Assembly: GCA_964566135.1 (NCBI GenBank)
Contig: CAZMHM010000001.1
Span: 197,829-261,828 of the forward strand
From: an uncultured Candidatus Saccharibacteria bacterium
GTDB taxonomy: Bacteria > Patescibacteriota > Saccharimonadia > Saccharimonadales > CAIOMD01
Direction: 5' to 3'
Length of the DNA stretch: 64,000 nt
This document shows, one piece after another, positions 1 to 64,000 of this stretch. A program made the position numbers and the translations under genes. The notes under the pieces were generated by a model. The model ran no database searches. It worked only from the letters and a program-made list of their open reading frames with translations, and had not been told where the DNA came from. Positions within the stretch are counted from its first letter, which is position 1. The number at the start of each line of letters is the position of its first letter.

Positions 1-1275
1 CTTAGCCTGTTGCTTGGCAGCAATTGAAAGGGGGCTTTCATAACGATAGACACGATTAAGCTCTGCATCGAAAATCACGAATTTTTTGCCGCTTTGCATA
101 CCAATAAACCGAGCATTATCTGAAAATGATGCAAACTGAGGGCTCTCAAGCAGTAGCGCTAGGCGAGGCGCAATTGGCTTAGTGTTATTCGGCGTAGCTT
201 TATTGAGCGGATCACGATACAAGATTACTTTTTTATCGCTCGCCGAGGCAGTTACGTAATACCAATTATTATCGTATTTCGCGATATCAAGTAAGTAGTG
301 GTTTTCGGCATCGATGGGCAAATCCTGTAGCTTAAACGTATCTGTTTGACTCAGTACCATAACGCTCACATCATTTGCCTTAGCGCCAGCAAGCGTGGTG
401 TACAAAATAAGATTATCTGCAAACGATTTAAATGTAATCGCACCAGTAATGATGGCAGTAGGTTGCACACCATTTTTTAAATCTGCCGTTTGAATGTTAC
501 CGCTAGCTGGATCCTGCAAATAGTATTTATCAAATTTTTTATCTCGAAGCACGAGCTTGATTGGGGATGTTAGCTTAATTTTTGTCGTGATATTTTGAGT
601 TTGAGCAACATCTTCACGATCGAACGCAATATACGCTTCTTTGCCACTCGGAAGTGTCTGTTTAAGAATAAGATGCTTATTGTCATCGGCCCATTCAACC
701 GGTGTAATTGTTCCATAGGCGCCTTTTTCGTTGGCAATTTGCGCAAGTGGGATTGTCATCGAAACTGGTTCGGCGGCTGGCTTAAGCAAATCATATACAA
801 GGACAGTTGGTGCGTCCGCTTTTGGTTGCATGAGTAACCAATGTCTATCAAGACTCTGGCTTACCCAAACCGGAGGGGTAGTGTACGCCTGCGTAATACC
901 AAGCGTTATATCAACCGGAAAAAGCCGCGGGTATGACAGGTAAACAACTGAACCACCCTCAACGTTAATACTCTTAGTCCAGTCACGGTATTTATCTTTC
1001 TTAAGGACAACCTGATGTTGACCTTCGGTTAATGTTAATTTTGTATCAGTTTTACCTTTTTGCTGATTATCAATGTATATGTCGGCTGATACCGGTTTAG
1101 CCGCAAAAAATCCAAGTGCATTATGGGATACACCTTTGTTTGGGTCGTAGCCATATCCTTGTGCAAGATATACAAGTATCGTCGTTGCTAAGCCAATAAG
1201 CACGACAATTAATGCGTAGCCTACGAACAATCGAGTTGTTCGCGCACGTTTGTCTTCTGGGTTTGGAAATTCCAT
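1..1275 (-). CDS. PEGA-domain-like membrane-anchored protein (C-terminus runs off the left edge)
   Basis: Minus-strand frame is open from ATG (1275-1273) to position 1 with no stop. It is absent from the ORF track because it is truncated. My translation begins MEFPNPEDKRARTTRLFVGYALIVVLIGLATTILVYL (TM helix), then PVSADIYIDNQQKGKTDTKLTLTEGQHQVVLKKDKYRDW, which resembles a PEGA beta-sandwich. Confidence 0.6.
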   Translation of the reverse strand, partial: MEFPNPEDKRARTTRLFVGYALIVVLIGLATTILVYLAQGYGYDPNKGVSHNALGFFAAKPVSADIYIDNQQKGKTDTKLTLTEGQHQVVLKKDKYRDWTKSINVEGGSVVYLSYPRLFPVDITLGITQAYTTPPVWVSQSLDRHWLLMQPKADAPTVLVYDLLKPAAEPVSMTIPLAQIANEKGAYGTITPVEWADDNKHLILKQTLPSGKEAYIAFDREDVAQTQNITTKIKLTSPIKLVLRDKKFDKYYLQDPASGNIQTADLKNGVQPTAIITGAITFKSFADNLILYTTLAGAKANDVSVMVLSQTDTFKLQDLPIDAENHYLLDIAKYDNNWYYVTASASDKKVILYRDPLNKATPNNTKPIAPRLALLLESPQFASFSDNARFIGMQSGKKFVIFDAELNRVYRYESPLSIAAKQQAK

Positions 1276-1425
1276 AGTGTTATCTACTATTTTGTCATGC
1301 TTGGCCGTGAATTTCCACCAAGAGTCGTTTGCAGACAAAAAATACTTGCGCTCGAGGCGTAAAAAAGCGTACTATTATACGTAAGCAATAAAAGAAAGCA
1401 TTTGTAAAAAATTGGTGGCTAATCA

Positions 1426-2589
1426 GTGAAAACTGTCATTGAAATAAACGGAAGAAAATACGACGCTCGAACAGGTGAATTACTCAGTAATGCGAGTGTC
1501 GTTTCACAACCTACGCAGGCAACTTCATCGACTCCAAAACCAGCTCGTGCTACACCCGTTTCTATTGACGGGGTCAATCGCCGCAGGCAGACTCCAGCGG
1601 CTGTGCCTGTACAGAAGCCACAACCCGTAGCGCAACCCACATCGACCAAGAAGCCTTCGGCAGGCCGCTCGCTTGATATAAAGCCGAACCATCCAAAGCC
1701 ACAGCGCGCTAAAACCTTACTGCGCGCAGCTGTGAAAAAGCCACAAAAGGTAGCCCCACAGATTCACGGAACTTCAACAATGGCTGAATCAAAGGTTGAA
1801 CGTAGCGCGACCGGGAGAGGGCTGCTGCTTCGCCGTACACCTGACAGTCGACTTTCACGCGCAGCCCAAACCGCAAAAAGTATGACCATCCAGAAATTCA
1901 GTGCTGCCACGAGCCCTAAGTCGCCAAAATTAAGTAAAGATTTAGCCGTTGCAAAGGCACCGATAGACAAAAAAAGTGCCCCGGCTCACGCTCCAGCTAT
2001 TACCAAACCTGTTTTAGGAAACACGCAAAAACAAGAGGTCTTCCAGCACTCAATTGCTTCTGCATCGAGTCATAAAGCGTCAAAAGTTAAAAAAGAACGA
2101 TTACACAAGCGCATCGCTAAAAAGCTACAGGTTAGCCCGCGCGTTATTTCTATTAGCGCGGCAGTGCTGGCAGTTGTGTTTTTGGCTAGCTTCTTGGCAT
2201 ATCAGAACGTACCGTCTGTCGCCATGCGCGTAGCCGCCAATCGCGCAGGTTTTAGTGGTCATCTGCCATCTAACACACCCGCTGGTTTTGCGTTTAAGGG
2301 TCCTATCGAATATTCGAAGGATAACATCGTACTGAAGTTCCAATCTAATAGTGATACACGTAAATTTGCAATCGTACAAAAACCAACAGATTGGACAAGC
2401 GAATCATTATTAGCAAATTATGTCTTGGCGACAAAATCTCGATATCAGACATACCATGACAAAGGTTTGACAGTCTTTATTTATAACGATGGCAACGCAA
2501 CTTGGGTAGACAAAGGTGTTTGGTATAGCCTTAACGGCGAAGGCTCGCTTTCTGCCGATCAAATATTGGCAATTGCCGGCAGTATGTAG
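1426..2589 (+). CDS. membrane-anchored protein: basic Pro/Lys-rich N-terminal region, one TM, DUF4367-like C-terminal domain
   Basis: GTG start preceded by GGTGG. TM segment VISISAAVLAVVFLASFLAY. The C-terminal ATWVDKGVWYSLNGEGSLSADQILAIAGSM resembles the DUF4367 ending. Confidence 0.55.
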   Translation: MKTVIEINGRKYDARTGELLSNASVVSQPTQATSSTPKPARATPVSIDGVNRRRQTPAAVPVQKPQPVAQPTSTKKPSAGRSLDIKPNHPKPQRAKTLLRAAVKKPQKVAPQIHGTSTMAESKVERSATGRGLLLRRTPDSRLSRAAQTAKSMTIQKFSAATSPKSPKLSKDLAVAKAPIDKKSAPAHAPAITKPVLGNTQKQEVFQHSIASASSHKASKVKKERLHKRIAKKLQVSPRVISISAAVLAVVFLASFLAYQNVPSVAMRVAANRAGFSGHLPSNTPAGFAFKGPIEYSKDNIVLKFQSNSDTRKFAIVQKPTDWTSESLLANYVLATKSRYQTYHDKGLTVFIYNDGNATWVDKGVWYSLNGEGSLSADQILAIAGSM

Positions 2590-2621
2590 CTTGTAGCTAC
2601 CTCTGTTATATGACATACTAG

Positions 2622-4064
2622 TTGCTAATGGAAAAAAACGTACGAACTCGATTTGCGCCGAGCCCAACAGGTGCCTTGCACCTTGGGGCCGTCAGAACTG
2701 CTTTATTTGCATGGTTATTTGCGCGTCATACGGATGGCGACTTTATTCTACGCATAGAAGATACTGATCAAAACAGGGAAGTTGCCGGTTCGAGCGATGT
2801 TATTAAAGAAACGTTGCGGTGGCTAGGCCTCACATGGGATGAGGGTCCAGATGTCGGCGGTGATGTTGGTCCGTATATTCAAAGCGAGCGACTTGCATTT
2901 TATCGTCAATATGCCGATGAGCTACTAGCAAGCGGTAAAGCATATCGCTGTTGGTGTACCCCAGAACGACTCGATGCCTTGCGCCAAGAAGCGCAAAAGA
3001 ATAAGGTTGCCTTTAAGTATGACAGATACTGTTTGCAGAACCCCGGTGATATAAACCAACCCCATGTAGTGCGCGTTTTAATAACAGACGGTCCAGCCAT
3101 AACCTGGACAGATCTTGTTAAGGGCAATATGAGTGTTGAGCGAAAAGACGTAGACGATTTTGTCGGTTTAAAAAGCGATGGGTTCCCAACCTACCATCTT
3201 GCAAGTGTTATCGATGACCATCTGATGGCTATTAGCCATGTTATCCGTTCTGACGAGTGGCTTGCTTCGACACCAAAACACATCGCTCTGTACGAGGCTT
3301 TTGGTTGGGAACAGCCTTTTTTTGCGCATGTGCCAAATGTACTTGGCGAAGATGGTAGGGCAAAATTGTCAAAGCGCAGAGGCGCAAAAGCGGTACTTGA
3401 ATATAAAGATTTAGGGTATTTGCAAAGTGCGCTGATAAATATGATGGCGACCCTTGGCTGGAACGATGGTACCGAACAGGAGCTATATAGCGTTGATGAA
3501 CTAATTACTGCGTTTTCGCTCGAGCGAGTGCAAAAGTCTCCAGCCGCCCTCGACGAGCGACGGTTATTGTGGCTCAATGGTGCTCATATCCGAGAGCTCA
3601 GCATCGACGACCTCTTTGAGAAATCCAAGACATTTTTACCACCAACCGCCGACGATTATGACGAAGCATACCAGAAGCGAGTACTTGGCCTCGTGCAAGA
3701 ACGCTTAAAGTTTTTTGCAGAGCTGCCGGAATTAACAAGTTTCTTTTTTATAGAACCAACACCAAATAGCGAGCTTATTACATCAAACAAGCAACTCTCT
3801 AAACTTTCAACTCAAGAAATCTCAGATTTGCTTAAAGCCACACAGGCCAAGCTTCAAAACTCAGACTTTTCTGTAGAAAACCTAACTGTTTCGCTTAACG
3901 AGCTCCTTGAGGAGACAGGTCAAAAACCTGGTACGTTATTTAGCCTTATACGTGTTGCTACAACCTGGGCACCATTTAGCCCAGCACTCGCAGACTCGTT
4001 AAGCGTACTCGGAAAAGACGTGGCACTACGCCGCATCTCTGCAAGCATCGACATAGTAGCCTAA
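2622..4064 (+). CDS. gltX: glutamate--tRNA ligase
   Basis: Class I aaRS signatures: RFAPSPTGALHLGAVRTALF (HIGH-type) and KLSKRRG (KMSKS-type). Length of 480 aa is typical of GltX. Confidence 0.95.
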   Translation: MLMEKNVRTRFAPSPTGALHLGAVRTALFAWLFARHTDGDFILRIEDTDQNREVAGSSDVIKETLRWLGLTWDEGPDVGGDVGPYIQSERLAFYRQYADELLASGKAYRCWCTPERLDALRQEAQKNKVAFKYDRYCLQNPGDINQPHVVRVLITDGPAITWTDLVKGNMSVERKDVDDFVGLKSDGFPTYHLASVIDDHLMAISHVIRSDEWLASTPKHIALYEAFGWEQPFFAHVPNVLGEDGRAKLSKRRGAKAVLEYKDLGYLQSALINMMATLGWNDGTEQELYSVDELITAFSLERVQKSPAALDERRLLWLNGAHIRELSIDDLFEKSKTFLPPTADDYDEAYQKRVLGLVQERLKFFAELPELTSFFFIEPTPNSELITSNKQLSKLSTQEISDLLKATQAKLQNSDFSVENLTVSLNELLEETGQKPGTLFSLIRVATTWAPFSPALADSLSVLGKDVALRRISASIDIVA

Positions 4065-4139
4065 AGCCTAGCCAAACTACCCCTTTACGGTGTACAATAA
4101 CAACCATTAGCGTTATTCGAAAATAAACGAGAAATTTGT

Positions 4140-5387
4140 ATGGATTTTAAGCAACCACCACGGCGTAACTTTAACTCTGGGATTCCGAACAGAGCACCAC
4201 AAACCGACCCAAATCTAGCCCAAACGCCGGTAGCCGAGGAACCTGCTAAGCCAGCTGAAGTTCCTGTTAACGATGCTCCCGAGCCAGCTAATCCCGATGC
4301 TCCAAAACAAGATTTTCATATAACGCCTTCACCCGAACATCGCTCAAAGAAGAAAAAGATACTGATTATTATCGCAATTGTGCTGGCCTTACTGCTTGCA
4401 GCCGGGGCGGGGTATTGGTTCTTTTTAAAGCCAAAACCAGCCAAACAGTCAAACAACGCACCAGTGGCTGTTGTCGTCAAAAAAGAAACGCCAAAGGCTA
4501 AGCCAACGTCGCCACTGACAGGTGTCGAGCTTGCAAACGAAGATCTTTCGACCCGACCCGTAACGGGCATAATGATTGAAAACAGCCCAGAGGCTCGCCC
4601 GCAAAGTGGCCTTACGGATGCAGGGGTAGTATATGAAGCAATTGCCGAAGGCGGTATTACGCGCTTTTTAGCAGTTTTCCAGGAATCGCAAGCTAATTAT
4701 ATTGGGCCAGTCCGTAGCGCGCGCCCATATTATCTTGATTTTATCGCACCATACGATGCAGGCTATGCCCATGTTGGTGGCAGTCCTCAGGCATTAAGTG
4801 ATATCAAGACGCTTGGTATAAAAGACCTCGACCAGTTTTATAATGGTGACTATTACACACGTGTCAGCGACCGATATGCGCCTCATAATGTTTACACTGG
4901 TTTTGACAAGCTCGATAAGCTCAACAAAAACAAAGGCTACACCAGTAGTAAATTTACCGGTTTTGTTCGTAAGCCAGATGTTGCCCAGACTCCAACGGCT
5001 AAGATAATCGATCTTTCGATTTCTTCTCCGCTATACAGCCCACGCTACGAATACGACGCAAGCACCAACACCTATAAACGATTCCAGGATGGCCAAGCAC
5101 ACATCGACCAAAAGTCTAAGGTACAAATCGCACCAAAGGTTGTTATTGCGCTTGTAATGGATAAAAGCTACGACCCAGACGGTTACCACACCGACTACAA
5201 GACGGTTGGCAGTGGCAAGATGTACGTTTTTCAGGATGGTATTGTCAGCGAAGGAACATGGCAAAAATCAGACCGCAAAAGTCAGTTCGTTTTCACGGAT
5301 AAAAACGGCCTACCAATGAAACTCAATGCCGGTCAGACATGGATTTCTCTTGTTGCCAATCAAAGTGACGTAAGCTACAAGCCGTAG
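4140..5387 (+). CDS. DUF3048-domain secreted/membrane-anchored protein (YerB-like)
   Basis: N-terminal TM KKILIIIAIVLALLLAAGAGYWFFL. Core GIMIENSPEARPQSGLTDAGVVYEAIAEGGITRFLAVFQ and PVRSARPYYLDF are typical of DUF3048. Confidence 0.8.
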   Translation: MDFKQPPRRNFNSGIPNRAPQTDPNLAQTPVAEEPAKPAEVPVNDAPEPANPDAPKQDFHITPSPEHRSKKKKILIIIAIVLALLLAAGAGYWFFLKPKPAKQSNNAPVAVVVKKETPKAKPTSPLTGVELANEDLSTRPVTGIMIENSPEARPQSGLTDAGVVYEAIAEGGITRFLAVFQESQANYIGPVRSARPYYLDFIAPYDAGYAHVGGSPQALSDIKTLGIKDLDQFYNGDYYTRVSDRYAPHNVYTGFDKLDKLNKNKGYTSSKFTGFVRKPDVAQTPTAKIIDLSISSPLYSPRYEYDASTNTYKRFQDGQAHIDQKSKVQIAPKVVIALVMDKSYDPDGYHTDYKTVGSGKMYVFQDGIVSEGTWQKSDRKSQFVFTDKNGLPMKLNAGQTWISLVANQSDVSYKP

Positions 5388-5399
5388 GTCAGTAATCCT

Positions 5400-6932
5400 A
5401 TGGTGCCATTTCTTGATCCATTAAAGCAAAGCATTTGGCTACGCGTAACGATGCTCGCGCTACTATGTGGAACATTTAGTGTTGGTACTTGGATACTAGG
5501 TAACGAATTTCTACCTATTGAATCAGGTTATATCGCGCTCGCGGTTGGCGGCTTTACACTAGCAATCGCTGTTTTAGTCGGCAAACTAGTGGCCAATTAT
5601 GCAATTACGGCTACTGATTTCTTGGCACGAGCAATATTGCTCGTCACGCATGATGATAATCAGGTCGAAGCACCGAACGATGGTGCGCTTAATTCATCTA
5701 AAGCATTTTTAGTTGGGCTTGCAGAAAGTATCTACAACCTTACATCTAATACAGCAAGTGGCTCGACCGAAAGCCAGCCCGGCGAGCTCCCGTTTTATAA
5801 GACCTTAGCTAACAATGTACCGTTACCAGTTATTGTGCTTGATAAAGAACAGCGAATTACATTCGCTAACGAAATTGCGCTACATTACATTGGCCGGGAT
5901 GTCCCAGAAGTAATCAATCAACCCATCTACGATGCAATGAACTTATCGTTTGTAAGTAGTCAAACCCTTGAGGCCTGGATTGCCGAAAACGCGGAAAGTG
6001 CTGTTATTAACAGTGAGGTTTGGGAGCGCGTACGGCTAACATTGCCCGACGAAACGCGCAAGCAGTTTGATTTAGCAGCACACTACAGTAATAACGATGC
6101 TAATGGAATCGAGACGATTTTGGTGTTATTTGACCGCACCCGACAGTACGAACGCGACGATCACGATCTAACATTTGTTGCACTTGCTGTTCACGAACTC
6201 CGTACGCCACTTACCATTATGCGTGGATATGTAGAGGTATTCGAGGATGAGCTGAGCGATAACTTAAACCCAGAGCAAACAACCTTTATGCATAACATGG
6301 GTGCCAGTGCTCAACAACTAACGTCATTTGTTTCCAACATTCTTAACGTGGCACGCGTTGAAGAAAATGCATTAATGCTAAGGCTCAAAGAAGAAAAATG
6401 GAAAGAAGTGCTGCTTGGTGCCTGCAAGGATATGGAACTGCGTGCGCATGTACACAACAAAAAGCTCGTGTATGATATCGCCGACAATATGCCAACCATT
6501 GCAGTTGATAAGGTAAGTATTTACGAGGTTATAGCGAATCTTATCGATAACGCCATTAAATATACGCACACCGACGAAGAAATTATCGTTAAATCTTACG
6601 AGAAAGATGGCATGATAGAAACCACCGTAACTGATAAGGGTGTTGGAATTGCTCAGGGGCTTATTGCGCATGTGTTTGATAAGTTTTACCGTGCCCACCA
6701 AAGTAAAAATAGTGTTGGTGGCACCGGGCTTGGTTTATATCTCAGTCGGGCGATTATTACTGCGCACGGTGGTACAATTTGGGTACAAAGTAAAGAGGGT
6801 GAGGGTAGCACGTTTGGGTTTACGCTCCCCATATACGCGACGGTTGCAGATCAAATTAATAATGATGATAATGGACAAATAATACGCGGCGCACATGGTT
6901 GGATTAAAAACCATTCGCTGTACAGGGAGTAA
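5400..6932 (+). CDS. membrane sensor histidine kinase (2 TM, PAS-like, HisKA, HATPase_c)
   Basis: H-box HELRTPLTIMRGY, N-box IDNAIKYT, G-boxes DKGVGI and GGTGLGLYLSRAIITAHGGTIWVQSKEGEGSTFGFTLP. Confidence 0.9.
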   Translation: MVPFLDPLKQSIWLRVTMLALLCGTFSVGTWILGNEFLPIESGYIALAVGGFTLAIAVLVGKLVANYAITATDFLARAILLVTHDDNQVEAPNDGALNSSKAFLVGLAESIYNLTSNTASGSTESQPGELPFYKTLANNVPLPVIVLDKEQRITFANEIALHYIGRDVPEVINQPIYDAMNLSFVSSQTLEAWIAENAESAVINSEVWERVRLTLPDETRKQFDLAAHYSNNDANGIETILVLFDRTRQYERDDHDLTFVALAVHELRTPLTIMRGYVEVFEDELSDNLNPEQTTFMHNMGASAQQLTSFVSNILNVARVEENALMLRLKEEKWKEVLLGACKDMELRAHVHNKKLVYDIADNMPTIAVDKVSIYEVIANLIDNAIKYTHTDEEIIVKSYEKDGMIETTVTDKGVGIAQGLIAHVFDKFYRAHQSKNSVGGTGLGLYLSRAIITAHGGTIWVQSKEGEGSTFGFTLPIYATVADQINNDDNGQIIRGAHGWIKNHSLYRE

Positions 6933-6934
6933 CT

Positions 6935-7351
6935 ATGGACGTACAACCAAGCAATGGCCTAAAAGTGTTGTGTATCGAAGATGAGCATTTTATTAGCGAA
7001 CTCTACGCTCGTGCTCTTAGGCGAGCAGGGTACGATGTCACCACAATGCTTAGCGGCGAGGACGGACTTCGCGCTGCAGAAACAAACCAATATGACATTA
7101 TTTTATTGGATTTGATGATTCCGGGCATCACAGGTTTCGAAGTACTGCGAAAATTACGCGAAGACACACCAGATTTGAAAGCAAAGGTAATTATTACGAC
7201 CAACCTCGACCAAGAAGACGATTCTCGTGCAGAAATCGAAACCAAGGCCGATGGATACCTTATTAAAGCTGAGTTTACACCCCGACAACTTGTACAGATT
7301 ATTAACGATATTGCCGCCGGCAAAGAACCAAGTGATAATTACCTAGAGTAA
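6935..7351 (+). CDS. single-domain (CheY-like) response regulator
   Basis: Receiver motifs VLCIEDE, IILLDLMIPGITGFEVLRKLR, and K in ADGYLIK. No output domain. Starts 3 nt after the kinase stop. Confidence 0.9.
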   Translation: MDVQPSNGLKVLCIEDEHFISELYARALRRAGYDVTTMLSGEDGLRAAETNQYDIILLDLMIPGITGFEVLRKLREDTPDLKAKVIITTNLDQEDDSRAEIETKADGYLIKAEFTPRQLVQIINDIAAGKEPSDNYLE

Positions 7352-7360
7352 CCACCCCTG

Positions 7361-8377
7361 ATGACCCGCAAAAAAGTTCGTGACACACAAACATTTCAAT
7401 ACGTAGAAGCCCATTCGGCTTTGCTACTGACGTCGCTTGGTATTTTATTTGTGTTATACGTCTTTGTGCCCCAGCTTGGAAGTCTAAAAGAAGGTATTGC
7501 CGCTATGAAAAGTGCCGACCCATGGTACGTTTGCGCAGCGATATTTGTATTTTGCCTTGGCTTCCCAATATTAGCCCTAAAATACGTCAAAATAAGCCAG
7601 CGGCAATTGCTATATTGGCTAACGCTTAAGGTGCAATTCGCCGGGGCTTTTGTTTCAAAACTGTTACCGCAAAGTATTGGGTCGCTAACAGTTAATACGT
7701 ACTATCTGACTGCAGCAGGCCACACAGTAGCACAAAGTGCATCAGTCATGGCGCTTAACGCTCTGACGAGTAGCATAGGCTTTGGCTTGATAGTTATAAC
7801 AGCAATCCTGCTAGGGGGCGACTCGATGCTTGGTAGCTTGCAGCACAAAGACCGCAATAGCCTAGCAATTATTGGTATTATTGTGGCCATCAGCCTTGGG
7901 CTCTGGTTTGTCGTACATATGAAATTCTTTAAGCAAAAAGTTGTTGGTTTTATGCGTAGCCTGTGGGATAACTTTAAAACCTACAAGGAACAACCCAAAA
8001 AAGTAATTTGGGGCATCGTAACCAATGGCGCAGGTTCAATGACAGGCATTACAGCCCTATATCTATGTGGCCACGCGGTAGGCATCCCGATAACAATGCC
8101 ACAGGTAGTAATGTCGTACGCTTTTGGCAGTATTATGGGCAATCTCGTGCCAACCCCGGGTGGTTTAGGTGGTGCAGAAGCAGGCTTGTATGCAGGATTT
8201 GTACTTGCCGGTTACGACGAGAGCGCCAGCTTTGCAGCTGTCATGATTTATCGCATGATTACCTATTGGATGCCGATTATCCCTGGATATTTATTCTTTA
8301 GAAACTTACGTAAAACTACCTTTTCGGGTTTTCGCATTAGAAGTTCTAAGCCTGTAGGAAAAGGTAGCACCGCATGA
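7361..8377 (+). CDS. flippase-like / lysylphosphatidylglycerol-synthase TM-region family membrane protein (UPF0104)
   Basis: Polytopic membrane protein with VPTPGGLGGAEAGLYAGFVLAGY, typical of the LPG_synthase_TM family. Confidence 0.7.
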   Translation: MTRKKVRDTQTFQYVEAHSALLLTSLGILFVLYVFVPQLGSLKEGIAAMKSADPWYVCAAIFVFCLGFPILALKYVKISQRQLLYWLTLKVQFAGAFVSKLLPQSIGSLTVNTYYLTAAGHTVAQSASVMALNALTSSIGFGLIVITAILLGGDSMLGSLQHKDRNSLAIIGIIVAISLGLWFVVHMKFFKQKVVGFMRSLWDNFKTYKEQPKKVIWGIVTNGAGSMTGITALYLCGHAVGIPITMPQVVMSYAFGSIMGNLVPTPGGLGGAEAGLYAGFVLAGYDESASFAAVMIYRMITYWMPIIPGYLFFRNLRKTTFSGFRIRSSKPVGKGSTA

Positions 8378-9405
8378 ATATTTTCCACGCACATTCGCCG
8401 TACCGAATTTTTGGATTTTCGACCATTGCAACGCTTGCAATCCTACTGGCGGTGTTTTTTGGTCTTGGCACAGCAGCGCTGGTCACAACGCTTATTTTGC
8501 TAGTGATAGAAGTAACATTTAGCTTTGAAAACGCCATAATCAACGCCAAAATCCTCACAACCATGAGTAAGTTTTGGCAAACTATGTTTTTGACCGTAGG
8601 CATCGTAATTGCTATTTTTGGTATGCGGATTATCTTTCCAATTGCGATTGTCGCCATATCCACAGGCTTACCATGGCGCACAATCCTTGACTTGGCACTC
8701 AATAACCCCGATGCCTATGCAGCAAAACTTGCCGAAGCCCATCCAAGCATCGCTGCATTTGGCAGTGCGTTCTTGTTTATGCTAGCGTTTAGCTTCTTTT
8801 TTGATAGTGATCGCAAAGTTCATTGGCTCAAGAGACCAGAGCTTTTTATGCAACGCCTTAATTCGCGTTGGCTGCCCGCAGTGTTGACCGCAGGGATTAT
8901 TGGTTTAGCCGCAGTCCTAAGCGAACACACCTCACAAATGCTTACAGCTGGCGCAGTTGGTATCGTTACCTACATAGCTATCCATGGGCTTGCTGACGTT
9001 TTTGAGAAACTCCAATCATCACCTACAAAGAAGAAGACCGCTCATAAAGTCGGTATTGCCGCATTTATTAGCTTTATGTACCTTGAGCTACTCGATGCAA
9101 GCTTTAGCCTCGATGGTGTTATTGGGGCATTTGCGATTACCGATCAAGTTTTGCTGATAGCCGCTGGCCTTGGCGCAGGCGCACTCTGGGTACGATCAAT
9201 GACGGTATACATGGTACGCAAAGGGACATTGCAAAGCTACCAGTATATCGAACATGGAGCACACTATACTGTGCTGATATTAGCATGTGTCATGGTTTTA
9301 TCCGACACAATTCATGTTCCTGCCGCCACAACCGGCATCAGTGGGGTTATTATTATCATATTATCAATCCTAAGCTCAAAGTCAGCAGGCAAACTACACA
9401 AATGA
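8374..9405 (+). CDS. DUF475 (TerC-related) integral membrane protein
   Basis: ATGA start/stop overlap with the upstream gene. FSFENAIINAKIL and SLDGVIGAFAITDQVLLIAAGLGAGALWVRSMT match the DUF475 repeat pattern. Confidence 0.7.
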   Translation: MNIFHAHSPYRIFGFSTIATLAILLAVFFGLGTAALVTTLILLVIEVTFSFENAIINAKILTTMSKFWQTMFLTVGIVIAIFGMRIIFPIAIVAISTGLPWRTILDLALNNPDAYAAKLAEAHPSIAAFGSAFLFMLAFSFFFDSDRKVHWLKRPELFMQRLNSRWLPAVLTAGIIGLAAVLSEHTSQMLTAGAVGIVTYIAIHGLADVFEKLQSSPTKKKTAHKVGIAAFISFMYLELLDASFSLDGVIGAFAITDQVLLIAAGLGAGALWVRSMTVYMVRKGTLQSYQYIEHGAHYTVLILACVMVLSDTIHVPAATTGISGVIIIILSILSSKSAGKLHK

Positions 9406-9527
9406 ACAAGAAGCCAACCGACGAACAGTTCGAAGCCATTAATCGTAAACTCATGATGGCAATCGTGACCCTTACTAGCACATTCATTTTTGTTGCGATT
9501 AGCTTATATTTTTTGATTGGTCGATAG
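9402..9527 (+). CDS. 41-aa single-TM mini-protein (tentative)
   Basis: ATG at 9402 overlaps the TGA of the upstream gene (ATGA coupling). Translation: MNKKPTDEQFEAINRKLMMAIVTLTSTFIFVAISLYFLIGR. Confidence 0.35.
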   Translation: MNKKPTDEQFEAINRKLMMAIVTLTSTFIFVAISLYFLIGR

Positions 9528-9853
9528 CCACAGCCTTGTTGTATTTAAAGCACTAGCAATATTAGATTTTGGGCGTACAATTGAGCGTAGTCATGTGAGT
9601 ACTGGTGCTATCGCGTCTTTTCACTTACAGGCTTTTACAAAAGAAGCACTCTTTTATACAGGTGAAGTATACAAACCAGCCCGAGCGGCCAGGCGTCACT
9701 GCAATCACCAATTCAAGCAAGCTATTTGGCTTAACGATAGTAGTTAGAATACGGCTAACTAACATCGGTCAGATAACTCCATACATCATCCGTTATAGAC
9801 AAACGAACTCTCGTAGGTCTTTTTTCTCTTTTAACTAACCTGGAGCTTGAATC

Positions 9854-10117
9854 ATGGCAAAGTGCGAACAAATCGATAAAGAAGTAAATGTAACTGCAGT
9901 TTATTTTGGTGGAAGTAAGCAAGCCCTCAAAACATTTCCTCGCCGCATTGAATGTGATGATACAACATATACATTTAGCGAGGGCTTACAGCTCGTCATT
10001 CAAAAGGGTCAAGATCTGATTAAGATTTTTGATATGACCGACGGGCAAGCACATTACCGCTTGCGTAACGACGTAACGGCACGTAGCTGGCGGCTTATGA
10101 GCATTACACAGAATTAG
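9854..10117 (+). CDS. hypothetical 87-aa protein
   Basis: ATG preceded by GGAG. No recognisable motif. Non-repetitive, soluble-looking sequence. Confidence 0.4.
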   Translation: MAKCEQIDKEVNVTAVYFGGSKQALKTFPRRIECDDTTYTFSEGLQLVIQKGQDLIKIFDMTDGQAHYRLRNDVTARSWRLMSITQN

Positions 10118-10204
10118 GTATCTGGTTTACGGCGAGACTCATACGTGTATGTATTGCTCCAAGTTCTATTTACAGGTTTTGTACGAAAGAGCATACTTGT
10201 TAGT

Positions 10205-11329
10205 ATGTTATACGCCGCAAGCAAAATAGGCGGTAAAACCTATAAAAAAATTGCTAAACCGATTCTCTTTAAATTCTCGCCTGATTCGGTCCATACAAGC
10301 ATAACTAAAGCAGGTAAGATAACGGCTGCACTTCCTCCGGCACGGCTGGCCCTCAGACGCCTACTGGCATATAGAAATGATGCCTTTTTAGGACAGACAA
10401 TTAGTGGAGTATATTACAAGAACCCAATCGGCTTATCAGCCGGTTTTGACAAAAATTTCGAATTGCTTAAACTTCTGCCGAGCTTGGGGTTCGGCTTCGT
10501 AGAAGGTGGTTCGTTAACATATGGCGCGTCCCCGGGGAATAGTCGGCCACATTATCACCGACTACCCGAAAGTAAGTCGATTCTGGTCAATGCTGGGCTT
10601 AACAACGATGGCGTAAAAGTTATAATCGAGCGAATCAAAAAACAGAGCAAGCTAGAGTATCCATTAAATATTTCAGTTGCTAAAACTAACTCGACTGCCG
10701 CCAATACAGAGCAAAAGGGGATAGATGATTATTGTCGAAGTCTTGCGGAGCTACAAAAGGCTAGCGTAGGCGATCTTATAACCCTCAATATATCGTGCCC
10801 AAACGCATTTGGCGGGGAACCATTCACTGACGCGACGAAGCTTGAGCATCTACTCACGCGGGTCGACGCACTAGCGTTAGATAAACCAATCTATGTCAAA
10901 ATGCCTATTGATAAACAATGGCCCGAGTTCAAAAAGCTGCTCCAGGTCATCGTCAAACATCGTGTTGCAGGAGTAACCATCGGCAACCTTGCAAAAAACC
11001 GTAATAACCCAGCACTCACGTCACCAATACCGGATGAATGGGCAGGCAATATGAGCGGTAAACCAACATGGGAGTTAAGCAATGACCTTATATATAACAC
11101 CTATAAACATTACGGGAAGACACTGGTTATCGTTGGCGTTGGAGGTGTCTTTAGTGCTCAGGATGCGTATGAAAAAATCAAGCGAGGAGCTAGCCTCGTT
11201 GAGCTCATAACTGGTCTTATTTTTGAAGGACCGCAACTAATTGGCCAGATAAACAAAGGGTTAGTAGAGCTTGCAAAAGCTGATGGCTACCAGCATATAT
11301 CTGATGCGATTGGTAATTACCACCGATAA
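10205..11329 (+). CDS. pyrD: dihydroorotate dehydrogenase, class 2 (quinone-type)
   Basis: GLSAGFDKNFE, GFVEGGSLT, LVNAGLNNDG, NISCPN, GVGGVFSAQDAYEKIKRGASLVELITGLIFEGP. Start chosen at the internal ATG (MLYAAS); the track start at 10145 is GTG. Confidence 0.85.
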   Translation: MLYAASKIGGKTYKKIAKPILFKFSPDSVHTSITKAGKITAALPPARLALRRLLAYRNDAFLGQTISGVYYKNPIGLSAGFDKNFELLKLLPSLGFGFVEGGSLTYGASPGNSRPHYHRLPESKSILVNAGLNNDGVKVIIERIKKQSKLEYPLNISVAKTNSTAANTEQKGIDDYCRSLAELQKASVGDLITLNISCPNAFGGEPFTDATKLEHLLTRVDALALDKPIYVKMPIDKQWPEFKKLLQVIVKHRVAGVTIGNLAKNRNNPALTSPIPDEWAGNMSGKPTWELSNDLIYNTYKHYGKTLVIVGVGGVFSAQDAYEKIKRGASLVELITGLIFEGPQLIGQINKGLVELAKADGYQHISDAIGNYHR

Positions 11330-11391
11330 CGGTATTTCATCAGAAATCTCTCAGTTTTATCTTGTATTATGCGTGGGTAGGAGGAAAAATA

Positions 11392-11661
11392 ATGTTACAC
11401 CAAGGCTCACAGTACTACCGCGGAGATTTTCCGATGGAGCATGTGCGAGTTGACGATAATCATTGGTTTACCCTTGTCAGTTTTGTCGTCTTCATAGCTA
11501 TAGTTAGCGCAACGCTACTAGTAGTCTATAAGATTGCGACAAAAAACACTGCTGCGAGCCAGGGTAAAGCCCCCATTGATATCGCCAAAGAACGCTATGC
11601 GAAAGGCGAAATCAACAAGGAAGAACTGGCTGACATTAAAAAAGAACTCGCTAGTAAATAG
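11392..11661 (+). CDS. small membrane protein with C-terminal SHOCT domain
   Basis: AGGAGG lies 6 nt upstream of ATG 11392. One TM (WFTLVSFVVFIAIVSATLLVVY). C-terminal KERYAKGEINKEELADIKKEL is SHOCT-like. Confidence 0.6.
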   Translation: MLHQGSQYYRGDFPMEHVRVDDNHWFTLVSFVVFIAIVSATLLVVYKIATKNTAASQGKAPIDIAKERYAKGEINKEELADIKKELASK

Positions 11662-11709
11662 CACGAGCCTTCACTTAATGTAATTGTCCCAACACCCTCC
11701 GGGATAATT

Positions 11710-11740
11710 AAAAAACCGCATCATACGATGCGGTTTTTTG
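11710..11740. terminator. bidirectional intrinsic terminator between convergent genes
   Basis: AAAAAACCGCATC-ATAC-GATGCGGTTTTTT: perfect stem flanked by an A-run and a T-run. Confidence 0.75.
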
Positions 11741-11759
11741 TATGCAATAAATTTACGAA

Positions 11760-12290
11760 TTATTTGCGCTTTTTAGCAACTTTTTTTGCAGGTTTCTTAA
11801 CCGAAGTTAGGCTAACAGCGTAAAGATATGCGACAAGCGCAACTGCTGCAGCTGCAAATAAGCCTAGTGCAGACCAAAAGGCGATAACACCCATGAGACC
11901 CCAACCATATGCGCTCAACAATAGTCCACGAAGCGTCTCGCCCATGAACAATGTCTGGCGTTGTCCGGCCAATGTTTGGTTAGTCTTATCTTTTTGGAAT
12001 TCACCACTGACTTCTGAATATGTCTTGCCGTTAGCAACTTTTGCTAGGTGACCTTTGATGTACTGCGAGTAAGCGTACGCCTCGGTACCAGTATCTACCG
12101 CTTGGCCGCCATATTTAGCTAAGTCTGCATCGCCTTCAGCCTTAAGTTGGTCTGCTGATGGAAATGTAATTTTTTGCTCGGCTAAATTATCATGAACCAT
12201 ATTCCTGGCAAACGAACTGCCCCAAAAAACTAGCCCACCCGCTACCGCCAGCACAATTGCCGCTATTAGTAATACGTACCTTTTAAACAT
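11760..12290 (-). CDS. hypothetical membrane protein (N- and C-terminal TM, Lys-rich tail)
   Basis: Start moved to the ATG at 12290, which is preceded by AAAAGGAGCAATCCAC. The track ORF extends upstream without an RBS. Confidence 0.6.
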   Translation of the reverse strand: MFKRYVLLIAAIVLAVAGGLVFWGSSFARNMVHDNLAEQKITFPSADQLKAEGDADLAKYGGQAVDTGTEAYAYSQYIKGHLAKVANGKTYSEVSGEFQKDKTNQTLAGQRQTLFMGETLRGLLLSAYGWGLMGVIAFWSALGLFAAAAVALVAYLYAVSLTSVKKPAKKVAKKRK

Positions 12291-12430
12291 GTGGATTGCT
12301 CCTTTTATTTTTATACTTATAAGCATAAGCGTACACCAAAGACCCATTGTTGTAAATATGACCATTACTTAATAAGGCTAAGTAATGCCTTTGCTTTAGA
12401 AAAACAGATAAAAGGGGTACTATATAGGTC

Positions 12431-13171
12431 ATGGCACTTAAACATCTAGCTATACCAGTAAAGCTAACGTTTAAAAACAAAAAAGAAATTACACCGGGTG
12501 TTTACGCATTTTCGTTTACGCCTGATGAACCGCTGCACTGGAAGGCGGGGCAACATGGCATTTTTGAAATTACACTTATAAATGGCAAGACAGGCCGCAA
12601 ACCTTTTTCGATTTCATCAGCACCGAGCGAAAAAGAAGTTACGCTAACCACCAGGTTCAACCCGGTATATGCGAGCGTATTCAAACAGTCACTTATGAAA
12701 TTAAAAAAGGGTGACCCCGTAAAACTACGAGGACCAATTGGTGCGCTCCATGCTAGGCGTCCCAACCATAAGTACGCACTCCTCGCAACGGGTATCGGCA
12801 TTACGCCATTTCGATCATTGCTTGTACAGCTAAATCATGAAGATAAACAAAACAAAGTAACTCTGTTCTATGTTGGCAATAAGGATAATCATTTTTACAA
12901 AGAAGATCTTGCTGAAATTAAAAGCAAAATGCCAAACGTCACTATCTGCTACATATATAAACCTGAACGCATAACAGGACATATTATCGAAGAGCAGCTG
13001 GGGACGGAAATACAAGATACAATCTTTTTACTATCAGGCTCTAAGAGTATGGTAAAGAGCTACCGACGCACTCTGCAAGGACTTGGGGTGTCACGCAAGA
13101 GAATCAAAAGCGATACATTCTTAGGTCTACGTTCAAGCGCACAACTAGCTGAGCTTGAAGAGCAAAAATAA
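12431..13171 (+). CDS. FNR-like FAD/NAD(P)-binding oxidoreductase
   Basis: RKPFSISS (RxYS-type flavin motif) and LLATGIGITPFRSLL (NAD(P)-binding GxGxxP). Confidence 0.75.
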   Translation: MALKHLAIPVKLTFKNKKEITPGVYAFSFTPDEPLHWKAGQHGIFEITLINGKTGRKPFSISSAPSEKEVTLTTRFNPVYASVFKQSLMKLKKGDPVKLRGPIGALHARRPNHKYALLATGIGITPFRSLLVQLNHEDKQNKVTLFYVGNKDNHFYKEDLAEIKSKMPNVTICYIYKPERITGHIIEEQLGTEIQDTIFLLSGSKSMVKSYRRTLQGLGVSRKRIKSDTFLGLRSSAQLAELEEQK

Positions 13172-13172
13172 A

Positions 13173-13195
13173 ATGCCCCGCAAAATGCGAGGCAT
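13173..13195. terminator. hairpin between convergent genes (probable terminator)
   Basis: ATGCCCCGCA-AAA-TGCGAGGCAT (one mismatch), followed by a T-rich tract. Confidence 0.5.
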
Positions 13196-13214
13196 CGTAT
13201 TTAGTTTAGATTTT

Positions 13215-13631
13215 TTACTCTAAGTGAGCAGCTTCATCACCATGAACAATCAAAGCGTAGATGACTAGTACATCTAGCACGATGACCACTGCTGACCACC
13301 ATGGGTATGCAGAAAAGAACAACAGGTTAGCAAGCATACTAAGACCTGCAAATAGAACACCGACTACGCGACCCCATGCCTTGCCAGAAAACAGGGCCAG
13401 GCCTGCGCAAAAGACAACCGCACCAAGCACTAGATGAATCCAGCCCCACTGCGTTACGTCAACTTTGACAATCCATTCTGGCAATACGACGTAGTATGAG
13501 TCTTTTAAGATTGCTGTTAATCCCTGGAGCATTTGGAAGAATCCAACAAACACCATGATAAACGCCGCAAAATAGACCCAGCCTATCCAGCCAGATACAT
13601 CCGCTGCACTAGTTGTTTTTTTTGCCATACG
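13215..13631 (-). CDS. 4-TM membrane protein (DUF7144-like, actinobacterial type)
   Basis: AAAGGAGG upstream of ATG 13631. WIGWVYFAAFIMVFVGFFQMLQGL and WGWIHLVLGAVVFCAG pattern. Confidence 0.6.
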   Translation of the reverse strand, partial: RMAKKTTSAADVSGWIGWVYFAAFIMVFVGFFQMLQGLTAILKDSYYVVLPEWIVKVDVTQWGWIHLVLGAVVFCAGLALFSGKAWGRVVGVLFAGLSMLANLLFFSAYPWWSAVVIVLDVLVIYALIVHGDEAAHLE

Positions 13632-13697
13632 CACCAACCTCCTTTAGTTGTAATACTAGTTATGCGCCTGATAAAAGCTAATGTCAATAACAATTTT

Positions 13698-13976
13698 TTA
13701 GAACTGAGAGGTGGGGGAAGTCTGAACTATTTCGACGATTTTTTCGACGAATGGCCCAATGACGGGAACTTGATTGAACTGACTAAGTACCCAGATAACG
13801 AGTGCGACAACAATAGTACCACCAATGAAGATACCGAGTCCGTAAACGATACCGCGCAAGAATCCAAACCACAGGAATCGCTTAGGGTTCGCGTAGCCAA
13901 TTAGGTAAACCTCTTCAAGAGCTTTACCAAGTTTTTCGTAATCTTTGGGGGTCATTTTCTTTGCAGATTGTGTCAT
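13698..13976 (-). CDS. small 2-TM protein (DUF5665-like)
   Basis: PKRFLWFGFLRGIVYGLGIFIGGTIVVALVIWVL. Confidence 0.5.
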   Translation of the reverse strand: MTQSAKKMTPKDYEKLGKALEEVYLIGYANPKRFLWFGFLRGIVYGLGIFIGGTIVVALVIWVLSQFNQVPVIGPFVEKIVEIVQTSPTSQF

Positions 13977-14026
13977 ACCATTATTGTAGCGCGTAGTCGT
14001 TACTATAGTGCTAAAATTAAGTTCTT

Positions 14027-14404
14027 ATGCTCGATATTCCAGATTCACAGTTCGAAACGCTTGTTTCGCAGGCGATAGACTCGCTACCCGAAAGTTACAC
14101 GGATAACATGAAGAACGTTGCGATAGTCGTTGAGCATGATCCGTCGCCCGAACAAAGACAGAAGCTACATCTTGTCGACGGCGTAACGCTCTATGGCTTG
14201 TACGAAGGTATCCCGTTAACACAACGAAATGGTAATTATAGTCTAGTCTTACCAGATAAGATTACGATTTTTAAAAATCCAATAATCGACAGCAGTGTCG
14301 ACATGGCTGCGCTTGCCGAACAAATCAAGCGTACGGTTTGGCATGAGATTGCCCATCATTACGGGTTAGACCACTCCCGAATTGCCGAACTCGAACATAA
14401 ATAA
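14027..14404 (+). CDS. zincin-like metallopeptidase-family protein (DUF1025 type)
   Basis: C-terminal HExxH motif WHEIAHHYGLDH. Confidence 0.8.
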   Translation: MLDIPDSQFETLVSQAIDSLPESYTDNMKNVAIVVEHDPSPEQRQKLHLVDGVTLYGLYEGIPLTQRNGNYSLVLPDKITIFKNPIIDSSVDMAALAEQIKRTVWHEIAHHYGLDHSRIAELEHK

Positions 14405-14407
14405 ACA

Positions 14408-15166
14408 TTAGTCAACGAGCACGATACGACTCAGCTGCTTTGATAAGCCGCTGCGTGGATCTTCGCCCTGATAGGTTTTAATGCCAATCCAAATCGCATA
14501 GCCAACCAGCATAGTTACCTCACCAACAAGCGCGACATTAAACCAATGGATTGCCTGGGACGAACCAAACGTTAGCCAGCCGCCAACGATAATCATGACA
14601 AAGGATGTCATTTTAACGAATCTCGTTTTATTAGTGTTTTGGTTTTTGCGCGTCTTGCTAAGCAAAATATCAAAAATTACCGTTAGAGCAATACTGACAC
14701 CCGTAATCGTGACTCCCAAAAAATGGATGCGATACGGCCATGGATACCAGCTAACAGGGAATAATGCCACCATATACAGACCGAGTATCGTACATGTTAT
14801 AAGTGCCAAAATAGGGCGAGTTCGCTTTAATGTTCGTGCTAAATAATTGCGCCAGCGCCACAACCCGTAAGCGGCAAAGAACACAGAACCAGCAAAATAC
14901 GGTGCAGTTCGCACATCCATGCCAAAGTCACTAATCGCAGTCGAAAAATGTACCAGGTCCGGGCGAATTGCAAAGCAAACCAATATACCAATAAGCAGCA
15001 CTAAGATTGCTGCCAAGCCCCAAAAACGACCGTGTAGACGCCGAAAAAACCGAAAAATTAAGACATCATCAAGCAGTACCTGAAATCGATGCTTACGAAA
15101 CGTAAAATGATAGATTTTACCAGTGAATGATTTTGGCTTTTTAAGAGTTTTTCGTTTGCTAGCCAT
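14408..15166 (-). CDS. polytopic membrane protein, unknown function
   Basis: Start moved to MASKRKTLKK (ATG 15166). About 6 predicted TM helices. Confidence 0.55.
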   Translation of the reverse strand: MASKRKTLKKPKSFTGKIYHFTFRKHRFQVLLDDVLIFRFFRRLHGRFWGLAAILVLLIGILVCFAIRPDLVHFSTAISDFGMDVRTAPYFAGSVFFAAYGLWRWRNYLARTLKRTRPILALITCTILGLYMVALFPVSWYPWPYRIHFLGVTITGVSIALTVIFDILLSKTRKNQNTNKTRFVKMTSFVMIIVGGWLTFGSSQAIHWFNVALVGEVTMLVGYAIWIGIKTYQGEDPRSGLSKQLSRIVLVD

Positions 15167-15333
15167 AAGCGTATTGTAGCAGTAATAACAGATATAAAAC
15201 AAATACGACCCACAGATATGCAGGTCGTATTTTTTTGGTTTCGTTTGTGCCGGTAGGCTTACGCCCTCAACACAAGCATTGATTATACGCCCCTTATGCT
15301 TGCTCGCAAAACGATTGCAACAGATACGAATAT

Positions 15334-15362
15334 TTGATTATTATCGTAATTCGTTGTATAAT
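15334..15362 (+). promoter_or_regulatory. sigma70-type promoter
   Basis: TTGATT - 17 nt - TATAAT, located 25 nt upstream of ATG 15387. Confidence 0.5.
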
Positions 15363-15386
15363 TTGCTCATTATTTAGTGAGATTAC

Positions 15387-17300
15387 ATGGCCAACAATCA
15401 GCGAAGCAGATCATCACGAGTGGGAGCTTTCTTAGCCGCGGCGTCTCTTCCGCGCACTTTTCAACGGTCATTATTGCCACGTGATTCTGTAGATCAAGGT
15501 ATTGCAAGCGGGTTGGTACTTGCAATTGTATACGCCCTTGGCGTGGTCATCCAGGATGGCGTCGATATTAGTGCGGCTGCGATAGCCAAAGACGAATCTG
15601 GCCATATTAACGACAAAAAGCAGGGCAACTATTCGTTTTTACTGAGTCTCGCAGCTATTGGTACTGGCATCGCCCTCCAGCAAGCCTTTAAGCAAAAAGA
15701 CGAAGAGAACATTAATCGTGCACGAGCACGTACGGCAGGCTATTGGCTGACAGCTGTTGGTGCTGCAGGTGCTGCAGTAGATGCAATCGAGCAAGTGCCA
15801 AAGCTACTCAAAGAAGATGAGAATGAAACGGCTCACGAGTTACCGGCGCTTGTTATTCCTCTGATTGGGGCATTTATTGCAATTGTTAGTGAAAAAACTC
15901 GGCCAAAAATCGAGGAACGACCAGACCTAGCAGATGAAAATCAATCAATCGTAAAGTTGAAAGCACTTGGTATCGGCGCAGCGGTTGCAATTGTTATTGG
16001 AGTACTCTCGTTTGCCGAGGAGCGCGTCGCTCACAACATTGATAAACTCGCAGATAAATACGCACCACGAATTAAGCGCCGCTGGTTGCCAATCGGACAT
16101 GTTATCGCGCTAGGTGGCCTCGTGACCGGAATTACTTTCTTAATGCGGCGAACCTATCGCAAGATTGAAAGTGGTGCCGAACAATTAGAAACTGCAATCA
16201 GCGCTATGCCAACTTCGCGGTACGTCAGTGGTAGTGCCGAAAGTTTTGTTCAATGGAATACAATGTCAGTACAGGGCAGGCGCCATATCGCAAGCCAACG
16301 CACGCCAGAAGATATAAGCGACGTTATGGGTGAATGGGCGCAAACTCCAATTAGAGTATTTGTTGGGCTAGATAGCGCACCGACAGAGCAAGAACGTGTT
16401 GATCTCGCACTTGCTGAACTGCGTCGAACGAATGCTTTCGAGCGCGAATTCCTTATCGTGGTTTCGCCGACTGGGACTGGGTACGTGAACTATATCTTTA
16501 GTGAATCAGTAGAATATCTCACCCGAGGTAATTGCGCATCTGTCACGATTCAATATTCAAAGCGACCATCACCACTTTCGCTCGACCAAGTGCCCGAGGG
16601 CCGTCATCACTATCGTATGCTGCTCAATGGCATCCGTCGCGAGCTAAAAAATCGCCCCGCAGATCAGCGTCCAAAAATAATTATGTTTGGCGAAAGCCTT
16701 GGCGCTTGGACAAGCCAAGACGCATTTATGAACGAAGGAACTGATGGCTTTGAAGCCCTTGGCATTCATCGCGCACTGTGGATTGGCACGCCGGCTCGCA
16801 GCAAGTGGAAAGAGCAAGTACGCCCCGAACGACATCGACTCAATGTTACACACGAAGAAATTGGTGTATTCAACGATTACGGTCAGTACATGGCACTTTC
16901 ACAAGACGCAAAAGATAAACTTAAGTACATTATGATTACGCACTATAACGATCCCGTTGCTCATTTTGACAGCTCATTGCTCGTGCAAGCACCTGCGTGG
17001 CTTGCAAGCGACAGAAGCAAACGCCCAAGCAGTGTACCCAAGACAACTCGTTGGAGAACACCAACAACGTTTATTCACACGCTTATCGACATGAAGAATG
17101 CACTAAAGCCGATTCCGGGGCAATTTGTCGCTACTGGCCATGATTATCGTGGCGATTTAGCGAATTTCGTAAATAGCACTCTGCAGGTGCCGACAAGTGC
17201 CGAGCAGCTTGCTAATGTCGAAGCAGCGCTCAGGCGAAACGAAAAACAACAAGCCGAAATGCTTGCAAAGCACGCACAAAACGAATCCGAAGACGTATAA
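15387..17300 (+). CDS. membrane-anchored alpha/beta-hydrolase family protein (Abhydrolase_9-like)
   Basis: N-terminal multi-TM region, then a C-terminal hydrolase fold with nucleophile elbow MFGESLGAWTS. Confidence 0.7.
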   Translation: MANNQRSRSSRVGAFLAAASLPRTFQRSLLPRDSVDQGIASGLVLAIVYALGVVIQDGVDISAAAIAKDESGHINDKKQGNYSFLLSLAAIGTGIALQQAFKQKDEENINRARARTAGYWLTAVGAAGAAVDAIEQVPKLLKEDENETAHELPALVIPLIGAFIAIVSEKTRPKIEERPDLADENQSIVKLKALGIGAAVAIVIGVLSFAEERVAHNIDKLADKYAPRIKRRWLPIGHVIALGGLVTGITFLMRRTYRKIESGAEQLETAISAMPTSRYVSGSAESFVQWNTMSVQGRRHIASQRTPEDISDVMGEWAQTPIRVFVGLDSAPTEQERVDLALAELRRTNAFEREFLIVVSPTGTGYVNYIFSESVEYLTRGNCASVTIQYSKRPSPLSLDQVPEGRHHYRMLLNGIRRELKNRPADQRPKIIMFGESLGAWTSQDAFMNEGTDGFEALGIHRALWIGTPARSKWKEQVRPERHRLNVTHEEIGVFNDYGQYMALSQDAKDKLKYIMITHYNDPVAHFDSSLLVQAPAWLASDRSKRPSSVPKTTRWRTPTTFIHTLIDMKNALKPIPGQFVATGHDYRGDLANFVNSTLQVPTSAEQLANVEAALRRNEKQQAEMLAKHAQNESEDV

Positions 17301-17330
17301 TTAAGCTAATGGCAAAACGCGGGGGACTGT

Positions 17331-18059
17331 ATGGTTAGCGAAAGCTTGGCGCAAGAACTTGTGCTGGTTATTCTGATTTTGTTGTACGGTACGGTACTCG
17401 CGCGGCTTGTGCCACGTAAATTTCATGTATATCTCAATATTTCTATCGCTCTTGTAGCAATTCTACTTGGTATCGCCTTCAACGTTACGCTCGAGCAAAT
17501 GGGTCTTGGGCTACAGCATATATTGCCAGGTATTTACGTTGCGATTGGAGCATCGCTTATCATTACGGTTGCGACACTTATTATCTCTGCGATTCCGCCG
17601 CTGCGACATTATTTTTTGGGTGATGATTTGGCGCATGCAAGCGGTAAGCTCATCGCATTTGAAGCGGCGATTCGTATTCCGCTGAGCACAGCGCTCATAG
17701 AAGAAATACTCTTCCGTGGTGTACTGCTCGGTTTATTGCTACTTAACAATAGTACGTTTGTTGCGGTACTTGTATCGGCAATCATTTTTGGGCTATGGCA
17801 TGTTTTTCCAACTATCAATACCATCGAAAGCAATGATGGTGTTGCTGACAAAATCCAAAATATAAAATCGCGTAAAGCCGGTTCGGTCCTTGGCGTAATT
17901 ATCGTCACGACGATTGCCGGTCTGTTTTTTGGATGGCTCAGAATTGCCGCAAATAGCGTACTGGCACCATGGCTACTCCATTGGTCTATCAACGCAAGTG
18001 GCGTACTTGGTATTGCTGTAGCCCGTAAGCTTGAGCATAAAAAAACCACCGATGGCTAA
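17331..18059 (+). CDS. CPBP family intramembrane glutamic endopeptidase
   Basis: EEILFRGVLLG, FGLWH and HWSINA motifs. Confidence 0.85.
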   Translation: MVSESLAQELVLVILILLYGTVLARLVPRKFHVYLNISIALVAILLGIAFNVTLEQMGLGLQHILPGIYVAIGASLIITVATLIISAIPPLRHYFLGDDLAHASGKLIAFEAAIRIPLSTALIEEILFRGVLLGLLLLNNSTFVAVLVSAIIFGLWHVFPTINTIESNDGVADKIQNIKSRKAGSVLGVIIVTTIAGLFFGWLRIAANSVLAPWLLHWSINASGVLGIAVARKLEHKKTTDG

Positions 18060-18080
18060 AACTTGCTATAGTAAGGTCAT

Positions 18081-19877
18081 ATGAGTTGGGCAAAACGGCT
18101 ACTTGCTATTGGTATAATGTGTTCGATTTTTGGGATTGTCGCACATACGCACGCCCAAAACACCCAAAACTTTACGATTTCTACATTCAATGCCAACTAC
18201 GTCTTATCTCGCTCAACAACTGGTGTCAGCGACATGCTCGTTAACGAATATATCACGGCACAATTTCCGAACTTCGATCAAAATCACGGCATTATACGTT
18301 CGATTCCCCAAACATACGGCGATAATAAGCTAAATTTGCGTATACTAGGGGTCGACAAATCAAGAAATGCTAACGACATAAATGTGCAGCAATGGCCATA
18401 CAGCACCAGCACCGATAACAGTAATGAAGTACTAAAAATCGGCGATGCTAACCAGTTTGTACGTGGACAACAAACATTTCATATCAGCTACCAACTCAGC
18501 AATGTTATTAAAAGTTACCCGGACCACGACGAACTCTATTGGGACATTAATGGTGATGCCTGGCAACAACCAATCAATAGTGTAACCGTTCAGCTTGGCA
18601 TGTCACCAGACGTAGCCGAGGCATCTGGTGAGCTAAAGTGTTTTACTGGCGAATTTGGTAGCAAAGCTCAAAACTGTACAATCAGCAAACAAGGTAACGT
18701 TGTGCTCGCAAGTGCCAACCAGCCCTTGTCTGCAGGCGAGAATCTAAGCATTGTCGTTTCGTTCAAGGCTGGAACGTTTACCGTTCATAAGCAAACGTTT
18801 CTCGAAAAATACCTCATCACAATTATCGCGCTCGGCGTGCTATTTCTATTGCCATTAGCTACATTTTTGTTCATGTTTAACAAATGGCGCAAATATGGCC
18901 GTGATCCAAAGGGGAGGGGGACTATTGTTGCGCAATATGACCCACCAAAAAATACATCTGTACTTATCAATGATTTAGTCCTGAAAGAAAAGGGTAGGCC
19001 GCTTGCTGCAACTGCACAGCTTATCAACCTTGCTGTTCGTGGTTATGTCCGTATTATTGATAACGCCGAAGAGCCTGGCGGCTCATCGTCGGACTTTACC
19101 CTTGAACTCGTGAAGGCCCCTGCAGATCTAGCCGCAGAAGAGCAAGAAGTACTCGCAATGTATTTTGGCAGCACGAGTACTGTCGGAACTACCGTTAATG
19201 TCAAGGACCTCAAAAATTCACTCAGCAAAAAGCTTACTGATGTGAACAATGCAGTTAATCAACTTGCAAGCGACAAAGGTCTATTTGCAACGAACCCACA
19301 AAAAATCAGTCGTAGATATTACGGCTCGGCTACGTTTATGATGACCATTGGGTTCATTGGGTTCTTTATTGGATTATATTTTGCTGTAATTGGTGCCAGC
19401 CTCATTATTGCTGGAGTTGTAGTGCTTATTTTTGCCAGAATCATGCCCGCCAGAACGCAAGCAGGTGTTGAGTTACACGATTACTTACTTGGTCTGAAGC
19501 TTTACATACAAATGGCCGAGCAAGAACGCATTAGGTTTCATCAAACCCCCGATAGAGCCGAACGACGTCGCATTGACGTTAAAGACCCAAAGCAAATGGT
19601 TAGGTTATTTGAGGATTTGCTGCCGTACGCCATGCTGTTTGGCATGGAAAAAGAGTGGGGTAAACAGTTTGAGCAATTGTATACCGCGCCACCAGATTGG
19701 TATGCCGGTAATTGGACTGCATTTAACACAGGGTACCTAGTCGGTAGCCTGGGGGATTTCAATACCGCAAATGCACTAAGTTTTTCGCCACCCGCTAGTA
19801 GTGGAGGCAGTGGCTTTAGTGGTGGCGGTGGCTTCTCCGGCGGTGGCGGCGGTGGCGGTGGTGGCGGTGGCTGGTAG
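18081..19877 (+). CDS. DUF2207-domain membrane protein with Gly-rich C-terminal tail
   Basis: Signal peptide, extracellular N-domain, TM cluster, and terminal SGGSGFSGGGGFSGGGGGGGGGGGW typical of DUF2207 proteins. Confidence 0.8.
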   Translation: MSWAKRLLAIGIMCSIFGIVAHTHAQNTQNFTISTFNANYVLSRSTTGVSDMLVNEYITAQFPNFDQNHGIIRSIPQTYGDNKLNLRILGVDKSRNANDINVQQWPYSTSTDNSNEVLKIGDANQFVRGQQTFHISYQLSNVIKSYPDHDELYWDINGDAWQQPINSVTVQLGMSPDVAEASGELKCFTGEFGSKAQNCTISKQGNVVLASANQPLSAGENLSIVVSFKAGTFTVHKQTFLEKYLITIIALGVLFLLPLATFLFMFNKWRKYGRDPKGRGTIVAQYDPPKNTSVLINDLVLKEKGRPLAATAQLINLAVRGYVRIIDNAEEPGGSSSDFTLELVKAPADLAAEEQEVLAMYFGSTSTVGTTVNVKDLKNSLSKKLTDVNNAVNQLASDKGLFATNPQKISRRYYGSATFMMTIGFIGFFIGLYFAVIGASLIIAGVVVLIFARIMPARTQAGVELHDYLLGLKLYIQMAEQERIRFHQTPDRAERRRIDVKDPKQMVRLFEDLLPYAMLFGMEKEWGKQFEQLYTAPPDWYAGNWTAFNTGYLVGSLGDFNTANALSFSPPASSGGSGFSGGGGFSGGGGGGGGGGGW

Positions 19878-20406
19878 CAATACGATTGTTATTGGTGGTG
19901 GTTGTTTCTGGTGCCTAGATGCGCTTTTTTCACTAGTAAACGGAGTTCACGACGTAACCTGTGGGTATGCAGGTGGCAAAACCGACAACCCAACCTATGA
20001 AGCAGTATGTTCGGGTTCAACGGGTCACGCCGAAGTGGTTAAAATAACGTTCGATGAAACAGTTATCTCGCTACATGAAATCTTTGCCATTTTTTGGGCA
20101 ACGCACGACCCAACCACTCCAAATCAACAAGGCGCAGATATCGGCACCCAGTACCGTTCTATCATTTTGTATGCAGACGAAGCACAAAAAAACAGCGCAC
20201 AAGATGCCTTAGCGCAAGCGCAGCAATGGTGGGCTCAGCCAATTGTTACTGAAATACAGCCTTTGCGTACTTTCTACGAAGCCGAACCGTACCACCAGGA
20301 TTACTTTTTACATAACCCAAACCAAGCTTACTGCCAGATTGTCATCAACCCAAAATTAGCTCATTTTCGTAGTAGCTTTCGTAAGTATCTTAAAACCGAT
20401 CAATAA
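19861..20406 (+). CDS. msrA: peptide-methionine (S)-S-oxide reductase
   Basis: GGGCFWCLDALF catalytic motif, GHAEVVKITFD, YHQDY. Start assigned to an in-frame GTG (19861 or 19867). The track ATG at 19801 would add a poly-Ala/Val extension read from the Gly-codon repeat. Confidence 0.9.
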   Translation: MAVAGSNTIVIGGGCFWCLDALFSLVNGVHDVTCGYAGGKTDNPTYEAVCSGSTGHAEVVKITFDETVISLHEIFAIFWATHDPTTPNQQGADIGTQYRSIILYADEAQKNSAQDALAQAQQWWAQPIVTEIQPLRTFYEAEPYHQDYFLHNPNQAYCQIVINPKLAHFRSSFRKYLKTDQ

Positions 20407-20420
20407 TTTATACTTGAGCT

Positions 20421-21683
20421 ATGCAAGATTCTACAACTCCTAAAAAAACATTCTCACGATACATATTGAGCGCACTATTTGGTATTATTGGCGGCTTACT
20501 AACCATTGGTACGATTGCAGTACTCGATGAAATAATAAAAGTAATTTGGGAACAAGGCTTTGGCATGGATATTAATGATCCACAGCGAGGCGTGGTTTCG
20601 CTAGCAATGTTGCTGATAGTTGGTCTAATAATCGGCTTACTTAGTATGAAATTCGGCCCAGCAAAAGGGAATATCGAGAGTGTCGTGGAGGATTCACTCG
20701 AGAATGGCAAGATTGATTGGCGCAATGCGCGCAAGAACGTCATGTTCGGCCTATTGTCTATCGGCAGCGGGGCAAGCCTTGGCCCTGAAGCACCAGCAGC
20801 GATGATATCCGGTGGTACCGCATCATTCATAGCAGAAAAAGCAAAAGTAGAAACCGAAACAAGCCGCGCAATAAATGTAGCCGCAGTATCGGGAATGCTC
20901 GGGGCACTGCTTTCAAGTCCATTTGTCGGCATCGCAATGATTATTGAATCGTCAAAACAGCACGTCAAAAACTTATCTAACGTCATTGGTTACTCATTAA
21001 TCGCTGGCTCATTTGGTATAGCAACATTTTTCGTACTCTTTAATAAGTTGTATTCGTTTAATTTTGGTATTCCAGCATACGTAGGCCCAACCACGGCAGA
21101 TTTAGCAAAAGCGTTTTTGTTTGGCATTATTGGTGCGTTATTTGCGGTTATCGTTGGTATTATCATGAAACTTATCGAACCATCGATGCAAAAACTTGAT
21201 ACAAAACTAGTTCTAAAAAGTATAGTCGGGGCAACGGTAGCAGGGCTTATTGCGGTTGCCTTACCGCTCACTATGTTTAGCGGACAACACACCATGTCTC
21301 AACTGTTGGCCGAAGCCGCGACAACCGGTTTTGTAATGCTTTTTCTGCTTGCATTAGGGAAATTGCTAGCAACGGCAGTATTGCTCCGCACGGGCTTTTT
21401 TGGAGGACCAATTTTTCCAGCAATTTTTGCTGGTGCCGCACTCGGCCTTGCCTTTAGTAAGTTTATTGACGCCCCCGTCGCGCTGGCGATTGCGAGTACG
21501 ATTGCTGGCATGATTACCGTCATGCACCGGCAGCCGCTCACGGCAGCGCTTATCACTATAGCTATAGTAGGTACGTCATGTGTAGCACCAGTAAGTTTAG
21601 CGGTAGCGGCAGGGCTCCTTGTATTGTCAATCATCTCAAAGCGTATGCAAGCACCATCGAAACATTCTCAACATGGCTCATAA
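20421..21683 (+). CDS. ClC-family voltage-gated chloride/anion channel protein
   Basis: GSGASLGPEAP and GFFGGPIFPAIF selectivity-filter-type motifs. About 10 TM helices. Confidence 0.85.
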   Translation: MQDSTTPKKTFSRYILSALFGIIGGLLTIGTIAVLDEIIKVIWEQGFGMDINDPQRGVVSLAMLLIVGLIIGLLSMKFGPAKGNIESVVEDSLENGKIDWRNARKNVMFGLLSIGSGASLGPEAPAAMISGGTASFIAEKAKVETETSRAINVAAVSGMLGALLSSPFVGIAMIIESSKQHVKNLSNVIGYSLIAGSFGIATFFVLFNKLYSFNFGIPAYVGPTTADLAKAFLFGIIGALFAVIVGIIMKLIEPSMQKLDTKLVLKSIVGATVAGLIAVALPLTMFSGQHTMSQLLAEAATTGFVMLFLLALGKLLATAVLLRTGFFGGPIFPAIFAGAALGLAFSKFIDAPVALAIASTIAGMITVMHRQPLTAALITIAIVGTSCVAPVSLAVAAGLLVLSIISKRMQAPSKHSQHGS

Positions 21684-22323
21684 TATTATCGTATTTGGCG
21701 GCCAGGGCAGAACGGGCAGTGAAGTGGTCTTGCAAGCCCTTGAAGCCGGCCATAGGGTTAGCGTGTTTACATTCCACGATAGCCATATATTTGAACCGAA
21801 TGAAAACCTCCGTATCATCGAAGGTAATGCTCGCGATGCAGAAAGTGTCACGTCGGCAATTCGGGGCCACGACACTGTTATAAATATTGTGGCGCCACGG
21901 CTCGGCGATAGCAAAAATTATGATATCAGCGTCGTTGCAACCAAGCACATCATTACAGGCATGCAAGATAACGGTATTCGCAGATACTGGGGTCAATGTG
22001 GCGCCTGGGCAACCGAAGATTTAGGAGATGCCAGCCTGGTAATGCGCCTTGGCTTTATTTTCTTTTTACCGCTCAAGCATATTTATGCGTATAAGAAACA
22101 AGAGGACGAGATTGTCAAAGCCAGCGGGCTCGATTGGACCATAGTTCAAGCCGCACTATTGTCAGATGGGGCACTTCAGTGGCCTATCCGCGTGTTCGTT
22201 GATGGGTATAAGTGCAAGTTTTACGAAATACCTAAAATATCACGTAAAAGTGTTGCTAAATTTTACATCGAAAATCTCGATAATAATGAGCTTATCGGAA
22301 AGTGTCCCGTTGTTCTCGGGTAA
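21673..22323 (+). CDS. NAD(P)H-binding (NmrA/atypical SDR-like) protein
   Basis: Start at MAHNIIVFGGQGRTGSEVV (Rossmann GxxGxxG). Overlaps the ClC gene end by 11 nt. Confidence 0.75.
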   Translation: MAHNIIVFGGQGRTGSEVVLQALEAGHRVSVFTFHDSHIFEPNENLRIIEGNARDAESVTSAIRGHDTVINIVAPRLGDSKNYDISVVATKHIITGMQDNGIRRYWGQCGAWATEDLGDASLVMRLGFIFFLPLKHIYAYKKQEDEIVKASGLDWTIVQAALLSDGALQWPIRVFVDGYKCKFYEIPKISRKSVAKFYIENLDNNELIGKCPVVLG

Positions 22324-22327
22324 TGAT

Positions 22328-23146
22328 ATGTTCGAACGTTTCATTCATAAAACTCTTCGTATACCTTACAAGCTACGCATCGTTGAAGATACGGGCGGTA
22401 GCGGAACCCCAATTGTTTTTTTACACGGCATAGCAAGTAGTAGCCTTACGTGGCGCAATGTCGTGCCACTCCTTGATTCTACTGTACGAGTAATCACTAT
22501 TGATTTACTCGGCTTCGGCGATTCACCTAAGCCTGATTGGTCCGAATATCAAATGTCCGACCACGCCGACGCCGTCGCACGCACCATCCAATCACTTTCA
22601 CTAAAAAACGTAGTGGTCGTTGGCCACTCAATGGGTAGCTTAATTGCGGTTGATCTTGCAAAACGACATCCAAAGCTCGTCGCAAGGCTCGTGCTGTGTA
22701 GCATGCCGTTATACATTAACGAGGACCTGCATGGCATCATGGGCGAGTACACTAAAACTGATCGCTACATTAATAATGCCTACTTTAACGTCTACCAGGC
22801 TGTTATCGACCGCCCGGACCTCACGCTAAAAAACGCTAAGCGAGTCGTGAAGCTTGCGGGCAACGAAACAAGTTTTCGGCTCGACGAGACTACCTGGAAT
22901 CCATTTAAATCCAGCCTAAAAAATACCATCGAAAACCAAACCACACTACACGATATCCAACAGCTCACTATACCCATTACGATAGTGTACGGACGATTCG
23001 ACGTCTTTGTCATTAGTCGCTATTTTAAACAGCTTGCGAAAGAATATAGCAACATTACCGTTATTGCTGTAGCTGGTAGGCACGAAATTAGCCCAAAATA
23101 CGCACAAGTGGTTGCCCCAATCATTATGGCAGGGCCAAAAGCATAG
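22328..23146 (+). CDS. alpha/beta hydrolase
   Basis: Start at MFERF. HG oxyanion motif (VFLHGIASS) and nucleophile elbow VGHSMGS. Confidence 0.8.
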   Translation: MFERFIHKTLRIPYKLRIVEDTGGSGTPIVFLHGIASSSLTWRNVVPLLDSTVRVITIDLLGFGDSPKPDWSEYQMSDHADAVARTIQSLSLKNVVVVGHSMGSLIAVDLAKRHPKLVARLVLCSMPLYINEDLHGIMGEYTKTDRYINNAYFNVYQAVIDRPDLTLKNAKRVVKLAGNETSFRLDETTWNPFKSSLKNTIENQTTLHDIQQLTIPITIVYGRFDVFVISRYFKQLAKEYSNITVIAVAGRHEISPKYAQVVAPIIMAGPKA

Positions 23147-23182
23147 CTCGATTTTTCGAACACAACAGGGTACGATACTTAT

Positions 23183-23590
23183 ATGAAACGGCGGTTATCA
23201 AAACACCCTAAAATTGCACTCATCTATGCGGTAATGGCACTATTTATGCTGCCTTGGGCTTTCAATCTAGCTCGGGTATTACCAGAACGACATATCGTCA
23301 CCAACTGGAGCCTTGTCTGGACTGGTTTTGACTTAATTATGGCGATTATTTTTATGATTACAGCCTATGGCCTGTATAAGCGTAGGTACTGGGTGCCGGT
23401 CAGTGCGTCTATGGCGGCAACAATGGTTTTCTGCGATGCATGGTTCGATATCGGCACAGCCCGAACATCATCACAACTAACAGGTGCATTAACATTGGCA
23501 CTACTCGTAGAGATACCAATTGGCCTCTTATCATTATGGCTTGCGCTTGAAAGTCTCGGTCAAGAAGTACCCAAGTCGTTTAAGGATTAG
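23183..23590 (+). CDS. 4-TM membrane protein, unknown function
   Basis: Hydrophobic segments throughout. No known motif. Confidence 0.5.
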   Translation: MKRRLSKHPKIALIYAVMALFMLPWAFNLARVLPERHIVTNWSLVWTGFDLIMAIIFMITAYGLYKRRYWVPVSASMAATMVFCDAWFDIGTARTSSQLTGALTLALLVEIPIGLLSLWLALESLGQEVPKSFKD

Positions 23591-23606
23591 CTCTTTTACC
23601 CTAAAA

Positions 23607-23635
23607 TTGTTAAATTTGACATTTTGTGATATAAT
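23607..23635 (+). promoter_or_regulatory. extended -10 promoter
   Basis: TTGTTA - 17 nt (ending TGA) - TATAAT, upstream of the 23665 gene. Confidence 0.5.
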
Positions 23636-23664
23636 CTTGCCATCAAGAGAGTGGAGAAGATTGT

Positions 23665-23865
23665 ATGACTCTAGGTACAATACGAATCAAACAGAATAGC
23701 TTTACTGCTGCCATGTTAGTGGCGGTTATTAGTGTTGCTATTTGGTTTGTGTTTAATCTTATGGTTGACGCATACCCACAACGAGTCACCACATTCCAAA
23801 CTCCGCAACAGACAACCCCAGCAGCTGTCGAACCGCTCGATTATCACTACAGCTCGCAGCCATAA
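23665..23865 (+). CDS. small single-TM protein
   Basis: GGAG upstream. TM segment AAMLVAVISVAIWFVFNLMV. Confidence 0.4.
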   Translation: MTLGTIRIKQNSFTAAMLVAVISVAIWFVFNLMVDAYPQRVTTFQTPQQTTPAAVEPLDYHYSSQP

Positions 23866-23926
23866 GGGTTATTGCCCTTATACGGCTTTCATACTATAGT
23901 CAGGTCATAGCATCTGGCTATTTTTT

Positions 23927-25423
23927 ATGACAGCAACAAAACGCAAACGCACAAACAAATCATCCTCCTTTAGGCTTGACCCAAAAGGCATAACGCTCAT
24001 TGTGTTTGCGGTACTGTTTGCTGCAGTTGGCTCATACTTTGTGTTCTTTTCTAAGGCCGCAACCTCATTAACGTGGGCACCACCAAGTGGCTATGCAAGC
24101 TACCCAGTGTTTAATGTTGGTGTTACGACGGCTAGCAACACTAATCTCGATGGTAAGGGTGGGGATATGTACATTAAACTGCCAATCCAGCCAACCGGCC
24201 CAATCTCTATTAAGAACTGTCGCAATGCAGTAGTGATTGGTGGGCAGATTACTATCCCAGCAGGGACTGGTCCAGCTGTCCCAGACGTACGAGGTATTTA
24301 CATAAATAACTGCTCTGGTACCGTACACATCGAAGGCGTATATATTGACGGTAGTACTCCCACGGCTGAGGCTGATGGCATAGCCATTAGTTCGCCGAAT
24401 GCGATTGTACAAGTAGAGAACGTTCGCATAAACAAACTGTATGGTGGTCAAGACACTGCTATCCATAACCACTCTGACATTATCCAACCATGGGGTGGCG
24501 TTAAAGAACTACGGGTTGATCGTTTAAGTGGCACAAGTAACTTCCAGGGTTTCCAGATTAATGATGACCAAGGCCATATTGGTAAGGTAACCATCAAGAA
24601 CACCAATATTGGCGACTCAGGCGTTGCGCCACCTACGAGTAATGGCGGCTACTATTTATGGGTAAAGTGTGGCACTGGCACTACATATAGCTTTAGTAAC
24701 TTTTACGTACAACCACGGAGTGGTCGTAACCTTGGTAACAGCCTATGGGATGGTGGTTGTGGCTTAAACCCAGGTAGCACAAGTGCAACCTACAGCAATA
24801 GTGCGGTCACTGGCTCAATTCTTAACGGTAAACCAGCCACAGGTGACTTTGTGCCTGCTGGTAGTGTAGGCATTGGCTACACTAGTACTGGTTATGCAGT
24901 AGATAGCGGTACGACGACACCTACAACACCGCCTCCCACAACGCCGACAACACCGACTACTCCTACGACACCAACCACCCCCACGACGCCAACAACACCG
25001 ACTACTCCTACAACACCACCGGTTGTTATCACTGGCGGATCAACAGGGGGTAGCGTTAGTTCTGGTACGGTCAGCGGTACCGTTACGGTGCAACAACCTA
25101 CTGTTGCAGACCCAGTTAAAACCGAAATTTATGTTGATGGAAAACTCAAAACGACCACTAGTGGTAGCGCCGCTAATATCGACACGTCACAATTAAGTAA
25201 CGGCGACCACACTATAACCGTGAAAACAACAGGGGTAAACGGCGAATCAGCCGAGGCAACCACGAGTATCGAGGTTAATAACCCGCTGTGGCGACAGATT
25301 CTTGGCCAGCTAGCTACACCAACCGGCAAAGTAATTATTGGCTCAGTAACTGCAGTCATCGTTTTTGGGCTACTAATAGCGTTTAACGTGATAAAACTGC
25401 CACTACTGCGACCACGGTTTTAA
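23927..25423 (+). CDS. surface protein: signal anchor, parallel beta-helix-like domain, (TPT)n linker, Ig-like module, C-terminal TM anchor
   Basis: Repeating IKNCRNAVVIGG / IYINNCSGTVHIEGVYIDG / AIVQVENVRINK turns suggest a right-handed beta-helix. TPTTP repeat lies at 24911-25020. C-terminal TM VIIGSVTAVIVFGLLIAFNVI. Confidence 0.65.
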   Translation: MTATKRKRTNKSSSFRLDPKGITLIVFAVLFAAVGSYFVFFSKAATSLTWAPPSGYASYPVFNVGVTTASNTNLDGKGGDMYIKLPIQPTGPISIKNCRNAVVIGGQITIPAGTGPAVPDVRGIYINNCSGTVHIEGVYIDGSTPTAEADGIAISSPNAIVQVENVRINKLYGGQDTAIHNHSDIIQPWGGVKELRVDRLSGTSNFQGFQINDDQGHIGKVTIKNTNIGDSGVAPPTSNGGYYLWVKCGTGTTYSFSNFYVQPRSGRNLGNSLWDGGCGLNPGSTSATYSNSAVTGSILNGKPATGDFVPAGSVGIGYTSTGYAVDSGTTTPTTPPPTTPTTPTTPTTPTTPTTPTTPTTPTTPPVVITGGSTGGSVSSGTVSGTVTVQQPTVADPVKTEIYVDGKLKTTTSGSAANIDTSQLSNGDHTITVKTTGVNGESAEATTSIEVNNPLWRQILGQLATPTGKVIIGSVTAVIVFGLLIAFNVIKLPLLRPRF

Positions 25424-26599
25424 TTAAAAAAGGTTTAAATCCTTGAGTTCTTCGGGCAAAAAACCATCTTTGTGTTTAAAATCGGCTTGCCATTCATAGC
25501 CCTTGCCGTATCCTAAATCCTTCATCAGTTTAGTGGGTGCATTACGGATTTGCAGCGGTACCTGCGCAGTTGGCGTAGCTTTTGCGGTTGCGATGGCTTT
25601 GTTCATGGCATCAGCAACTACTCTCGATTTTTTGCTTGCACTCAACACGAGTGCGCAATGGAACAAGTTGTATTGGCATTCTGGCATACCAATACGTTCT
25701 ACGGCCATAAACGTGCTTACCGCTAAATTGAGCGCCGGACTTGAGGCGATGCCGATATCTTCGCTCGCAAAAATTACCATCCGCCGGGCGATAAATTTTG
25801 GGTCTTCGCCAGCATCAAGCATACGCGCAAGGTAATATAATGCCGCATTACTATCGCTGCCACGCATACTTTTTATAAAGGCACTAATGATGTTGTAGTG
25901 CTGCTCGCCAGCCTTGTCGTAGCCAGGTAGTTTGCGTTGTGCGGCCATTTTAGCCGTTTCTACTGTGATTTTGCCGTTACTTAGTTCAAGACACAGCTCT
26001 AGGTTACCAAGCGCAACACGGGCATCTCCGCCCGAAAGTTCGGCAATATAACCAAGCACTTTTTTATCTGCGCGCTTGGCATCGCCAAGTTTTTTTAAGG
26101 CCCGCCGTAATATCTCAACAATATCGTCAACGCTCAGTGCTTCTAAAACCAGCACACGGCTTCGTGATAACAGGGGAGTAATCACCTCAAAACTCGGGTT
26201 CTCGGTAGTAGCCCCAATTAACGTAATCAGCCCACTTTCAACATGCGGCAAAAAAGCATCTTGTTGTGCCTTGTTAAACCGATGAATCTCATCCACAAAT
26301 AATACTGTTCGCATGCCTAGCCGACGATTTTCACCAGCGTGTTTAATGACTTGCTTCACGTCGGCAATACCGGCTGTAACTGCACTAATCTCAATAAAGT
26401 CCGCCTCGACATCTTTTGCAATAATGCGGGCAAGGGTAGTTTTACCACTGCCGGGTGGACCCCACAATATAAGGCTAAATGGTTGTTTATTCTTAACTAT
26501 TTGGCGCAAAATCTCGCCATCACCCAAAAGATGGGTTTGCCCAATAACCTCATTAAGCGACTGTGGCCGCATGAGCTCCGCAAGAGGAATGTCTGCCAT
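25424..26599 (-). CDS. rarA: replication-associated recombination protein A (AAA+ ATPase)
   Basis: Walker A GPPGSGKTT, Walker B LFVDEIHRFNKAQQD, C-terminal MgsA domain (YDKAGEQHYNIISAFIKSMRGSD). Confidence 0.92.
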   Translation of the reverse strand: MADIPLAELMRPQSLNEVIGQTHLLGDGEILRQIVKNKQPFSLILWGPPGSGKTTLARIIAKDVEADFIEISAVTAGIADVKQVIKHAGENRRLGMRTVLFVDEIHRFNKAQQDAFLPHVESGLITLIGATTENPSFEVITPLLSRSRVLVLEALSVDDIVEILRRALKKLGDAKRADKKVLGYIAELSGGDARVALGNLELCLELSNGKITVETAKMAAQRKLPGYDKAGEQHYNIISAFIKSMRGSDSNAALYYLARMLDAGEDPKFIARRMVIFASEDIGIASSPALNLAVSTFMAVERIGMPECQYNLFHCALVLSASKKSRVVADAMNKAIATAKATPTAQVPLQIRNAPTKLMKDLGYGKGYEWQADFKHKDGFLPEELKDLNLF

Positions 26600-26627
26600 A
26601 CTGCAGATAAGTATAGCTAAAGTGTTG

Positions 26628-26990
26628 CTAGTTTACGACTACAGCGGGTACTTCTTTAGCGACCGTCAGCGCAACCGCTGTCTGAACGATAACTAAAATA
26701 AGTAATATCCAATATACTTTGTTGCCAATTACAGGCTTTTTACGTAGTGCTTCGCAGATGCCCAAAATAACTAAAACGATCCCGAGCTTTACTCCAACAG
26801 CGGTCATGTTATAGTCGTCTGGCGCAATACCCACGAGCGTCAAGCCGCTAATTATTTGCCAGCGCGCTCCGTTTAAAATCACGCCAGTAATTTTATGTGT
26901 TTTAGATGTTAGCTGCGCAAGCAAGCCACCGGCAACAGCCGCAAATCCAAGCAAGTGCGAATAAAACAAAATGTGTGTCAGTAGTTCCAT
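26628..26990 (-). CDS. 4-TM membrane protein, unknown function
   Basis: Hydrophobic 120-aa ORF in an operon-like position behind the BI-1 gene. Confidence 0.5.
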   Translation of the reverse strand: MELLTHILFYSHLLGFAAVAGGLLAQLTSKTHKITGVILNGARWQIISGLTLVGIAPDDYNMTAVGVKLGIVLVILGICEALRKKPVIGNKVYWILLILVIVQTAVALTVAKEVPAVVVN

Positions 26991-27001
26991 AACCCCCCTT
27001 A

Positions 27002-27742
27002 TTAGCTACGCGTCTTTGCTAGTAAGCGTAACACTTCTAGGTATAGCCAGACAAGTGTAACCATAAGCCCGAACGCGCCATACCACTCAAAGACTTTTGG
27101 TGCTTTATTGGTGGCAGCAGTTTCTACAAAGTTAAAATCCAACAACAAATTAAGGGCAGCGATAAAGATAATTACTAGGCTAAAAATAATGCCAAATGTG
27201 CCACTATCGTAAATGAGCGGTGCAGTGATGCCAAACAATCCAAGCACAAAACTTAAAAGGTAATACAAAAAGATGCCGAGGGTCGCAATCATTACGACAG
27301 ACTTAAACTTCTCGGTTACTGTAACAATACGTGCTTGGTATAAAAACAGCGTTGAAAAGAAAATAACACCTGTTAAGGCAATCGCCTGAAGTACTATGCC
27401 GCCATAAGCATCATTTGCCCAGCGCGAAATAGCACCTAGCAAAAAACCCTCTGCAAGCGCATAGAGAGGTGCCGTTATGGGCGTCGATTTCGGTACAAAA
27501 CTCGCAATAAGCGCAAAAACTAGGGCAGCGATTGCCGAAGCGCCAATCAGCACCAGCATAGAAACTGACGCCGACCCAGCCATATTCCAACCAAAGATTC
27601 CGGTCGCGATAACAAGAAATAATAATAGTACCGTTTTAATAACCGTTCCTGTAACCGTAGCATGGCTCGTTGATTCAACTGCCATTACTCGTTCCATCGC
27701 ACCCTTGCCCAGGGCAGGATTACCACTTTTGTCTTGTTGCAC
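27002..27742 (-). CDS. Bax inhibitor-1/YccA-like membrane protein (BaxI_1 type)
   Basis: Start moved to the GTG at 27742, 9 nt after AAGGAGG. SGNPAL N-terminus, 7 TM, C-terminal WLYLEVLRLL. Confidence 0.75.
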   Translation of the reverse strand: MQQDKSGNPALGKGAMERVMAVESTSHATVTGTVIKTVLLLFLVIATGIFGWNMAGSASVSMLVLIGASAIAALVFALIASFVPKSTPITAPLYALAEGFLLGAISRWANDAYGGIVLQAIALTGVIFFSTLFLYQARIVTVTEKFKSVVMIATLGIFLYYLLSFVLGLFGITAPLIYDSGTFGIIFSLVIIFIAALNLLLDFNFVETAATNKAPKVFEWYGAFGLMVTLVWLYLEVLRLLAKTRS

Positions 27743-27806
27743 GTTCAGCACCCTCCTTAACTTCAATTACGCATATGGTAGCGTTAATGACGATTAGGTG
27801 CAATAA

Positions 27807-28433
27807 CTAGCGATTATAGTCAGCAAAATGCATTGTCGTATACGTGCAGCCACTGTTTGTATCTTGCACTTCAGAAACACCAAAGTTCGTATAATCGCCA
27901 ACCATAATTGCATAGTGGGTTGGGCTGGCTAATAATGCATCAAATGCCGCCTGTCGAGTATCGTAACAACGCGCCAAATTCTCGCCAACACGATCAGCTT
28001 TGGGTGATAGCCGCCAGATATAGTCCGAGAAACTCATGCCGTTTGGCGCATAATGCGCCCAATAGTTCTGCAGTACCATATCGTTACCCTTTTGCGTCGC
28101 ACTTGTTGATAAGCGAGCATCAATAAGCAATGCTGACAGCCCTTTGCTGGCACGTAGTGTATTTATCGCACCAAGATAATACTGCTCGGCGTCGGTTCGT
28201 GTGATAACGATCGCAGCAGGAGTTCCGGCCGCGCTTGCCACAGGCGAGGATGCAAGCATTGTGAGTGATGGACTTGTAACTGTAACAATAAAAAGCAATG
28301 CCGCCAATATATACCTGCTAGCGAGTACGGTCTGTTCTATACTACGAGCAAACACACCAGCACTATGGCGAAATTGATTACTATTGCTATTCTTATCAAG
28401 TAAAAATGCCTGCGGCATTAGCACATGATTCAT
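27807..28433 (-). CDS. secreted CAP/SCP (PR-1-like) domain protein
   Basis: AAAGGAGG RBS, signal anchor. C-terminal domain with YWAHYAPNG, GENLARC, LASPTHYAIM. Confidence 0.75.
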   Translation of the reverse strand: MNHVLMPQAFLLDKNSNSNQFRHSAGVFARSIEQTVLASRYILAALLFIVTVTSPSLTMLASSPVASAAGTPAAIVITRTDAEQYYLGAINTLRASKGLSALLIDARLSTSATQKGNDMVLQNYWAHYAPNGMSFSDYIWRLSPKADRVGENLARCYDTRQAAFDALLASPTHYAIMVGDYTNFGVSEVQDTNSGCTYTTMHFADYNR

Positions 28434-28476
28434 TACACACCTCCTTTAAGGTAGAAGCACAGATGTAGTGTAAATA

Positions 28477-28654
28477 AAAAACCGGCCAACTACTGACCGG
28501 ACAAATACAAACAGATTGCTGTTGCAGGCCCGGTTTCGCTACTAACTCCCCCAAAAGCCAAGCGACCACATACAGCTTTTAGGATCAACGCTTACACTAC
28601 AAGTACACACGTTACTTATAATCCAACAAGGTCCATAAGTGACTCACACTTAGT
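28477..28654 (-). ncRNA. candidate ~180-nt noncoding leader or sRNA ending in an intrinsic terminator
   Basis: Bounded by the promoter at 28661-28689 and the hairpin CCGGTCAGTAGTTGGCCGG + TTTTTT (28501-28477, minus sense). No ORF of 60 aa or more. Several internal hairpins. Confidence 0.45.
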
Positions 28655-28660
28655 GAACAT

Positions 28661-28689
28661 ATAATACATCTTTATTGCATTATTGTCAA
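28661..28689 (-). promoter_or_regulatory. near-consensus sigma70 promoter
   Basis: Minus sense: TTGACA (28689-28684) - 17 nt - TATTAT (28666-28661). Confidence 0.6.
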
Positions 28690-28723
28690 TAGTATTTATG
28701 CGTACAAACCAACCATAAGCTAT

Positions 28724-28752
28724 TTGGTATCAACGCGAATTCGCCGTATAAT
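28724..28752 (+). promoter_or_regulatory. sigma70-type promoter for the pilin-like gene
   Basis: TTGGTA - 17 nt - TATAAT. Confidence 0.5.
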
Positions 28753-28787
28753 TACCCGTAATAGCATTAATAAAAGGATTCTCTTAC

Positions 28788-29123
28788 GTGAAAAAAGCGC
28801 AACAAGGCTTTTCGGTTGTAGAGGTACTCATAATCGTCGTCGTACTTCTTGTTGTTGGGGGCGTTGGGTATTTTGCAGTGTCGAAAATCACTAAATCTAC
28901 AAAGAAAACAGATACGACCACAAGCACACAATCTAAATCTGGCTCTTCGTCTGCTACGCCAGCAGCCGGTACGAGCGCGAGCATTGACTTATTAACAGCA
29001 CAAGACGCAAGTAGTGAAGCAGCGATTGATAGTAAGTATGCTCAGGGCGAACAAACAACAGCAGCAAGCACGAATACTGCAGTATCAAATGTAGGAGGCT
29101 CAATTGATGAAACGTCTCTCTAA
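28788..29123 (+). CDS. type IV pilin/pseudopilin-like protein
   Basis: N-terminal MKKAQQGFSVVEVLIIVVVLLVVGG fits the prepilin cleavage/methylation motif (G|FxxxE plus hydrophobic helix). GTG start. Confidence 0.7.
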   Translation: MKKAQQGFSVVEVLIIVVVLLVVGGVGYFAVSKITKSTKKTDTTTSTQSKSGSSSATPAAGTSASIDLLTAQDASSEAAIDSKYAQGEQTTAASTNTAVSNVGGSIDETSL

Positions 29124-29898
29124 AAACCGTATTGCTTCAATTATTTCATCTGTTGTTGCCGTACCGTTGTTTGCAATTGCTCCTGCTGCTGCAGCACTCT
29201 CTACTGGCGGTCCATCAGTAGCACAGTCGGTAAAGGAAACCAGCCCATTTTGTACCAACATTGTTAGCAATGTTGGTAAAATTAATTCGAGCTTGAACGC
29301 TGCAAAACTTAAAGTTGATGAAGCTCGCACCGAACGTGTCGCCACGCAAACCGCTAACCGCGCTAAGTGGGACCAAGAACTAGCAGCTAACCGCGCTAAG
29401 TGGGACCAGCAACGTCAGGAAAACTTTACAAAGCTAGAAGCAAAAGCAACGACGGATGCCCAGAAAACTGCGGTTCAAACCTATAAAAAAGCCATTACTG
29501 ATGCAATCAGTACTCGACGGGCAACAAACGATAAGGCTCGAGCCGATTTTCGATCCGCAGTTGATAGCCTTATATCTGGTCAGAATTCGACTGTTAACGC
29601 ACAATCGGTTATCTTAACAACGACAATCTCGACAGCAATCTCGACAGCACAAGCCGCTTGTTACGCCACGCCAGCTGAAGGCGCAACAATCCGCACCACT
29701 CTACAAGCAGGCATCAAGACTGCTAAAGAAACGTTTAATAACGCCCGAAAGTCAGATTCAAACCTTGGCGATCAAATCCAAAAACTGGCCGAAACTCGTA
29801 ATACCACTATCAAAGCCAATGACAGTGCCTTTGAAGCAGCAGCAAAAGCAGCCCGCGATACGCTTAAGGCTGCCTTTGGCACTAATGCCACAATATAA
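29107..29898 (+). CDS. secreted alpha-helical repeat protein, unknown function
   Basis: AGGAGG lies 8 nt upstream of ATG 29107. Signal peptide ending AIAPAAAA. Tandem ANRAKWDQ units. Confidence 0.55.
   Translation: MKRLSKNRIASIISSVVAVPLFAIAPAAAALSTGGPSVAQSVKETSPFCTNIVSNVGKINSSLNAAKLKVDEARTERVATQTANRAKWDQELAANRAKWDQQRQENFTKLEAKATTDAQKTAVQTYKKAITDAISTRRATNDKARADFRSAVDSLISGQNSTVNAQSVILTTTISTAISTAQAACYATPAEGATIRTTLQAGIKTAKETFNNARKSDSNLGDQIQKLAETRNTTIKANDSAFEAAAKAARDTLKAAFGTNATI
29353..29408 (+). repeat. 23-bp perfect direct repeat with 33-bp period (coding)
   Basis: GCTAACCGCGCTAAGTGGGACCA occurs at 29353-29375 and 29386-29408. Confidence 0.9.
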
Positions 29899-30453
29899 AT
29901 GTCAGATACGTTGTTTATACCAATTATAGAAGGCACCACGCGCCCTAAGCGGCAATCTATGCTGGCAGCACAGCTCATACAGAACATGGCGAACATGCGT
30001 GAGGATATTACGGTCCAACTTATTCAGCCAAGTGACTTTACCTTGCCATTTGATGGTAACGATTATGAAAACCGAGACCCTGCATATACCGATATTACCG
30101 CCCGCGCAGATGGCTTTATTATTGTCGTACCCGAATACAACCACAGTTATCCGGGTAGCTTAAAGCGACTTTTAGATAGCGAATTTGATAACTACAAGCA
30201 CAAGCCTGTCATTTTTGCCGGTGTATCAAATGGCGGATGGGGCGGGGTACGAGCTATAGAATCACTCCTGCATCCGGTACGCACCATGGGGCTTATTACT
30301 ACGAGTACCGACATTCAGTTCCCGCGTATCCAAGACCTATTTGATGAAAATGGCGAACTAAAAGCCGAACATTCCGAAAAATATGATCGGACCATTCATG
30401 GCGCCATAGACGAACTTGTTTGGCTAGCCACCGCACTAAAAAACGCCAAGTAG
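29899..30453 (+). CDS. NADPH-dependent FMN reductase family protein
   Basis: FIIVVPEYNHSYPGSLKRLLD is the FMN_red core motif. Confidence 0.85.
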   Translation: MSDTLFIPIIEGTTRPKRQSMLAAQLIQNMANMREDITVQLIQPSDFTLPFDGNDYENRDPAYTDITARADGFIIVVPEYNHSYPGSLKRLLDSEFDNYKHKPVIFAGVSNGGWGGVRAIESLLHPVRTMGLITTSTDIQFPRIQDLFDENGELKAEHSEKYDRTIHGAIDELVWLATALKNAK

Positions 30454-30478
30454 TCTTACACACTACTAATTTGATATT

Positions 30479-31126
30479 TTAGAGCTCTGATTCGTCATCA
30501 AAGTAGTCTTCGGCATCTTCACGTGTATCTGGGTCCAAAAACATAGGAATACGAGTTGCACCATCGGCACGGGCACGTATTACTGCACGATAATGTCCAA
30601 ATCTTTCTGTTTTGCCATGAACAAGAATAGAATGGTCAACCAACTTATGTGCTTTTTCACCCCATTCGGCATCCCCAGTCGCTTGCCTACGTGCAGCATA
30701 CATATCGGCACACGTCAGCAGCACAGGCTCCTGGTGATAGGTAGCCACAAAAGCATCATCTTTTATTAAATCAAGAACTTGCTCTACCATATTCGCTTCT
30801 GCTGCCGCTATACCATAATCGGCAAGCAACGAGCTCTTGTTGTGGCTAGTACTAATAGTGAGATTTACTAAACCAAACCCTTTGCTAAATAAATCATCAG
30901 CTTCAAGCCCAATACTCTGCAAAAATGCCAAGATACCCTTTAATACGCCCCGTCTACCGGTATCTTCATTTGGCTCCATGCTGCGCGTTCTATCATCTAA
31001 ACCCCTGATAATATCCATTGCAACCCTGGTCCAATTATCACCGGCGTCGGCTAATTGCTGGGCAGTACGATCCATTATTGGTTGTGCAGGATCCTGCCAC
31101 ACTCGTGATTCTAACGTTTCTGTCAT
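30479..31126 (-). CDS. hypothetical cytoplasmic protein with acidic C-terminus
   Basis: 215-aa ORF, GGAG upstream, no recognisable motif. GC is somewhat above baseline. Confidence 0.55.
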   Translation of the reverse strand: MTETLESRVWQDPAQPIMDRTAQQLADAGDNWTRVAMDIIRGLDDRTRSMEPNEDTGRRGVLKGILAFLQSIGLEADDLFSKGFGLVNLTISTSHNKSSLLADYGIAAAEANMVEQVLDLIKDDAFVATYHQEPVLLTCADMYAARRQATGDAEWGEKAHKLVDHSILVHGKTERFGHYRAVIRARADGATRIPMFLDPDTREDAEDYFDDESEL

Positions 31127-31273
31127 GATTACTCCTTTGGATTGTAATTATTAGTGTTTGGCGCCTGTAATGCAAGCATGAGCACTACTGTTTCAATATG
31201 TAAGTAATATTGACTTTATGCAATATTTATATAATAGTATTTTTGTTATCGGTAACTCCAACGTGGAGGTGGC

Positions 31274-31456
31274 ATGCCCAGGACTACGAAGGGTAGGGGC
31301 AAGCATCGCGAACCCATCAATTACGACGCACTGATGGCGGAGCTCCAGAGCAAGAGCCCCAGACAGGGCGAACGGGACGGCATTCCGCCGCAGTACCGCC
31401 CAGACACCGACGATGCACAAACCAGCCAGCAGGAGGCACACGAGTTCGCCGGCTAG
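31274..31456 (+). CDS. 60-aa highly charged, probably disordered protein in a high-GC patch (tentative)
   Basis: GGAGGT lies 4 nt upstream of the ATG. About 65% GC. Followed by the CCCCGCCC...GGGCGGGG inverted repeat. Confidence 0.4.
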   Translation: MPRTTKGRGKHREPINYDALMAELQSKSPRQGERDGIPPQYRPDTDDAQTSQQEAHEFAG

Positions 31457-31555
31457 CCCATCAAGGGCCCGCGAATCACAACCCCGCCCAATCGCCGTAA
31501 TTCACGACGAGAGGGCGGGGCTTCGCATTTTACGTATAATTCCCAACAATACCAA

Positions 31556-31590
31556 AATAAAAAACACCCTCACGAGGTGGGTGGCTTTAT
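31556..31590 (-). terminator. terminator downstream of tRNA-Glu
   Basis: Minus sense: CACCCACCTCGTGAGGGTG hairpin followed by TTTTTTATTTT. Confidence 0.6.
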
Positions 31591-31591
31591 T

Positions 31592-31666
<75 letters not shown>

Positions 31667-31731
31667 AAACGGTTGATAAATCAGAGTGAATTTTAGCAAA
31701 TAACAGATAAAAAGTCTACAGAGTCAGTCGT

Positions 31732-33741
31732 TTAAAAGAACAGTTTGCCAATGATTACATAGCGAATAGCAAGGCCAGCAGCAGCAACGATGCCCATAAA
31801 ACCGCCGCCATACACAGCGGGTTTTGACTTAACTTCGTTCACTGCCGCGCGGGGAAAAGGATTCTCAATTGCTATGTCCTGGGTTTTTATAACACCATCT
31901 TCTTCGACGGTAATAGTGTGTTTACCATTTGTTAAATCCGACGCGTTTACGGTATTAGAAGGCTGAATTTTGCCATCAATCTTTACGGTAATTGCATTAC
32001 CTTCTTTTGCTGGAGCAATAACAAGGTTACCGCCCTTAACTGGAATTGGCTCTGCTGTTGGAGTTGATCCAAGTGTAATTGTAGTAGTTGGCGTGCCACC
32101 GCCAGTTGGTACAGTAACAACCGGTTCTGAAGGACCAGGTGTTGGCGACGGGGTGGGACTAGGTGTAGGTGTTGGCGACGGGGTGGGAGCTGGGGTGGGA
32201 GCTGCTGCGGCGAATGTAGTACCGTTTCGTAAAGTCGACACAAAATGGTACTGCAAATCTTGTACAGCAGGTGTATTTGTAACGGTAAACGTAGAGGTTA
32301 CATCCTGAATTTTATGACTATTACGATCCAAGCTCGCATACACGCTTCCATTCGCAAGAGGATATGTTTTGGCGCTGATGCCGGCAGGGGCATTATATGT
32401 GTATACGTTTGAACCAATCTTGACCGTGACATCACCAGCTGCAAGCAAGATACTTAAAATCTCTACAGTATCCCGTGCCGGGCTCGAGCCACCTCTTAGC
32501 GCCATAAGTTTCGTCTGCCCGCCCGTAGGTTTAGCGCTAACAGGTTGTGTACGGTGTGATACATATAGCACATCACGTTTCAGCGCGGGCCAACTACCCG
32601 TTTTAAAGCGCGTAAGATAGTACGATGTTATATCAAGTGGTGCCCAGTTGTTATGAAGAGAAGGCGATACCTGCGCTCCTTCAGAATAGTCATTCCATGT
32701 AGGTATCTGCACCCAGTCTGCTCCGCTTATTGCGGCATTCCATGTAAGGCGCAAGTTTTCGGTATTGTTTGCCTCGTCATAAATACTTTGATTTGGGCGT
32801 TCATCTTGTACGCTCACAGGTTGCATCCAGATCTTTCCTTTTGCATGTGCGTCATTGATGGTTCCTGTTAGGCTGGCGTTTGAGGCAGGGCTACGATTAC
32901 CCCAGTTGCTAAACCCATAGCTAAATGGAGCAAAAGCGGCCGCATTGGCGCCATAATTCAGAAAACATGGCACAAGTGCAACATTCATGCCATATGAGTT
33001 TTTCATAGTATTCACAAAATTCTGCCACCACGCCGCCCCTTGTTTCTCGGGTGCAAATGGCGAAATTACAACTCTGCCATCTGACAGTTTAAATAGCGCC
33101 GAAGAATCTTTGACACTCCCAATTGCTGCTGCTAATGCATTACTATCGCTTGTCGCCGACGCGGTACCGTCTGGCATTAGAATCATCTTAAAGTTAGCGT
33201 CAACTTGAGGTGCCGCCTGAAGCAACAGCTGTACCCGTTGCCAGTGTGTACTCGTACTACCAACACTTAGCAAATCGACCGTAAAACCATCTAAGCCCGC
33301 TTCTGTTGCACGCCTAATTTCTGTCTTCATATCCTCTAATTGATAGTTGCTTGCAATCGGCGACCGGGCAAGAGGCCTATCACGCAATAGTCCTCCATAT
33401 GCCGCGTGCTTACCACTCTCACCGTTAGGGTTTAAGTACCCATTCGTGTAGTAATCTGATGCAGAAGCTTTATTGTCTAGCGAAATAGGATACGAAGTAA
33501 AATAGTGTGCGAAAACTTTTTTGCTTGACCCCTTTAGCGTCGCATTAGCAGGCAAATCAAACGGAAGTGCAGCACTTGCCGCACCTGAGTTAGGTGGTGC
33601 ATTTCGCCACGCTGCATAAAAGGCAAAGCTTGCAACAAAAATAAGTCCTGCAAATAACCACCAGTGTGATTCTAACCACGCTAAACGGCTAGTTTTCTGC
33701 ACTGACCTGGGCGAACTTTTTAGACGATTTTTACGGGCCAT
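31732..33741 (-). CDS. surface-anchored glycoside hydrolase, GH71-like (alpha-1,3-glucanase-like), with PT linker, Ig-like module and C-terminal TM
   Basis: N-terminal TM. VFAHYFTSYPISLDN, GLDGFTVDLLS and IPTWNDYSEG resemble GH71-type glucanases as I recall them. Linker APTPAPTPSPTPTPSPTPSPTPGP. C-terminal TM. Confidence 0.55.
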   Translation of the reverse strand: MARKNRLKSSPRSVQKTSRLAWLESHWWLFAGLIFVASFAFYAAWRNAPPNSGAASAALPFDLPANATLKGSSKKVFAHYFTSYPISLDNKASASDYYTNGYLNPNGESGKHAAYGGLLRDRPLARSPIASNYQLEDMKTEIRRATEAGLDGFTVDLLSVGSTSTHWQRVQLLLQAAPQVDANFKMILMPDGTASATSDSNALAAAIGSVKDSSALFKLSDGRVVISPFAPEKQGAAWWQNFVNTMKNSYGMNVALVPCFLNYGANAAAFAPFSYGFSNWGNRSPASNASLTGTINDAHAKGKIWMQPVSVQDERPNQSIYDEANNTENLRLTWNAAISGADWVQIPTWNDYSEGAQVSPSLHNNWAPLDITSYYLTRFKTGSWPALKRDVLYVSHRTQPVSAKPTGGQTKLMALRGGSSPARDTVEILSILLAAGDVTVKIGSNVYTYNAPAGISAKTYPLANGSVYASLDRNSHKIQDVTSTFTVTNTPAVQDLQYHFVSTLRNGTTFAAAAPTPAPTPSPTPTPSPTPSPTPGPSEPVVTVPTGGGTPTTTITLGSTPTAEPIPVKGGNLVIAPAKEGNAITVKIDGKIQPSNTVNASDLTNGKHTITVEEDGVIKTQDIAIENPFPRAAVNEVKSKPAVYGGGFMGIVAAAGLAIRYVIIGKLFF

Positions 33742-33864
33742 TTGTTTTATATATTTACGTTATCTACACTTAGCATAGCATATTCGGTAACACCCCTGTT
33801 TTTTACTTGCTTTTTATTGCGTTAGCATCGATAATAAATATTAAGTTAGCATAAGAATAAAAGG

Positions 33865-35151
33865 GTGGGTATTCAAACTATAATGTTTGGACTTGGAAAA
33901 AACGAAAATGCAAAAACTCCGTCTGGCACCAGCCTGGCGAGTAGTTTGCATGACGAAAAAGCCAAATCAGAAATAATTCTTAATTCAATCGATGACGGCG
34001 TCATACTACTGGACACAAATCGGACAATTCAATTATTTAATAAAGCTGCCGAAAAAATAACTGGTTGGCCACAAAAAGACGCACTCGGGCTCGATTACAA
34101 ATCTGTCATCAAAATGATTGATGACAAAAATGAGCCTTATACCCCCGAACAAGACCCGCTTGAGCGTATCTTTAGCGAGATTGCGCCGATTCGTGACAAT
34201 ACCGGTAACTTAAAGACCCAAGGCGAAAAAACGGTTGCAATATCAATGAGCGTCAGTCCACTTATTAGCCAAAATAATGAGATTACCGGCGCCGTAGCAG
34301 TCTTTCGTGATGTCACCAGCGAACGTCAAGAAGAAAAGCAACGTGCCGAATTTATCAGTACTGCAAGCCACGAGATGCGCACACCCGTGGCTGCGATAGA
34401 AGGTTACTTAGCGCTTGCCATGAACGAACGTGTTGCCCGTATCGATAGCAAAGCGCGCGAGTATCTTGAAAAAGCACATGCTAGCACCGAACATCTTGGC
34501 AAATTATTCCAGGATCTATTGACTAGTGCCAAGGCAGAGGATGGTCGCCTACAAAACCATCCTGTAGTTGTTGAAATGGGTGAATTTTTGCAGCAACTCA
34601 CCGAAGATATGCGCTTTACCGCCGAAAAAAAGGGCTTGGCTGTCGACTTTTTAATCGGCGCGAGCGCAGAGGATGCACTCAGCTCAAAAGCGGGTGGCTC
34701 GATGAAATTGGTACGACCGTTGTACTACATTCATGCTGACCCAGATCGTTTGCGAGAAGTTATTGTTAACCTGTTTGATAACGCCATTAAATACACCGAA
34801 GCGGGTAAGATTACCATTGGCCTAGCAGGCGATGATAATGTCGTGCAAGTACGAGTACAAGATACAGGTAATGGCATCCCCTCAGAGGACGTCCCACATC
34901 TATTCGAAAAATTCTACCGTGTCGATAACACCGCAACTCGTACCATTGGCGGTACGGGTCTTGGTTTGTTTATTTGTCGTAAAATTGTCGAGCTGTACAG
35001 TGGCCGAATCTGGGTAACAAGTGAGTTAAATAAAGGTAGTACCTTCTTTATTAACTTACCACGAATTTCCTCAGAACGGGCACGAGATTTACAGATTAAA
35101 GAAGCTGCACAAAGCCAACCAACCGGCATAACGCAAGCCACAAAAGTTTAA
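33865..35151 (+). CDS. cytoplasmic PAS-domain sensor histidine kinase
   Basis: PAS (ILNSIDDGVILLD...), H-box SHEMRTPVAAIEGY, NAIKYT, GGTGLGLFICRKIVELYSGRIWVTSELNKGSTFFINLP. The start could instead be ATG 33883. Confidence 0.9.
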   Translation: MGIQTIMFGLGKNENAKTPSGTSLASSLHDEKAKSEIILNSIDDGVILLDTNRTIQLFNKAAEKITGWPQKDALGLDYKSVIKMIDDKNEPYTPEQDPLERIFSEIAPIRDNTGNLKTQGEKTVAISMSVSPLISQNNEITGAVAVFRDVTSERQEEKQRAEFISTASHEMRTPVAAIEGYLALAMNERVARIDSKAREYLEKAHASTEHLGKLFQDLLTSAKAEDGRLQNHPVVVEMGEFLQQLTEDMRFTAEKKGLAVDFLIGASAEDALSSKAGGSMKLVRPLYYIHADPDRLREVIVNLFDNAIKYTEAGKITIGLAGDDNVVQVRVQDTGNGIPSEDVPHLFEKFYRVDNTATRTIGGTGLGLFICRKIVELYSGRIWVTSELNKGSTFFINLPRISSERARDLQIKEAAQSQPTGITQATKV

Positions 35152-35229
35152 GTAGTAACAAAGTGTTTGCCATCATGCTACAATACAATCAAATTAAGCA
35201 AAAGCGTTAAACAGGGGTAGTAACGAGAT

Positions 35230-36663
35230 ATGCCAAAAATTATGCTTGTCGAGGACGACAATAATCTACGAGAAATATACGGCGAACGGCTCATGGCCGA
35301 AGGTTACGAAATAGTGTCAGCCGGAGACGGCGAGGAAGCACTTGCGCTTGCAGTTAAAGAAAAACCAGATCTTATTATTAGCGATGTTATGATGCCGAAA
35401 ATTAGCGGCTTTGACATGCTAGATATTTTGCGCCAAACGCCAGAAACCAAAGATACTAAAGTTATCATGATGACCGCACTGAGCCAAAGCGAAGATAAAG
35501 ATCGCGCCGATAAGCTCGGTGCCGATAAATACTTAGTCAAATCGCAAGTTACCCTAGAAGACGTCGCCCGCGTCGTGCATGATTTACTATACGGCGCCGA
35601 AGAATCAACCCCTGAAACAGCTAGTGCCGGTCCAGAGACAGCTACCCAAGCACCAGTCGTTACTGCACCCGCACCCGTTGCCGAAGCACCAGAAGCCGAG
35701 ACTGCTGTTGTCGAGCCAACAGTTGTTGCTCCACAAGCAGTAGCCGAACCACCAGCTGATCCGGTAGTCACAGATACTGCTACGCCCGCCGTAGCTGCCC
35801 CTACAGCCGATAATCCCATTCCTGCAACAGAAGAACCCGACAATGATGGAGAACCTGTTGTTCTACCACCAGCTGCGCCCGAAGCCGCACCCGTTGCCGA
35901 AGCACCAGAAGCCGAGACTGCTGTTGTCGAGCCAACAGTTGTTGCTCCACAAGCAGTAGCCGAACCTGAAGCAGCGCCGGCAGAGGCACCAGTCATTAAT
36001 CCAATTGTCGGAGTTGCAGCAGAGGCGGTAGCGCCAGCAAGCAATGGTGTTGAATCCGCAACCGCACAAAGCACCGAAGACGAAACGCAACAGATAACCG
36101 ACCAAATTAACCAATTTGTAAATGCACAATTAGCCGAAGAGCCAAAACACGAAGAACCACTCGTAGAGCCAAGCGAACAAGATTTAATTCACGCCCAGAA
36201 CGAGGTAGAAGCACCAACTGTTATTCAACCTGCCGTTGACCCAACAGTTCCACAAGTCGTTACTGACGACAGTGATGCAAGCAATCCAGAGCCAGCTAGT
36301 GCCCGCAAGAAAGTAATCTCACCACTGAATGATCCTACTACGAGCGGACCAAACATCAACGAACTATACGAACAAGAAATGGCTAAAGAAGCCGCTGACA
36401 GCCCAGTAATCAACCCTGGGGCAGGCGCAACACTTGATGCGCCCGTAACAAATAACCCTATCGTGGGCAACCCAGAAGCAATCCAAGCGCCAGCAGCGCT
36501 CGAAACAATTGATGTAAGCCAAATAGAAGGCCTTAGCGTTGGCGAAGAGCAGCCATTAGCACCACCACCATCTCCAATTGCGGCAGCAACAGTTACGCCA
36601 CAAGCGCCAGCAGCAGAAGAAAAGCCAGTTGACCCTAATGACCCAGCTAGTTTTGCTCTATAA
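35230..36663 (+). CDS. response regulator receiver fused to a ~350-aa Pro/Ala/Glu-rich low-complexity tail
   Basis: Receiver: IMLVEDD, DLIISDVMMPKISGFD, KYLVKS. The rest has no recognisable output domain. Confidence 0.85.
   Translation: MPKIMLVEDDNNLREIYGERLMAEGYEIVSAGDGEEALALAVKEKPDLIISDVMMPKISGFDMLDILRQTPETKDTKVIMMTALSQSEDKDRADKLGADKYLVKSQVTLEDVARVVHDLLYGAEESTPETASAGPETATQAPVVTAPAPVAEAPEAETAVVEPTVVAPQAVAEPPADPVVTDTATPAVAAPTADNPIPATEEPDNDGEPVVLPPAAPEAAPVAEAPEAETAVVEPTVVAPQAVAEPEAAPAEAPVINPIVGVAAEAVAPASNGVESATAQSTEDETQQITDQINQFVNAQLAEEPKHEEPLVEPSEQDLIHAQNEVEAPTVIQPAVDPTVPQVVTDDSDASNPEPASARKKVISPLNDPTTSGPNINELYEQEMAKEAADSPVINPGAGATLDAPVTNNPIVGNPEAIQAPAALETIDVSQIEGLSVGEEQPLAPPPSPIAAATVTPQAPAAEEKPVDPNDPASFAL
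35671..35750 (+). repeat. 80-bp perfect direct repeat, copy 1 (coding)
   Basis: Identical to 35887-35966. Encodes APVAEAPEAETAVVEPTVVAPQAVAEP. Confidence 0.95.
35887..35966 (+). repeat. 80-bp perfect direct repeat, copy 2 (coding)
   Basis: Identical to 35671-35750, offset 216 bp (72 codons, in frame). Confidence 0.95.
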
Positions 36664-36686
36664 GCAAAATACTTTACTCTTAGTAC

Positions 36687-37361
36687 GTGAGAATCAACAA
36701 ATACATTGCAGCCCGTTTGGGTATCTCTCGGCGTCGTGCCGATGAAATTATTAAAGCCGGACGCATAACCGTCGATGGGCTAGATCCATCACCCGGAACA
36801 GATGTAACTGATTCCAATACCGTGCTTATTGATGGTCGCGCACTGCCACAAGAAAAATCGTTTACATATCTGTTACTAAACAAGCCAATCGGCTATGTAT
36901 GTAGCAAAGACGGGCAGGGAAGCCGAAGCATTTATGACTTACTGCCACATACCTACGACCACCTTAACCCTGTCGGCAGACTCGATAAAGATAGTTCGGG
37001 CTTGTTGCTTATGACCAATGACGGCGAAATGCATAATAAGCTGACACATCCCTCGTACGAGAAACTCAAAGAATATCATGTGACGCTTGCAAGGCCACTC
37101 GACCCAAACGATCAAGCGCTTATTAAAAATGGCGTCCTACTAGCCGATGGCTCGAGTAAGCTCGACTTAACCGTGTGGCAACCAGGCGGTAGACACTGGA
37201 TAGTCCGCATGCACGAAGGTCGCAACAGGCAAATACGCCGTACATTCCACGCCCTAGGCTATAAAGTACTTGCGCTACACAGAACAGTATTTGGCGATTA
37301 CAGCCTTGACGATTTAGAATCTGGAAAATATAAAGAAGCTGTAGCCCCTAGCTCGCCATAA
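36687..37361 (+). CDS. S4-domain pseudouridine synthase (RsuA/RluB family)
   Basis: S4 motif INKYIAARLGISRRRADEIIKAGRITVDG. Catalytic GRLDKDSSGLLLMTNDG. GRNRQIRR. Confidence 0.88.
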   Translation: MRINKYIAARLGISRRRADEIIKAGRITVDGLDPSPGTDVTDSNTVLIDGRALPQEKSFTYLLLNKPIGYVCSKDGQGSRSIYDLLPHTYDHLNPVGRLDKDSSGLLLMTNDGEMHNKLTHPSYEKLKEYHVTLARPLDPNDQALIKNGVLLADGSSKLDLTVWQPGGRHWIVRMHEGRNRQIRRTFHALGYKVLALHRTVFGDYSLDDLESGKYKEAVAPSSP

Positions 37362-38127
37362 TGGGCGTTACTTCTTCTATCTTTTGCCCTGTATTTTTTA
37401 TCACATAGCCAAATTCACGTAAGATTTGCGCATTCGCCCAGGCATCAGCGCAATATCTCGTTAGCTCTTCGGGGCGCAATTGACGGGGGTCGCCATTGGC
37501 GTCCACGTATCGTGTTTCGGGGTCATCAGCAGTTGGCCTAAAATAATGAATGTTACCATGCGAATAACCATATTTGTCACCGAGCATGCATTCGCGATGT
37601 TGGTTATAGCCTTGTGCTTGTCCATCAGATAGCTCAAATGGCTCTATGCGAATATCGGCGCCAGAAAGTTCAAACGCGTTTCGAACGCGGCTCCTAAAGT
37701 CGTCCCCGTCAACAACCATATCGTAATCTTGTAAGGTCTTAAGCCTGTCTAGCTCATACCGTCCAGCTTGATGGTAGTCGGTAGGCCCAGAAACCTCAAG
37801 CGTGGCGCGTAAAAGCCCTTGGTGCCACTGGCCGGCAGCCAACGGCGGCACATAACTCGTAAACCACTGCTCGATACTTGGTTGTGCAATAGCTTCAATT
37901 GGAGCCTCATCGAGCAACACACCAAGTGTCATTTGCCACGCATCGTAATAATCAGGGTAAATGCGCTCTTTGTAATATGCGAGGAGCCATGGCACGAGTA
38001 CGGCTTCGTCATTGGGTATTGCCTCGAGCTCAGAATCTTTTTCTATGTGTAACATCGCTCGCCGAGCAAGAACACCAGGGGGTTCAACGCCAAATTCTAT
38101 GCCTGAAATCGGTGTTTTTTCACTCAT
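37348..38127 (-). CDS. hypothetical 259-aa cytoplasmic protein
   Basis: GGAGA upstream of the ATG. No recognisable motif. The 3' end overlaps the convergent pseudouridine synthase gene by 14 nt. Sampled GC lines range 43-65%. Confidence 0.55.
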   Translation of the reverse strand: MSEKTPISGIEFGVEPPGVLARRAMLHIEKDSELEAIPNDEAVLVPWLLAYYKERIYPDYYDAWQMTLGVLLDEAPIEAIAQPSIEQWFTSYVPPLAAGQWHQGLLRATLEVSGPTDYHQAGRYELDRLKTLQDYDMVVDGDDFRSRVRNAFELSGADIRIEPFELSDGQAQGYNQHRECMLGDKYGYSHGNIHYFRPTADDPETRYVDANGDPRQLRPEELTRYCADAWANAQILREFGYVIKNTGQKIEEVTPIMAS

Positions 38128-38199
38128 TTTTGTGTTCTCCGTCTATGTACCTGGTATACGCTCATAACGTAAAAAAAGCAATAAAAAAGAGCCGGGGCG

Positions 38200-38221
38200 G
38201 GCGTGTTGCAAGCAACACGCC
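38200..38221 (-). terminator. GC-rich perfect hairpin (possible terminator/processing site)
   Basis: GGCGTGTTGC/GCAACACGCC. A T-run follows on the minus strand, but about 11 nt away. Confidence 0.4.
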
Positions 38222-38265
38222 ACACCTCCGACCTTGCATACCCCTGATAGCATGAGTCCATAGGG

Positions 38266-38403
38266 CTACTGACGATAGGGATACTCGTCAGGCCTGTCAC
38301 GCCACGCCTCATCCAAGGCAGGCTCACGGTAGTAGCGCACCGCAAGCGCAACTGCGGCCGCACAAGCAACAGCAGCCACACCAACGTACAACAGCTTGCT
38401 CAT
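38266..38403 (-). CDS. 45-aa single-TM mini-protein (not in ORF track)
   Basis: My translation: MSKLLYVGVAAVACAAAVALAVRYYREPALDEAWRDRPDEYPYRQ. GAGG upstream. About 60% GC. Confidence 0.45.
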   Translation of the reverse strand: MSKLLYVGVAAVACAAAVALAVRYYREPALDEAWRDRPDEYPYRQ

Positions 38404-38437
38404 GGTCATACCTCAGCTCTCGTAGTTGCCAGCCGCC

Positions 38438-38584
38438 TTACTCAGAAGGCTGATCGTCGTTCCATGAGCTGGCGAACTCCGCCCACTTGTCGAGCAACTG
38501 CTCACGGCGGACGTAGGCCGTCGCAACGATGGCAATCGAACTAACTGCCGCCACTGCAGTTCCGATCAGAAGAACCTTTTTCAC
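38438..38584 (-). CDS. 48-aa single-TM mini-protein (not in ORF track), paralog-like to 38266..38403
   Basis: GTG start 6 nt after AAGGAG. My translation: MKKVLLIGTAVAAVSSIAIVATAYVRREQLLDKWAEFASSWNDDQPSE. Confidence 0.5.
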   Translation of the reverse strand: MKKVLLIGTAVAAVSSIAIVATAYVRREQLLDKWAEFASSWNDDQPSE

Positions 38585-38627
38585 AGAATCTCCTTACTTC
38601 GACATACCGGTTTCGTGCAGAATGAAA

Positions 38628-38655
38628 ATTATATACTAGTAATGGTGCTTGTCAA
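38628..38655 (-). promoter_or_regulatory. sigma70 promoter driving the mini-protein operon
   Basis: Minus sense: TTGACA - 16 nt - TATAAT. Confidence 0.55.
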
Positions 38656-38703
38656 TATTATGCTGGCTTTTTACCTCTGTAAATGTTACAATTTAATCAA
38701 GAG

Positions 38704-40053
38704 ATGAGTAAGAAAGTACCAATCGTTGCAATTGTTGGACGTGCCAATGTAGGCAAGTCTAGTTTGTTCAACGCGATTATTGGCCACCGCGAAGCAATTG
38801 TTGCCAACGAGCCAGGAACTACGCGTGACAGTATTATGGCTAAAGCCAATTATGGCTCACACGACTTTTGGCTAATTGATACCGCAGGTATGAAAGATGC
38901 CGAAGACGAATTTGAATTTACGATTCAAGAGCAAATTATTCAAGCATCCGATAGCGCCGATGTCATTATGGTTGTCGTAGAGGCAAACGTCATGATTACC
39001 GAAGAAGACCGTCGTGTTGCCAAGCTTGCGCTTAAAAGTCGTAAGCCTGTTATGTTAATTGTTAACAAGGTTGATAAAAATACTCGCGTTAACCTCAACG
39101 ATTACCTCCGCCTTGGCATTAAGCCGGTGATTGCCACCAGTACCACACAGCGCACCGGTATCGATGATTTGCTAGCCGAACTTGTGGTTGATTTACCAAA
39201 AGCAACTATCAAAGAAGACGATGGCCGCTTGCGCATAGCAATTTTAGGTCGCCCAAACGTAGGTAAGAGTCAGCTATTTAACACTCTCGCCAAAAAGCAA
39301 CAGGCAATCGTTGCTGATAGGGCAGGTACTACGCGAGATGTTAACCGCACGCTTGTAAAATTTAAGGGCCGTGAAATCGAACTACTCGATACTGCTGGTA
39401 TCCGTAAAAACGGCAAAATCGAAGTTGGCATAGAACGCTTTAGTGTTATCCGTAGTTTATCTGCTATCGAACAAGCCGATATTTGCTTTTTACTTATCGA
39501 TGTCAATGAAGTTGGCGTACAGCTCGACCAAAAGATTGCCGGCATCATCAAAGAAGCAGGTAAGGGTCTTGTACTTGTTGTCAGCAAATGGGACAGCGTT
39601 TTAGATAAAGACGCCTACACCCGTGACGCACTAGCGCCAAAAATTAAGCACGAATTTGAATTTGCACCGTGGGCGCCGCTAGTATTTACGAGTAGCGTCA
39701 CTGGACAGAACGTATCGAAATTATTTGAAATTGCGTTTGAAATAGAAGAAAACCGTACCAAAAAAATTACGACAGGCGAGCTTAACCGCTGGTTGCGCGC
39801 TTGTGTAGACGCACACCCACCCGCAGGGCTCAAAAACAGCTATCCACGGCTTAATTACATTACGCAAACAGATGAAGCAACTCCAACCTTTAAGGTATTT
39901 GGCAGCCACACGAAGCTTCTGCACTGGAGCTATAAGCGATATCTAGACCGACAACTACGCGAGAAGTATGGCTACGAAGGCACGCCGCTCAAGTTCTACT
40001 TCAGCGAAAAGCACGAACACCAGCCCAACGCCCCAAAGCCTCGCGGCCGCTAA
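38704..40053 (+). CDS. der: ribosome-associated GTPase Der/EngA
   Basis: Two G domains (GRANVGKSSLFN ... DTAG ... NKVD; GRPNVGKSQLFN ... DTAG ... SKWD) plus a KH-like C-terminus. Start moved to the second ATG because the first lies inside a TGtTACAAT -10 box. Confidence 0.93.
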   Translation: MSKKVPIVAIVGRANVGKSSLFNAIIGHREAIVANEPGTTRDSIMAKANYGSHDFWLIDTAGMKDAEDEFEFTIQEQIIQASDSADVIMVVVEANVMITEEDRRVAKLALKSRKPVMLIVNKVDKNTRVNLNDYLRLGIKPVIATSTTQRTGIDDLLAELVVDLPKATIKEDDGRLRIAILGRPNVGKSQLFNTLAKKQQAIVADRAGTTRDVNRTLVKFKGREIELLDTAGIRKNGKIEVGIERFSVIRSLSAIEQADICFLLIDVNEVGVQLDQKIAGIIKEAGKGLVLVVSKWDSVLDKDAYTRDALAPKIKHEFEFAPWAPLVFTSSVTGQNVSKLFEIAFEIEENRTKKITTGELNRWLRACVDAHPPAGLKNSYPRLNYITQTDEATPTFKVFGSHTKLLHWSYKRYLDRQLREKYGYEGTPLKFYFSEKHEHQPNAPKPRGR

Positions 40054-40070
40054 AAATAAAGACTACTTAC

Positions 40071-42410
40071 TTAGTACTTTGGCTTTGCGGCAGTATTACC
40101 TGGACCTACACATATGTGTCCATTAACAATTGCCCAGTCCGAGCCTGATGGTCGGCGTGAATCTGTTGCCGAAATGTAGGTATATCCGCTATCACAGTGA
40201 GAATCACCACTTGCAGTACTGGTGCTACTATTTGGCACGCATTGTGGTGCACCGTTCGAAGTATTTGACCAATGATAGCCGCTTTGACAGCTTGAAGGAC
40301 TCGATGGAATGCCAGCTCCTGCGCCAGATGCAGATGAACCACCCGAGCTACTACCGCCGGTACTAGAGCCTGATGATGGATTATTACTCGTAGGGCTGAT
40401 CGTGCAGGTGTATGTCGAAGTATTGAATGTACCATCTTTATTTTCACAATCCGTTCTAGCAATCTGCACAATCTGATTAACGGCAGAAGATTCATTGTAA
40501 TCAAGGACAAGGTTTTCGCCATTCACAATTTGGCTTACATAGCCTGCATGCGATAGCACAATTTTAGTCTGCGCAGTTTTCAAATCACCAGCACGCAACT
40601 TAGCAATGTCGGCCTTAGCCTCACTCTTGCTTAGATACGTATCTGCTTTTGCCTTAGATAGGATGCTCTTAAAGAAGTTGCTAACAGACTTTGCAGTCGA
40701 CTGGAAGAACGACTGGTTGTAGTACACAATCGTACAATCGTAGGTGACTTTCTTGCCGTTCACAACCACCTCGCGTGGCGCACAGCCAGTTACTGTACCA
40801 AAATGATCAGTAGTGTTACGACTTACATCAACGCCATAGCTAAGCTTGTTACGTGGTATAACCGAGTTGTCTTTGCCGCTAACGGTCAAAATCAAGGTGT
40901 TAGCTTGTGCACATGGTACTGCAGTAAATACAGCAGCTTTGCCAGTGCCCTTACGCGAGATACATTGTAAATTTAAGTTGTCGCCATAACCAAGGTCAGC
41001 AACTTTTGGCTTTGGTGCGTCTTTAGGTGGCAAGGGTGGGGGAGTAGTTGCAACAGGAGTAGCGGCACCAGTGCCTTTACCAAGGTCATATGTGACCGCA
41101 CCAAACTTGCTACAAGGTACGTTTGTTTTTCCGTCCTTAGAACGTAGCGAAACAACTAGGAGCAGTTTGCTCTTGTCTTTTTTCGCATAGGTGTTTACGT
41201 CACCGTAAACAAATACGTTATTCTTTGCGCCTACCACCGGCACTTCTTTTGTCTGGACAATCTTAGGCATACCATTATCTATCTTCTCGGTAAGGATAAT
41301 CTCATACTTATTCGCATCAGAAGCAACATCAGTATTATTGATAATCCGCGAACCAAAGCCTTGCTTATTCTCTGGACTTACAGCTTGTGGCAAGTCGGCT
41401 TCACACGTTAATGTAGCGACCTTAGGCACTGGTAACGTGGTAACTTGTGGAGCACTTGACGAGCATGGGTAGGATTTACCAGCGATAACGAGCGTCCAAT
41501 CACCTTGGTCAACACCGGCAGGAGTAACTGGCTTGCGAATCTGACCCAAAACTGTAGCGTTATTGTTGATTGCAACGCCACTGAAGCCAGATATCCATTT
41601 AAAGTAGGTGCTATTGGTACTACCATTCCATGTAAAGGTCGAATTTGGCGCCTTGCCAGTGAAGTTAATATCGGCAAGTGTTTTTGTAGCAGTACCTGTC
41701 TTATTTACAATCGTAACCGGATACCACTCTAAGCCAGCAGTATCTTTTAATACTGTTCCAATGTTACACGAAAACGTGCCCGTAGCCGTCACTGGCGCGG
41801 GCGTAGGGGTAGAAGTTGTTGGCGCTGGCGTAGCAGGAGTCGCTGGGGTTGGCGCTGGCGTAGTTATCGGAGTCGCAGGTGGTGCTGCGGCATCTTTTAC
41901 GAGCTGATTATAGGTAGTTGTAATGTTAGTTGTCGTATTACAGGTATAGGTAACACCCTTTACGATCACTTTCCAGTTTGCCTGGCCAACACCCGCAGGC
42001 GTAGTCGGCTTACGCACTTGACCCTGCACGGTAGCATTATTCAAAATCTTTACACCGCTAAAGCCTTTAAGCCAGTCAATATATTTGCCATCATACGAAA
42101 GCGCATTCCACGTAAAGGTTGTGCCACTCGATGATTTGCCCACAAAAGCAATATCATTAAGTGTGTCCGTTTGTGTACCGGTACGATTTTGGAGCACCAC
42201 AGAGTACCACTGCTGGTTATCGTTCATAACGCCGCCATCAGTGGTTCCAGCAACATCTTTAAATTCGGGACCAATCGTGCACACAAAACCGCCACTTGCG
42301 CGAGAACTATTAACCACATATGCACCAATCGCGGCGACTGCAAATAAAGGAATTAATAAAAAGAGCAGGTGATGAGAGAAACCTTTAGAGTTAAGTTTCA
42401 AAATGCGCAT
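40071..42410 (-). CDS. large secreted protein with two copies of a Cys-bracketed ~110-aa module, PT linkers and a Cys-rich C-terminus
   Basis: Start at MRILKLNSKGF. Signal anchor LLFLLIPLFAVAAIGAYVV. The internal duplication is described in the findings. Confidence 0.7.
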   Translation of the reverse strand: MRILKLNSKGFSHHLLFLLIPLFAVAAIGAYVVNSSRASGGFVCTIGPEFKDVAGTTDGGVMNDNQQWYSVVLQNRTGTQTDTLNDIAFVGKSSSGTTFTWNALSYDGKYIDWLKGFSGVKILNNATVQGQVRKPTTPAGVGQANWKVIVKGVTYTCNTTTNITTTYNQLVKDAAAPPATPITTPAPTPATPATPAPTTSTPTPAPVTATGTFSCNIGTVLKDTAGLEWYPVTIVNKTGTATKTLADINFTGKAPNSTFTWNGSTNSTYFKWISGFSGVAINNNATVLGQIRKPVTPAGVDQGDWTLVIAGKSYPCSSSAPQVTTLPVPKVATLTCEADLPQAVSPENKQGFGSRIINNTDVASDANKYEIILTEKIDNGMPKIVQTKEVPVVGAKNNVFVYGDVNTYAKKDKSKLLLVVSLRSKDGKTNVPCSKFGAVTYDLGKGTGAATPVATTPPPLPPKDAPKPKVADLGYGDNLNLQCISRKGTGKAAVFTAVPCAQANTLILTVSGKDNSVIPRNKLSYGVDVSRNTTDHFGTVTGCAPREVVVNGKKVTYDCTIVYYNQSFFQSTAKSVSNFFKSILSKAKADTYLSKSEAKADIAKLRAGDLKTAQTKIVLSHAGYVSQIVNGENLVLDYNESSAVNQIVQIARTDCENKDGTFNTSTYTCTISPTSNNPSSGSSTGGSSSGGSSASGAGAGIPSSPSSCQSGYHWSNTSNGAPQCVPNSSTSTASGDSHCDSGYTYISATDSRRPSGSDWAIVNGHICVGPGNTAAKPKY

Positions 42411-42522
42411 ATTTTGACTACCTTGTTGTGTTTTAGTTTTTAGAATATCTAATTGCAATTAAATACTACTTATATGCAAAGCACAAGCACTGTGGCGGTA
42501 GTTATCCACAGTGAAATCTCAG

Positions 42523-43137
42523 CTAAACCTCTTCGCTACTACCAAACACTCGGGGTTTAAGCGCAATAATTCGTACTAAAATTGCGAAAAGATACAGACT
42601 AGCCGCAAACAAGACAACCGAAAGCACAATCCATAACCATGATGCCGGATCATCTAGCGTAGTAGCAGATGTAAAAAATAATTTAGTTAAGCTTGGGTTG
42701 ATATTTTTTAAGAAAATAGCCAACCAAATAACAATTCCCACGACACCCGCTAATCGTACAGCTATCTTTGTAATAAAAGCGTTAATCTCGTGCGCACGCC
42801 CTTGCGGGGAACGGTAATAGTGAACCAACTCTACCTCATCACTGGCGCTTTTATAGGCTGCAAAAACATATGAAAACAGCGCAAAGACTACGCTACCAAC
42901 TAATACCCACACCAAGAAATCTGCAACACGAGGGTCAACGCGCGCCTCTAGGTTAGTAAAGAAATTAGATACTTGCGTATCGAGACCGCCTGTCTCAGAT
43001 AAGGCATTGACGCTTGTGCCGTCAAAAAACACCCAAAACCGTTTTATGTTTTGCACAAGTAACAGCAAAAATCCGATACTGACGAATACGACGACTTCAG
43101 CTTTTTCGGGCAAAATCAATTTCAATAATGGTTTCAT
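42523..43137 (-). CDS. 4-TM membrane protein, unknown function
   Basis: Start moved to MKPLLKLILPEK (ATG 43137). Confidence 0.55.
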   Translation of the reverse strand: MKPLLKLILPEKAEVVVFVSIGFLLLLVQNIKRFWVFFDGTSVNALSETGGLDTQVSNFFTNLEARVDPRVADFLVWVLVGSVVFALFSYVFAAYKSASDEVELVHYYRSPQGRAHEINAFITKIAVRLAGVVGIVIWLAIFLKNINPSLTKLFFTSATTLDDPASWLWIVLSVVLFAASLYLFAILVRIIALKPRVFGSSEEV

Positions 43138-43212
43138 ATGTGTGTTTACTCTTATGCCGATACTACTACAGACATCATATATATAGCAAACACTGGTACA
43201 ATATAGTCTGTT

Positions 43213-43866
43213 ATGGCACTTTTCCAACGACAACCAATTCAGTTAAATCAAAATCTACCGTACAGCATATCAATCGCAACCGTCACGGTCCTTATTGTCG
43301 GGCTTGGTAATCCTGGCAAAGAATACAACCTTACTCGGCATAATATTGGCTTTATGGCGCTCGATAATTTTGCGGCTGCTAACGACTTCGGACCATGGCA
43401 AGACGACAAGAAATTTAAGGGCCAAATCGCCGAAAAAACCATGGGTGCCGTGCGCGTCCTGTTATTAAAGCCGTCTACATTTATGAACTTAAGCGGCGAA
43501 TCAGTGCAGGCAGTAGCCCATTTTTACAAGGTAGAGCCTGAACGCATCGTGGTTGTGCACGACGAGCTTAGCATCGCCTTTGGGCAAATTCGTAACCGCG
43601 TAGGCGGACAAGCTGCCGGCAATAATGGTATCAAGTCAATTATCCAACATATGGGCGCAAATTTTGGCCGAGTCCGTATTGGTATAAAAGATGTGTTTTC
43701 TAAGATTCCCGATGCCAGTAAGTTTGTACTTGGCAAATTTAGCGAGGTAGAGCAGAGCTATCTAGAAGATATTTATACCGAGGTAAATAGCGTGCTTACC
43801 GAGTACATTTACGGCGGGGAACTACCAAAGGATACCCGCAGTATCATGTTTGAATACGACGATTAA
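43213..43866 (+). CDS. pth: aminoacyl-tRNA (peptidyl-tRNA) hydrolase
   Basis: LIVGLGNPGKEYNLTRHNIGF, MNLSGESV, VVHDELS, GNNGIKS. Has an unusual ~25-aa N-terminal extension if ATG 43213 is the true start. Confidence 0.9.
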   Translation: MALFQRQPIQLNQNLPYSISIATVTVLIVGLGNPGKEYNLTRHNIGFMALDNFAAANDFGPWQDDKKFKGQIAEKTMGAVRVLLLKPSTFMNLSGESVQAVAHFYKVEPERIVVVHDELSIAFGQIRNRVGGQAAGNNGIKSIIQHMGANFGRVRIGIKDVFSKIPDASKFVLGKFSEVEQSYLEDIYTEVNSVLTEYIYGGELPKDTRSIMFEYDD

Positions 43867-43871
43867 TTACT

Positions 43872-45539
43872 ATGCTACTCAACGTTGATATTAGAGATAA
43901 ACATTTTGGCGATAAGGTGCTGTATAGCGACCTGCAGTTTGCGTTAGATAAAAACGAGAAGGTCGGCGTGATTGGCCGTAACGGTGCAGGTAAAAGCACG
44001 CTGTTTGCAATGCTGGCTGGCGACGATAGCGAATTTGACGGTGAGATCCAAAAAGCGCGCGGCACTATTATCGTCAGCACCCGCCAAGAGCACCACGGCC
44101 TACTCGACACGCCAGCCGTCGACTATATCCTGAGCGAACTACCGAATTATTCGAAACTAAAGCACATTATCGATACCTATCCAGAAACGATGGGGACAAG
44201 TCATCACAAAATGAACATTTACAGTGATGCGCTCGAACAATTCAGTAGCCTAGGCTACTACACGATTGAAGATTCGGTACTGCAACAACTTGCTACGTAT
44301 CAGATTGACGAGGCCAAAGCTCGCTCGCCATTAGGCAATTTAAGCGGGGGCCAGAAACGCTTTGTAGAACTTGTGAAAATTGCCCACGCCAATGCAGATT
44401 TAGCCCTTATTGACGAGCCAACAAACCACATGGACTATGTCGCCAAAGACGCCTTTATTAAATGGCTCGAGGGCGTCAGTGGGCTCACAGTTCTCGTTAT
44501 CACGCACGACCGAGATGTGCTTAAAACAGTGGATAGAATCATCGATATACGCGATGGCCAAGCCTATAGCTATAAAGGGAATTATGATGCTTATTTAAAG
44601 CAAAATAGCACGAGCACCGTTAGTGCTATTCAAAGCTATGGGGTTGCACAGGCAACAATTGCTAATCTTAAAAAGCAGATTTTGTACGCCCAACGTATGA
44701 AGCCAAGCGCGAGCACCGCCGGTGGCAAAAAGAATCCGTTTATCGTGATGGAAGAACGCCTAACGCGCGAGCTTAAAAAATTAGAGGCCGCCAATCCAAA
44801 GCCTAACTTCTGGATTGACCGCGAATCAGTCAATCAAATGCATAGTAAAACTGCCGCCAGCTACGATAAGTACAAGGCCAAGAACATCCGAATTAGCTCG
44901 GTTGATACTGTAAATAAAGGCGCTCAGCTGCCAATTATCGACGTGCATGATTTATCTCTTGGCTACAGCGAGCCATTGTTTAGCGGCGTGTCGTTTCAGC
45001 TGCCCGAGGGTGGCCGAATCCGTTTGCACGGCCGTAACGGTGCCGGTAAAACCACACTTATTAAAAGTATTGTCGCGACCGCAGAGGGCAAAACGAGTGA
45101 TGCTACCTCTTTTGCAGGCTATATAGATGTGCGCGCAAAGCTAACCATTGGTATGTACGAACAAGAAATTGCCGATAAATACTTTGATTTGCCCCTCGAA
45201 CTAGCACTCGAGCGCTTGTATCTAGACCAAGGGTTTTCAATCAGCGACCAACGGATTAGACAACTAATGGGCGATTATTTATTTGACCCAATCGGCGATG
45301 GCCGCATACCGCTTAACACACTGAGCGGTGGCCAAAAGGCGCGATTCCAGATAATTGCCATGCTGTCTAATAATCCGCAATTGCTTATCTTAGATGAACC
45401 AACGAATCACCTAGATTTACCAAGTATCGAAGAACTAGAAAACGCCCTTCATAAATATAAGGGCGCTGTCATCTTTGTAAGCCACGATGGCTATTTTGTA
45501 AACGGCTTTGAACACGAAACCGTCAAAATCGGCGAATAG
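43872..45539 (+). CDS. ABC-F family ATPase (two ABC domains, no TM)
   Basis: GRNGAGKSTLF / LSGGQKRFVEL / LIDEPTNHMD, and GRNGAGKTTLIK / LSGGQKARFQ / LILDEPTNHLD. Confidence 0.9.
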   Translation: MLLNVDIRDKHFGDKVLYSDLQFALDKNEKVGVIGRNGAGKSTLFAMLAGDDSEFDGEIQKARGTIIVSTRQEHHGLLDTPAVDYILSELPNYSKLKHIIDTYPETMGTSHHKMNIYSDALEQFSSLGYYTIEDSVLQQLATYQIDEAKARSPLGNLSGGQKRFVELVKIAHANADLALIDEPTNHMDYVAKDAFIKWLEGVSGLTVLVITHDRDVLKTVDRIIDIRDGQAYSYKGNYDAYLKQNSTSTVSAIQSYGVAQATIANLKKQILYAQRMKPSASTAGGKKNPFIVMEERLTRELKKLEAANPKPNFWIDRESVNQMHSKTAASYDKYKAKNIRISSVDTVNKGAQLPIIDVHDLSLGYSEPLFSGVSFQLPEGGRIRLHGRNGAGKTTLIKSIVATAEGKTSDATSFAGYIDVRAKLTIGMYEQEIADKYFDLPLELALERLYLDQGFSISDQRIRQLMGDYLFDPIGDGRIPLNTLSGGQKARFQIIAMLSNNPQLLILDEPTNHLDLPSIEELENALHKYKGAVIFVSHDGYFVNGFEHETVKIGE

Positions 45540-45605
45540 ATTCGTTGACAAAATTACTACTGATTGCTTATGCTTAAGTCATACGCATAACAAAGGAAAC
45601 AGTCC

Positions 45606-46517
45606 ATGAAAATATCGCTGAAAAAAATTAACCAGATTGGTGTATTAAGCCTGCATGCAGTCATTCCGCTCGTGTTGGTTGTCACCGCTGTTGGCGGTGT
45701 CGGTGCCTATGTAATTACTAAAAGCAAAGCTTACGGTAGTAACGTTTGCTACATTAGCTCAAGTACAGTAACGGTTAATGGCATGACCGGTGATTATTAT
45801 CATGTCATGGTACAAAACCGTACCGATGCAGCGCTACAGCTTGCTAACATGAAGTTTCAAGCAAAAGGTACCAATGGTACTGCTACGATAGGCTACTACG
45901 ATGCAAACGGCAAACCTACTGCAAACTTACTAAAATGGGCATCAGGTTTTAGCGGTACTCAACTTGATAAGTATGGCACCTCTACAGGTTTTGTGCGTAA
46001 GCCCGTAAATCCGAATAACGTTGGTGCAGCAAACTATAAATTTGCGGGTGATGGCAAAACATTTGATGCAAGCTGTCAGGTGATACCAGCAGGCACAAGT
46101 TTTGACTCCAGATACAGTAGTTTAGTTAGTAGCGGCGAAAACAAACAATATGCAATATCATGCGAGATAATTGGTCCAGAAAAAGTAGTTGGCGGCCAAC
46201 CAGCAAACTTTACCGTACGTATAAAAAATGCGGGAACTGTCAATTATGGAGGTTACACTCTCTCGTCTTGGAGCGTTGCAAGCAAGTCAGGCCAAACTAT
46301 TTATGCCATGAGTAGCGCTGATAGTTATAGTGATTATGCAACATTTCCTGAGATAAAGGTTGGTGATACAAAAGATATTACGATTAACTCCGTTGTATCG
46401 CCTAAATTTTCTGGCACCGAACCTCTTATTTACTCATACAACATATTAGCTATGTCAACAAAGGATGTCGGGGCCGTTGCCTACTCCAGCTGCAGCAAAA
46501 ACTGGACACTAAACTAG
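45606..46517 (+). CDS. secreted protein: third copy of the Cys-bracketed module plus a CARDB/Ig-like domain
   Basis: Signal anchor similar to that of 40071..42410. GQPANFTVRIKNAGT is CARDB-like. Confidence 0.65.
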   Translation: MKISLKKINQIGVLSLHAVIPLVLVVTAVGGVGAYVITKSKAYGSNVCYISSSTVTVNGMTGDYYHVMVQNRTDAALQLANMKFQAKGTNGTATIGYYDANGKPTANLLKWASGFSGTQLDKYGTSTGFVRKPVNPNNVGAANYKFAGDGKTFDASCQVIPAGTSFDSRYSSLVSSGENKQYAISCEIIGPEKVVGGQPANFTVRIKNAGTVNYGGYTLSSWSVASKSGQTIYAMSSADSYSDYATFPEIKVGDTKDITINSVVSPKFSGTEPLIYSYNILAMSTKDVGAVAYSSCSKNWTLN

Positions 46518-46526
46518 ATAAGAACT

Positions 46527-46888
46527 AAAAAGAGCCTATAGAGGGGGTGGGCACCGCTATAGGCTCATGTTAGCCTTCAACCCCGTACAACAAGTGCACA
46601 ACGCTTTGAATGCCCACCTCAATGAAAACGAGGGGTTAAAGCTTACGGTTAAAGGCGTTAGCTTGTTTTAGAACGCCTGTTAGCTAGCACTTTATCAGTA
46701 CAAGTACTGATACGACTAGCGGGCGCGAGCTGCGTGGAGGGTAACAACGTAGAACGCACGTTCTAAAACAATCTAACAGTGTAAGACCAATCAGTTTACG
46801 TATGCACAAGGCACTTGCGAACTATCTGGTCCAACGTTAGAATTTGGGGGTATAAGGTGCGTAAAGCGTAAGAGTTTCACGCTTACGT
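46527..46888 (-). ncRNA. candidate ~360-nt structured noncoding RNA, class unknown
   Basis: Lies between the promoter at 46894-46922 and the terminator GAGCCTATAG-15 nt-CTATAGGCTC + TTTTT (46566-46527, minus sense). No ORF of 60 aa or more in six frames. Many internal helices. Confidence 0.5.
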
Positions 46889-46893
46889 TGCAA

Positions 46894-46922
46894 ATAATAG
46901 CATTTGTTTTGTTTTTTGTCAA
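46894..46922 (-). promoter_or_regulatory. near-consensus sigma70 promoter
   Basis: Minus sense: TTGACA (46922-46917) - 17 nt - TATTAT (46899-46894). Confidence 0.6.
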
Positions 46923-46942
46923 TAATATTTTAGTAGAGGTTT

Positions 46943-47809
46943 ATGCTTATGCTTCATACCACCCCTGATAAAAAGAATTATCCTAAGGTGTTATTACAGC
47001 TTGCGCAACCACCTAAAAATTTGTTTATAGAAAGCAAAAATTGGCCCGAACTAGCCGAAAAACCTATGCTTGCTGTTGTCGGCAGCCGTAAAGTTAGTAC
47101 CTACGGCCGTAGCGTAACCGAACAACTAGTGCGTGGGGTAGTAGCGCGGGGAATAGTGATTGTGAGCGGCCTAGCGCTCGGGCTTGATGCGATAGCGCAC
47201 CAAACCGCACTTGATGCCGGTGGACAAACCATTGCCGTACTACCCAGCGGGCTCGAAGCGATATACCCAAGTACGCACCACCAACTTGCACGCAACATCG
47301 TTGCGCAGGGCGGGGCGCTCATTAGCGAATACCCACCGCACGAAAAAATCGCGTTTAAGGGTAACTTTATTGCCCGAAACAGAATCGTGGCGGGACTTTG
47401 CGCAGCAATACTCATACCAGAAGCTGCCGAAAAAAGCGGTAGTTTGCATACCGCAAACTTTGCTTTAGAGCAAGGCAAAGACGTTTTAGCTGTGCCGGGC
47501 CCAATTACCAGCCCGTTAAGTGCGGGATGCAACAATCTTATTAAAATTGGCGCTACACCCGTTACGAGCCTCGATGATATTTTGGCAGTCTATCAGTTGC
47601 CAGCAACGGCAGGCGAAACACATCACGTACAAGCTGCAAACGCCGCAGAACACGCCATTCTAGAGCTCATCGCCAGCGGCGTAACCGATATCGATACCTT
47701 ACAGACTTCTTCGGGGCTAACCCCACTAGAGTTCCAGCAAACCCTTAGCATGCTAGAGATTACCGGCAAGGTTTCTGCGCAAGGCGGCGGCAGCTGGACG
47801 TTGCGATAA
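46943..47809 (+). CDS. dprA: DNA-processing protein DprA (Smf)
   Basis: AVVGSRKVSTYG, VSGLALGLDAIAHQTALDAGGQTIAVLPSGL, SGSLHTANFALEQGKDVLAVPGPI. Confidence 0.9.
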   Translation: MLMLHTTPDKKNYPKVLLQLAQPPKNLFIESKNWPELAEKPMLAVVGSRKVSTYGRSVTEQLVRGVVARGIVIVSGLALGLDAIAHQTALDAGGQTIAVLPSGLEAIYPSTHHQLARNIVAQGGALISEYPPHEKIAFKGNFIARNRIVAGLCAAILIPEAAEKSGSLHTANFALEQGKDVLAVPGPITSPLSAGCNNLIKIGATPVTSLDDILAVYQLPATAGETHHVQAANAAEHAILELIASGVTDIDTLQTSSGLTPLEFQQTLSMLEITGKVSAQGGGSWTLR

Positions 47810-47814
47810 AGTAA

Positions 47815-47853
47815 ATTTTATGGCATAATTTGCTAGTCTTTGTCGCCCTACAC
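47815..47853 (+). repeat. left copy of a ~40-bp imperfect direct repeat flanking the high-GC cassette
   Basis: ATTTTATGGCATAATTTGCTAGTCTTTGTCGCCCTAC versus the right copy ATTTTATGGCGTAAGCATATAGTCTGTTGTCGTTGTAC. The first 14 nt match 13/14. Confidence 0.6.
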
Positions 47854-47873
47854 TAGGAAAGGAGGGGTGACGG

Positions 47874-48281
47874 ATGCACACTAACAACCCGAACTTGCTG
47901 TCATTTCTGGTGTTTCTTGTCGGAGTGATGTGTGGCGCAATCGCGTTGCTCGCCTTTTCTGAGGGCTTGCAAGAGTGGCGCGCCTACCGCACCCGTCGAG
48001 ACCCCGCAATCCTCTGCGACACTACCCGACGATACGTCGACACCAAAAAGAGTGCACACAAGACTCTTTTCTGGAGCGGCATCGTCAGCTGGGCTGGCTT
48101 TGCAGTCGGTTTTACTGTCGACATCGTCGTTGCCAGCTTGCTTCTCAGCGTTGCGCTCAGCGCGACGATTGGGAAGCTTTGGCAGCAGAGCCGTAGATTG
48201 GTCAACGTCGAAATCCGGCGCACCGAGCTACACGACGACAACGTCCACGAGCGAGACCGCAGGGATGGGGACGGCTCATGA
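47874..48281 (+). CDS. 135-aa 3-TM protein (high-GC cassette gene 1)
   Basis: AAGGAGG lies 8 nt upstream. 62-70% GC in sampled lines. No known motif. Confidence 0.55.
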   Translation: MHTNNPNLLSFLVFLVGVMCGAIALLAFSEGLQEWRAYRTRRDPAILCDTTRRYVDTKKSAHKTLFWSGIVSWAGFAVGFTVDIVVASLLLSVALSATIGKLWQQSRRLVNVEIRRTELHDDNVHERDRRDGDGS

Positions 48282-48574
48282 TCCTGTACAACCAGGTCGT
48301 TCAGGCGCTACTGATATACGGAGGTGGAATCTTCGTGGCAGTCGGCTACTGGATACCCGAAATCACTCGACAACAAGGCATCGAACTTCAGAGCTGGCAA
48401 ACCCTAAGGCTTCACGCCATCAGGATAGTCGCTCTGACATGCTTCCTCGCGGGACTGGCCTCGGCTATCCTGACGACACGATGGTGGATTATCATCATCG
48501 GGCTCGTTGGTGTGGCCGTTACGTTCATCTCGCTTCGACCCAAATACGACGAAGGAGACGATCAGCATGACTGA
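48278..48574 (+). CDS. 98-aa 3-TM protein (cassette gene 2)
   Basis: ATGA overlap with gene 1. Confidence 0.55.
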   Translation: MILYNQVVQALLIYGGGIFVAVGYWIPEITRQQGIELQSWQTLRLHAIRIVALTCFLAGLASAILTTRWWIIIIGLVGVAVTFISLRPKYDEGDDQHD

Positions 48575-48881
48575 CGAAGCGATGTTTCTCTGTGCGGGAA
48601 TCGCATGGGGCATCCTGATGGTGACGCTGACCCTCATGCGCCGCATCGCCAAGGGCGAACAGCGTGGTTGGGCGGCGGCCTTCTGGAGCTTCTTCGGCGC
48701 CGGTGGCTTCGTGCTCGCTGGTGTCAGCTACTACTACCTCGCGACCAGCGGACACGCCAAGTTCGCGTTCTGGACAGCGCTGGGCATGTCCACGTGTTGT
48801 CTGATGATTCTGCTCGCGCAGTATCGCCAGACCATCACGCCGCACGGCAGCAAGAACCAGGCAAGCAACCAGCTGCCGTGA
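48567..48881 (+). CDS. 104-aa 3-TM protein (cassette gene 3)
   Basis: Start at MTDEAMFLC, GAAGGAG upstream, 8-nt overlap with gene 2. Confidence 0.55.
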   Translation: MTDEAMFLCAGIAWGILMVTLTLMRRIAKGEQRGWAAAFWSFFGAGGFVLAGVSYYYLATSGHAKFAFWTALGMSTCCLMILLAQYRQTITPHGSKNQASNQLP

Positions 48882-48961
48882 CTACGTGTCACACCACGTC
48901 CTTTCCGCCTCAGCCTCGCCGCGTTGCCCCCACACAGGGGGCGACCGGCGGGGCTGCTTGC

Positions 48962-49001
48962 ATTTTATGGCGTAAGCATATAGTCTGTTGTCGTTGTACC
49001 C
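48962..49001 (+). repeat. right copy of the ~40-bp imperfect direct repeat
   Basis: See 47815..47853. Confidence 0.6.
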
Positions 49002-49023
49002 GTAAAAAGTACGACCTATATAT

Positions 49024-51321
49024 ATGAGTAAAAAGAATCTAGTAATTGTAGAGTCCCCAGCAAAAGCCAAGACGATTGAGAAATTTTTAGGCAAAGATTA
49101 CACCGTTAAGAGTAGCTTTGGTCACATCCGTGACTTACCTAAAAAGGGCTTAAGCATTGCGCTTGATGATAATTTTAAGCCAGACTACGAAATCCCAGCT
49201 GATAAAAAGAAAGTTGTAACAGAGCTCAAAAAAGAAGCAAAACTTGCCGAAACCGTTTGGCTCGCAAGTGATGAAGACCGCGAAGGGGAGGCTATTGCAT
49301 GGCACTTAGCCGAAGCATTGGGCCTTGATACCAAAAAAACCAAACGTATTGTATTCCACGAAATCACCGAAGGTGCTATTAAGGATGCCATTGCCAATCC
49401 TCGTACCATTGATATTGATTTAGTAAACGCCCAGCAAGCGCGCCGCATACTAGACCGCTTAGTAGGCTACGAACTTTCACCCGTATTATGGAAGAAGGTA
49501 CAACCTGGCCTGAGCGCCGGCCGCGTACAATCTGTTGCAGTACGTTTAATCGTAGAACGCGAGCGCGAAGTTAATGCGTTTACCCCCGAAAGTAGCTTTA
49601 GGGTACAGGCTATCTTTTTGAAAAATGGCGAGGAAGTTCCCGCCGAACTCATTTTGCGTATGCCAGACGAGGCGCATGTAAAAGAGTTTTTAGATGACTG
49701 TATTACCGCCACCTTTACCGTGCACGAAGTAGCGCAAAAGCCAAGCGTGCGCAATCCATCTGCACCATTTACTACCTCTACACTGCAGCAAGAAGCAGCT
49801 CGTAAACTAGGCTTTAGCGTTAAGCAAACTATGACTGTTGCACAGCGTTTGTACGAAAATGGACACATTACCTACATGCGTACCGATAGCACTAACTTAT
49901 CTGGCCAAGCGATTGCTGCCGCTGGTGCCTACATCGAATCGAACTTTGGTAAAAAGTATCATCAAGTACGCCAGTACAAAACCAAGAACTCATCTGCCCA
50001 AGAAGCTCATGAAGCCATTCGTCCAACCAATTTTAACGCGCTTTCAGCCGGCAGTGATGCAACTCAAGAAAAACTGTATCAGCTTATCTGGAAGCGAGCC
50101 CTCGCGAGCCAAATGGCTGCCGCCGAAACAGACCGGACCGAAGCTACCATTAGCATCAGCGGTCGTGCATCAGTATTTATCGCTAAGGGCGAATCACTTA
50201 AGTTTGACGGTTTCCTAAAAGTGTATGGTGGCGGTAAAGAAGATGCCATTTTGCCACATCTTGCAGTTGGTGATGTCTTGCAGCGCCAGACAATTAGCGT
50301 CCACGAAACCTTTAGCCGTCCACCAGCTCGATATTCAGAGGCGAGCCTCGTTAAGGCGCTCGAAGAGCTTGGTATCGGTCGCCCGAGTACCTATGCTCCA
50401 ACAATTAGCACCATCCAGACCCGTGGGTACATCGAAAAGGCTGATTTAGGGGGCATAGAGCGTAATGCGGTGCATTATGAACTTGTAGACGACACTGTTA
50501 CTCGAACCGAAGCTATCGAGGTCTACGGGGCCGACAAGGGCAAATTATTACCAACCCACCTCGCAGACGTTACGACCGACTTTTTAGTTAAATATTTCGA
50601 CACCATTATTAACACTGGATTTACTGCTCAGGCAGAGTTACAACTCGACGAAGTTGCCGAAGGCACGCTCGTTTGGCAAGATGCCATGAAAGAGTTCTAT
50701 AGCCAGTTCCATCCACTGGTCGAAAAGGCCGGTGATGCAACCCGCCAAGAGACTTCACAGGCACGCCTATTAGGTGAAGACCCTAAGACAGGCAAGCCAA
50801 TTTACGCCCGTTTTGGTAAATACGGCCCTATGCTACAACGCGGCGAACCGACCGAAGATAAAACCATTAAGCTTGAGTTTGCACCGATGCCAGCCGGCGT
50901 TCGCCTCGAAAACGTTACGCTCGAAGAAGCTCTTACTATGTTTAGCTTGCCTCGAGTCGTAGGCGAAACAGCTGACGGTAAAGAAATTAAAGCTAACATT
51001 GGCCGCTTTGGACCATACATCCAGATAGATAAGCTCTTTGTCTCTATAAAACCGTTAGACCCATTTAGTATCACCGAGGCAGAAGCACTCGATTTATACA
51101 CCAAAAAACTCGAGGTCCTTGCAAACCGCGAAATTAAAATCTTTGAAAAAGAAAAGATTAGCATCCTTAACGGTCAATACGGACCATACATTACCGATGG
51201 TAAAAAGAATGCACGTATCCCTAAAACGACTGACCCTAAAACAATTACGCTCGAACAAGCGGTAACGATGCTCAAAGACGCCAAACCAGCCCGCAAACGT
51301 ATCGTCCGGCGCAAAAAATAA
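49024..51321 (+). CDS. topA: DNA topoisomerase I (type IA)
   Basis: Toprim LVIVESPAKAKTIEKFLG and ASDEDREGEAIAWH. Active-site region GHITYMRTDS. C-terminal repeats. Confidence 0.95.
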   Translation: MSKKNLVIVESPAKAKTIEKFLGKDYTVKSSFGHIRDLPKKGLSIALDDNFKPDYEIPADKKKVVTELKKEAKLAETVWLASDEDREGEAIAWHLAEALGLDTKKTKRIVFHEITEGAIKDAIANPRTIDIDLVNAQQARRILDRLVGYELSPVLWKKVQPGLSAGRVQSVAVRLIVEREREVNAFTPESSFRVQAIFLKNGEEVPAELILRMPDEAHVKEFLDDCITATFTVHEVAQKPSVRNPSAPFTTSTLQQEAARKLGFSVKQTMTVAQRLYENGHITYMRTDSTNLSGQAIAAAGAYIESNFGKKYHQVRQYKTKNSSAQEAHEAIRPTNFNALSAGSDATQEKLYQLIWKRALASQMAAAETDRTEATISISGRASVFIAKGESLKFDGFLKVYGGGKEDAILPHLAVGDVLQRQTISVHETFSRPPARYSEASLVKALEELGIGRPSTYAPTISTIQTRGYIEKADLGGIERNAVHYELVDDTVTRTEAIEVYGADKGKLLPTHLADVTTDFLVKYFDTIINTGFTAQAELQLDEVAEGTLVWQDAMKEFYSQFHPLVEKAGDATRQETSQARLLGEDPKTGKPIYARFGKYGPMLQRGEPTEDKTIKLEFAPMPAGVRLENVTLEEALTMFSLPRVVGETADGKEIKANIGRFGPYIQIDKLFVSIKPLDPFSITEAEALDLYTKKLEVLANREIKIFEKEKISILNGQYGPYITDGKKNARIPKTTDPKTITLEQAVTMLKDAKPARKRIVRRKK

Positions 51322-51344
51322 ATTATATACCCATACCGTGAGTA

Positions 51345-51373
51345 TAGACATTATATGTTTTTTATGATATAAT
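51345..51373 (+). promoter_or_regulatory. extended -10 promoter only 9 nt from the start codon
   Basis: TAGACA - 17 nt (ending TGA) - TATAAT. ATG at 51383. Confidence 0.5.
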
Positions 51374-51382
51374 AGTTTTATT

Positions 51383-53011
51383 ATGACTACCGGTGAGTTG
51401 GATTCTGGACACTCAATCGCCCAAAGCTATGCTAATTTGTGGCGTTCAATAGAAGCCGCCCCAACACGTGAAAATGCCGAAATTGTTTCTAATGAAGCTG
51501 TAAGATTACTTGGTGAATTACGTGATGGTATCGAAGACAGCGTTGAAAGATCTCTTGTTTTTAGCGCAGACAAGTTCTATAAAGAATTTGATTGGATAAA
51601 CGGTGCCTTTGATGAGCTTGTAACGTATGAAAGCGACTCTGGAATCACCGATGAGGTATTCGAAGCATTCTTTAGTGGCCGTATAAATGGCTACAAAAAT
51701 GCACAACTAACTTGCCAGGCGATTTTAGATAACTTTGAGTTGGGTTGGTTCAAGGATATGTATACCAAGACTGCAGACCAAGATGTGGACATAAAAGCCA
51801 CGCCAGATTGGATACGAAAACTCACCAAACACGATTACATAGATATATTAGATGCGATATTTACTATGATACAAGAAAAGAGTAATCAACCCATAGAATT
51901 TGGTAGTAGTAAATATGATTCACAAGCGTTTGGTGTTATAGCTACAATAATATCTGCAACTGACTTTGCACTCATTTCCGGTAGCCCAGATGTTATCGTC
52001 CACTTAAAGCAAAAGCTATCTGATTTAAATAAAAGTGTTAAGGATCGTTACCGAACTACCCCAAGTACTATTGCCACGGCAGATATGCTATTTCAAAAAA
52101 TCTTAATCGAAAATAAGCCCATCGACCAATCAAAAGAACTTTTACAATTTATTAAAGAAGAAGACCCCCAGGAGTGGCAGGGTGCCCAAGAAATATTAAC
52201 CTTTTATATGTTATCTTCAATGGCATCAATTGCCATACGTAATTATGAATCGTTAGATTACCCGGGACAGCAACGGGTAAAAAATAATATGCTCTTGCGT
52301 TTTCAGCTTACTTTACTTAAACAAATACCAGATGCACCCTTTATTGTTCAAAATTCTTATGAAGCAGAGCTCGAAACTCCCACATCGGTTAAAGATGTTT
52401 TAAAAGAAACTGAGCTTGACTGGACTGTTTTGCCTAAGGGCGAAGATGAACTACGAAAGTCGGCCGAAGAAATTATAGATGCTGCAATGGCACGGTTAGA
52501 AGACGGCGTTGAACCTACGATTGATTTAGAACGGCTAAATATTTTAACCGAAATACGTAGCCGATGGGGCGAAGATATGTGCTATTTTGCCCGAGGCAAA
52601 TTAAAGCGTGGTGCTAGCATTGCTAGCGAAGATGGTACTCGCCAGCCAGATGAATATATTGTATTGGTGCTTCAAGAATACCGCGATGGCAAATTAATAG
52701 AACATGCTGTTGCCGAAAGCCCAATTGCAGGGCCAAATGCCTTGTATGTATGTCGCGCAGATGTATCACCAAAATCATGGCGCGAAGTCTATTCTATCCC
52801 TAAAAAAGATGCACGTGCGCTAGGTGCCCGCAGGGTAAAACATACCTGTGCAGTAGGCGATTCGCTTATAAGCGTAATGGCAAATAAGGTAGAAACGCTT
52901 CTTACGGCAACACCAACAGAATTTGCTACATTACAGTTTAACGGCAGAAACAAGGGTTTTGGTATTCGTATTATTGACCTAGCTGTTCTGCAATCTGCGC
53001 AGCCTAAATAA
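51383..53011 (+). CDS. 542-aa orphan cytoplasmic protein in a low-GC islet
   Basis: Long uninterrupted ORF. No TM segment and no motif I recognise. Sampled lines are 27-42% GC. Confidence 0.6.
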   Translation: MTTGELDSGHSIAQSYANLWRSIEAAPTRENAEIVSNEAVRLLGELRDGIEDSVERSLVFSADKFYKEFDWINGAFDELVTYESDSGITDEVFEAFFSGRINGYKNAQLTCQAILDNFELGWFKDMYTKTADQDVDIKATPDWIRKLTKHDYIDILDAIFTMIQEKSNQPIEFGSSKYDSQAFGVIATIISATDFALISGSPDVIVHLKQKLSDLNKSVKDRYRTTPSTIATADMLFQKILIENKPIDQSKELLQFIKEEDPQEWQGAQEILTFYMLSSMASIAIRNYESLDYPGQQRVKNNMLLRFQLTLLKQIPDAPFIVQNSYEAELETPTSVKDVLKETELDWTVLPKGEDELRKSAEEIIDAAMARLEDGVEPTIDLERLNILTEIRSRWGEDMCYFARGKLKRGASIASEDGTRQPDEYIVLVLQEYRDGKLIEHAVAESPIAGPNALYVCRADVSPKSWREVYSIPKKDARALGARRVKHTCAVGDSLISVMANKVETLLTATPTEFATLQFNGRNKGFGIRIIDLAVLQSAQPK

Positions 53012-53103
53012 TCAAATTTGTTACTATATTTTATCGTCGTGGCCCCTTGTCAAAACGCTTAAGCTAGTACATGATAGCTTTTGATGCAGTATATATGCAC
53101 AAG

Positions 53104-53128
53104 TGTCTATTTTGTGCTAAAATAGACA
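53104..53128. repeat. 10-bp perfect inverted repeat (operator or hairpin)
   Basis: TGTCTATTTT-GTGCT-AAAATAGACA. Confidence 0.6.
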
Positions 53129-53143
53129 TAGATAGCCATATTG

Positions 53144-53172
53144 TTGACTAACAATAAGATTTATTGTAAAAT
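53144..53172 (+). promoter_or_regulatory. sigma70-type promoter
   Basis: TTGACT - 17 nt - TAAAAT, upstream of 53230. Confidence 0.5.
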
Positions 53173-53229
53173 ATATTAAGTATTACCATTTCTAGTGGTA
53201 CACCGTATTTGTAAGGAGATTCCGAACCC

Positions 53230-54285
53230 ATGGCAACTAAAACACCTACTATCGCAAGCAGTTCATTAGATTTGGACGTCGTTTTAAAGGGTGTTTTGGG
53301 TTCTATCGAACGAGAACGTGAACGAGAGATTGTTTCGCGTCGTTTTGGCCTGTATGACCGCAAGGAAACTCTCGAGCAAATTGGTGAGCTCTTGGGCATT
53401 ACCCGCGAACGCGTTCGTCAGCTCGAAAAGGTTGTCGTAACACGCCTTAAAAGCACTGCAGCAAGCGGTAATTTGCCACATATTAAAGAAGTTGAAACAG
53501 TAGTTCTTGAAATTTTAGCCCAGAACGGCAATGCAATGCGCGTGAGCGAACTTGCCGGCTTGCTAACCAAGCAGGGAAGCAAGATAGATCAAGCTCGTAT
53601 TTCGTTTTTAGCTGAACTTTCACCAGAGATTAGTGTTATAGAAGAAAGCGACCATTTTTATAACGCCGTTGGTACCCGTAAGGTCCACGACGAAAAGAAG
53701 ATGCGCGAACTTACTAATAAAATTGTTGAAGCAGTCAAGAAAATTGGCAAACCTACTGATATCAAGAGCATCGCTAACGGTGTTGGCGACGAAGACGTTA
53801 GCCATGTAAGCGCGCTGGCAAGTATTTCTAAGCACCTTGCAGAGCTCAACGATCGTTGGGGTCTTACAAAATGGCCAATGGTTAACCCAAAGAACATCCG
53901 CGACAAAATCTATGTTATCTTGCACGAAAACGGCAAGCACATGCACTTTAATGAAATTGCCGAATCTATCCGTATTTCTGACTTTAAGCGCAAAGACGTT
54001 ACTACCCAAGCAATTCACAACGAACTTATAAAAGATAAGCGCTTTGTTCTTATCGGTCGTGGTATTTATGCACTCCAAGAATGGGGCTATAAAAAGGGTA
54101 CTGTAGCCGACATGATAACAGAGGTACTTACAGAAGCTGGCGAGCCACTTCACCGTGATGAAATCGTAAAGCGCGTGCTAAAATCACGTCATGTCAAAGA
54201 AACTACTATTCTTTTGAACCTACAAGGCAAACCACAATTCAAGCGCGTTGCAAAAGCAACCTACACACTTGCTGAAACCGCCTAA
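53230..54285 (+). CDS. sigma-70 region-4-like HTH protein with C-terminal HARE-HTH-like domain
   Basis: TLEQIGELLGITRERVRQLEKVVVTRLK (region 4.2-like). C-terminal MHFNEIAESI...VLIGRGIYALQEWGY resembles a HARE-HTH domain. Confidence 0.7.
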   Translation: MATKTPTIASSSLDLDVVLKGVLGSIEREREREIVSRRFGLYDRKETLEQIGELLGITRERVRQLEKVVVTRLKSTAASGNLPHIKEVETVVLEILAQNGNAMRVSELAGLLTKQGSKIDQARISFLAELSPEISVIEESDHFYNAVGTRKVHDEKKMRELTNKIVEAVKKIGKPTDIKSIANGVGDEDVSHVSALASISKHLAELNDRWGLTKWPMVNPKNIRDKIYVILHENGKHMHFNEIAESIRISDFKRKDVTTQAIHNELIKDKRFVLIGRGIYALQEWGYKKGTVADMITEVLTEAGEPLHRDEIVKRVLKSRHVKETTILLNLQGKPQFKRVAKATYTLAETA

Positions 54286-54290
54286 ATAAA

Positions 54291-54306
54291 AAGCCCAGCA
54301 GGGCTT
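54291..54306. terminator. short hairpin after the 53230 gene
   Basis: AAGCCC-AGCA-GGGCTT, with an A-run before it and no T-run after it. Confidence 0.35.
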
Positions 54307-54356
54307 GCAAAACAGATGTATAATAATGCTTGTGACTAAAAACACGGTTATTACCT

Positions 54357-56918
54357 ATGGCAACTAATTCTTCTACTCACACGCTTTTACTCCTTGAGAT
54401 TCCTCGTACCAACGACAAGAAAGAACTTGCGGCCGAGCAGATGTTTGCCGCGCTCCACGGCATATTAAAGCCCCGCCGCGAACTATTAGGCGGAGCCCAA
54501 GATCATATTAGTTTTGAAATTGCCGCTATTGGTCAGCGTATTAAGTTTTATGTATGGCTTCCAAAAAACCTTCAGTCTTTTGTCGAAGGACAGATTTACG
54601 CTCAATACCCAACAGCACAGATTTCAGAATTAGAAGAAGATTACGCGCAGCGCCCTATGCCACAACCTGTAATCTACACTACCGAACTCACTCTTACCGA
54701 TCACGAAACAATCCCCATCAAGACATTCCCAAGCTTTGAGGTTGACCCCTTGGCGGCCATTACCGCTACCTTTGCCAAACTAGAGCAACCCAACGAAGAA
54801 ATGTGGATTCAAATGATTGTACGGCCAATTAGCGATGATTGGCACAAACAAAGCTCACGCATGGTGAGTCGCATTACGTCAGGGCGGGGCAGTTGGGGCA
54901 GTGCTGGTATCGCCTCTGGAATAAGCTATGTTGGGCAGGCTTTTGGGGCACTTGTACGGCCTCCGTCAGAAACAACAACTGCCTATGTGCCGTCCGAACG
55001 CGAAAAGACCCGTATAACTGCTATAGAAGAGAAGAGCCGAAAACTTGGATACCAGGTTAAAATTCGTATTGTATACGCAGGTAACGACCAAGCAACTGCG
55101 CGCATGCGTATGCAAGCAATGGTCGGCACCTTTAAGCAGTTTAATACCACCAATCTCAACGGCTTCCAGAGTAAGTTCGCAAGTTTTGAGCCTTCAAAAT
55201 TAGCGCCATACGCCGCACGCACGTTCCTCGACAAGGGGTTTATCTTAAATATCGAAGAAGTCGCTAGCGTATATCACTTACCACACACCAGCGTAGAAAC
55301 ACCAAATATCGTTTGGGCAACCACCAAAACTGCCGAACCACCCGCCACGTTGCCGTCGTTTGGTCAATATCCCGAAAATGAGCTCAGCCTGTATGGCACG
55401 ACCAATTTTAGAGGTAGTAATACAATGTTTGGCTTATTACGCGCTGACCGCGGACGTCATGTGTATATTTTAGGTCAAACTGGTACCGGTAAATCAGGTT
55501 TGCTCGAGCTGCTCACACTTTCTGATATTTATTATGACCAGGGCATGGCCGTTATCGACCCACACGGCGATTACGCCACTAGTATCATGCGCTACATACC
55601 CGAACGTCGCATAAAGGACGTTATTTACTTTAACCCGGCAGATGTCGACTACCCAATTGGCTTTAACCCACTCGAAGTTACCGATTCGGTCAGTAAAGGC
55701 CAGGTGAGTAGTGAGCTTGTAGGCGTGCTCAAGCGCATGTTTGATAGCTGGGGGCCACGGCTCGAATATATCCTTCGATTTACTATTTTAGCCCTGTTGG
55801 ACTACCCAAATGCAACCATGCTTGATATTACCCGCATGCTTACCGAAAAGCGCTTTCGTGATGATGTTATTAGCTATATTGACGATCCGGTCGTTAAAAA
55901 CTTCTGGGTTACCGAATTTGCCAGCTGGAACGAAAAATTTGCATCAGAGGCCGTTGCGCCGGTGCTTAACAAGGTTGGCGCGTTTACCGCTAACCCGATT
56001 ATTCGTAATATCATTGGTCAGCCAAAAAGTACCTTTAGCATTAGACGCGCCATGGATGAGGGCAAGATTATTGTTGTTAACCTCTCCCGTGGCCTTGTCG
56101 GCGAAGATAACGCTGCTATCTTAGGCGCCATGTTTGTAACCAAAATACAATTAGCCGCCATGAGCCGTGCTGATATTCCACGGCTTGAAGACAGGCGCCC
56201 ATTCTATCTATATGTCGACGAATTCCAGAACTTTGCCACTGATAGTTTTGCGGTTATTTTAAGCGAAGCGCGTAAATATGCGCTTAATCTAACGATTGCC
56301 AACCAATACATCTCGCAGATGGAAGAAACGGTTCGTGGCGCCGTTTTTGGCAACGTCGGTACAATGATTACATTCCGCGTAAGCCCAGATGATAGCCCAT
56401 TCTTAAGCAAGTACTATGAGCCGCAGTTTGAGGCAGCAGATCTATCGAACTTCCATAATCGTCACTTTGTGACGAGCATGAGTATTAATGGCGAAAAAGC
56501 AGCCGCGTTCTCTGGTATAACGTTAAATATACCCCAGCCCCAGCACAGTAATATCGATGAAATCATCGCCCATTCGCGCCGCGAATACGCAGCCGACTTA
56601 CATACAGTTGAAGATATGATTAGAGCCGCAACACTGCCCCAGCAGCACGCTGCTGCTGCGCCACAACAGGCTCAACAGCAGCAATCAAGACAATCACACG
56701 ATGGCAAGAGTCATACCATCGTTGCACCATTACCTATTGCTCGCCCATATCCGCCCCAAGAGCAGCCCAAGATAGTCGAAACTGAATCCCAAAAACGTCG
56801 ACGTCGCCGCAAACGTGCAGCACAAGCACAAGAGCAGGCGACACCAAGGGTAGCGCCACCACCGCCACCAGTCCACAACCAACCCGATGATGATTCGGGC
56901 GTCCTAAAGATACGCTAA
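54357..56918 (+). CDS. VirD4/TraD-like (type IV coupling protein family) P-loop ATPase with CPR-type N-terminal domain and Q/R-rich tail
   Basis: Walker A GQTGTGKSGLLE, DPHGDY, Walker B LYVDEFQNF, TIANQY. C-terminal QQQ and RRRRRKR tracts. Confidence 0.75.
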   Translation: MATNSSTHTLLLLEIPRTNDKKELAAEQMFAALHGILKPRRELLGGAQDHISFEIAAIGQRIKFYVWLPKNLQSFVEGQIYAQYPTAQISELEEDYAQRPMPQPVIYTTELTLTDHETIPIKTFPSFEVDPLAAITATFAKLEQPNEEMWIQMIVRPISDDWHKQSSRMVSRITSGRGSWGSAGIASGISYVGQAFGALVRPPSETTTAYVPSEREKTRITAIEEKSRKLGYQVKIRIVYAGNDQATARMRMQAMVGTFKQFNTTNLNGFQSKFASFEPSKLAPYAARTFLDKGFILNIEEVASVYHLPHTSVETPNIVWATTKTAEPPATLPSFGQYPENELSLYGTTNFRGSNTMFGLLRADRGRHVYILGQTGTGKSGLLELLTLSDIYYDQGMAVIDPHGDYATSIMRYIPERRIKDVIYFNPADVDYPIGFNPLEVTDSVSKGQVSSELVGVLKRMFDSWGPRLEYILRFTILALLDYPNATMLDITRMLTEKRFRDDVISYIDDPVVKNFWVTEFASWNEKFASEAVAPVLNKVGAFTANPIIRNIIGQPKSTFSIRRAMDEGKIIVVNLSRGLVGEDNAAILGAMFVTKIQLAAMSRADIPRLEDRRPFYLYVDEFQNFATDSFAVILSEARKYALNLTIANQYISQMEETVRGAVFGNVGTMITFRVSPDDSPFLSKYYEPQFEAADLSNFHNRHFVTSMSINGEKAAAFSGITLNIPQPQHSNIDEIIAHSRREYAADLHTVEDMIRAATLPQQHAAAAPQQAQQQQSRQSHDGKSHTIVAPLPIARPYPPQEQPKIVETESQKRRRRRKRAAQAQEQATPRVAPPPPPVHNQPDDDSGVLKIR

Positions 56919-56950
56919 CGAGCAGGCAACCAGCCTGCTCGTTATTATTT
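56917..56950 (+). terminator. intrinsic terminator
   Basis: 11-bp perfect stem AACGAGCAGGC-AACCA-GCCTGCTCGTT, followed by ATTATTT. Confidence 0.7.
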
Positions 56951-57328
56951 ACTGTTGTTTGTAAATATGAACATTTTACGAACATTATTGCATGTAGAAG
57001 CACCAGCATACAAGTACCGAGCCATAAAGACAAATATCGGATAAATGAACGGCATAAGCCAAAAACAGGGTTTATGACAAAAAACAGAAAACAACAAAGC
57101 GGCATGAGTGAACGAAGCCAAAAATTCGAGAGCCAAAACACATGTTAGGGTACTCCCCCCGCAGCTCTACCCAATGTCGCACAATATATCTTTTACGACT
57201 TAAATATAGGTATTACAGATGATTAACTATACGTCCCTCTACAGGGGAGTTTTTACGTTTGGACGTATATTTCGCATTGTTTACCCGTGCCGCACCGTCG
57301 ATGCCGTCGGTTTATTGAGTTCTAATGC

Positions 57329-57370
57329 TTATACACATGAGATTCGAAATCCACATACAAGTTATCCACA
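57329..57370 (+). promoter_or_regulatory. cluster of three co-oriented DnaA-box-like 9-mers
   Basis: TTATACACA (57329-57337), AAATCCACA (57347-57355), TTATCCACA (57362-57370), compared with consensus TTATNCACA. An AT-rich tract follows at 57371-57470. Confidence 0.5.
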
Positions 57371-57539
57371 GCTATTTGCATTTTACGAACTTTGATATTT
57401 TTATATACTTTTACCCTACCTGCTATGTTGTCGTAAAAATATTTGCTTTTTTTACTTTTTGATATAATAGTATGCTTTTCCCCTCTCCTGCCTCATACCA
57501 CAATATAAGAACAAAATACGAACAAGAGTGTAAGAGGGG

Positions 57540-58445
57540 CTATTTATAGTAGACTTTGTCTACAAGCCGCACATCAATATATTCTGATGGTTTCTGTGAT
57601 ATCTCATTAAGCTTTTTTTCTGTAGCTCTTAGCGAACCGTATTGGGAGGTAATAGTATCTGTTAGCAAGAACTTGACGGTGTATCCCCCCCGCCCTGACT
57701 CTTTTGCCAAGATTTCATGTGGTGTTGTATTTAACGTAAATACTGGCTTGCTCTTATCGGCTGAAAATTGCGCGAGCAGGCGAGTAAACGCTTGCGTCTC
57801 ATCTGGGCGCATGAACTGCTCCCCCGCTTCCCCTTTTATCCCTGTTAAATTCTCGATTATCGGCAAGTTGCCGAGTGGTACATCCGACTGGCCAGCGGGC
57901 AGTAGCAAACGGCCCCGCGTACTTAAAACGAGATCTGATGAACCAGGTTGCGAAAAGACAGCCACAGCGTCATCAGTTACAATCTTTACCTCTGGTCGAT
58001 GACCCAAAAAACTACTCGTAACGGTTACGGTTCGTGCCTCTGGTATTGCCTGGCTTACCGCTTGCTCAAGCTTACTTGAGGGCAATAGCGGTTTTACTCT
58101 ACTTCGTAAATCATTACCAAACGCTTTTTGCGTTAGCTCGGTATACTCACTGAGGCTTCGATATTGCGTACCCTGAAGTGTTACATGCGGTTTACTTCCT
58201 AAACTAGCAAGGTAACCCACGACCAAAATAACCACCACCGCAATAAGCAACGTAAACCACGAAGATCGCACTCGCTCAATACGACGATATGCCAGGCTTG
58301 TTTCGGATTGCGGAGATGTGCGCTCAAAGTTGTCTAATTGGCGCCTGCTAGCGGTGTAATATGAGATTACCCTCTGTTGCGGAGCATCACTCCGGGCTCT
58401 GTCTGCCTGCTGGTTTTGTTTTTTCTTACGGCCAAAAAACCTCAT
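57540..58445 (-). CDS. FtsQ-like cell-division protein (bitopic, POTRA-like)
   Basis: Basic N-terminus, single TM WFTLLIAVVVILVVGYLA, periplasmic beta-rich domain. Sits directly downstream of murG. Confidence 0.55.
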   Translation of the reverse strand: MRFFGRKKKQNQQADRARSDAPQQRVISYYTASRRQLDNFERTSPQSETSLAYRRIERVRSSWFTLLIAVVVILVVGYLASLGSKPHVTLQGTQYRSLSEYTELTQKAFGNDLRSRVKPLLPSSKLEQAVSQAIPEARTVTVTSSFLGHRPEVKIVTDDAVAVFSQPGSSDLVLSTRGRLLLPAGQSDVPLGNLPIIENLTGIKGEAGEQFMRPDETQAFTRLLAQFSADKSKPVFTLNTTPHEILAKESGRGGYTVKFLLTDTITSQYGSLRATEKKLNEISQKPSEYIDVRLVDKVYYK

Positions 58446-59609
58446 TTACCGCACCGCCTCTTGTAGTACTGCAACGATATTAGCTGCAGCATTTGGTTTG
58501 GCAAGTGTATGAAGATTTTCGCTGAGTGTTTCACGTTTTTTAGGATGTGCTTCGAGGTCTTCAATCGCATCAAGTAATGCTTGATTATGTGACTCGGTAA
58601 TCTCCTTTTCGGATACTGATACGGCTGCTTGCTGTTCGGATAGAACGCGCGCATTAATTGTCTGGTGACCACCCGTCAAAACCGGATTCGGTACCAAAAT
58701 AACTGCTTTCTTTTGCACGCCGAATTCAAACGAGCTACTACCTGCACGAGAAACAATAACATCTGCAGCAGCCGTCACAATATGACTATCGTCGACAAAT
58801 GGCCACGATTGGATTCGTTGCTGCATACCTGGCGATAAAGATGCATAATAGTCTTTAACATCATCATACTGAGCTTTGCCCGTTTGGTGTAATAGCCATC
58901 GCTGTGAGTCTTTTGCCAGAAAACCTTGTGCTATTGCAACAATTGCATTATTTAGGCGAACCGCACCAAGGCTACCGCCAAAAACCGCAACCACAAAGGC
59001 AGATTCTGGAATACCAAGCTTTTGTCGCGCTTGGCTTTGTAGCGCTGGCGTCACCGTCGTAAACTCTTCGCGAATCGGTAATCCAGTGTAACGAATTTGA
59101 TCTTTAGGATAGGTATAGTATTGCTCAGGCATAGCGACCGCCATGTACCGCGCATACCGTGCTAGTACGCGGTTCGTAAGCCCAGGTACAGTATCAGAGT
59201 CATGAGTCACTAAAGGAATCCGCAAAAAGGCCGCAGCAAGCCCTACAGGCAAACACACAAAGCCACCTTTAGCAAACACTACCTGCGGTCTCCACCAAAT
59301 TAGCAACCAAAGACTTTGCAAAAGTCCAAAACTAAAGTAAAAAAAGTCCCGGATATTGCGGAGCATAATCCGTAAATCACGCACATATACCCACTTACTA
59401 ATGCCATGATACCGACGAAACTTACCAGCTACGATACGCCACGTACCATCAATATCGCTCGAGTCTTGTGCGATTGTGGCAAACCTATCGCCAACGTTGC
59501 CGATATAACGAATTTCAGCCTTAGGATGCTGGCGTTTAAGCTCAGATGCTACGGCGAGTAACGGTGTAACGTGGCCGGCTGTCCCGCCGCCAGTGACGAC
59601 TACCCTCAT
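58446..59609 (-). CDS. murG: UDP-N-acetylglucosamine--N-acetylmuramyl-(pentapeptide) pyrophosphoryl-undecaprenol GlcNAc transferase
   Basis: Start at MRVVVTGGGTAGHVTPLLAV. GGSLGA. C-terminal GT28 domain. Confidence 0.92.
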   Translation of the reverse strand: MRVVVTGGGTAGHVTPLLAVASELKRQHPKAEIRYIGNVGDRFATIAQDSSDIDGTWRIVAGKFRRYHGISKWVYVRDLRIMLRNIRDFFYFSFGLLQSLWLLIWWRPQVVFAKGGFVCLPVGLAAAFLRIPLVTHDSDTVPGLTNRVLARYARYMAVAMPEQYYTYPKDQIRYTGLPIREEFTTVTPALQSQARQKLGIPESAFVVAVFGGSLGAVRLNNAIVAIAQGFLAKDSQRWLLHQTGKAQYDDVKDYYASLSPGMQQRIQSWPFVDDSHIVTAAADVIVSRAGSSSFEFGVQKKAVILVPNPVLTGGHQTINARVLSEQQAAVSVSEKEITESHNQALLDAIEDLEAHPKKRETLSENLHTLAKPNAAANIVAVLQEAVR

Positions 59610-60780
59610 CCTCTGTCCTTTCGTTATCAAACCCGATCGAGGTTTTACGCATAGAAGTATAGCTAGAGATATTAAACACAACGCCAAGCGCAGCCATAGC
59701 AAAAATAAGACTTGTACCACCGTAGCTAATAAACGGCAGCGTGATGCCTTTAAGCGGCAACAAGCCAACCATCGCACCAATGTTTACAACTGCCTGCACG
59801 CTAAACCACGTAAAGACCGCCACACACATCAGCAAAGCAGTTCTATTGGGTGCTCGCTGCATAATGTTTAGAATCCTCAGTAATAACGAACCAAATAAGC
59901 CAATTAATACCACCACACCAACAAATCCAAACTTTTCGGCATAGATTGCAAAGATTGAGTCATTTGCCGCCTCTGGTAAATAGCCATATGCCTGCACGCT
60001 ATGCCCAAGCCCTAGTCCAAACACTCCCCCGCTACCGACAGCAATTAATGCCTGGCATGCATGATAGCCTGCATCTGCACAATCGCGTTCAGGCTGTAAA
60101 AATGTCAGGAACCGATCACGTCGATACGCAGTACTACTGATTGCAGCAACACCAAGCATCACCGCGACAATGCCAAAGATAATTATGCGCTTTAGGGGAA
60201 CTCCAGCCATAAATGCCATCGCAAACGCCATACCAAACAACACAAACGCAGAACCTAAGTCACGTTGCAAGACAACAACAATAAAGCTAAATACAGCAAA
60301 GGCAATGATGAGAGGTTTTAAACCTTTTAGGGTGTTTGCTCTGCCTTCGTTTGCGATACCAGCTAAGAATATTGAGCCAACAATAACTAGGGTAAATTTA
60401 AGAAACTCTACTGGTTGGAACGAAAACGCGCCGAGCTGAATCCATCGGTTCGCAAGGTGCGTGCCAAAAGCCAGCGTAGCTAGGCTCAAAACAAGCGCTG
60501 CAACGAGTAGTGGCTTCTGCAGTAGCTTCCAGGTATCGATTGAAATACGCGAAGCAATAAAAAAAGCTATACAGCCTAGAATTATCGCGATGAATTGTCT
60601 TGATACAAAATAATTATCGCCAACGTTGCCGCCAAGCGCAGCAAGCGCCGGGCTAATAGCAAACATGACAATAAGCCCAATCACGAGCAAAATACTTGCA
60701 ATCACTACCAGACCGTAATCGGGGCGATGCTTGCGCACCGTGGGGTCAACAGAGTGTTGCCGCGCGGTGCGCGGGTTCAT
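59542..60780 (-). CDS. ftsW: SEDS-family protein FtsW/RodA
   Basis: Start at MNPRTARQ (ATGA overlap with the mraY stop). 10 TM. FQPVEFLKF, LPEAANDSIFA, GLLPLKGITLPFISYGGTS. Confidence 0.9.
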   Translation of the reverse strand: MNPRTARQHSVDPTVRKHRPDYGLVVIASILLVIGLIVMFAISPALAALGGNVGDNYFVSRQFIAIILGCIAFFIASRISIDTWKLLQKPLLVAALVLSLATLAFGTHLANRWIQLGAFSFQPVEFLKFTLVIVGSIFLAGIANEGRANTLKGLKPLIIAFAVFSFIVVVLQRDLGSAFVLFGMAFAMAFMAGVPLKRIIIFGIVAVMLGVAAISSTAYRRDRFLTFLQPERDCADAGYHACQALIAVGSGGVFGLGLGHSVQAYGYLPEAANDSIFAIYAEKFGFVGVVVLIGLFGSLLLRILNIMQRAPNRTALLMCVAVFTWFSVQAVVNIGAMVGLLPLKGITLPFISYGGTSLIFAMAALGVVFNISSYTSMRKTSIGFDNERTEDEGSRHWRRDSRPRYTVTRRSI

Positions 60781-61817
60781 ACAAAGCCCCCAAGAATTGC
60801 CAACAATAGGCCAACAACGGCTGCTACCTGGCCAATAACCCAAAATCGCATGGTAACTTTTGTTTCCGGCCAGCCGATAGCTTCAAAATGATGATGAATC
60901 GGGCTAATCCTAAATATCTTTTTGCCATTGCGTAACTTCTTAGAAGCGATTTGCAAAATAACTGAACCTGCCTCTGCCACGAACACAAAACCAATAACCG
61001 GCAAAAGTACGAGCGTGTCGGTCATCATAGCAACAACACCCAGCGCTGTGCCTAGCGCAAAGCTACCGACATCACCCATGAAGAACCGAGCCGGAAAAAT
61101 ATTGAACCAAACATACGCCAGTAGAGAGCCAACCATGGTTAGACAAAATGCTGCAATACCGTAGCTACCCTGTAAAAGTGCGATAACTGAATATGCACCA
61201 AAAGCAGTCGCCAATAGCCCTCCAGCAAGCCCATCAAGCCCATCCGACATGTTCACAGCATTGGCAGTAGCAACAACGACAAGGACAAATAACGGAATAA
61301 TAAGCCAGCCAATTGCAACCGCACCTACCCCAGGTACGTGAAACGAATCAATGCCGTTTTTTGCAAAAAACCACCAACCACCAATAAGCGCAACAGTTGC
61401 GATAAGCGCAAACTTAAGCTTAGAACGTAAGCCAGCAACACCACTACCATCCCCTTTAATGTTGATGTAATCATCAAGCAAACCAACCGCGCCCGCACCT
61501 ACCATTGCCGCAAGAGGAAGCCACGTTTGACCCCTGTCAAGATTGAACAATAGCGTCACAACACCAACACCAACTACCATAATAAGGCCTGCCATTGTTG
61601 GAATATGACGAGCATGCTTTGCCTTGTGCAATTTTTGGAACTCTGTCGCCTTTTCACCGGTTACGGCTGTTGTACGGGGGCGCTTCCACCACTGATATTT
61701 ATACGCAAGTGTCGTATAGATTGGGGTAATAAGCATGCTCAGCGCAAACCCTAGGAATCCTAAAATAAGAATGTGTTCGAGTGTTGATGATTGAATAGAC
61801 AGATTGATTGTAGACAT
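60777..61817 (-). CDS. mraY: phospho-N-acetylmuramoyl-pentapeptide transferase
   Basis: PTMAGL, NAVNMSDGLDGLA, FMGDVGSFALG, HHHFE. Confidence 0.93.
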   Translation of the reverse strand: MSTINLSIQSSTLEHILILGFLGFALSMLITPIYTTLAYKYQWWKRPRTTAVTGEKATEFQKLHKAKHARHIPTMAGLIMVVGVGVVTLLFNLDRGQTWLPLAAMVGAGAVGLLDDYINIKGDGSGVAGLRSKLKFALIATVALIGGWWFFAKNGIDSFHVPGVGAVAIGWLIIPLFVLVVVATANAVNMSDGLDGLAGGLLATAFGAYSVIALLQGSYGIAAFCLTMVGSLLAYVWFNIFPARFFMGDVGSFALGTALGVVAMMTDTLVLLPVIGFVFVAEAGSVILQIASKKLRNGKKIFRISPIHHHFEAIGWPETKVTMRFWVIGQVAAVVGLLLAILGGFV

Positions 61818-61890
61818 GGTAATTGTGTTCCGTTTTTACGTGTATTTATTTTCTTTCTACCTCTGTTTAGTATACCATAATTTGCTAATA

Positions 61891-63648
61891 TCAAGAGCTT
61901 TTTGGCTTAAGGGCAAAATTATCGATTATTTTATTACTTATCTCCGCCCAGACTTTGGCGGCTTCGCCACTCGCAAAGCCTGAAGTCTTTGGCTCGTCAA
62001 GGCGAACAACCATAACATACTGGGGTTTATCACCACCAATAAAGCCTGCATATGCACCGTTATAGGCGTCTTCTTTGTAGTTACCGTTACTGTCCGCCTC
62101 TTGAGCGGTGCCGCTCTTTGCGCCGAGCGTATAACCGCTACGTAATGCGGCTTTATTATTTATAGATAGCGAGTCGGTTAGTAGCCCGCGCACTTGCTCG
62201 CTCGCTTTTTCACTCACAACACCCTGCTTTATTACCGTTGGTTTAAATGTAACTGTCTTGCCATTAACCTCTTGTGTAGCAACTAAAGTCGGTTTGTAGT
62301 AGGTGCCGCCATTAACTAGTGCAGTATACGCTGCTGCGAGCTGTAGCGGTGTCACCGTCAATCCCTGGCCAAACGCCATATTGGCATACCGCACATTAAG
62401 CCCGTCGCCGTCATTCGGCCCGCTAACAACACCGGCTACTTCTCCACTTTGCTCAACGCCGGATGCCTTACCGAAAAAGTAATGGTCTGTTAAATATGTA
62501 AACCACGTTTGGCGCGCTTTTTCGTTAATATCGCCACCACCTAATGTTTTCAGTACAAAAACTGCCCCGGTATTGAGTGACTTATTGATAACATCGTGTA
62601 TCGACATATTCTGAGCACCCCAGTTAACGGAGTTTTTAATAGTACGATCGCTAACGGTTACAAAACCCGGGTCGTAATAACTCGTTTCTGGGTTAGCAGT
62701 TCCCTCGGTAAATGCCGCACCAATAATAAGCGGTTTAATCACCGAGCCCGGTTCCCAAGCGCCAGTCACAGTATTATTTGTAAAGATGCCAATGTCGGAT
62801 ATTTTATCGAACTGACTTGGGTCGTAGGTCGGATAATTTGCCATGGCCTTGATTGCACCATTCGTAACGTCAATAACCACTACGCTACCTCGTACAGATT
62901 TCGTCCTCTCGATGCCACTCTTTAATGCCTCTTCGGCGATACGCTGCATGCCAATATCTACCGTTAACGTAACGTCTTTACCAGGCACTGCTTTGCGTAA
63001 AATCGTATCGTTATTCACGGCGAGCGGAATACCCCTAACATCGGTTACTGCTTTCTCGAGCCCAGTGATGCCGCCAAGCTCTTCGTCTAGATAACCCTCC
63101 ACCCCGTACTGGCCCTTACCATCATCATTTACAAAGCCCAACAGCTGAGATGCTAGTGTCCCTTGCGGATACGTACGAGTACTGACTTCTTTCTGTCCAA
63201 TACCCTTAAGCTGCAACGCATCTACCCTACCCGCTTGGTCTTTGGTCAATTTTTTTGCCAGTACAACATATCTACTTGTTGGGGATTTCAGCTTTTTGGC
63301 TAGTGCATCTTTATCGCCGCCGATTAAGGGTACTAGCTTTGCTGCCGTTTCCTCTGGGTCGGTCACAAATTTAGGGTCAGCATAGATAACATACAGTTGC
63401 TCGTTCAAGACAACTGGTACCGACGCAGAACCATCCGATAAGCGTATAATTCCCCGCGGTGCCGTAATCTCAAACTTCTTTATATGCTCGGCAAGTGCCT
63501 GAGCCTGATAAAAATCATGACGAATAATCTGCACGTAAAAAAGGCGTGCAATTAATATGCCGCCAACAATTATCAATATAACTCTTAAGACCGCTATGCG
63601 ATCAAAGGATTTGTGCGAGTCATTTTGTCTTGGTTTTATATAGTTCAT
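61891..63648 (-). CDS. ftsI: class B penicillin-binding protein (FtsI/PBP2-type transpeptidase)
   Basis: TM anchor, dimerisation domain, SxxK (GSVIKP), SxN (KSLNTG), K[ST]G (AKSGTA). Confidence 0.88.
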   Translation of the reverse strand: MNYIKPRQNDSHKSFDRIAVLRVILIIVGGILIARLFYVQIIRHDFYQAQALAEHIKKFEITAPRGIIRLSDGSASVPVVLNEQLYVIYADPKFVTDPEETAAKLVPLIGGDKDALAKKLKSPTSRYVVLAKKLTKDQAGRVDALQLKGIGQKEVSTRTYPQGTLASQLLGFVNDDGKGQYGVEGYLDEELGGITGLEKAVTDVRGIPLAVNNDTILRKAVPGKDVTLTVDIGMQRIAEEALKSGIERTKSVRGSVVVIDVTNGAIKAMANYPTYDPSQFDKISDIGIFTNNTVTGAWEPGSVIKPLIIGAAFTEGTANPETSYYDPGFVTVSDRTIKNSVNWGAQNMSIHDVINKSLNTGAVFVLKTLGGGDINEKARQTWFTYLTDHYFFGKASGVEQSGEVAGVVSGPNDGDGLNVRYANMAFGQGLTVTPLQLAAAYTALVNGGTYYKPTLVATQEVNGKTVTFKPTVIKQGVVSEKASEQVRGLLTDSLSINNKAALRSGYTLGAKSGTAQEADSNGNYKEDAYNGAYAGFIGGDKPQYVMVVRLDEPKTSGFASGEAAKVWAEISNKIIDNFALKPKSS

Positions 63649-63700
63649 ACAAATATGAGTACATTGCCATAAGCGCTGTACCAATACCTGATATTATACC

Positions 63701-63985
63701 TTAATTTGCGGCAAAAGCGGTTGGCTTTGCATCTGTCATTGCAGATGCGACCGAACTAGCTTTTACGCGTTCGAGGCTTTGTAGTCGAGTTGATTCTACT
63801 TCGAGGCTTGCATACTCTTCTTTGAGCTGCGTTTGCTTAACATTAAGCTCGCTCACCTTATAGCCAAGAGCATTCGTCTTGGTTACTTGCGTGAGATACA
63901 TGAGCCCGAGCAGACACATCACGAGAATAAGCACAATGGCGTTCGAAACAGGTCCGAGCCCTGCCTTGTTTGCACTCATTGTCAC
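63701..63985 (-). CDS. FtsL-like small bitopic division protein
   Basis: Single TM plus a coiled-coil segment (KVSELNVKQTQLKEEYASLEVESTRLQSLE). Sits immediately upstream of the PBP gene. Start is GTG 63985 or ATG 63979. Confidence 0.5.
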   Translation of the reverse strand: MTMSANKAGLGPVSNAIVLILVMCLLGLMYLTQVTKTNALGYKVSELNVKQTQLKEEYASLEVESTRLQSLERVKASSVASAMTDAKPTAFAAN

Positions 63986-64000
63986 GACGTTGCGATTGCG

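Follow-up and report, generated by a model that had tools for sequence, protein, structure and literature searches.

Genes for surface and secreted proteins form the usual regulon of c-di-GMP riboswitches, and the four class-II switches of Clostridioides difficile are all ON switches (PMC6366702). In the class-II aptamer structure 3Q3Z, the ligand is contacted by A13, A14, U37, G39, U60, A61, C68, A69, A70, C71, C72, G73, and A74 (PMC7288161). Ultra-small (Patescibacteria/DPANN) MAGs are reported to encode diguanylate cyclases (PMC9938205). Here, we analyze the leader of a gene for a CAP-domain protein in a 64,000-nucleotide stretch of DNA (the window) from an uncultured Candidatus Saccharibacteria bacterium. 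We conclude that this leader is very likely a member of the c-di-GMP-II class, and that it is probably a c-di-GMP-II riboswitch that controls intrinsic termination before a CAP-BaxI operon and is predicted to be of the OFF type.

Conserved layout of the leader and the downstream operon

The elements of the transcription unit and of the genes that follow it, all on the minus strand, are listed below.

28661..28689, minus strand: sigma-70-type promoter, TTGACA (28689-28684)-17-TATTAT (28666-28661), with 11/12 consensus matches
28636..28652, minus strand: 5'-terminal hairpin UAAGUG-(UGAGU)-CACUUA, from the RNAalifold consensus and minimum free energy (MFE) folds
28633-28626, minus strand: conserved (G)GACCUU just 3' of the 5'-terminal hairpin
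28500-28482 (stem) and 28481-28476 (U-tract), minus strand: predicted intrinsic terminator, CCGGTCAG-TAG-TTGGCCGG as DNA and CCGGUCAG-UAG-UUGGCCGG as RNA
28447-28440, minus strand: Shine-Dalgarno (SD) sequence AAAGGAGG
28433-28431, minus strand: CAP start codon ATG
28433-27807, minus strand: CAP/YkwD-like protein of 208 aa with an N-terminal TM segment (Pfam CAP, E 1.8e-12)
27766-27002, minus strand: BaxI_1 membrane protein (Pfam)
26990-26628, minus strand: 120-aa membrane protein
26599-25424, minus strand: RarA, possible last member of the operon

An earlier note, made from the sequence alone, had placed the promoter, terminator, ribosome binding site, and CAP start at these same positions on the minus strand, and had read the arrangement as riboswitch-like; the reading is borne out by the detection of an aptamer and by the conservation of the layout before CAP orthologs. 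Promoter-like matches alone are at chance level in this AT-rich region (three in 2 kb, with 3.2 expected), but TTGACA-17-TAnnAT occupies the same position in all six riboswitch-bearing CAP leaders, those of the window and of loci L056, L007, L008, L060, and L057. Transcription would start near 28655-28653. Between promoter and terminator lies a structured leader of about 175 nt, and a terminated product of about this length would exist. The 5'-terminal hairpin has five invariant pairs in all six leaders and two flanking pairs in four of them (RNAalifold); its simplest reading is that of a putative stabilizer of the mRNA 5' end. An anti-SD role for the ACCUU that follows the hairpin found no support, the A-to-U change in L057 being uncompensated.

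The terminator has the features of an intrinsic terminator, with eight stem pairs (five of them G-C), a 3-nt loop, and a run of six U; the stem has a ΔG of -9.9 kcal/mol and the tract window holds seven U. An equivalent hairpin and U-run, whose termination activity is a prediction here, is found in 6/6 CAP leaders, as is the spacing AGGAG(G/A)UG-N5-AUG. The unit is thus promoter, aptamer, intrinsic terminator, and gene, that is, a transcription-attenuation riboswitch.

The CAP, BaxI_1, and 120-aa genes, and possibly RarA, appear to form one operon (25424..28433, minus strand); a terminator-like site was looked for between CAP and BaxI, and none was found. The gene order CAP-BaxI_1-120-aa-RarA is kept in most orthologous loci, the departures being an extra 246-aa gene in L008 and a missing 120-aa gene in L063. 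CAP homologs have 46-96% identity and are mostly metagenomic, with more distant ones assigned to 'Candidatus Saccharimonadales' and 'Patescibacteria group', and a RarA homolog at 75% identity is from Patescibacteria; by these homologs, too, the host would belong to the Patescibacteria and probably to the Saccharimonadia.

The same aptamer is present upstream of CAP orthologs with 57-73% amino acid identity (L007, L008-10, L056, L057, and L060). Since L009, L010, and L055 are identical copies of L008, L061 of L060, and L058 of L057, the aptamer-bearing CAP lineages number six (window, L056, L007, L008, L060, and L057), and in all of them promoter, aptamer, terminator, and SD follow in the same order. 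The earlier note had named lack of conservation upstream of orthologous genes as grounds for giving up its reading, and the alignment of CAP-ortholog leaders reveals conservation in five lineages besides the window. The aptamer is absent upstream of CAP in L002-L006, L059, and L062-L070, where the leaders are short, and two extra ortholog look-ups through RarA homologs returned only aptamer-less or non-syntenic loci. The element is patchy among close relatives.

A c-di-GMP-II aptamer in the leader

The aptamer and its parts, again on the minus strand, are as follows, with residue numbers such as A13 obtained by our own mapping of the 3Q3Z contacts onto the window through the Rfam consensus.

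28522..28602, minus strand: c-di-GMP-II-class aptamer, from Rfam and pairing counts on 33 relatives
28602-28594 with 28529-28522, minus strand: P1
28593, minus strand: A13, single unpaired nucleotide
28592-28590 with 28546-28544, minus strand: P2, 3 bp
28589-28584 and 28549-28547, minus strand: k-turn, GUUGAU and GGA
28583-28575 with 28558-28550, minus strand: P3
28574-28559, minus strand: P3 loop
28562..28565, minus strand: pseudoknot 5' strand U40 C41 G42 C43, within the P3 loop
28539-28536, minus strand: pseudoknot 3' strand G65 C66 G67 A68
28528..28543, minus strand: J(P2-P1) ligand-pocket strand A61-C76, AGUAGCGAAACCGGGC

A scan of the window at Rfam gathering thresholds gave two matches, one to a tRNA and one to RF03169 ('c-di-GMP-II-GAG') at 28604-28520 (minus strand), where the score of 40.4 bits just exceeds the gathering score of 40 (E 2.1e-4). 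By E-value, the best member of the clan is RF01786 (c-di-GMP-II) at 28602-28519 (minus strand), whose 46.7 bits are significant (E 2.9e-9 when the region alone is searched and 4.4e-7 over the entire window) but below the gathering score of 53.5; the alignment runs end to end over model positions 1-84. The aptamers of the CAP orthologs score 42.5-50.3 bits with RF01786. c-di-GMP-II (clan CL00127) is the only riboswitch clan that matches the leader, and there is one copy of the aptamer, no second one being found in the window at E<=1. Matches of the leader to Plastid-clpP, HSUR, and PinT (12-20 bits, E 0.6-9) were set aside as noise.

When 185,579 species genomes were scanned with a pattern derived from the window, the core was recovered at 44 loci, distributed over Trueperaceae, Chloroflexota, Firmicutes, Actinomycetota, Saccharibacteria, Berkelbacteria, and Parcubacteria; a metagenome-wide pattern scan returned only the contig of L008. 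The structure, including the pseudoknot, was then counted on an alignment of 33 of these 44 aptamers. Across the 33, 88.5% of cells are paired, a share that falls to 32-42% in controls with slid 3' partners. Both sides have changed in 17 of the 21 pairs. The pseudoknot pair 40/68 is U-A in 17 relatives, A-U in nine, G-C in seven, and unpaired in none, and the swap is seen even among CAP orthologs, with U40-A68 in the window and A40-U68 in L007. The remaining three pairs of the pseudoknot are uninformative, since the search pattern prescribed them. The P1/P2/k-turn/P3 fold of the c-di-GMP-II class and its loop-to-tail pseudoknot are present. P1 is irregular in having a U12-G75 closing pair and a bulged U; in Saccharibacteria-type copies the closing pair is U-G or C-G, versus G-C in most others. 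The GCGN pseudoknot also occurs in aptamers that exceed the RF01786 gathering score, with 54-77 bits, among them the CPR copies of L014, L030, L032, L034, and L045. By these comparisons, the window aptamer lies on a continuum with accepted RF01786 members.

Alternative pairings and the predicted polarity

Three further strands, on the minus strand, bear on how ligand binding might be coupled to termination.

28613..28622, minus strand: 5' strand of P0 ('anti-P1'), AUUAUAAGUA, which pairs with UACUUGUAGU
28605-28596, minus strand: P0 partner UACUUGUAGU, overlapping the P1 5' strand
28496..28502, minus strand: GUCCGGU, covering the 2 nt before the terminator 5' arm (T5) and the beginning of that arm, with 7 bp to A70-C76

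P0 is in the MFE folds of all six leaders, with a duplex energy of -5.7 to -11.4 kcal/mol. It competes for the P1 5' strand in each of them, with moderate support, as its register differs between lineages. The second alternative involves the pocket strand itself, since A70-C76 (28534-28528, ACCGGGC) doubles as a strand of an antiterminator. In the CAP leaders, ACCGGGC has its complement in T5 and the 2 nt before it (GUCCGGU or GCCCGGU), and the terminator 3' arm (T3), UUGGCCGG, resembles the aptamer strand ACCGGG. When nascent transcripts were folded up to the 5' arm, by thermodynamics without pseudoknot, ligand, or kinetic terms, the 7-bp antiterminator was in the MFE structure of the window, L056, L007, and L060; in L008 and L057 it is limited to 5-6 bp and does not appear in the MFE structure. 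Across the six leaders, 92.9% of antiterminator cells pair. The pair between G75 and T5 is GC in four, AU in one, and GU in one, with L057 carrying a compensatory G75A and C-to-U in T5, although most antiterminator pairs are invariant in the six sequences and the covariation score was reached by 38 of 500 shuffles.

Some of this complementarity comes free because CCGG is palindromic, but the aptamer:T5 duplex has -8.6 to -15.0 kcal/mol in the six CAP leaders versus -1.7 to -5.9 kcal/mol in 11 other aptamers with separate terminators, so that G+C-rich stems do not by themselves account for the complementarity. In L032, the upstream aptamer has ACCGAGC, with T5 CUCGGUUUC, T3 GAAACCGAG, and a perfect 9-bp alternative, and L030 has the same design of antiterminator and mimic arm; within the sample surveyed, all recurrences of the mimic-arm design, predicted to be of the OFF type, are in Saccharibacteria-type genomes. 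A direct pairing between the aptamer strand and the 3' arm and U-tract of the terminator was considered and rejected, being possible in the window and not conserved in L007.

In the mechanism that we propose, P0 would hold the P1 5' strand in the absence of ligand, and ACCGGGC (A70-C76) would pair with GUCCGGU to form the antiterminator, giving read-through and an operon that is ON. Binding of c-di-GMP would lock P1, the pseudoknot, and the pocket strand in the aptamer, so that the terminator (28500-28482 plus U6) could form, transcription would stop, and the operon would be OFF. Because T5 is complementary to the pocket strand and T3 mimics it, we infer an OFF switch, and from these pairing models we favor, with fair confidence, a polarity in which high c-di-GMP would repress the membrane-anchored or secreted CAP protein.

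The same aptamer could instead act as an ON switch in which the ligand promotes read-through, as in C. difficile. In about 21 of the surveyed relatives, for example, L012, L015, L023, and L033, ACCGGCC is itself the terminator 5' arm (AACCGGCC-loop-GGCCGGUUUU); in these the ligand must prevent termination, and they are therefore of the ON type. The conserved P0 and a conserved box beyond the terminator (see below) also exceed what the proposed model calls for. Against this, the terminator of the CAP leaders is a separate hairpin, 36 nt downstream in the window and 36-58 nt across the six, whose 5' arm complements the pocket strand and whose 3' arm copies it, and we found no conserved sequence able to sequester the terminator only in the bound state. 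We thus regard an ON switch at this locus as unlikely, while still the most serious of the alternatives to the OFF switch.

A conserved box downstream of the terminator

A further long-range pairing joins the leader to the sequence that precedes the SD.

28457..28471, minus strand: conserved box ACACUACAUCUGUGC, downstream of the terminator
28608-28594, minus strand: hub GUGUACUUGUAGUGU, which contains the P1 5' strand and is complementary to the box

The box, ACACUACAUCU, is found in 6/6 leaders after the U-tract, about 10-30 nt before the SD (about 10 in the window), and the window contains no other copy of it. Its complement, GUGUAcuUGUAGUGU, includes the P1 5' strand, and the box-hub helix appears in the RNAalifold consensus with 13 pairs. 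Counted together, box-hub and antiterminator pair in 96% of cells, in comparison with 18-53% when slid, and the box-hub duplex, at -14.6 to -16.3 kcal/mol, exceeds both P1 and P0 in strength. Of the two strands of P1, the 3' one drifts whereas the 5' one hardly varies, as would fit a 5' strand with three alternative partners.

Termination cannot be influenced by the box, which is transcribed only after the terminator. From the modeled pairing, the helix may lock the read-through mRNA in the unbound state, constitute a processing site, or add a translational layer. Together, the box and P0 show that the platform is more complex than the proposed model.

Three traits of the Saccharibacteria-type subgroup, namely scores below the canonical gathering score, the Y12-G75 closing pair, and a pocket strand that reads 'GAA' and also serves as antiterminator, might mark a functionally distinct branch with either an altered ligand preference or a two-layer device operating through the box helix, an idea that we hold to be improbable. 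A branch with altered preference might recognize a different dinucleotide, cyclic or linear, which in an epibiont could come from the host. In the two-layer version, the helix between the P1 5' strand and the box would add a post-transcriptional decision, for example, in processing or translation.

The ligand pocket and the 'GAG' label

We return to the predicted c-di-GMP-responsive OFF switch and to the identity of its ligand. Of the 13 contact positions of 3Q3Z, 11 are identical in the window. The two exceptions are C68, which is A in the window and compensated by G40U, and position 74, which is G in the window and matches the 'g' of the Rfam consensus. The class-invariant nucleotides found in the window include U37, G39, A61, A69, A70, C71, C72, and G73.

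The consensus lines of RF03169 and RF01786 differ in the pseudoknot (positions 40, 42, 66, and 68) and in the pair C37/G69. The altered-pocket consensus of RF03169, ...CGGuCGC... / ...GCGAGACCG..., is not matched by the window, which has U37 (28568) and A69 (28535) and reads GUGGUCGC / GCGAAACCG. U37/A69 is also present in all CAP orthologs, and only the pseudoknot changes (40/68 and 42/66) are shared with the GAG consensus. The GAG/GCG variants are not described in the 224-motif paper; going by the two consensus lines, 'GAG' would denote positions 67-69, which read 'GAA' in the window, with C37/G69 as the likely defining feature. The RF03169 label falls on the window aptamer because the threshold of that family is only 40 bits. 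By its pocket nucleotides the window aptamer is canonical, which would make the 'GAG' label misleading. Five other CPR copies carry the RF03169 label as the window aptamer does (L036, L040, L042, L051, and L060).

Were the label taken at face value, the leader would be a specificity variant with the c-di-GMP-II fold and would respond to some other ligand. In its favor, no family but RF03169 reaches its gathering score (with 0.4 bits to spare), U-G or C-G is an atypical closing pair for P1, and the 64-kb window yielded no c-di-GMP enzymes. The presence of U37/A69, not C37/G69, in the window and all orthologs argues against such a variant, as does the fact that the pseudoknot type is shared by aptamers that exceed the canonical threshold and adjoin PilZ and GGDEF genes; we consider it very unlikely.

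Genomic context of related aptamers in CPR bacteria

The 64-kb window was examined with motif searches, a GGDEF HMM, a PilZ protein as phmmer query, and Pfam (about 55 ORFs), and none of these turned up a GGDEF, EAL, HD-GYP, or PilZ gene. The REC-domain protein at 35230-36663 was rejected as a GGDEF protein, since its tail is of low complexity. Among the fetched CPR loci, a search for c-di-GMP enzymes and receptors found only the PilZ gene of L014 (Berkelbacteria), which is preceded by the aptamer of that locus. In L023, the aptamer precedes a gene for a protein with GGDEF and HD-GYP domains. The aptamers of L034 and L051 precede genes for Thr-rich proteins ending in LALTG or LATTG, a membrane segment, and a basic tail, which by sequence resemble surface proteins with sorting signal-like ends. 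Those of L036 and L032 precede genes for a glucosaminidase-domain protein and a secreted protein, respectively. A secreted CAP protein fits the usual c-di-GMP riboswitch regulon.

A quite different reading is that the element is an independent small RNA gene acting in trans, with its adjacency to CAP incidental, as the earlier note had offered alongside the riboswitch. Promoter and terminator do delimit a discrete transcript of about 175 nt, and terminated riboswitch fragments that act in trans are known, as with SreA of Listeria. Nothing in the analysis came out in favor of it. All occurrences of the element stand immediately before CAP orthologs and share their orientation, CAP has no promoter of its own, the post-terminator box pairs with its 5' part and so ties it to the mRNA, and the window holds a single copy and no matching target box elsewhere; the chance that it is an independent small RNA is slim. 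Least of all to be credited is a ydaO-type c-di-AMP riboswitch, the earlier note's low-prior guess at the class, or a leader-peptide attenuator: the Rfam scan that the note had proposed did find a riboswitch, but one of the c-di-GMP-II class, and RF00379 went unmatched both in 28380-28800 (E<=10) and in the window as a whole (E<=1), so that ydaO is refuted at the level of sequence and structure models; the loose motif resemblances map onto the c-di-GMP-II aptamer (UUGAUCC is the k-turn and the start of P3, GGGGGAG the end of P3 and the k-turn GGA, and CGAAACCGG the pseudoknot and ligand-pocket strand), and, while two mechanical ORFs, one of 57 aa and one of 32 aa, run across the leader, its conservation follows RNA helices and not codons, with linker indels that are not multiples of three.

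Comparison with known systems

If the predicted OFF switch is correct, reduced-genome Patescibacteria would read c-di-GMP through RNA to shut off a CAP protein and a BaxI-family protein, and the locus would offer a testable way into the question of how a second messenger governs the cell surface of host-attached organisms that are hard to grow. It would also be a case of a class-II aptamer made into an OFF switch by a terminator 3' arm that mimics the ligand-pocket strand. For annotation, Rfam thresholds give the 'GAG' label to the window aptamer and to at least five related CPR aptamers with a canonical pocket.

In comparison with RF01786 and the 3Q3Z aptamer of Clostridium acetobutylicum, the window aptamer shares P1, the unpaired A13, a 3-bp P2, the k-turn (UGA/GGA), P3, and the pseudoknot, as well as U37 G38 G39, GGAG, A61, and A69 A70 C71 C72 G73, and it likewise lies upstream of a gene for a surface or secreted protein. 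It differs in having the pseudoknot GCGA/UCGC in place of GUGC/GCAC, a P1-closing U-G with a bulged U in place of G-C, a host among the Patescibacteria, a separate terminator with predicted OFF polarity, and a score of 46.7 bits. With the RF03169 GAG family it has in common the pseudoknot changes at 40, 42, 66, and 68 and a passed gathering score, whereas its U37/A69 ('GAA') contrasts with the C37/G69 of the GAG consensus. As with Cdi-2-4 (pilA1) of Clostridioides difficile and other class-II switches (PMC6366702), an intrinsic terminator is combined with surface-associated genes; those switches are ON, c-di-GMP giving read-through, whereas the window switch is predicted to be OFF. The ydaO riboswitches (RF00379) are likewise cyclic dinucleotide-sensing leaders that stand before envelope-related genes and are followed by a terminator, but there is no match in sequence or structure, and the fold is unrelated. 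The CAP leader thus represents a known riboswitch class in an unusual host group, with a polarity that is probably inverted and an extra conserved long-range helix.

Classification of the aptamer and distribution of regulatory platforms

At Rfam gathering thresholds, the window aptamer (28520-28604) is labelled 'c-di-GMP-II-GAG', as are those of the related loci L036, L040, L042 and L051 and of the CAP-ortholog locus L060. All six carry U37/A69, whereas the GAG consensus is C37/G69, which is absent from every one of them; they receive the label only because the cut-off of that model is 40 bits.

Approximately 50 c-di-GMP-II aptamers with a GCGN pseudoknot were surveyed. Among them, a predicted OFF-type platform, which we term 'mimic-arm', in which the terminator 5' arm is complementary to the pocket strand (A70-C76) and the 3' arm copies it, is confined to Saccharibacteria-type loci, whereas approximately 21 others are ON-type, with the ligand predicted to favour read-through. 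The mimic-arm platform is found in the CAP leaders and at two further loci:
L030, 7857-7700 (-)
L032 (Saccharimonas), 1642-1480 (-)

Two kinds of CAP-ortholog leader are of note:
L002, 2915-2990, and L006, 2915-2990: short, aptamer-less leader with the hairpin GACGAUUCUUUCGCC...GGCGAGGGAGUCGUC, then UUUU
L057, 1280-1372 (L058 identical): degenerate-looking aptamer with A61G, a shortened P1 top and an antiterminator of 5 bp
The hairpin and UUUU of L002 and L006 lie immediately 5' of the SD and differ from the window leader; they may act as an attenuator of another type or stabilise the 5' end. The L057 aptamer falls below every Rfam gathering score, and the L057/L058 element may be a riboswitch in decay.

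Genomic neighbourhood

Divergent from the riboswitch promoter, within 28724-29898, is a gene pair whose first member has its own promoter-like motif:
28724-28752 (+), TTGGTA-17-TATAAT
28788-29123 (+), pilin-like gene with a Pfam N_methyl motif
29104-29898 (+), 264-aa ORF overlapping the pilin-like gene
The pair is syntenic with the CAP gene in five CAP-ortholog loci (L002, L005, L008, L057 and L060).

Other features of the window are:
31595-31666 (-), tRNA gene (Rfam, 63.9 bits)
33865-36663 (+), PAS-HisKA-HATPase kinase, then a response-regulator receiver domain
46943-47809, DprA
53230-54285, sigma-70 region-4/HARE-HTH protein
54357-56918 (+), protein of 853 aa that matches HerA/DUF87 and TrwB-type coupling-protein ATPases
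The tRNA is the only gathering-level Rfam match in the window besides the riboswitch aptamer. The receiver domain continues into a low-complexity tail of ~370 aa in which Ala, Pro, Glu and Val are abundant and a stretch of ~27 aa is directly repeated; no recognisable output domain was found in the protein. The 853-aa protein is encoded downstream of the sigma-70 region-4/HARE-HTH protein and may belong to a module related to DNA transfer or competence.

Other c-di-GMP-II aptamers, including CPR copies

Tandem aptamers, two per leader, were observed in L011, L018, L032 and L045, the last being a Parcubacteria locus where the pair lies 5' of a receiver-domain protein gene. A Berkelbacteria locus matches the canonical model:
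L014, 2243-1688 (-), c-di-GMP-II aptamer (68 bits on RF01786) and PilZ gene
This aptamer immediately precedes the PilZ-domain gene (126 aa), an arrangement in which a receptor for c-di-GMP appears to be controlled, in a CPR genome, by a riboswitch for the same signal.

Follow-up and report, generated by a model that had tools for sequence, protein, structure and literature searches.

A rare domain of predicted Ig-like fold, probably stapled by a disulfide, in predicted envelope proteins of Saccharimonadales

Described systems and how A and B compare

CPR bacteria such as the Saccharibacteria grow attached to bacterial hosts, and the majority of the proteins that they export have no annotation. 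The cultivated members of the phylum Saccharibacteria are epibionts. Their epibiotic growth needs several envelope adhesins, which genetics shows to be essential (PMC10633639). The essential envelope proteins of Southlakia epibionticum carry VCBS, dockerin or FN3 domains (PMC10633639). In Nanosynbacter lyticus TM7x, the minor pilins PilX1 and PilX2 consist of an N-terminal hydrophobic helix with a non-canonical signal and bulky beta-rich domains, for which binding of host glycans has been proposed (PMC11623550).

The proteins described here, termed A and B, are encoded on a 64,000-nucleotide stretch of DNA (the window). An earlier note on this DNA raised the possibility of an epibiont, and the organism does belong to the Saccharibacteria; its genome is that of a member of Saccharimonadales (CPR) related to the MAG STL-PAT14. 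The S. epibionticum proteins, which are exported, multidomain, built from beta-rich binding modules and implicated in the epibiotic lifestyle (PMC10633639), resemble A and B as predicted here; however, their domains are from known Pfam families, whereas the module of A and B is in none. PilX1 and PilX2 are likewise saccharibacterial and, as in A and B, have an N-terminal hydrophobic helix followed by beta-rich domains. Their genes belong to pil loci and their accessory domains are jelly-rolls or beta-propellers (PMC11623550), whereas the neighbours of A and B are housekeeping genes; the likeness seen is architectural.

CARDB (PF07705) and other prokaryotic Ig-like E-set domains are, like the module as predicted here, ~100 residues long, all-beta, extracytoplasmic and found in tandem in surface proteins, and the CARDB-type strand V-x-[VI]-x-N-x-[TG] has a counterpart in the module, WYSVVLQNRTGT. 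However, neither the CARDB HMM nor any other Pfam model picks up a copy of the module, and the module has an invariant terminal cysteine pair and GFSG and GQ(V/I)RKP loop motifs of its own. The best Foldseek neighbour is the ApaG-like PA1934 of Pseudomonas aeruginosa (PDB 3sb3, 3nrf), a small beta-sandwich aligned over ~110 columns at a probability of 1.00, but with E 2.7e-3, TMq 0.44-0.47, rmsd ~5 Å, 14% identity and no match at the sequence level. We know of no established function for PA1934. Archaellin (FlaB) and FlaF/FlaG are archaeal motility proteins, not bacterial ones. They also place an Ig-like sandwich right after an N-terminal hydrophobic helix (PDB 5tfy, 5z1l, 9eq7, 4p94, 5tug; TMq 0.46-0.54, probability 0.72-0.98), but the E values are 0.03-0.5, the leader of the module-bearing proteins scores no class III signal, and their model has no continuous packing of helix onto sheet.

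Two predicted exported proteins with three module copies

Gene A (40071..42410, minus strand) encodes a predicted exported multidomain protein of 779 residues. The list of open reading frames extends it to a TTG at 42458 (795 residues); the start is most likely the ATG at 42410, because the N-termini of orthologues match it and a weak AAGG lies upstream. The leader (42282..42410, minus strand; residues 1-43) begins MRILKLNSKG-FSHH; ~22 hydrophobic residues, among them a central Pro and IGAYV, and then NSSRA/SGG make up the rest. It contains the sole hydrophobic segment of the protein, with a Kyte-Doolittle maximum of 2.64 at residues 15-33. Module copy 1 (41940..42281, minus strand; residues 44-157, Cys44...Cys157) is followed by a segment and linker (41769..41939, minus strand; residues 158-214) in which a conserved N/G-TTTNI-xxx-Y-xx-L precedes a Pro/Thr/Ala-rich stretch, modelled by AF2 as a short helix at 163-174 and disorder at 176-209. 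Module copy 2 (41463..41768, minus strand; residues 215-316, Cys215...Cys316) and domain 3 (41112..41405, minus strand; Cys336...Cys433), which is predicted to be all-beta, lead through a further linker to the C-core (40395..41006, minus strand; residues 469-672), a beta region with two cysteine pairs and three helices that matches no Pfam or NCBIfam family. A Gly/Ser linker and a Cys-rich C-terminal tail (40074..40394, minus strand) complete the protein.

Gene B (45606..46517, plus strand) encodes a predicted exported protein of 303 residues, with AGGAA 7 nt upstream of its ATG. Its leader (45606..45746, plus strand; residues 1-47) is homologous to the leaders of A, of the A orthologue P0009 and of a 202-residue STL-PAT14 protein that occupies the slot of B. 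Module copy 3 (45747..46076, plus strand; residues 48-157, Cys48...Cys157) and a second Cys-bracketed beta domain (46161..46493, plus strand; Cys186...Cys296) follow. The second domain is CARDB-like below threshold (E=0.31, 11.7 bits against a PF07705 cutoff of 22.7).

The module is ~105 residues long, predicted to be all-beta, and has one cysteine at each end. Translation of the three segments, two in A and one in B, gives 114, 102 and 110 residues for copies 1, 2 and 3, and reproduces the coordinates and strings (42281-41940(-), 41768-41463(-), 45747-46076(+)) with which the earlier note had claimed an alignment. Pairwise BLASTP places copy 1 against copy 2 at E=2.8e-35 (49% identity across 114 columns), copy 1 against copy 3 at E=2e-13 (36%) and copy 2 against copy 3 at E=2.8e-15 (33%). 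The claim is also significant at the profile level: a seven-copy profile made without the copy in B recovers B at 53 bits and E=4.3e-9 (Z = 1.84-billion-protein library), and a profile of module-1-type copies alone recovers both module 2 (1e-26) and B (1.4e-6). On these comparisons the similarity among the copies is homology, and neither chance nor composition. By a search of 688 six-frame ORFs with a three-copy HMM, which found no further copy in the window, the copy number there is three. Domain 3 of A was considered as a degenerate copy, but hhalign gives a probability of 0.3% against the module, no homology; nor does hhalign find homology between domain 3 and the second domain of B.

The first and last cysteines (Cys1, Cys114) are invariant in 8/8 aligned copies. 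The loop motifs GFSG, GQ[VI]RKPxxPxGV and N-x-T/S are kept across paralogues that are otherwise 24-58% identical, and the aromatic residues of WY, FTW and W-x-x-GFSG are conserved. The copy in B is the most divergent, at 24-36% identity to every other copy, and a recent duplication as its source is rejected on that ground. The cysteines of the whole proteins follow the same pattern, the 16 of A forming eight consecutive pairs and the four of B two pairs, with every pair bracketing a predicted domain. A terminal disulfide in the module would fit both its invariant pair and the identical bracket around every other domain of A and B; joining the first and last residues, it would set both termini at one pole. 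Sequons number 18 in A against 10.6 expected (Poisson P=0.024). The module keeps N-x-[ST] without variation, but the Asn there may be structural rather than a site of N-glycosylation.

A and B can be aligned across both the hydrophobic segment and the module (E=7.8e-17), and leader sequences from six proteins of the family align with one another, in keeping with the similar signal anchor that had been noted for both proteins. S-x-A is present in 6/6 leaders, and the module begins within the next 5-8 residues. The sites of small residues after the h-region are S-R-A/S in A, S-K-A/Y in B, and S-H-A, S-G-A and S-H-A in the relatives. By inspection, the basic n-region MRILKLNSK, the h-region of ~22 residues and the small residues at -3/-1 agree with a Sec leader cut by signal peptidase I. 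For the shared leader a Sec signal peptide or anchor is the most probable type, with S-x-A as a site of signal-peptidase-I kind, and the long h-region makes an uncleaved anchor possible for A and B. Export of both proteins is suggested by the leader, the Pro/Thr linkers, the even, paired cysteines and the lack of any other hydrophobic segment. The word "secreted" in the earlier note holds as far as this exported look goes, judged by inspection, and a cleaved peptide, an anchor or, less probably, a pilin-type leader would each be in keeping with it.

Predicted fold, rarity and conservation

AF2 modelled the module, from an alignment of only six sequences, as an all-beta domain of eight strands (2-8, 24-31, 44-49, 55-59, 68-72, 84-90, 103-107 and 110-113) with a pLDDT of 85.4 and a pTM of 0.79. 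A length of ~100 residues and 7-9 strands without long helices correspond to an Ig-like or E-set architecture. The same strand pattern appears for both copies in a full-length model of A, which was built on a four-sequence alignment, has a pLDDT of 49.7 and served for secondary structure and domain boundaries only. In Foldseek searches of the PDB and BFVD, the best neighbours are Ig-like sandwiches, namely PA1934, archaellins and FlaF (TM 0.44-0.54), and the viral folds of BFVD include nothing significant. The assignment of a fold class should be read as generic, because no structural match attains E=1e-3 and no TM exceeds 0.54. The weak profile matches, to HYR, FN3 and Calx-beta repeat proteins, are likewise to beta-sandwiches. 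No ligand-binding signature was found in the module. The structural prediction and search proposed by the earlier note thereby gave a confident eight-stranded model with weak Ig-like neighbours only, and its description of the module as unrecognised stands up in databases of known families. Pfam-A 2025 has no match at its cutoff (the best are Runt, E=0.0098 with 15.9 bits against 27, SusE at 0.017 and CttA_N at 0.062), NCBIfam 20.0 none better than E=0.03, and 177,635 distinct PDB sequences none at E<=10 with the eight-copy profile.

An exhaustive HMMER search of 1.84 billion representative proteins yields four real clusters with the module, all of Saccharimonadales-like architecture, which agrees with the lineage specificity that had been proposed. 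A word-index search with the full-length query adds P0009, for a total of about six proteins and nine copies; beyond A and B, the module is in about four other proteins among 15 billion. All members of the family have the order leader, then module. The word-index protein search gave no match with copy 1 alone or with the eight-copy alignment, the index being insensitive to short queries. Scans of metagenome contigs with the module alignment and with protein B returned no relatives, and an exact look-up of B on contigs returned nothing on record. P0003 is identical to B and a singleton cluster, and B has been seen in one genome only. Searches of phages and plasmids with tblastn gave no match, and so no sign of a mobile origin. 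P0005-P0008, at HMMER E values of 2e-6 to 3e-4, were rejected as members; each is a long repeat protein of the HYR, FN3 or Calx-beta type, in which many short stretches match, and they are treated as probable echoes of fold class or composition. The module is, by these searches, a real new domain family of an ordinary kind, a predicted Ig-like surface-protein module.

The locus is chromosomal, with der, A and pth syntenic in three genomes; the A orthologues P0002 and P0009 occupy the same der/pth neighbourhood, and the neighbouring genes are der, pth, ABC-F, dprA and topA. Between the window and STL-PAT14, which are saturated at synonymous sites, module 1 is 92% identical with a dN of 0.079, against 87% and 0.087 for the GTPase Der. 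Identity in the other parts of A is 87% in the C-core, 47% in module 2, 34% in the fast-evolving domain 3 and 30% in the hypervariable tail. The dN of module 2 is 0.51 against 0.079 for module 1 of the same protein, and module 2 of STL-PAT14 is without the GQ(V/I)RKP motif. A block of DNA homology (40399-41007) spans the C-core. Strain L005 is otherwise 98% identical, yet has no DNA homology at 40053-40236, where the tail of A is replaced. Module 1 has no non-synonymous change between strains; in a 98%-identical contig of strain ERZ15185475, however, TAA replaces CAA (Q74) and would end the protein within module 1, which may be a sequencing error, as the coverage of that contig is 0.84x. The earlier note had suggested looking for positive selection or copy-number variation between strains; between species, module 2 is variable, as are domain 3 and the C-terminal tail (30-47%). 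The Der-level conservation of module 1 argues against it being a fast-evolving determinant of host specificity.

Competing readings and what the module means

The hydrophobic helix and Ig-like module could be read as an archaellin-like or modular-pilin architecture, in which the shared leader is a degenerate class III prepilin signal, cleaved after a conserved Gly, and A and B are tip adhesins of a type IV pilus, either incorporated or priming. A Gly stands at the boundary of basic and hydrophobic residues in 6/6 leaders (-1), F, M or V follows it (+1), and a Tyr lies 21-23 residues on. The leader of P0004, KKG-FGHVELIV, even has Glu at +5, but it is the only one to do so, with Leu in A and His in B. 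A six-leader HMM has a single other match among the 688 ORFs of the window, at 28788-29123 (E=6e-4), and this ORF itself exceeds the gathering threshold of Pfam N_methyl (21.8 bits against 21.2); hydrophobic segments, however, easily match each other in small searches, and the leaders of A, B, P0004, P0009 and the 202-residue STL-PAT14 protein have no N_methyl or TIGR02532 match even at E<=10. Archaellins and FlaF/FlaG are among the top Foldseek neighbours (probability 0.94-0.98), and the large, lectin-like PilX1 and PilX2 of TM7x are also without a predicted PilD signal (PMC11623550). Against this, the helix of ~22 residues (13-33 in the poor full-length model) gives way to a polar Ser/Gly stretch of low model confidence (34-41) with a canonical S-x-A, rather than to an amphipathic second half on the sheet, and the genes are surrounded by der, pth, ABC-F and dprA rather than by a pil locus. 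We consider a pilin-type leader unlikely. The broader proposal is slightly less probable: leader and module would be the bacterial counterpart of the archaellin plan, and A and B would be tip adhesins of a new class in Saccharibacteria, large, associated with the pilus and encoded outside pil loci. Module 1 would then be conserved for docking to the pilus, with the variable distal domains in contact with the host.

As an adhesin, the module would be a CBM- or lectin-like domain that binds host cell-wall glycans and sets the host. A predicted exported beta-sandwich rich in conserved aromatics suits this role, module 2 and the copy in B are fast-evolving, and among cultivated Saccharibacteria surface proteins that bind glycans are essential. 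Foldseek lists CBM3 members and accessory domains of chitinases, but the CBM3 alignments (TMq 0.25-0.35, rmsd 11-14 Å) do not superpose and are not real matches, and the Pfam matches that point the same way, CttA_N and SusE, are far under threshold. Unlike the usual determinants of host range, module 1 is conserved at the level of Der between species and free of non-synonymous change between strains. The module is also always leader-proximal, which in an anchored protein is furthest from the host. Adhesion or glycan binding of some kind is plausible for the module, but a role in setting the host is as doubtful as the pilus-tip class. An inert spacer seems the least probable of these readings. 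In it, the modules are rigid, protease-resistant beads without a ligand of their own, which hold the functional C-terminal portions out across the wall; the tandem arrangement with Pro/Thr linkers, the generic Ig-like fold and the identical predicted disulfide bracket on every domain, suggestive of a general stabilising design, are consistent with this. Spacers tolerate substitutions, yet module 1 has a dN of 0.079 against 0.51 for module 2, and the loop motifs persist across distant paralogues. Termini at one pole, if joined by the disulfide, would suit a knob mounted on the side better than a spacer in line.

Our preferred reading, to which we assign a probability of about 0.55, sees in the module an Ig-like ectodomain that is restricted to one lineage, stapled by a disulfide and built into envelope proteins, where a narrow clade of Saccharimonadales uses it as the leader-proximal block. 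A and B would leave the cell by the shared hydrophobic leader, with the module close behind it, its first and last strands probably pinned together by the Cys1-Cys114 disulfide. The module would have been duplicated in A before the sampled species split. Module 1 and the C-core appear to be under purifying selection as strong as that on a housekeeping GTPase, and from this conservation we infer an invariant docking partner for module 1, either some part of the bacterium's own envelope or a ligand that is itself conserved. Binding to such a partner, and not the choice of host, is the probable role of module 1. If the leader is uncleaved, module 1 would lie at the membrane under the wall, where docking or a scaffold role fits better than adhesion to the host. 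Module 2, domain 3 and the Cys-rich tail would be the variable, outward parts and could tune specificity.

The reach of the finding is limited by a family of about six proteins worldwide, an ordinary fold class and no mechanistic tie beyond predicted export. The module is nevertheless a well-defined orphan with clear limits; its fold is predicted with confidence, its mosaic of conservation is informative, and residues 44-175 of A make a compact construct for structural and binding work. The mosaic, in which one copy at housekeeping-level conservation stands beside domains of fast turnover, points to a likely division between faces for a constant and for a variable partner.

The module and its predicted fold

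For protein A (open reading frame 40071-42458, minus strand) the likeliest start is the ATG at 42410, as in its orthologues, giving 779 aa and two copies of a cysteine-bracketed module. Protein B (45606-46517, plus strand) contains one. The translated copies are 114, 102, and 110 aa long and match the strings of the earlier note, whose claim of a module present three times in two proteins is upheld by pairwise BLASTP: copies 1 and 2, both in A, align at E=2.8e-35 with 49% identity, and copy 3, in B, aligns with copy 1 at E=2e-13 and with copy 2 at E=2.8e-15. A seven-copy profile built without B's copy recovers it at 53 bits (E=4.3e-9 for a database size of 1.84 billion). The three-copy HMM found no fourth copy among the six-frame open reading frames of the window, and domain 3 of A and the second domain of B have no detectable relation to the module or to one another.

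Conserved features of the module are two terminal cysteines, a WY-x-V strand, an invariant N-x-[ST], W-x-x-GFSG, and GQ(V/I)RKP-x-x-P-x-GV. Cys1 and Cys114 are invariant in 8/8 copies. The 16 cysteines of A fall into eight consecutive pairs and the four of B into two, every pair bracketing one predicted domain. This pattern fits the terminal disulfide proposed earlier and supports a bond tying the first strand of the module to the last, although the bond itself is something we infer. Given such a bond, both chain ends would lie at one pole of the module. The sequon (columns N32-x-T/S34) is likewise invariant in 8/8 copies, and A has 18 sequons where 10.6 are expected from composition (Poisson P=0.024), which may be a structural Asn turn or a hint of N-glycosylation.

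An AlphaFold2 model built from a six-sequence alignment has eight beta strands (pLDDT 85.4, pTM 0.79), with low confidence confined to an indel-rich loop at residues 14-18. Foldseek returned no PDB match at E<=1e-3. The best neighbours were PA1934, which is ApaG-like (E 2.7e-3, TMq 0.44-0.47), and, at TMq 0.46-0.54, sandwiches of archaellin and of FlaF/FlaG. The module is predicted to be an Ig-like beta-sandwich, and the libraries searched contain no close structural relative. CBM3 entries in the Foldseek list were rejected as matches (TMq 0.25-0.35, rmsd above 11 Å), and a viral fold library added nothing for the module.

Distribution and inheritance

The module was thought to be unrecognised and lineage-specific, and both descriptions hold: it has no match in Pfam, NCBIfam, or PDB sequences, and its distribution is very narrow. 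Searched exhaustively with HMMER, 1.84 billion cluster representatives (covering about 15 billion proteins) gave four real matches. These are P0001, a fragment from a strain near-identical to that of the window, with the second copy and part of the first; P0002, the orthologue of A in isolate STL-PAT14; P0003, which is B itself; and P0004 (359 aa, a single module, E=1e-25). Adding P0009, found in a separate search, brings the whole family to about six proteins and nine copies. Two copies are present in each A-type orthologue whose N-terminus is complete (A, P0002, P0009), and one each in P0004 and B. Matches at E 2e-6 to 3e-4 are to lengthy repeat proteins of the HYR, FN3, and Calx-beta types, each aligned in many short pieces; they were rejected as family members and are read as reflecting the fold class.

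Of 185,579 species-representative genomes, one gave a match: a "Candidatus Saccharimonadales bacterium isolate STL-PAT14" contig, which carries the A orthologue with copy 1 at 92% identity. Both loci have the order der, A, small membrane protein, pth, ABC-F, small exported protein, dprA, at 70-77% DNA identity. P0009, a third A orthologue (902 aa, 43% identity to A by BLASTP), is likewise encoded between pth and der. Elsewhere the window encodes housekeeping functions, and also a two-component system, a GH71 protein, and a VirD4-like ATPase. Owing to this conserved order and these surroundings, the genes are considered chromosomal and vertically inherited within a small Saccharimonadales clade; searches of phage and plasmid collections gave nothing related.

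B is confined to this genome. Its slot in STL-PAT14 (2038-2646 of that contig, minus strand) encodes a 202-aa Cys-rich protein with a B-homologous leader, an unrelated ectodomain, and no module, and 45520-46523 has no DNA homology between the window and STL-PAT14. The leader is thus retained and the cargo exchanged.

Leader, pilin-like features, and neighbouring genes

The only hydrophobic segment of A, and of B, is N-terminal. As earlier supposed, these leaders are similar: they align with one another and with those of P0002, P0004, P0009, and the 202-aa STL-PAT14 protein, sharing a basic start, Gly, a conserved His, a mid-helix Pro (missing in P0004), GAY, and then S-x-A. By inspection, S-x-A suits signal peptidase I under the -3/-1 rule; alternatively, the hydrophobic stretch, 22 residues long, may serve as an uncleaved anchor. 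A module starts 5-8 residues after S-x-A in every family member.

A minority reading takes the leader for a prepilin-type signal and the proteins for pilin-like. The Gly/Phe boundary and a Tyr ~21-23 residues on are prepilin-like, as is Glu at +5 in P0004, but A and B lack that Glu and no family leader scores with N_methyl or NCBIfam prepilin models. The only other match of the leader HMM in the window (E=6e-4) is a 111-aa plus-strand frame at 28788-29123 (MKKAQQG/FSVVEVLIIVVV...), which passes the Pfam N_methyl threshold (21.8 bits vs 21.2). PilX1 and PilX2 of Saccharibacteria, large lectin-like minor pilins, likewise lack a predicted PilD signal (PMC11623550). However, the leader helix of the family is short and followed by a flexible polar stretch, and the A and B genes lie outside any pil locus.

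The 111-aa frame itself, with its prepilin-type N-terminal motif and Ser/Thr-rich tail, is solitary, with no pil cluster around it. It is divergent from an exported CAP/SCP-domain gene (27807-28433, minus strand; PF00188, E=1.8e-12), directly upstream of which is a c-di-GMP-II-GAG riboswitch match (28520-28604, minus strand; 40.4 bits vs the Rfam gathering score of 40), possibly placing a secreted protein under cyclic-dinucleotide control in a Saccharibacterium. The 669-aa GH71 protein (31732-33741, minus strand; E=3.7e-32) possibly degrades wall material or glucan, in an epibiont whose genome is reduced. The 853-aa VirD4/TraG-like type IV secretion coupling ATPase is at 54357-56918 (plus strand; DUF87, TrwB_AAD_bind, T4SS-DNA_transf). 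Two frames have no Pfam match at E<=0.001: a 542-aa frame (51383-53011, plus strand) and a multi-pass membrane protein divergently adjoining gene A (42523-43233, minus strand), kept in STL-PAT14 (52% identity) and missing at that position in the P0009 contig.

Sequence evolution and proposed role

In the comparison of the window with STL-PAT14, synonymous sites have reached saturation (pS about 0.7), which leaves dN as the only informative measure. Among housekeeping neighbours, amino-acid identity and dN are 87% and 0.087 for Der, 80% and 0.171 for ABC-F, and 66% and 0.301 for DprA. Within A they are 92% and 0.079 for module 1, 87% and 0.085 for the C-core, 47% and 0.511 for module 2 (from which GQ(V/I)RKP is gone in STL-PAT14), 34% and 0.797 for domain 3, and 30% and 1.134 for the C-tail. 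In an eight-copy tree, module-1 types cluster, the module-2 copies of A and P0009 group together, and STL-PAT14 module 2 and B's copy are on long branches, B's the longest. This topology places the tandem duplication before the split of these species and rules out B's module as a recent copy. P0002 (~6900-7080 of the STL-PAT14 contig) and P0009 have an extra ~55-residue segment between module 2 and domain 3 (…SWKAWSDGVTANKALTGQAL.DKLKPLK.AYDA…), missing from the window's A.

Compared with L005, an ENA strain contig 98% identical across gene A, module 1 has zero amino-acid changes. Synonymous differences are ~8x denser 3' than 5' of codon 446 (25/199 vs 5/322 sites; Fisher P=2e-7), and the last ~55 codons, the Cys-rich tail, are replaced outright, with no DNA homology. 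This divergence (window 40074-41072) indicates recombination within the gene and exchange of tails between strains. In L005, codon 74 (window ~42189-42191) reads TAA for CAA, a stop within module 1 by which gene callers split the orthologue into 73-aa and 685-aa products. The stop may be a sequencing error (contig coverage 0.84x) or a real pseudogene.

The best-supported reading is that the module is an Ig-like ectodomain, restricted to this lineage and stapled by a disulfide, and that it forms the unit next to the leader in exported envelope proteins. As a sequence family it is new, as a kind of domain familiar; its very narrow distribution limits its general importance. The adhesin or glycan-binding function suggested by the earlier note is possible; conservation argues against a host-range role for module 1. 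Since module 1 is conserved at housekeeping level and always adjoins the leader, it probably docks to an unchanging partner, which would be a ligand that is conserved or the envelope of the cell itself. For host-facing specificity, the better candidates are the variable parts: module 2, domain 3, and the tail.

Follow-up and report, generated by a model that had tools for sequence, protein, structure and literature searches.

What does the gap between two genes at positions 46518-46942 of this window (the whole stretch of 64,000 nucleotides analysed here) encode? The initial annotation proposed that it holds an orphan, independent, structured non-coding unit on the minus strand, neither tmRNA nor RNase P RNA and maybe of an undescribed class. 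Our analysis supports this reading with the exception of the 'orphan' label, which failed, as the gene recurs across the class, always at one locus.

The predicted minus-strand transcription unit

As annotated, the gap contains no open reading frame of 60 aa or more: the longest in any frame is 43 aa, and the short minus-strand ORFs span 21-43 aa. The minus-strand promoter that had been claimed, TTGACA (46922-46917) followed after 17 nt by TATTAT (46899-46894), is present at these positions, scores 11 out of 12, carries a TG before the -10 and is the top-scoring site of a promoter scan of 45400-48000. The same arrangement, TTGACA with a 16-18-nt spacer (17 nearly always) to TGnTAnnnT, is found in 88 related loci. 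The strong intrinsic terminator, claimed to have a perfect 10-bp stem and T5, was confirmed by direct reading, with GAGCCTATAG (46566-46557) pairing to CTATAGGCTC (46541-46532) ahead of T5 (46531-46527). It is missing from the automated scan because the loop limit there is 3-8 nt and the actual loop has 15 nt. The unit comprises the following features.

46917-46922, minus strand: -35 hexamer TTGACA (promoter scan and homologous loci)
46894-46902, minus strand: extended -10 element TGcTATTAT (promoter scan and homologous loci)
46527-46888, minus strand: predicted transcript of ~362 nt (promoter, terminator, fold and homologue profile)
46527-46531, minus strand: U5 tract of the intrinsic terminator (direct reading; the U-tract is kept in homologues)

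No transcript ends have been mapped; the start is inferred ~6-7 nt past the -10 and the 3′ end is taken as the U-tract. An nhmmer profile of the homologues matches 46887-46527 (E=2.5e-57), with one copy in the window, and the minus strand folds at -126.7 kcal/mol (z = -7.2), a value equalled by none of 100 shuffles. Of the generic criteria of an independent, intrinsically terminated ncRNA gene, those readable from sequence are fulfilled, namely its own promoter and terminator, no ORF, and conservation with compensatory changes on the transcribed strand. Taken together, the locus is very likely a stand-alone gene for a non-coding RNA on the minus strand of the window, with the caveat that transcription is inferred and that there are no expression data. 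From sequence alone, we infer that the gene runs from a near-consensus extended -10 sigma-70 promoter to an intrinsic terminator.

Conservation of the RNA and its covarying fold

The initial annotation would have been refuted by a lack of conservation or covariation in relatives, and both are strong. Long invariant blocks mark the element in all seven loci reached via dprA homologues (54-74% identity), and at least 120 genome loci were matched, 118 of 120 in Saccharibacteria-type pth/dprA/topA contexts. The RNA is present in at least 118 Saccharibacteria species genomes; a 5′-domain pattern retrieved at least 120 metagenome loci, and at least 105 metagenome contigs carry the RNA (genome and metagenome counts are lower bounds). 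Across the class it measures ~285-420 nt and always occupies the interval from pth to dprA/topA, in an orientation opposite to that of those genes. Genes next to it encode an ABC-F ATPase, a hypothetical secreted protein, DprA and TopA. Of 127 loci, 96 have dprA as the upstream gene; the RNA gene and dprA are divergent, and 21-49 nt separate the RNA promoter from the dprA start codon. In ~14 loci the RNA is fully conserved between pth and topA without any dprA, indicating that the link to dprA is one of synteny only. When the adjacent hypothetical proteins were considered as partners of the RNA, only a signal/TM segment was common to them. Two further outcomes would have counted against a non-coding unit: a conserved small ORF was looked for and none is conserved, and there is no sign of decayed coding sequence. 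We conclude that the RNA is very likely conserved throughout the class Saccharimonadia (Saccharibacteria/TM7), being present in every lineage sampled.

Covariation shows a fold in which a 5′ hairpin (P1) and a hairpin P3 are followed by a long P4 enclosing P5; the 3′ domain is closed by the long-range helix P2, and a T hairpin ends the molecule. Its elements are listed from 5′ to 3′.

46860-46887, minus strand: P1, 5′ hairpin CGUAAGCG...CGCUUUACG; stem sequence varies across loci, complementarity is kept
46842-46859, minus strand: B1, conserved C-rich CACCUUAUACCCCCAAAU, unpaired in the covariation-supported fold
46772-46841, minus strand: P3 (UCUAAC/GUUAGA) around the variable hairpin V1; 98.3% paired, G·U 16 vs A·C 0
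46759-46769, minus strand: P4 5′ strand GUUUUAGAACG, pairing with 46665-46675; 98.7% paired, covariation at 5 of 11 pairs
46732-46750, minus strand: P5 hairpin, a short covarying stem with the nearly invariant loop UUGUUACCCUCCA at 46735-46747
46676-46731, minus strand: V3, variable region containing a window-specific 9-bp palindrome (46693-46712)
46665-46675, minus strand: P4 3′ strand CGUUCUAAAAC, covarying with the P4 5′ strand
46657-46664, minus strand: J4/2 AAGCUAAC, whose CUAAC alternatively pairs with GUUAG of P3 (99.8% complementary)
46647-46656, minus strand: P2 5′ strand GCCUUUAACC, pairing with 46573-46582; 100% paired in 31 sequences
46611-46618, minus strand: GGUGGGCA, G-rich partner of the T loop by complementarity, pseudoknot candidate
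46573-46582, minus strand: P2 3′ strand GGUUGAAGGC, covarying with the P2 5′ strand
46532-46566, minus strand: T hairpin, 10-bp covarying stem and 15-nt loop CGGUGCCCACCCCCU (46542-46556), from covariation and loop conservation

Five helices are backed by covariation, with 97.6% of cells paired and changes on both sides in 19 of 40 pairs; none of 500 shuffles scored as high, and slid controls reached 29-54%. These counts come from anchored blocks and not from a covariance model, as the variable hairpins make alignments too wide. G·U pairs exceed A·C mismatches by 272 to 42, which identifies the minus strand as the functional one. P2 shows CG to GC swaps at two positions across the 31 sequences, and such swaps plus one compensating insertion across 86, and the T stem is 94.7% paired and shows as many as 6 standard pair types at a single position. 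V1 ranges from a 3-6-nt loop up to a ~75-nt hairpin; indels of arbitrary length fall in hairpins, and substitutions in helices are compensatory. The inverted 13-mer pair first reported at 46663-46675 and 46759-46771 corresponds to the conserved helix P4, whereas the palindrome reported at 46693-46712, although present, is genome-specific and represents an insertion in a variable hairpin.

The minimum free energy structure closes the body with a B1:B6 helix, which we rejected as covariation favours B4:B6. Nevertheless, two copies of CUAAC vie for one GUUAG (the B1 copy is missing in some lineages), and B1 and B4 both complement B6, so that conformational switching, rather than a static scaffold, is possible.

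Searches for a known RNA family

A confident Rfam match to a known family would also have overturned the initial annotation. At gathering score, Rfam 15 returned nothing for the whole window or for any of 18 homologous loci; with the cut-off relaxed to E<=10, the window element, the homologous locus L035 and a phage hairpin (see below) gave only chance matches far below threshold. These comprise miRNA precursors, a CRISPR direct-repeat at the promoter and unrelated sRNA/snoRNA families. ARAGORN likewise detected no tmRNA, either in the window or at any of 24 loci, and neither tRNA nor tmRNA at the locus itself.

The individual candidates were rejected as follows. For RNase P RNA (RF00010/RF00011) there is no model match at gathering score or E<=10 (window, L035 and 18 loci), the P4 core GGAAAGUCC ... 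ACAGAA..GGCUUA is absent from the consensus, and the ends do not pair with each other, the 5′ end folding locally into a hairpin and the 3′ end forming a terminator. A tmRNA (RF00023 and permuted forms) is excluded by the absence of an Rfam match and, by ARAGORN, of a tRNA-like domain or CCA end; nor is there a tag frame, as the ORFs of the homologues range from 0 to 102 aa and encode unrelated peptides. SRP RNA (4.5S/scRNA) has no Rfam match and no domain IV here, and the conserved loops are C-rich, not GNRA. 6S RNA likewise has no Rfam match, and the supported fold is multi-branched without a rod and central bubble. The raiA motif RNA is not matched in Rfam either, and the neighbours are pth, dprA and topA without comFC-raiA synteny. 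Guide RNAs (tracrRNA/sgRNA, the omega RNA of IscB/TnpB, HEARO) gave no Rfam match, and no cas9, iscB or tnpB is adjacent. A likeness of GUUUUAGAGC to Cas9 repeats amounts to 10 nt within a perfect covarying helix.

Searching GenBank phages and PLSDB plasmids with blastn yielded promoter-like AT-rich matches and one 17-nt chance match, and nothing else. Six diagnostic 15-mers of the RNA do not occur in the literature searched, the literature searched on Saccharibacteria/Patescibacteria ncRNAs contains nothing on this RNA, and lysM-TM7 is the sole relevant entry in the 224-motif paper. The RNA therefore fits no catalogued family and is likely undescribed, bearing in mind that absence from Rfam 15 and the searchable literature is no proof.

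The terminal hairpin loop, its viral copies and possible function

The fold displays several C-rich single strands: B1 (...ACCCCC...), the P5 loop UUGUUACCCUCCA and the T loop CGGUGCCCACCCCCU. The latter is kept in 105 of 107 instances, in a sample chosen blind to the loop, and its closing pairs covary. The terminator loop had been described as complementary to 46611-46620, which held for 46611-46618 (GGUGGGCA), and 75 of 80 homologues carry GGUGGG in their 3′ domain, compared to 2.9 expected. A pseudoknot between the T loop and GGUGGG is possible given this complementarity and the conservation of both strands; there is no covariation evidence for it, and it is beyond the reach of such evidence because both strands are invariant.

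The T-loop 15-mer occurs 89 times in viral contigs. In 62 of these copies it is flanked by 4-18-bp stems of unrelated sequence (~60 covarying stems), 26, most of them from GC-rich contigs, have stems of 0-2 bp, and the remaining one has 3 bp. The phage stems are unlike the host stems and unlike each other, yet each is self-complementary, leaving the loop alone in common. Among 56 distinct phage hairpins, 24 lie <=60 nt past a same-strand ORF; for the opposite orientation the number is 3. Hairpins of head modules are placed between the portal and scaffold/capsid genes, often right behind the stop codon and in sense orientation. One mobile element (RecT, an FtsK-like protein and methyltransferases) that has its own copy of the hairpin adjoins a full RNA gene. 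As a control, the P5-loop 15-mer gave 57 matches in viral contigs, all attributable to coding sequence or chance and without flanking stems. A G-rich partner was searched for beside the phage hairpins and not found. Because the phage copies come after stop codons we also looked for a small ORF ending at the T hairpin, and no conserved one exists among the homologues. Capsid homologues point to a large family of ~50-kb phages but supplied no organism names for hosts, which are inferred only from GC content and the single element adjoining the RNA gene. This supports the idea that the T hairpin is likely a separable recognition module whose loop has been taken over into the transcripts of many uncultivated phages, an inference from sequence for which there are no binding data.

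We propose that the RNA would be an abundant trans-acting ribonucleoprotein scaffold or decoy. A conserved cellular partner, whether protein or G-rich RNA, would dock at its C-rich loops, the T hairpin being the clearest such site. Phages, presumably of Saccharibacteria, would put the same loop on hairpins in their own operons and thereby recruit the partner or compete for it. With no partner identified and no expression data this mechanism of phage-mimicked docking loops is inferred, and we hold it tentatively, leaning slightly against it; the whole explanation, a conserved trans-acting structured RNA gene together with a scaffold/docking mechanism, might as well be right as wrong. In a bolder reading, which we are a little more inclined to doubt than to accept, this is an unrecognised RNP RNA of housekeeping grade with CGGUGCCCACCCCCU as a recognition code, which would be read by a conserved cellular factor or by the RNA's own GGUGGG strand and which phages would copy into late and early operons for hijack or evasion. 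Searching the 64-kb window for trans targets of the P5 loop, the T loop and B1 returned the gene itself and one antisense site with 1 mismatch (34134-34146), a result that neither backs nor excludes base-pairing in trans. The conserved single strands are no more complementary to E. coli 16S, 23S and 5S rRNA than shuffles (the P5 loop comes closest, reaching the 5% level against 16S 249-269), and the conserved blocks have no direct similarity to E. coli rRNA or tRNA.

Two of the alternatives we consider unlikely. The RNA may be a base-pairing riboregulator in which C-rich loops (CCUCC, CCCCCUCU, ACCCCC) pair with G-rich or Shine-Dalgarno-like sites of many mRNAs, in parallel to RsaE/RoxS-type sRNAs, and the phage hairpins are competitors or targets. 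The several invariant C-rich single strands in loops, including an anti-SD-like CCUCC in the P5 loop, speak for this. However, class-wide invariance and a multi-domain fold of >300 nt are atypical of sRNA regulators, the 64-kb window holds no extended complementary sites besides the gene itself, and the RNA's complementarity to E. coli rRNA is no greater than for shuffles. By analogy with ROOL, GOLLD and OLE, it may instead be an RNA-only machine, that is a ribozyme or a self-assembling ornate RNA whose T loop pairs with the GGUGGG of another molecule. Invariant junction nucleotides, a long-range helix and the conserved loop/partner pair are in line with this, as are the homo-oligomers formed by large ornate bacterial RNAs (PMC12286853), but no catalytic motif was recognised, pairing of the loop in cis and in trans cannot be distinguished, and a bare hairpin in phage operons is not readily explained.

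The remaining alternatives are weaker still. Small stable-RNA genes are classic integration targets and one mobile element adjoins the RNA gene, which would fit a DNA-level attachment or nicking site with attP-like phage copies; this is very unlikely, as only the loop is in common and the differing stems are nonetheless self-complementary, many copies lie in head-morphogenesis modules (portal/scaffold) and not near integrases, and hairpin orientation tracks the sense strand of the flanking genes. Also very unlikely is a very divergent RNase P RNA, tmRNA, SRP RNA or 6S RNA. The size and promoter strength observed are compatible with such a housekeeping RNA, RNase P RNAs of the CPR are divergent and fall below standard thresholds (PMC8172020), and one complete Saccharibacteria genome is annotated with 2 ncRNAs only (PMC8830319); against this, there is no family match at E<=10 (three representatives) or gathering score (19 loci), and RNase P RNAs of RF00010 type are reported for 35 of 35 circular CPR genomes, two Saccharimonadia among them (PMC8172020). 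A cis element acting on dprA only, as a long plus-strand leader or an antisense RNA, is suggested by the divergent promoter close to the dprA start and the frequency of dprA as upstream neighbour. This idea is largely refuted and very unlikely, since the G·U excess, promoter and U-tract all assign function to the minus strand, the RNA persists fully conserved in the loci without dprA, and conservation spans the entire 300+ nt, beyond the overlap. Finally, a small-protein gene or decayed pseudogene remnant could be argued from the minus-strand ORFs of 21-43 aa, but neither their length, frame nor presence is conserved, and arbitrary-length indels in hairpins with compensatory helix substitutions all but exclude it.

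Saccharibacteria and other CPR genomes are tiny and keep little beyond essentials. That an RNA with near-invariant blocks is kept at one locus in such genomes therefore points to a probably fundamental role. It is rare for a new structured RNA to span a whole class; the usual comparisons are OLE, raiA and ROOL, and to our knowledge there is no comparable one in the CPR. The 35-nt hairpin copied by phages could be used as bait for the partner, and natural transformation, by which Saccharibacteria are genetically tractable (PMC10633639), makes loop and helix mutants feasible. A profile of the whole RNA is a possible marker for Saccharibacteria contigs, and the hairpin or its 15-nt loop for candidate Saccharibacteria phages. 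If the bolder reading were true, it would add a new host-virus axis of RNA mimicry in the candidate phyla radiation, involving phages of ultra-small epibionts.

Among known systems, the raiA motif RNA (RF03072) is likewise a conserved, structured, stand-alone RNA (~200+ nt) of unknown biochemical function with its own promoter and terminator, fixed synteny and a competence gene as neighbour (comFC for raiA, dprA here). It differs in its distribution (Bacillota and Actinomycetota), its other neighbours, its conserved sequences and the lack of a covariance-model match, and it is not known to have a phage-borne module. OLE, ROOL and GOLLD are also large multi-helix RNAs of unknown function with invariant junction nucleotides; they assemble via loop-loop contacts (PMC12286853), and a link with phages or prophages exists for ROOL and GOLLD. 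In contrast, the Saccharibacteria RNA, at 285-420 nt, is smaller, resembles none of them in sequence or by model, is confined to Saccharibacteria and has one hairpin, rather than the whole RNA, in phages.

By analogy with 6S and CsrB-type RNAs, which are abundant, constitutive and trans-acting and offer a mimic or repeated motif to a protein, the Saccharibacteria RNA presents several ACCCYC-type motifs, its abundance being inferred; it lacks both the 6S rod with its central bubble and any repeats of GGA hairpins, matches no model and has no identified partner. RsaE/RoxS-type sRNAs resemble it in unpaired C-rich loop motifs able to pair with G-rich ribosome-binding sites, but these are ~100 nt long and conserved from genus to order, whereas the RNA described here is 3-4x larger, multi-domain and class-invariant. 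Phages are known to mimic RNAs (RNA anti-CRISPRs, pseudo-ToxI) and to use lambda boxB-type hairpins. The likeness lies in a short phage hairpin that equals a host recognition element, or in factor recruitment by a loop that is conserved while its stem varies. Unlike in those systems, no Cas, toxin or N-like partner has been identified for the Saccharibacteria RNA, and the host RNA here is a single-copy gene of housekeeping type rather than a defence locus.

An independent minus-strand unit beside dprA

The predicted non-coding RNA gene (the element) lies in a 425-bp gap in which no reading frame stays open for more than 43 aa, and it forms an independent minus-strand unit running from its own promoter to its own terminator, as set out below.

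45606-46517, plus strand: 303-aa gene, upstream border of the gap
46566-46527, minus strand: terminator GAGCCUAUAG-15 nt-CUAUAGGCUC followed by U5, ~360 nt downstream of the promoter
46899-46894, minus strand: -10 element TATTAT, after a 17-nt spacer
46922-46917, minus strand: -35 element TTGACA; the 17-nt spacer ends in TG
46943-47809, plus strand: dprA (Pfam DNA_processg_A, E=2e-70), downstream border of the gap

This promoter is the top promoter-like site within 45400-48000 (11/12), and the terminator went unlisted in our terminator scan solely because loops above 8 nt fall outside that scan. The folding energy of the minus-strand RNA is -126.7 kcal/mol, with z = -7.2 (plus strand z = -4.8), and the element is single-copy in the window. 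The initial annotation had proposed a possible undescribed RNA class here, and its claims for the gap, promoter and terminator held in ORF, promoter and direct sequence checks, as did those for a 13-mer inverted pair and a palindrome, both present, and for complementarity of the terminator loop (to 46611-46618); its finding stands on stronger evidence than originally claimed.

Following DprA homologues at 54-74% identity back to their own contigs gave seven loci, and all seven carry the same element upstream of dprA on the opposite strand, with promoter, terminator and long internal blocks identical or near-identical and intervening regions of varying length. An exact scan for the 19-nt terminator loop in one-genome-per-species contigs returned at least 120 matches. 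Almost all come from MAGs of Saccharibacteria or Saccharimonadales, and the few with another label have pth/dprA/topA neighbours as in Saccharibacteria. One Acidimicrobiaceae match lacks every other block and appears to be due to chance. In 96/127 loci tblastn placed a divergent dprA just upstream of the RNA; topA lies on the far side of dprA, and a convergent pth is found downstream of the RNA. Because the RNA is present in ~14 loci without dprA, there directly between pth and topA, the association is one of synteny and not dependence. The promoter recurs in 88 loci as TTGACA/16-18 nt (nearly always 17)/TGnTAnnnT, and the RNAs are predicted to be 285 to ~420 nt long. A second scan, of metagenomes, relied on a 5′-domain pattern and so took no account of the terminator loop. 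It yielded at least 120 matches, and the loop lies within 420 nt in 105 of 107 complete instances, the remaining two being longer variants with an insertion.

Several surrounding features were also recorded. The convergent neighbour at 45606-46517 encodes a fast-evolving hypothetical protein without a Pfam family, of which only the N-terminal signal/TM segment is conserved in relatives (48% identity over 54 aa; L002:2973-3581 and L006:3047-3616). Between dprA and topA, 47800-49000 is a GC-rich island (0.52-0.585 vs 0.42-0.49 elsewhere) full of overlapping ORFs, with different small genes there in relatives; three small ORFs within it (47874-48281, 48278-48574 and 48507-48881) apparently encode membrane proteins and match no Pfam families except a weak MFS_1. 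On the minus strand, 28520-28604 carries a c-di-GMP-II-GAG riboswitch aptamer (RF03169, 40.4 bits vs gathering score 40) upstream of a minus-strand ORF at 27807-28433 (208 aa).

A conserved fold and possible alternatives

Anchoring on invariant blocks gave the following architecture, with pairing counted over 86 distinct sequences.

P1: 5′ hairpin
B1: conserved block GyACCUUAUACCCCC..AUU
P3: UCUAAC/GUUAGA, closing the variable hairpin V1; 98.3% of cells paired
P4: GUUUUAGAGCG/CGCUCUAAAAC, enclosing P5; 98.7% of cells paired
P5: covarying 3-5-bp stem displaying the loop UUGUUACCCUCCA
J4/2: AnACUAAC, the strand between P4 and P2
P2: CCCUUUAAC/GUUGAAGGG, closing the variable 3′ domain; nine consecutive pairs, 100% paired, with C-G<->G-C swaps at two positions, U·G<->U-A changes and a compensating A/U insertion in one locus (L046)
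3′ domain onward: G-rich strand (GG)GGUGGG, optional hairpin, terminator (T) hairpin, U-tract
T stem: 94.7% of cells paired, up to six standard pair types per position

The RNA has a conserved multi-helix fold with invariant C-rich loops. In a 31-sequence MAFFT alignment 97.6% of cells are paired and both sides change in 19/40 pairs; none of 500 shuffles matches the alignment on any of five measures, and in slid controls pairing drops to 29-54%. Across the complete metagenome instances the T-loop core GGUGCCCACCCCCU is invariant, and covariation is seen at the two pairs that close it (A-U/G-C in 83, G-C/G-C in 14, others in the remainder). G·U pairs far exceed A·C (272 vs 42 in the 86 sequences), which identifies the window's minus strand as the functional one; most A·C cases come from outer positions of P5, which probably do not pair. 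The minimum-free-energy helix between blocks B1 and B6 was rejected as a conserved helix in favour of B4:B6, which covaries; constraining the fold to the covarying helices costs 6 kcal/mol and leaves B1 single-stranded.

Two features suggest that alternative conformations are possible. The single GUUAG (46772-46777) can pair with either CUAAC copy, in B1 (46836-46841) or in J4/2 (46657-46661); the B1 copy is missing in some lineages (e.g. L124, L005, L056, L075), and a second GUUAG lies inside V1 in L006, L007, L088 and L094. This pattern may reflect mutually exclusive folds or an ancestral duplication. L028 is also among the loci bearing on these alternatives. In addition, GGUGGG, which occurs in 75/80 RNAs vs 2.9 expected, can pair with the complementary T-loop CCCACC(CC). 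A pseudoknot between them is plausible but lacks covariation support, because both strands are invariant.

Some variants stand apart. Two metagenome contigs (L141 and L206) have a ~190-nt insertion between J4/2 ACUAG and P2 CCCUUUAAC, the remaining RNA being intact. L238 carries the RNA 3′ end (UAAUGAG...loop...UCUUUAU) twice, inverted and ~2.3 kb apart (3273 + and 1002 -), and in both L176 (4970, 5184) and L140 (2187, 2155) the RNA is closely followed by another, imperfect copy of the loop; these repeats are additional or degenerate versions of the T-loop region. The window's P4 5′ strand (46759-46769) reads GUUUUAGAACG, where most relatives have GUUUUAGAGCG. The relatives' form and the start of the Cas9 (type II) CRISPR repeat have 10 nt in common (GUUUUAGAGC). 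No cas or other effector gene was found among the neighbours (Pfam on 40071-51321; called genes of related loci), and we take the likeness for coincidence.

A hairpin module shared with viral contigs

The 19-mer terminator loop is present in 25 IMG/VR contigs, where we would expect <1 by chance (our estimate, made without tool computation). Sharing is limited to the loop in 24 of the 25, the stem differing by lineage and always being self-complementary; L266 contains an entire RNA gene, and in the other contigs nhmmer found no further RNA parts. Scanning viral contigs for the bare 15-nt loop gave 89 occurrences with bimodal stem lengths: 62 have flanking stems of 4-18 bp (closing pairs AG/CU 25, GG/CC 12, CG/CG 7, UG/CA 6), one has 3 bp, and 26 have 0-2 bp, mostly in GC-rich contigs, as chance would predict. 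In total ~60 viral contigs (L249-L273, L330-L392) display the invariant loop CGGUGCCCACCCCCU, borne by covarying stems of unrelated sequence.

The viral hairpins are sense-oriented, often 0-20 nt past a stop codon and ~40-50 nt ahead of the next start. Among 56 distinct hairpins, 24 lie within 60 nt past a same-strand ORF end (3 in the opposite orientation), 24 within 120 nt ahead of a same-strand start, and 14 have a U-tail. In several phage families the hairpin separates the portal gene and an accompanying small ORF from the scaffold/major-capsid genes (PHROGs); other contigs have it ahead of recT or after the endolysin gene. No Rfam family matches the viral hairpin, GenBank phages lack it, and no GGUGGG partner was found beside the phage hairpins. 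A control scan of viral contigs with the P5-loop 15-mer returned just coding or chance matches without stems. The element and viral transcripts therefore have a hairpin module in common: the T hairpin is an RNA module that can be separated from the rest, and its loop is sequence-specific.

L266 is a mobile element (RecT, an FtsK-like protein, two methyltransferases) that adjoins the full RNA gene and has its own second hairpin. This contig and the GC content of hairpin-bearing contigs (mostly 0.42-0.50) are the sole evidence that the viruses might infect Saccharibacteria. For the capsid protein of one hairpin-bearing family (L250:4245-5180; Pfam PF25209/PF10124, Mu gpT-like), 894 homologues were found at E<=1e-20 (P0121-P0240 among them), many on ~50 kb contigs, which points to a large uncharacterised phage group.

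Identity and putative function

The element failed membership in every RNA family tested. At the gathering score no Rfam 15 family matches the window or 18 diverse homologous loci, and at E<=10 none matches the window element, a main-group representative or a phage hairpin. ARAGORN found no tmRNA, which is also excluded by the missing tRNA-like domain and tag ORF; RNase P RNA is ruled out because P4 sequences and paired ends are lacking. CPR RNase P RNAs are divergent yet recognisable with RF00010, and one is reported for 35/35 circular CPR genomes, two Saccharimonadia among them (PMC8172020). SRP RNA domain IV and the 6S rod are absent, and a coding gene was rejected, since ORF conservation is lacking and indels can have any length. 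The element does not occur in GenBank phages or plasmids, and neither its diagnostic sequences nor a description of such an RNA was found in the searchable literature. Within the limits of Rfam 15 and that literature, it represents a class of RNA new to a phylum-level lineage.

High constitutive expression is inferred from the consensus extended -10 promoter, without expression data, and action in trans from the lack of a downstream gene and the independence from dprA. The T loop is inferred, without binding data, to be a docking site for a conserved partner. The RNA would then be an RNP scaffold or decoy, and phages would carry copies of the docking hairpin in order to recruit the partner or titrate it; this is the reading we favour, while stopping short of calling it probable. 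We rank below it, as unlikely, a regulator acting through C-rich base pairing and an RNA-only or self-assembling machine. Still more remote are a DNA-level att site; a cis element of dprA, against which the RNA is kept in ~14 loci lacking that gene; and a divergent housekeeping RNA, against which the defining features of universal RNAs are missing.

We found no lineage-specific structured trans-acting RNA described for this phylum-level lineage in the literature searched; the sole TM7-specific motif encountered, lysM-TM7, is cis-regulatory. The virus connection of the new class was unanticipated. Its nearest analogues are raiA, OLE and ROOL, large conserved RNAs of unknown function, and those of the phage hairpins are boxB-type and mimicry hairpins.
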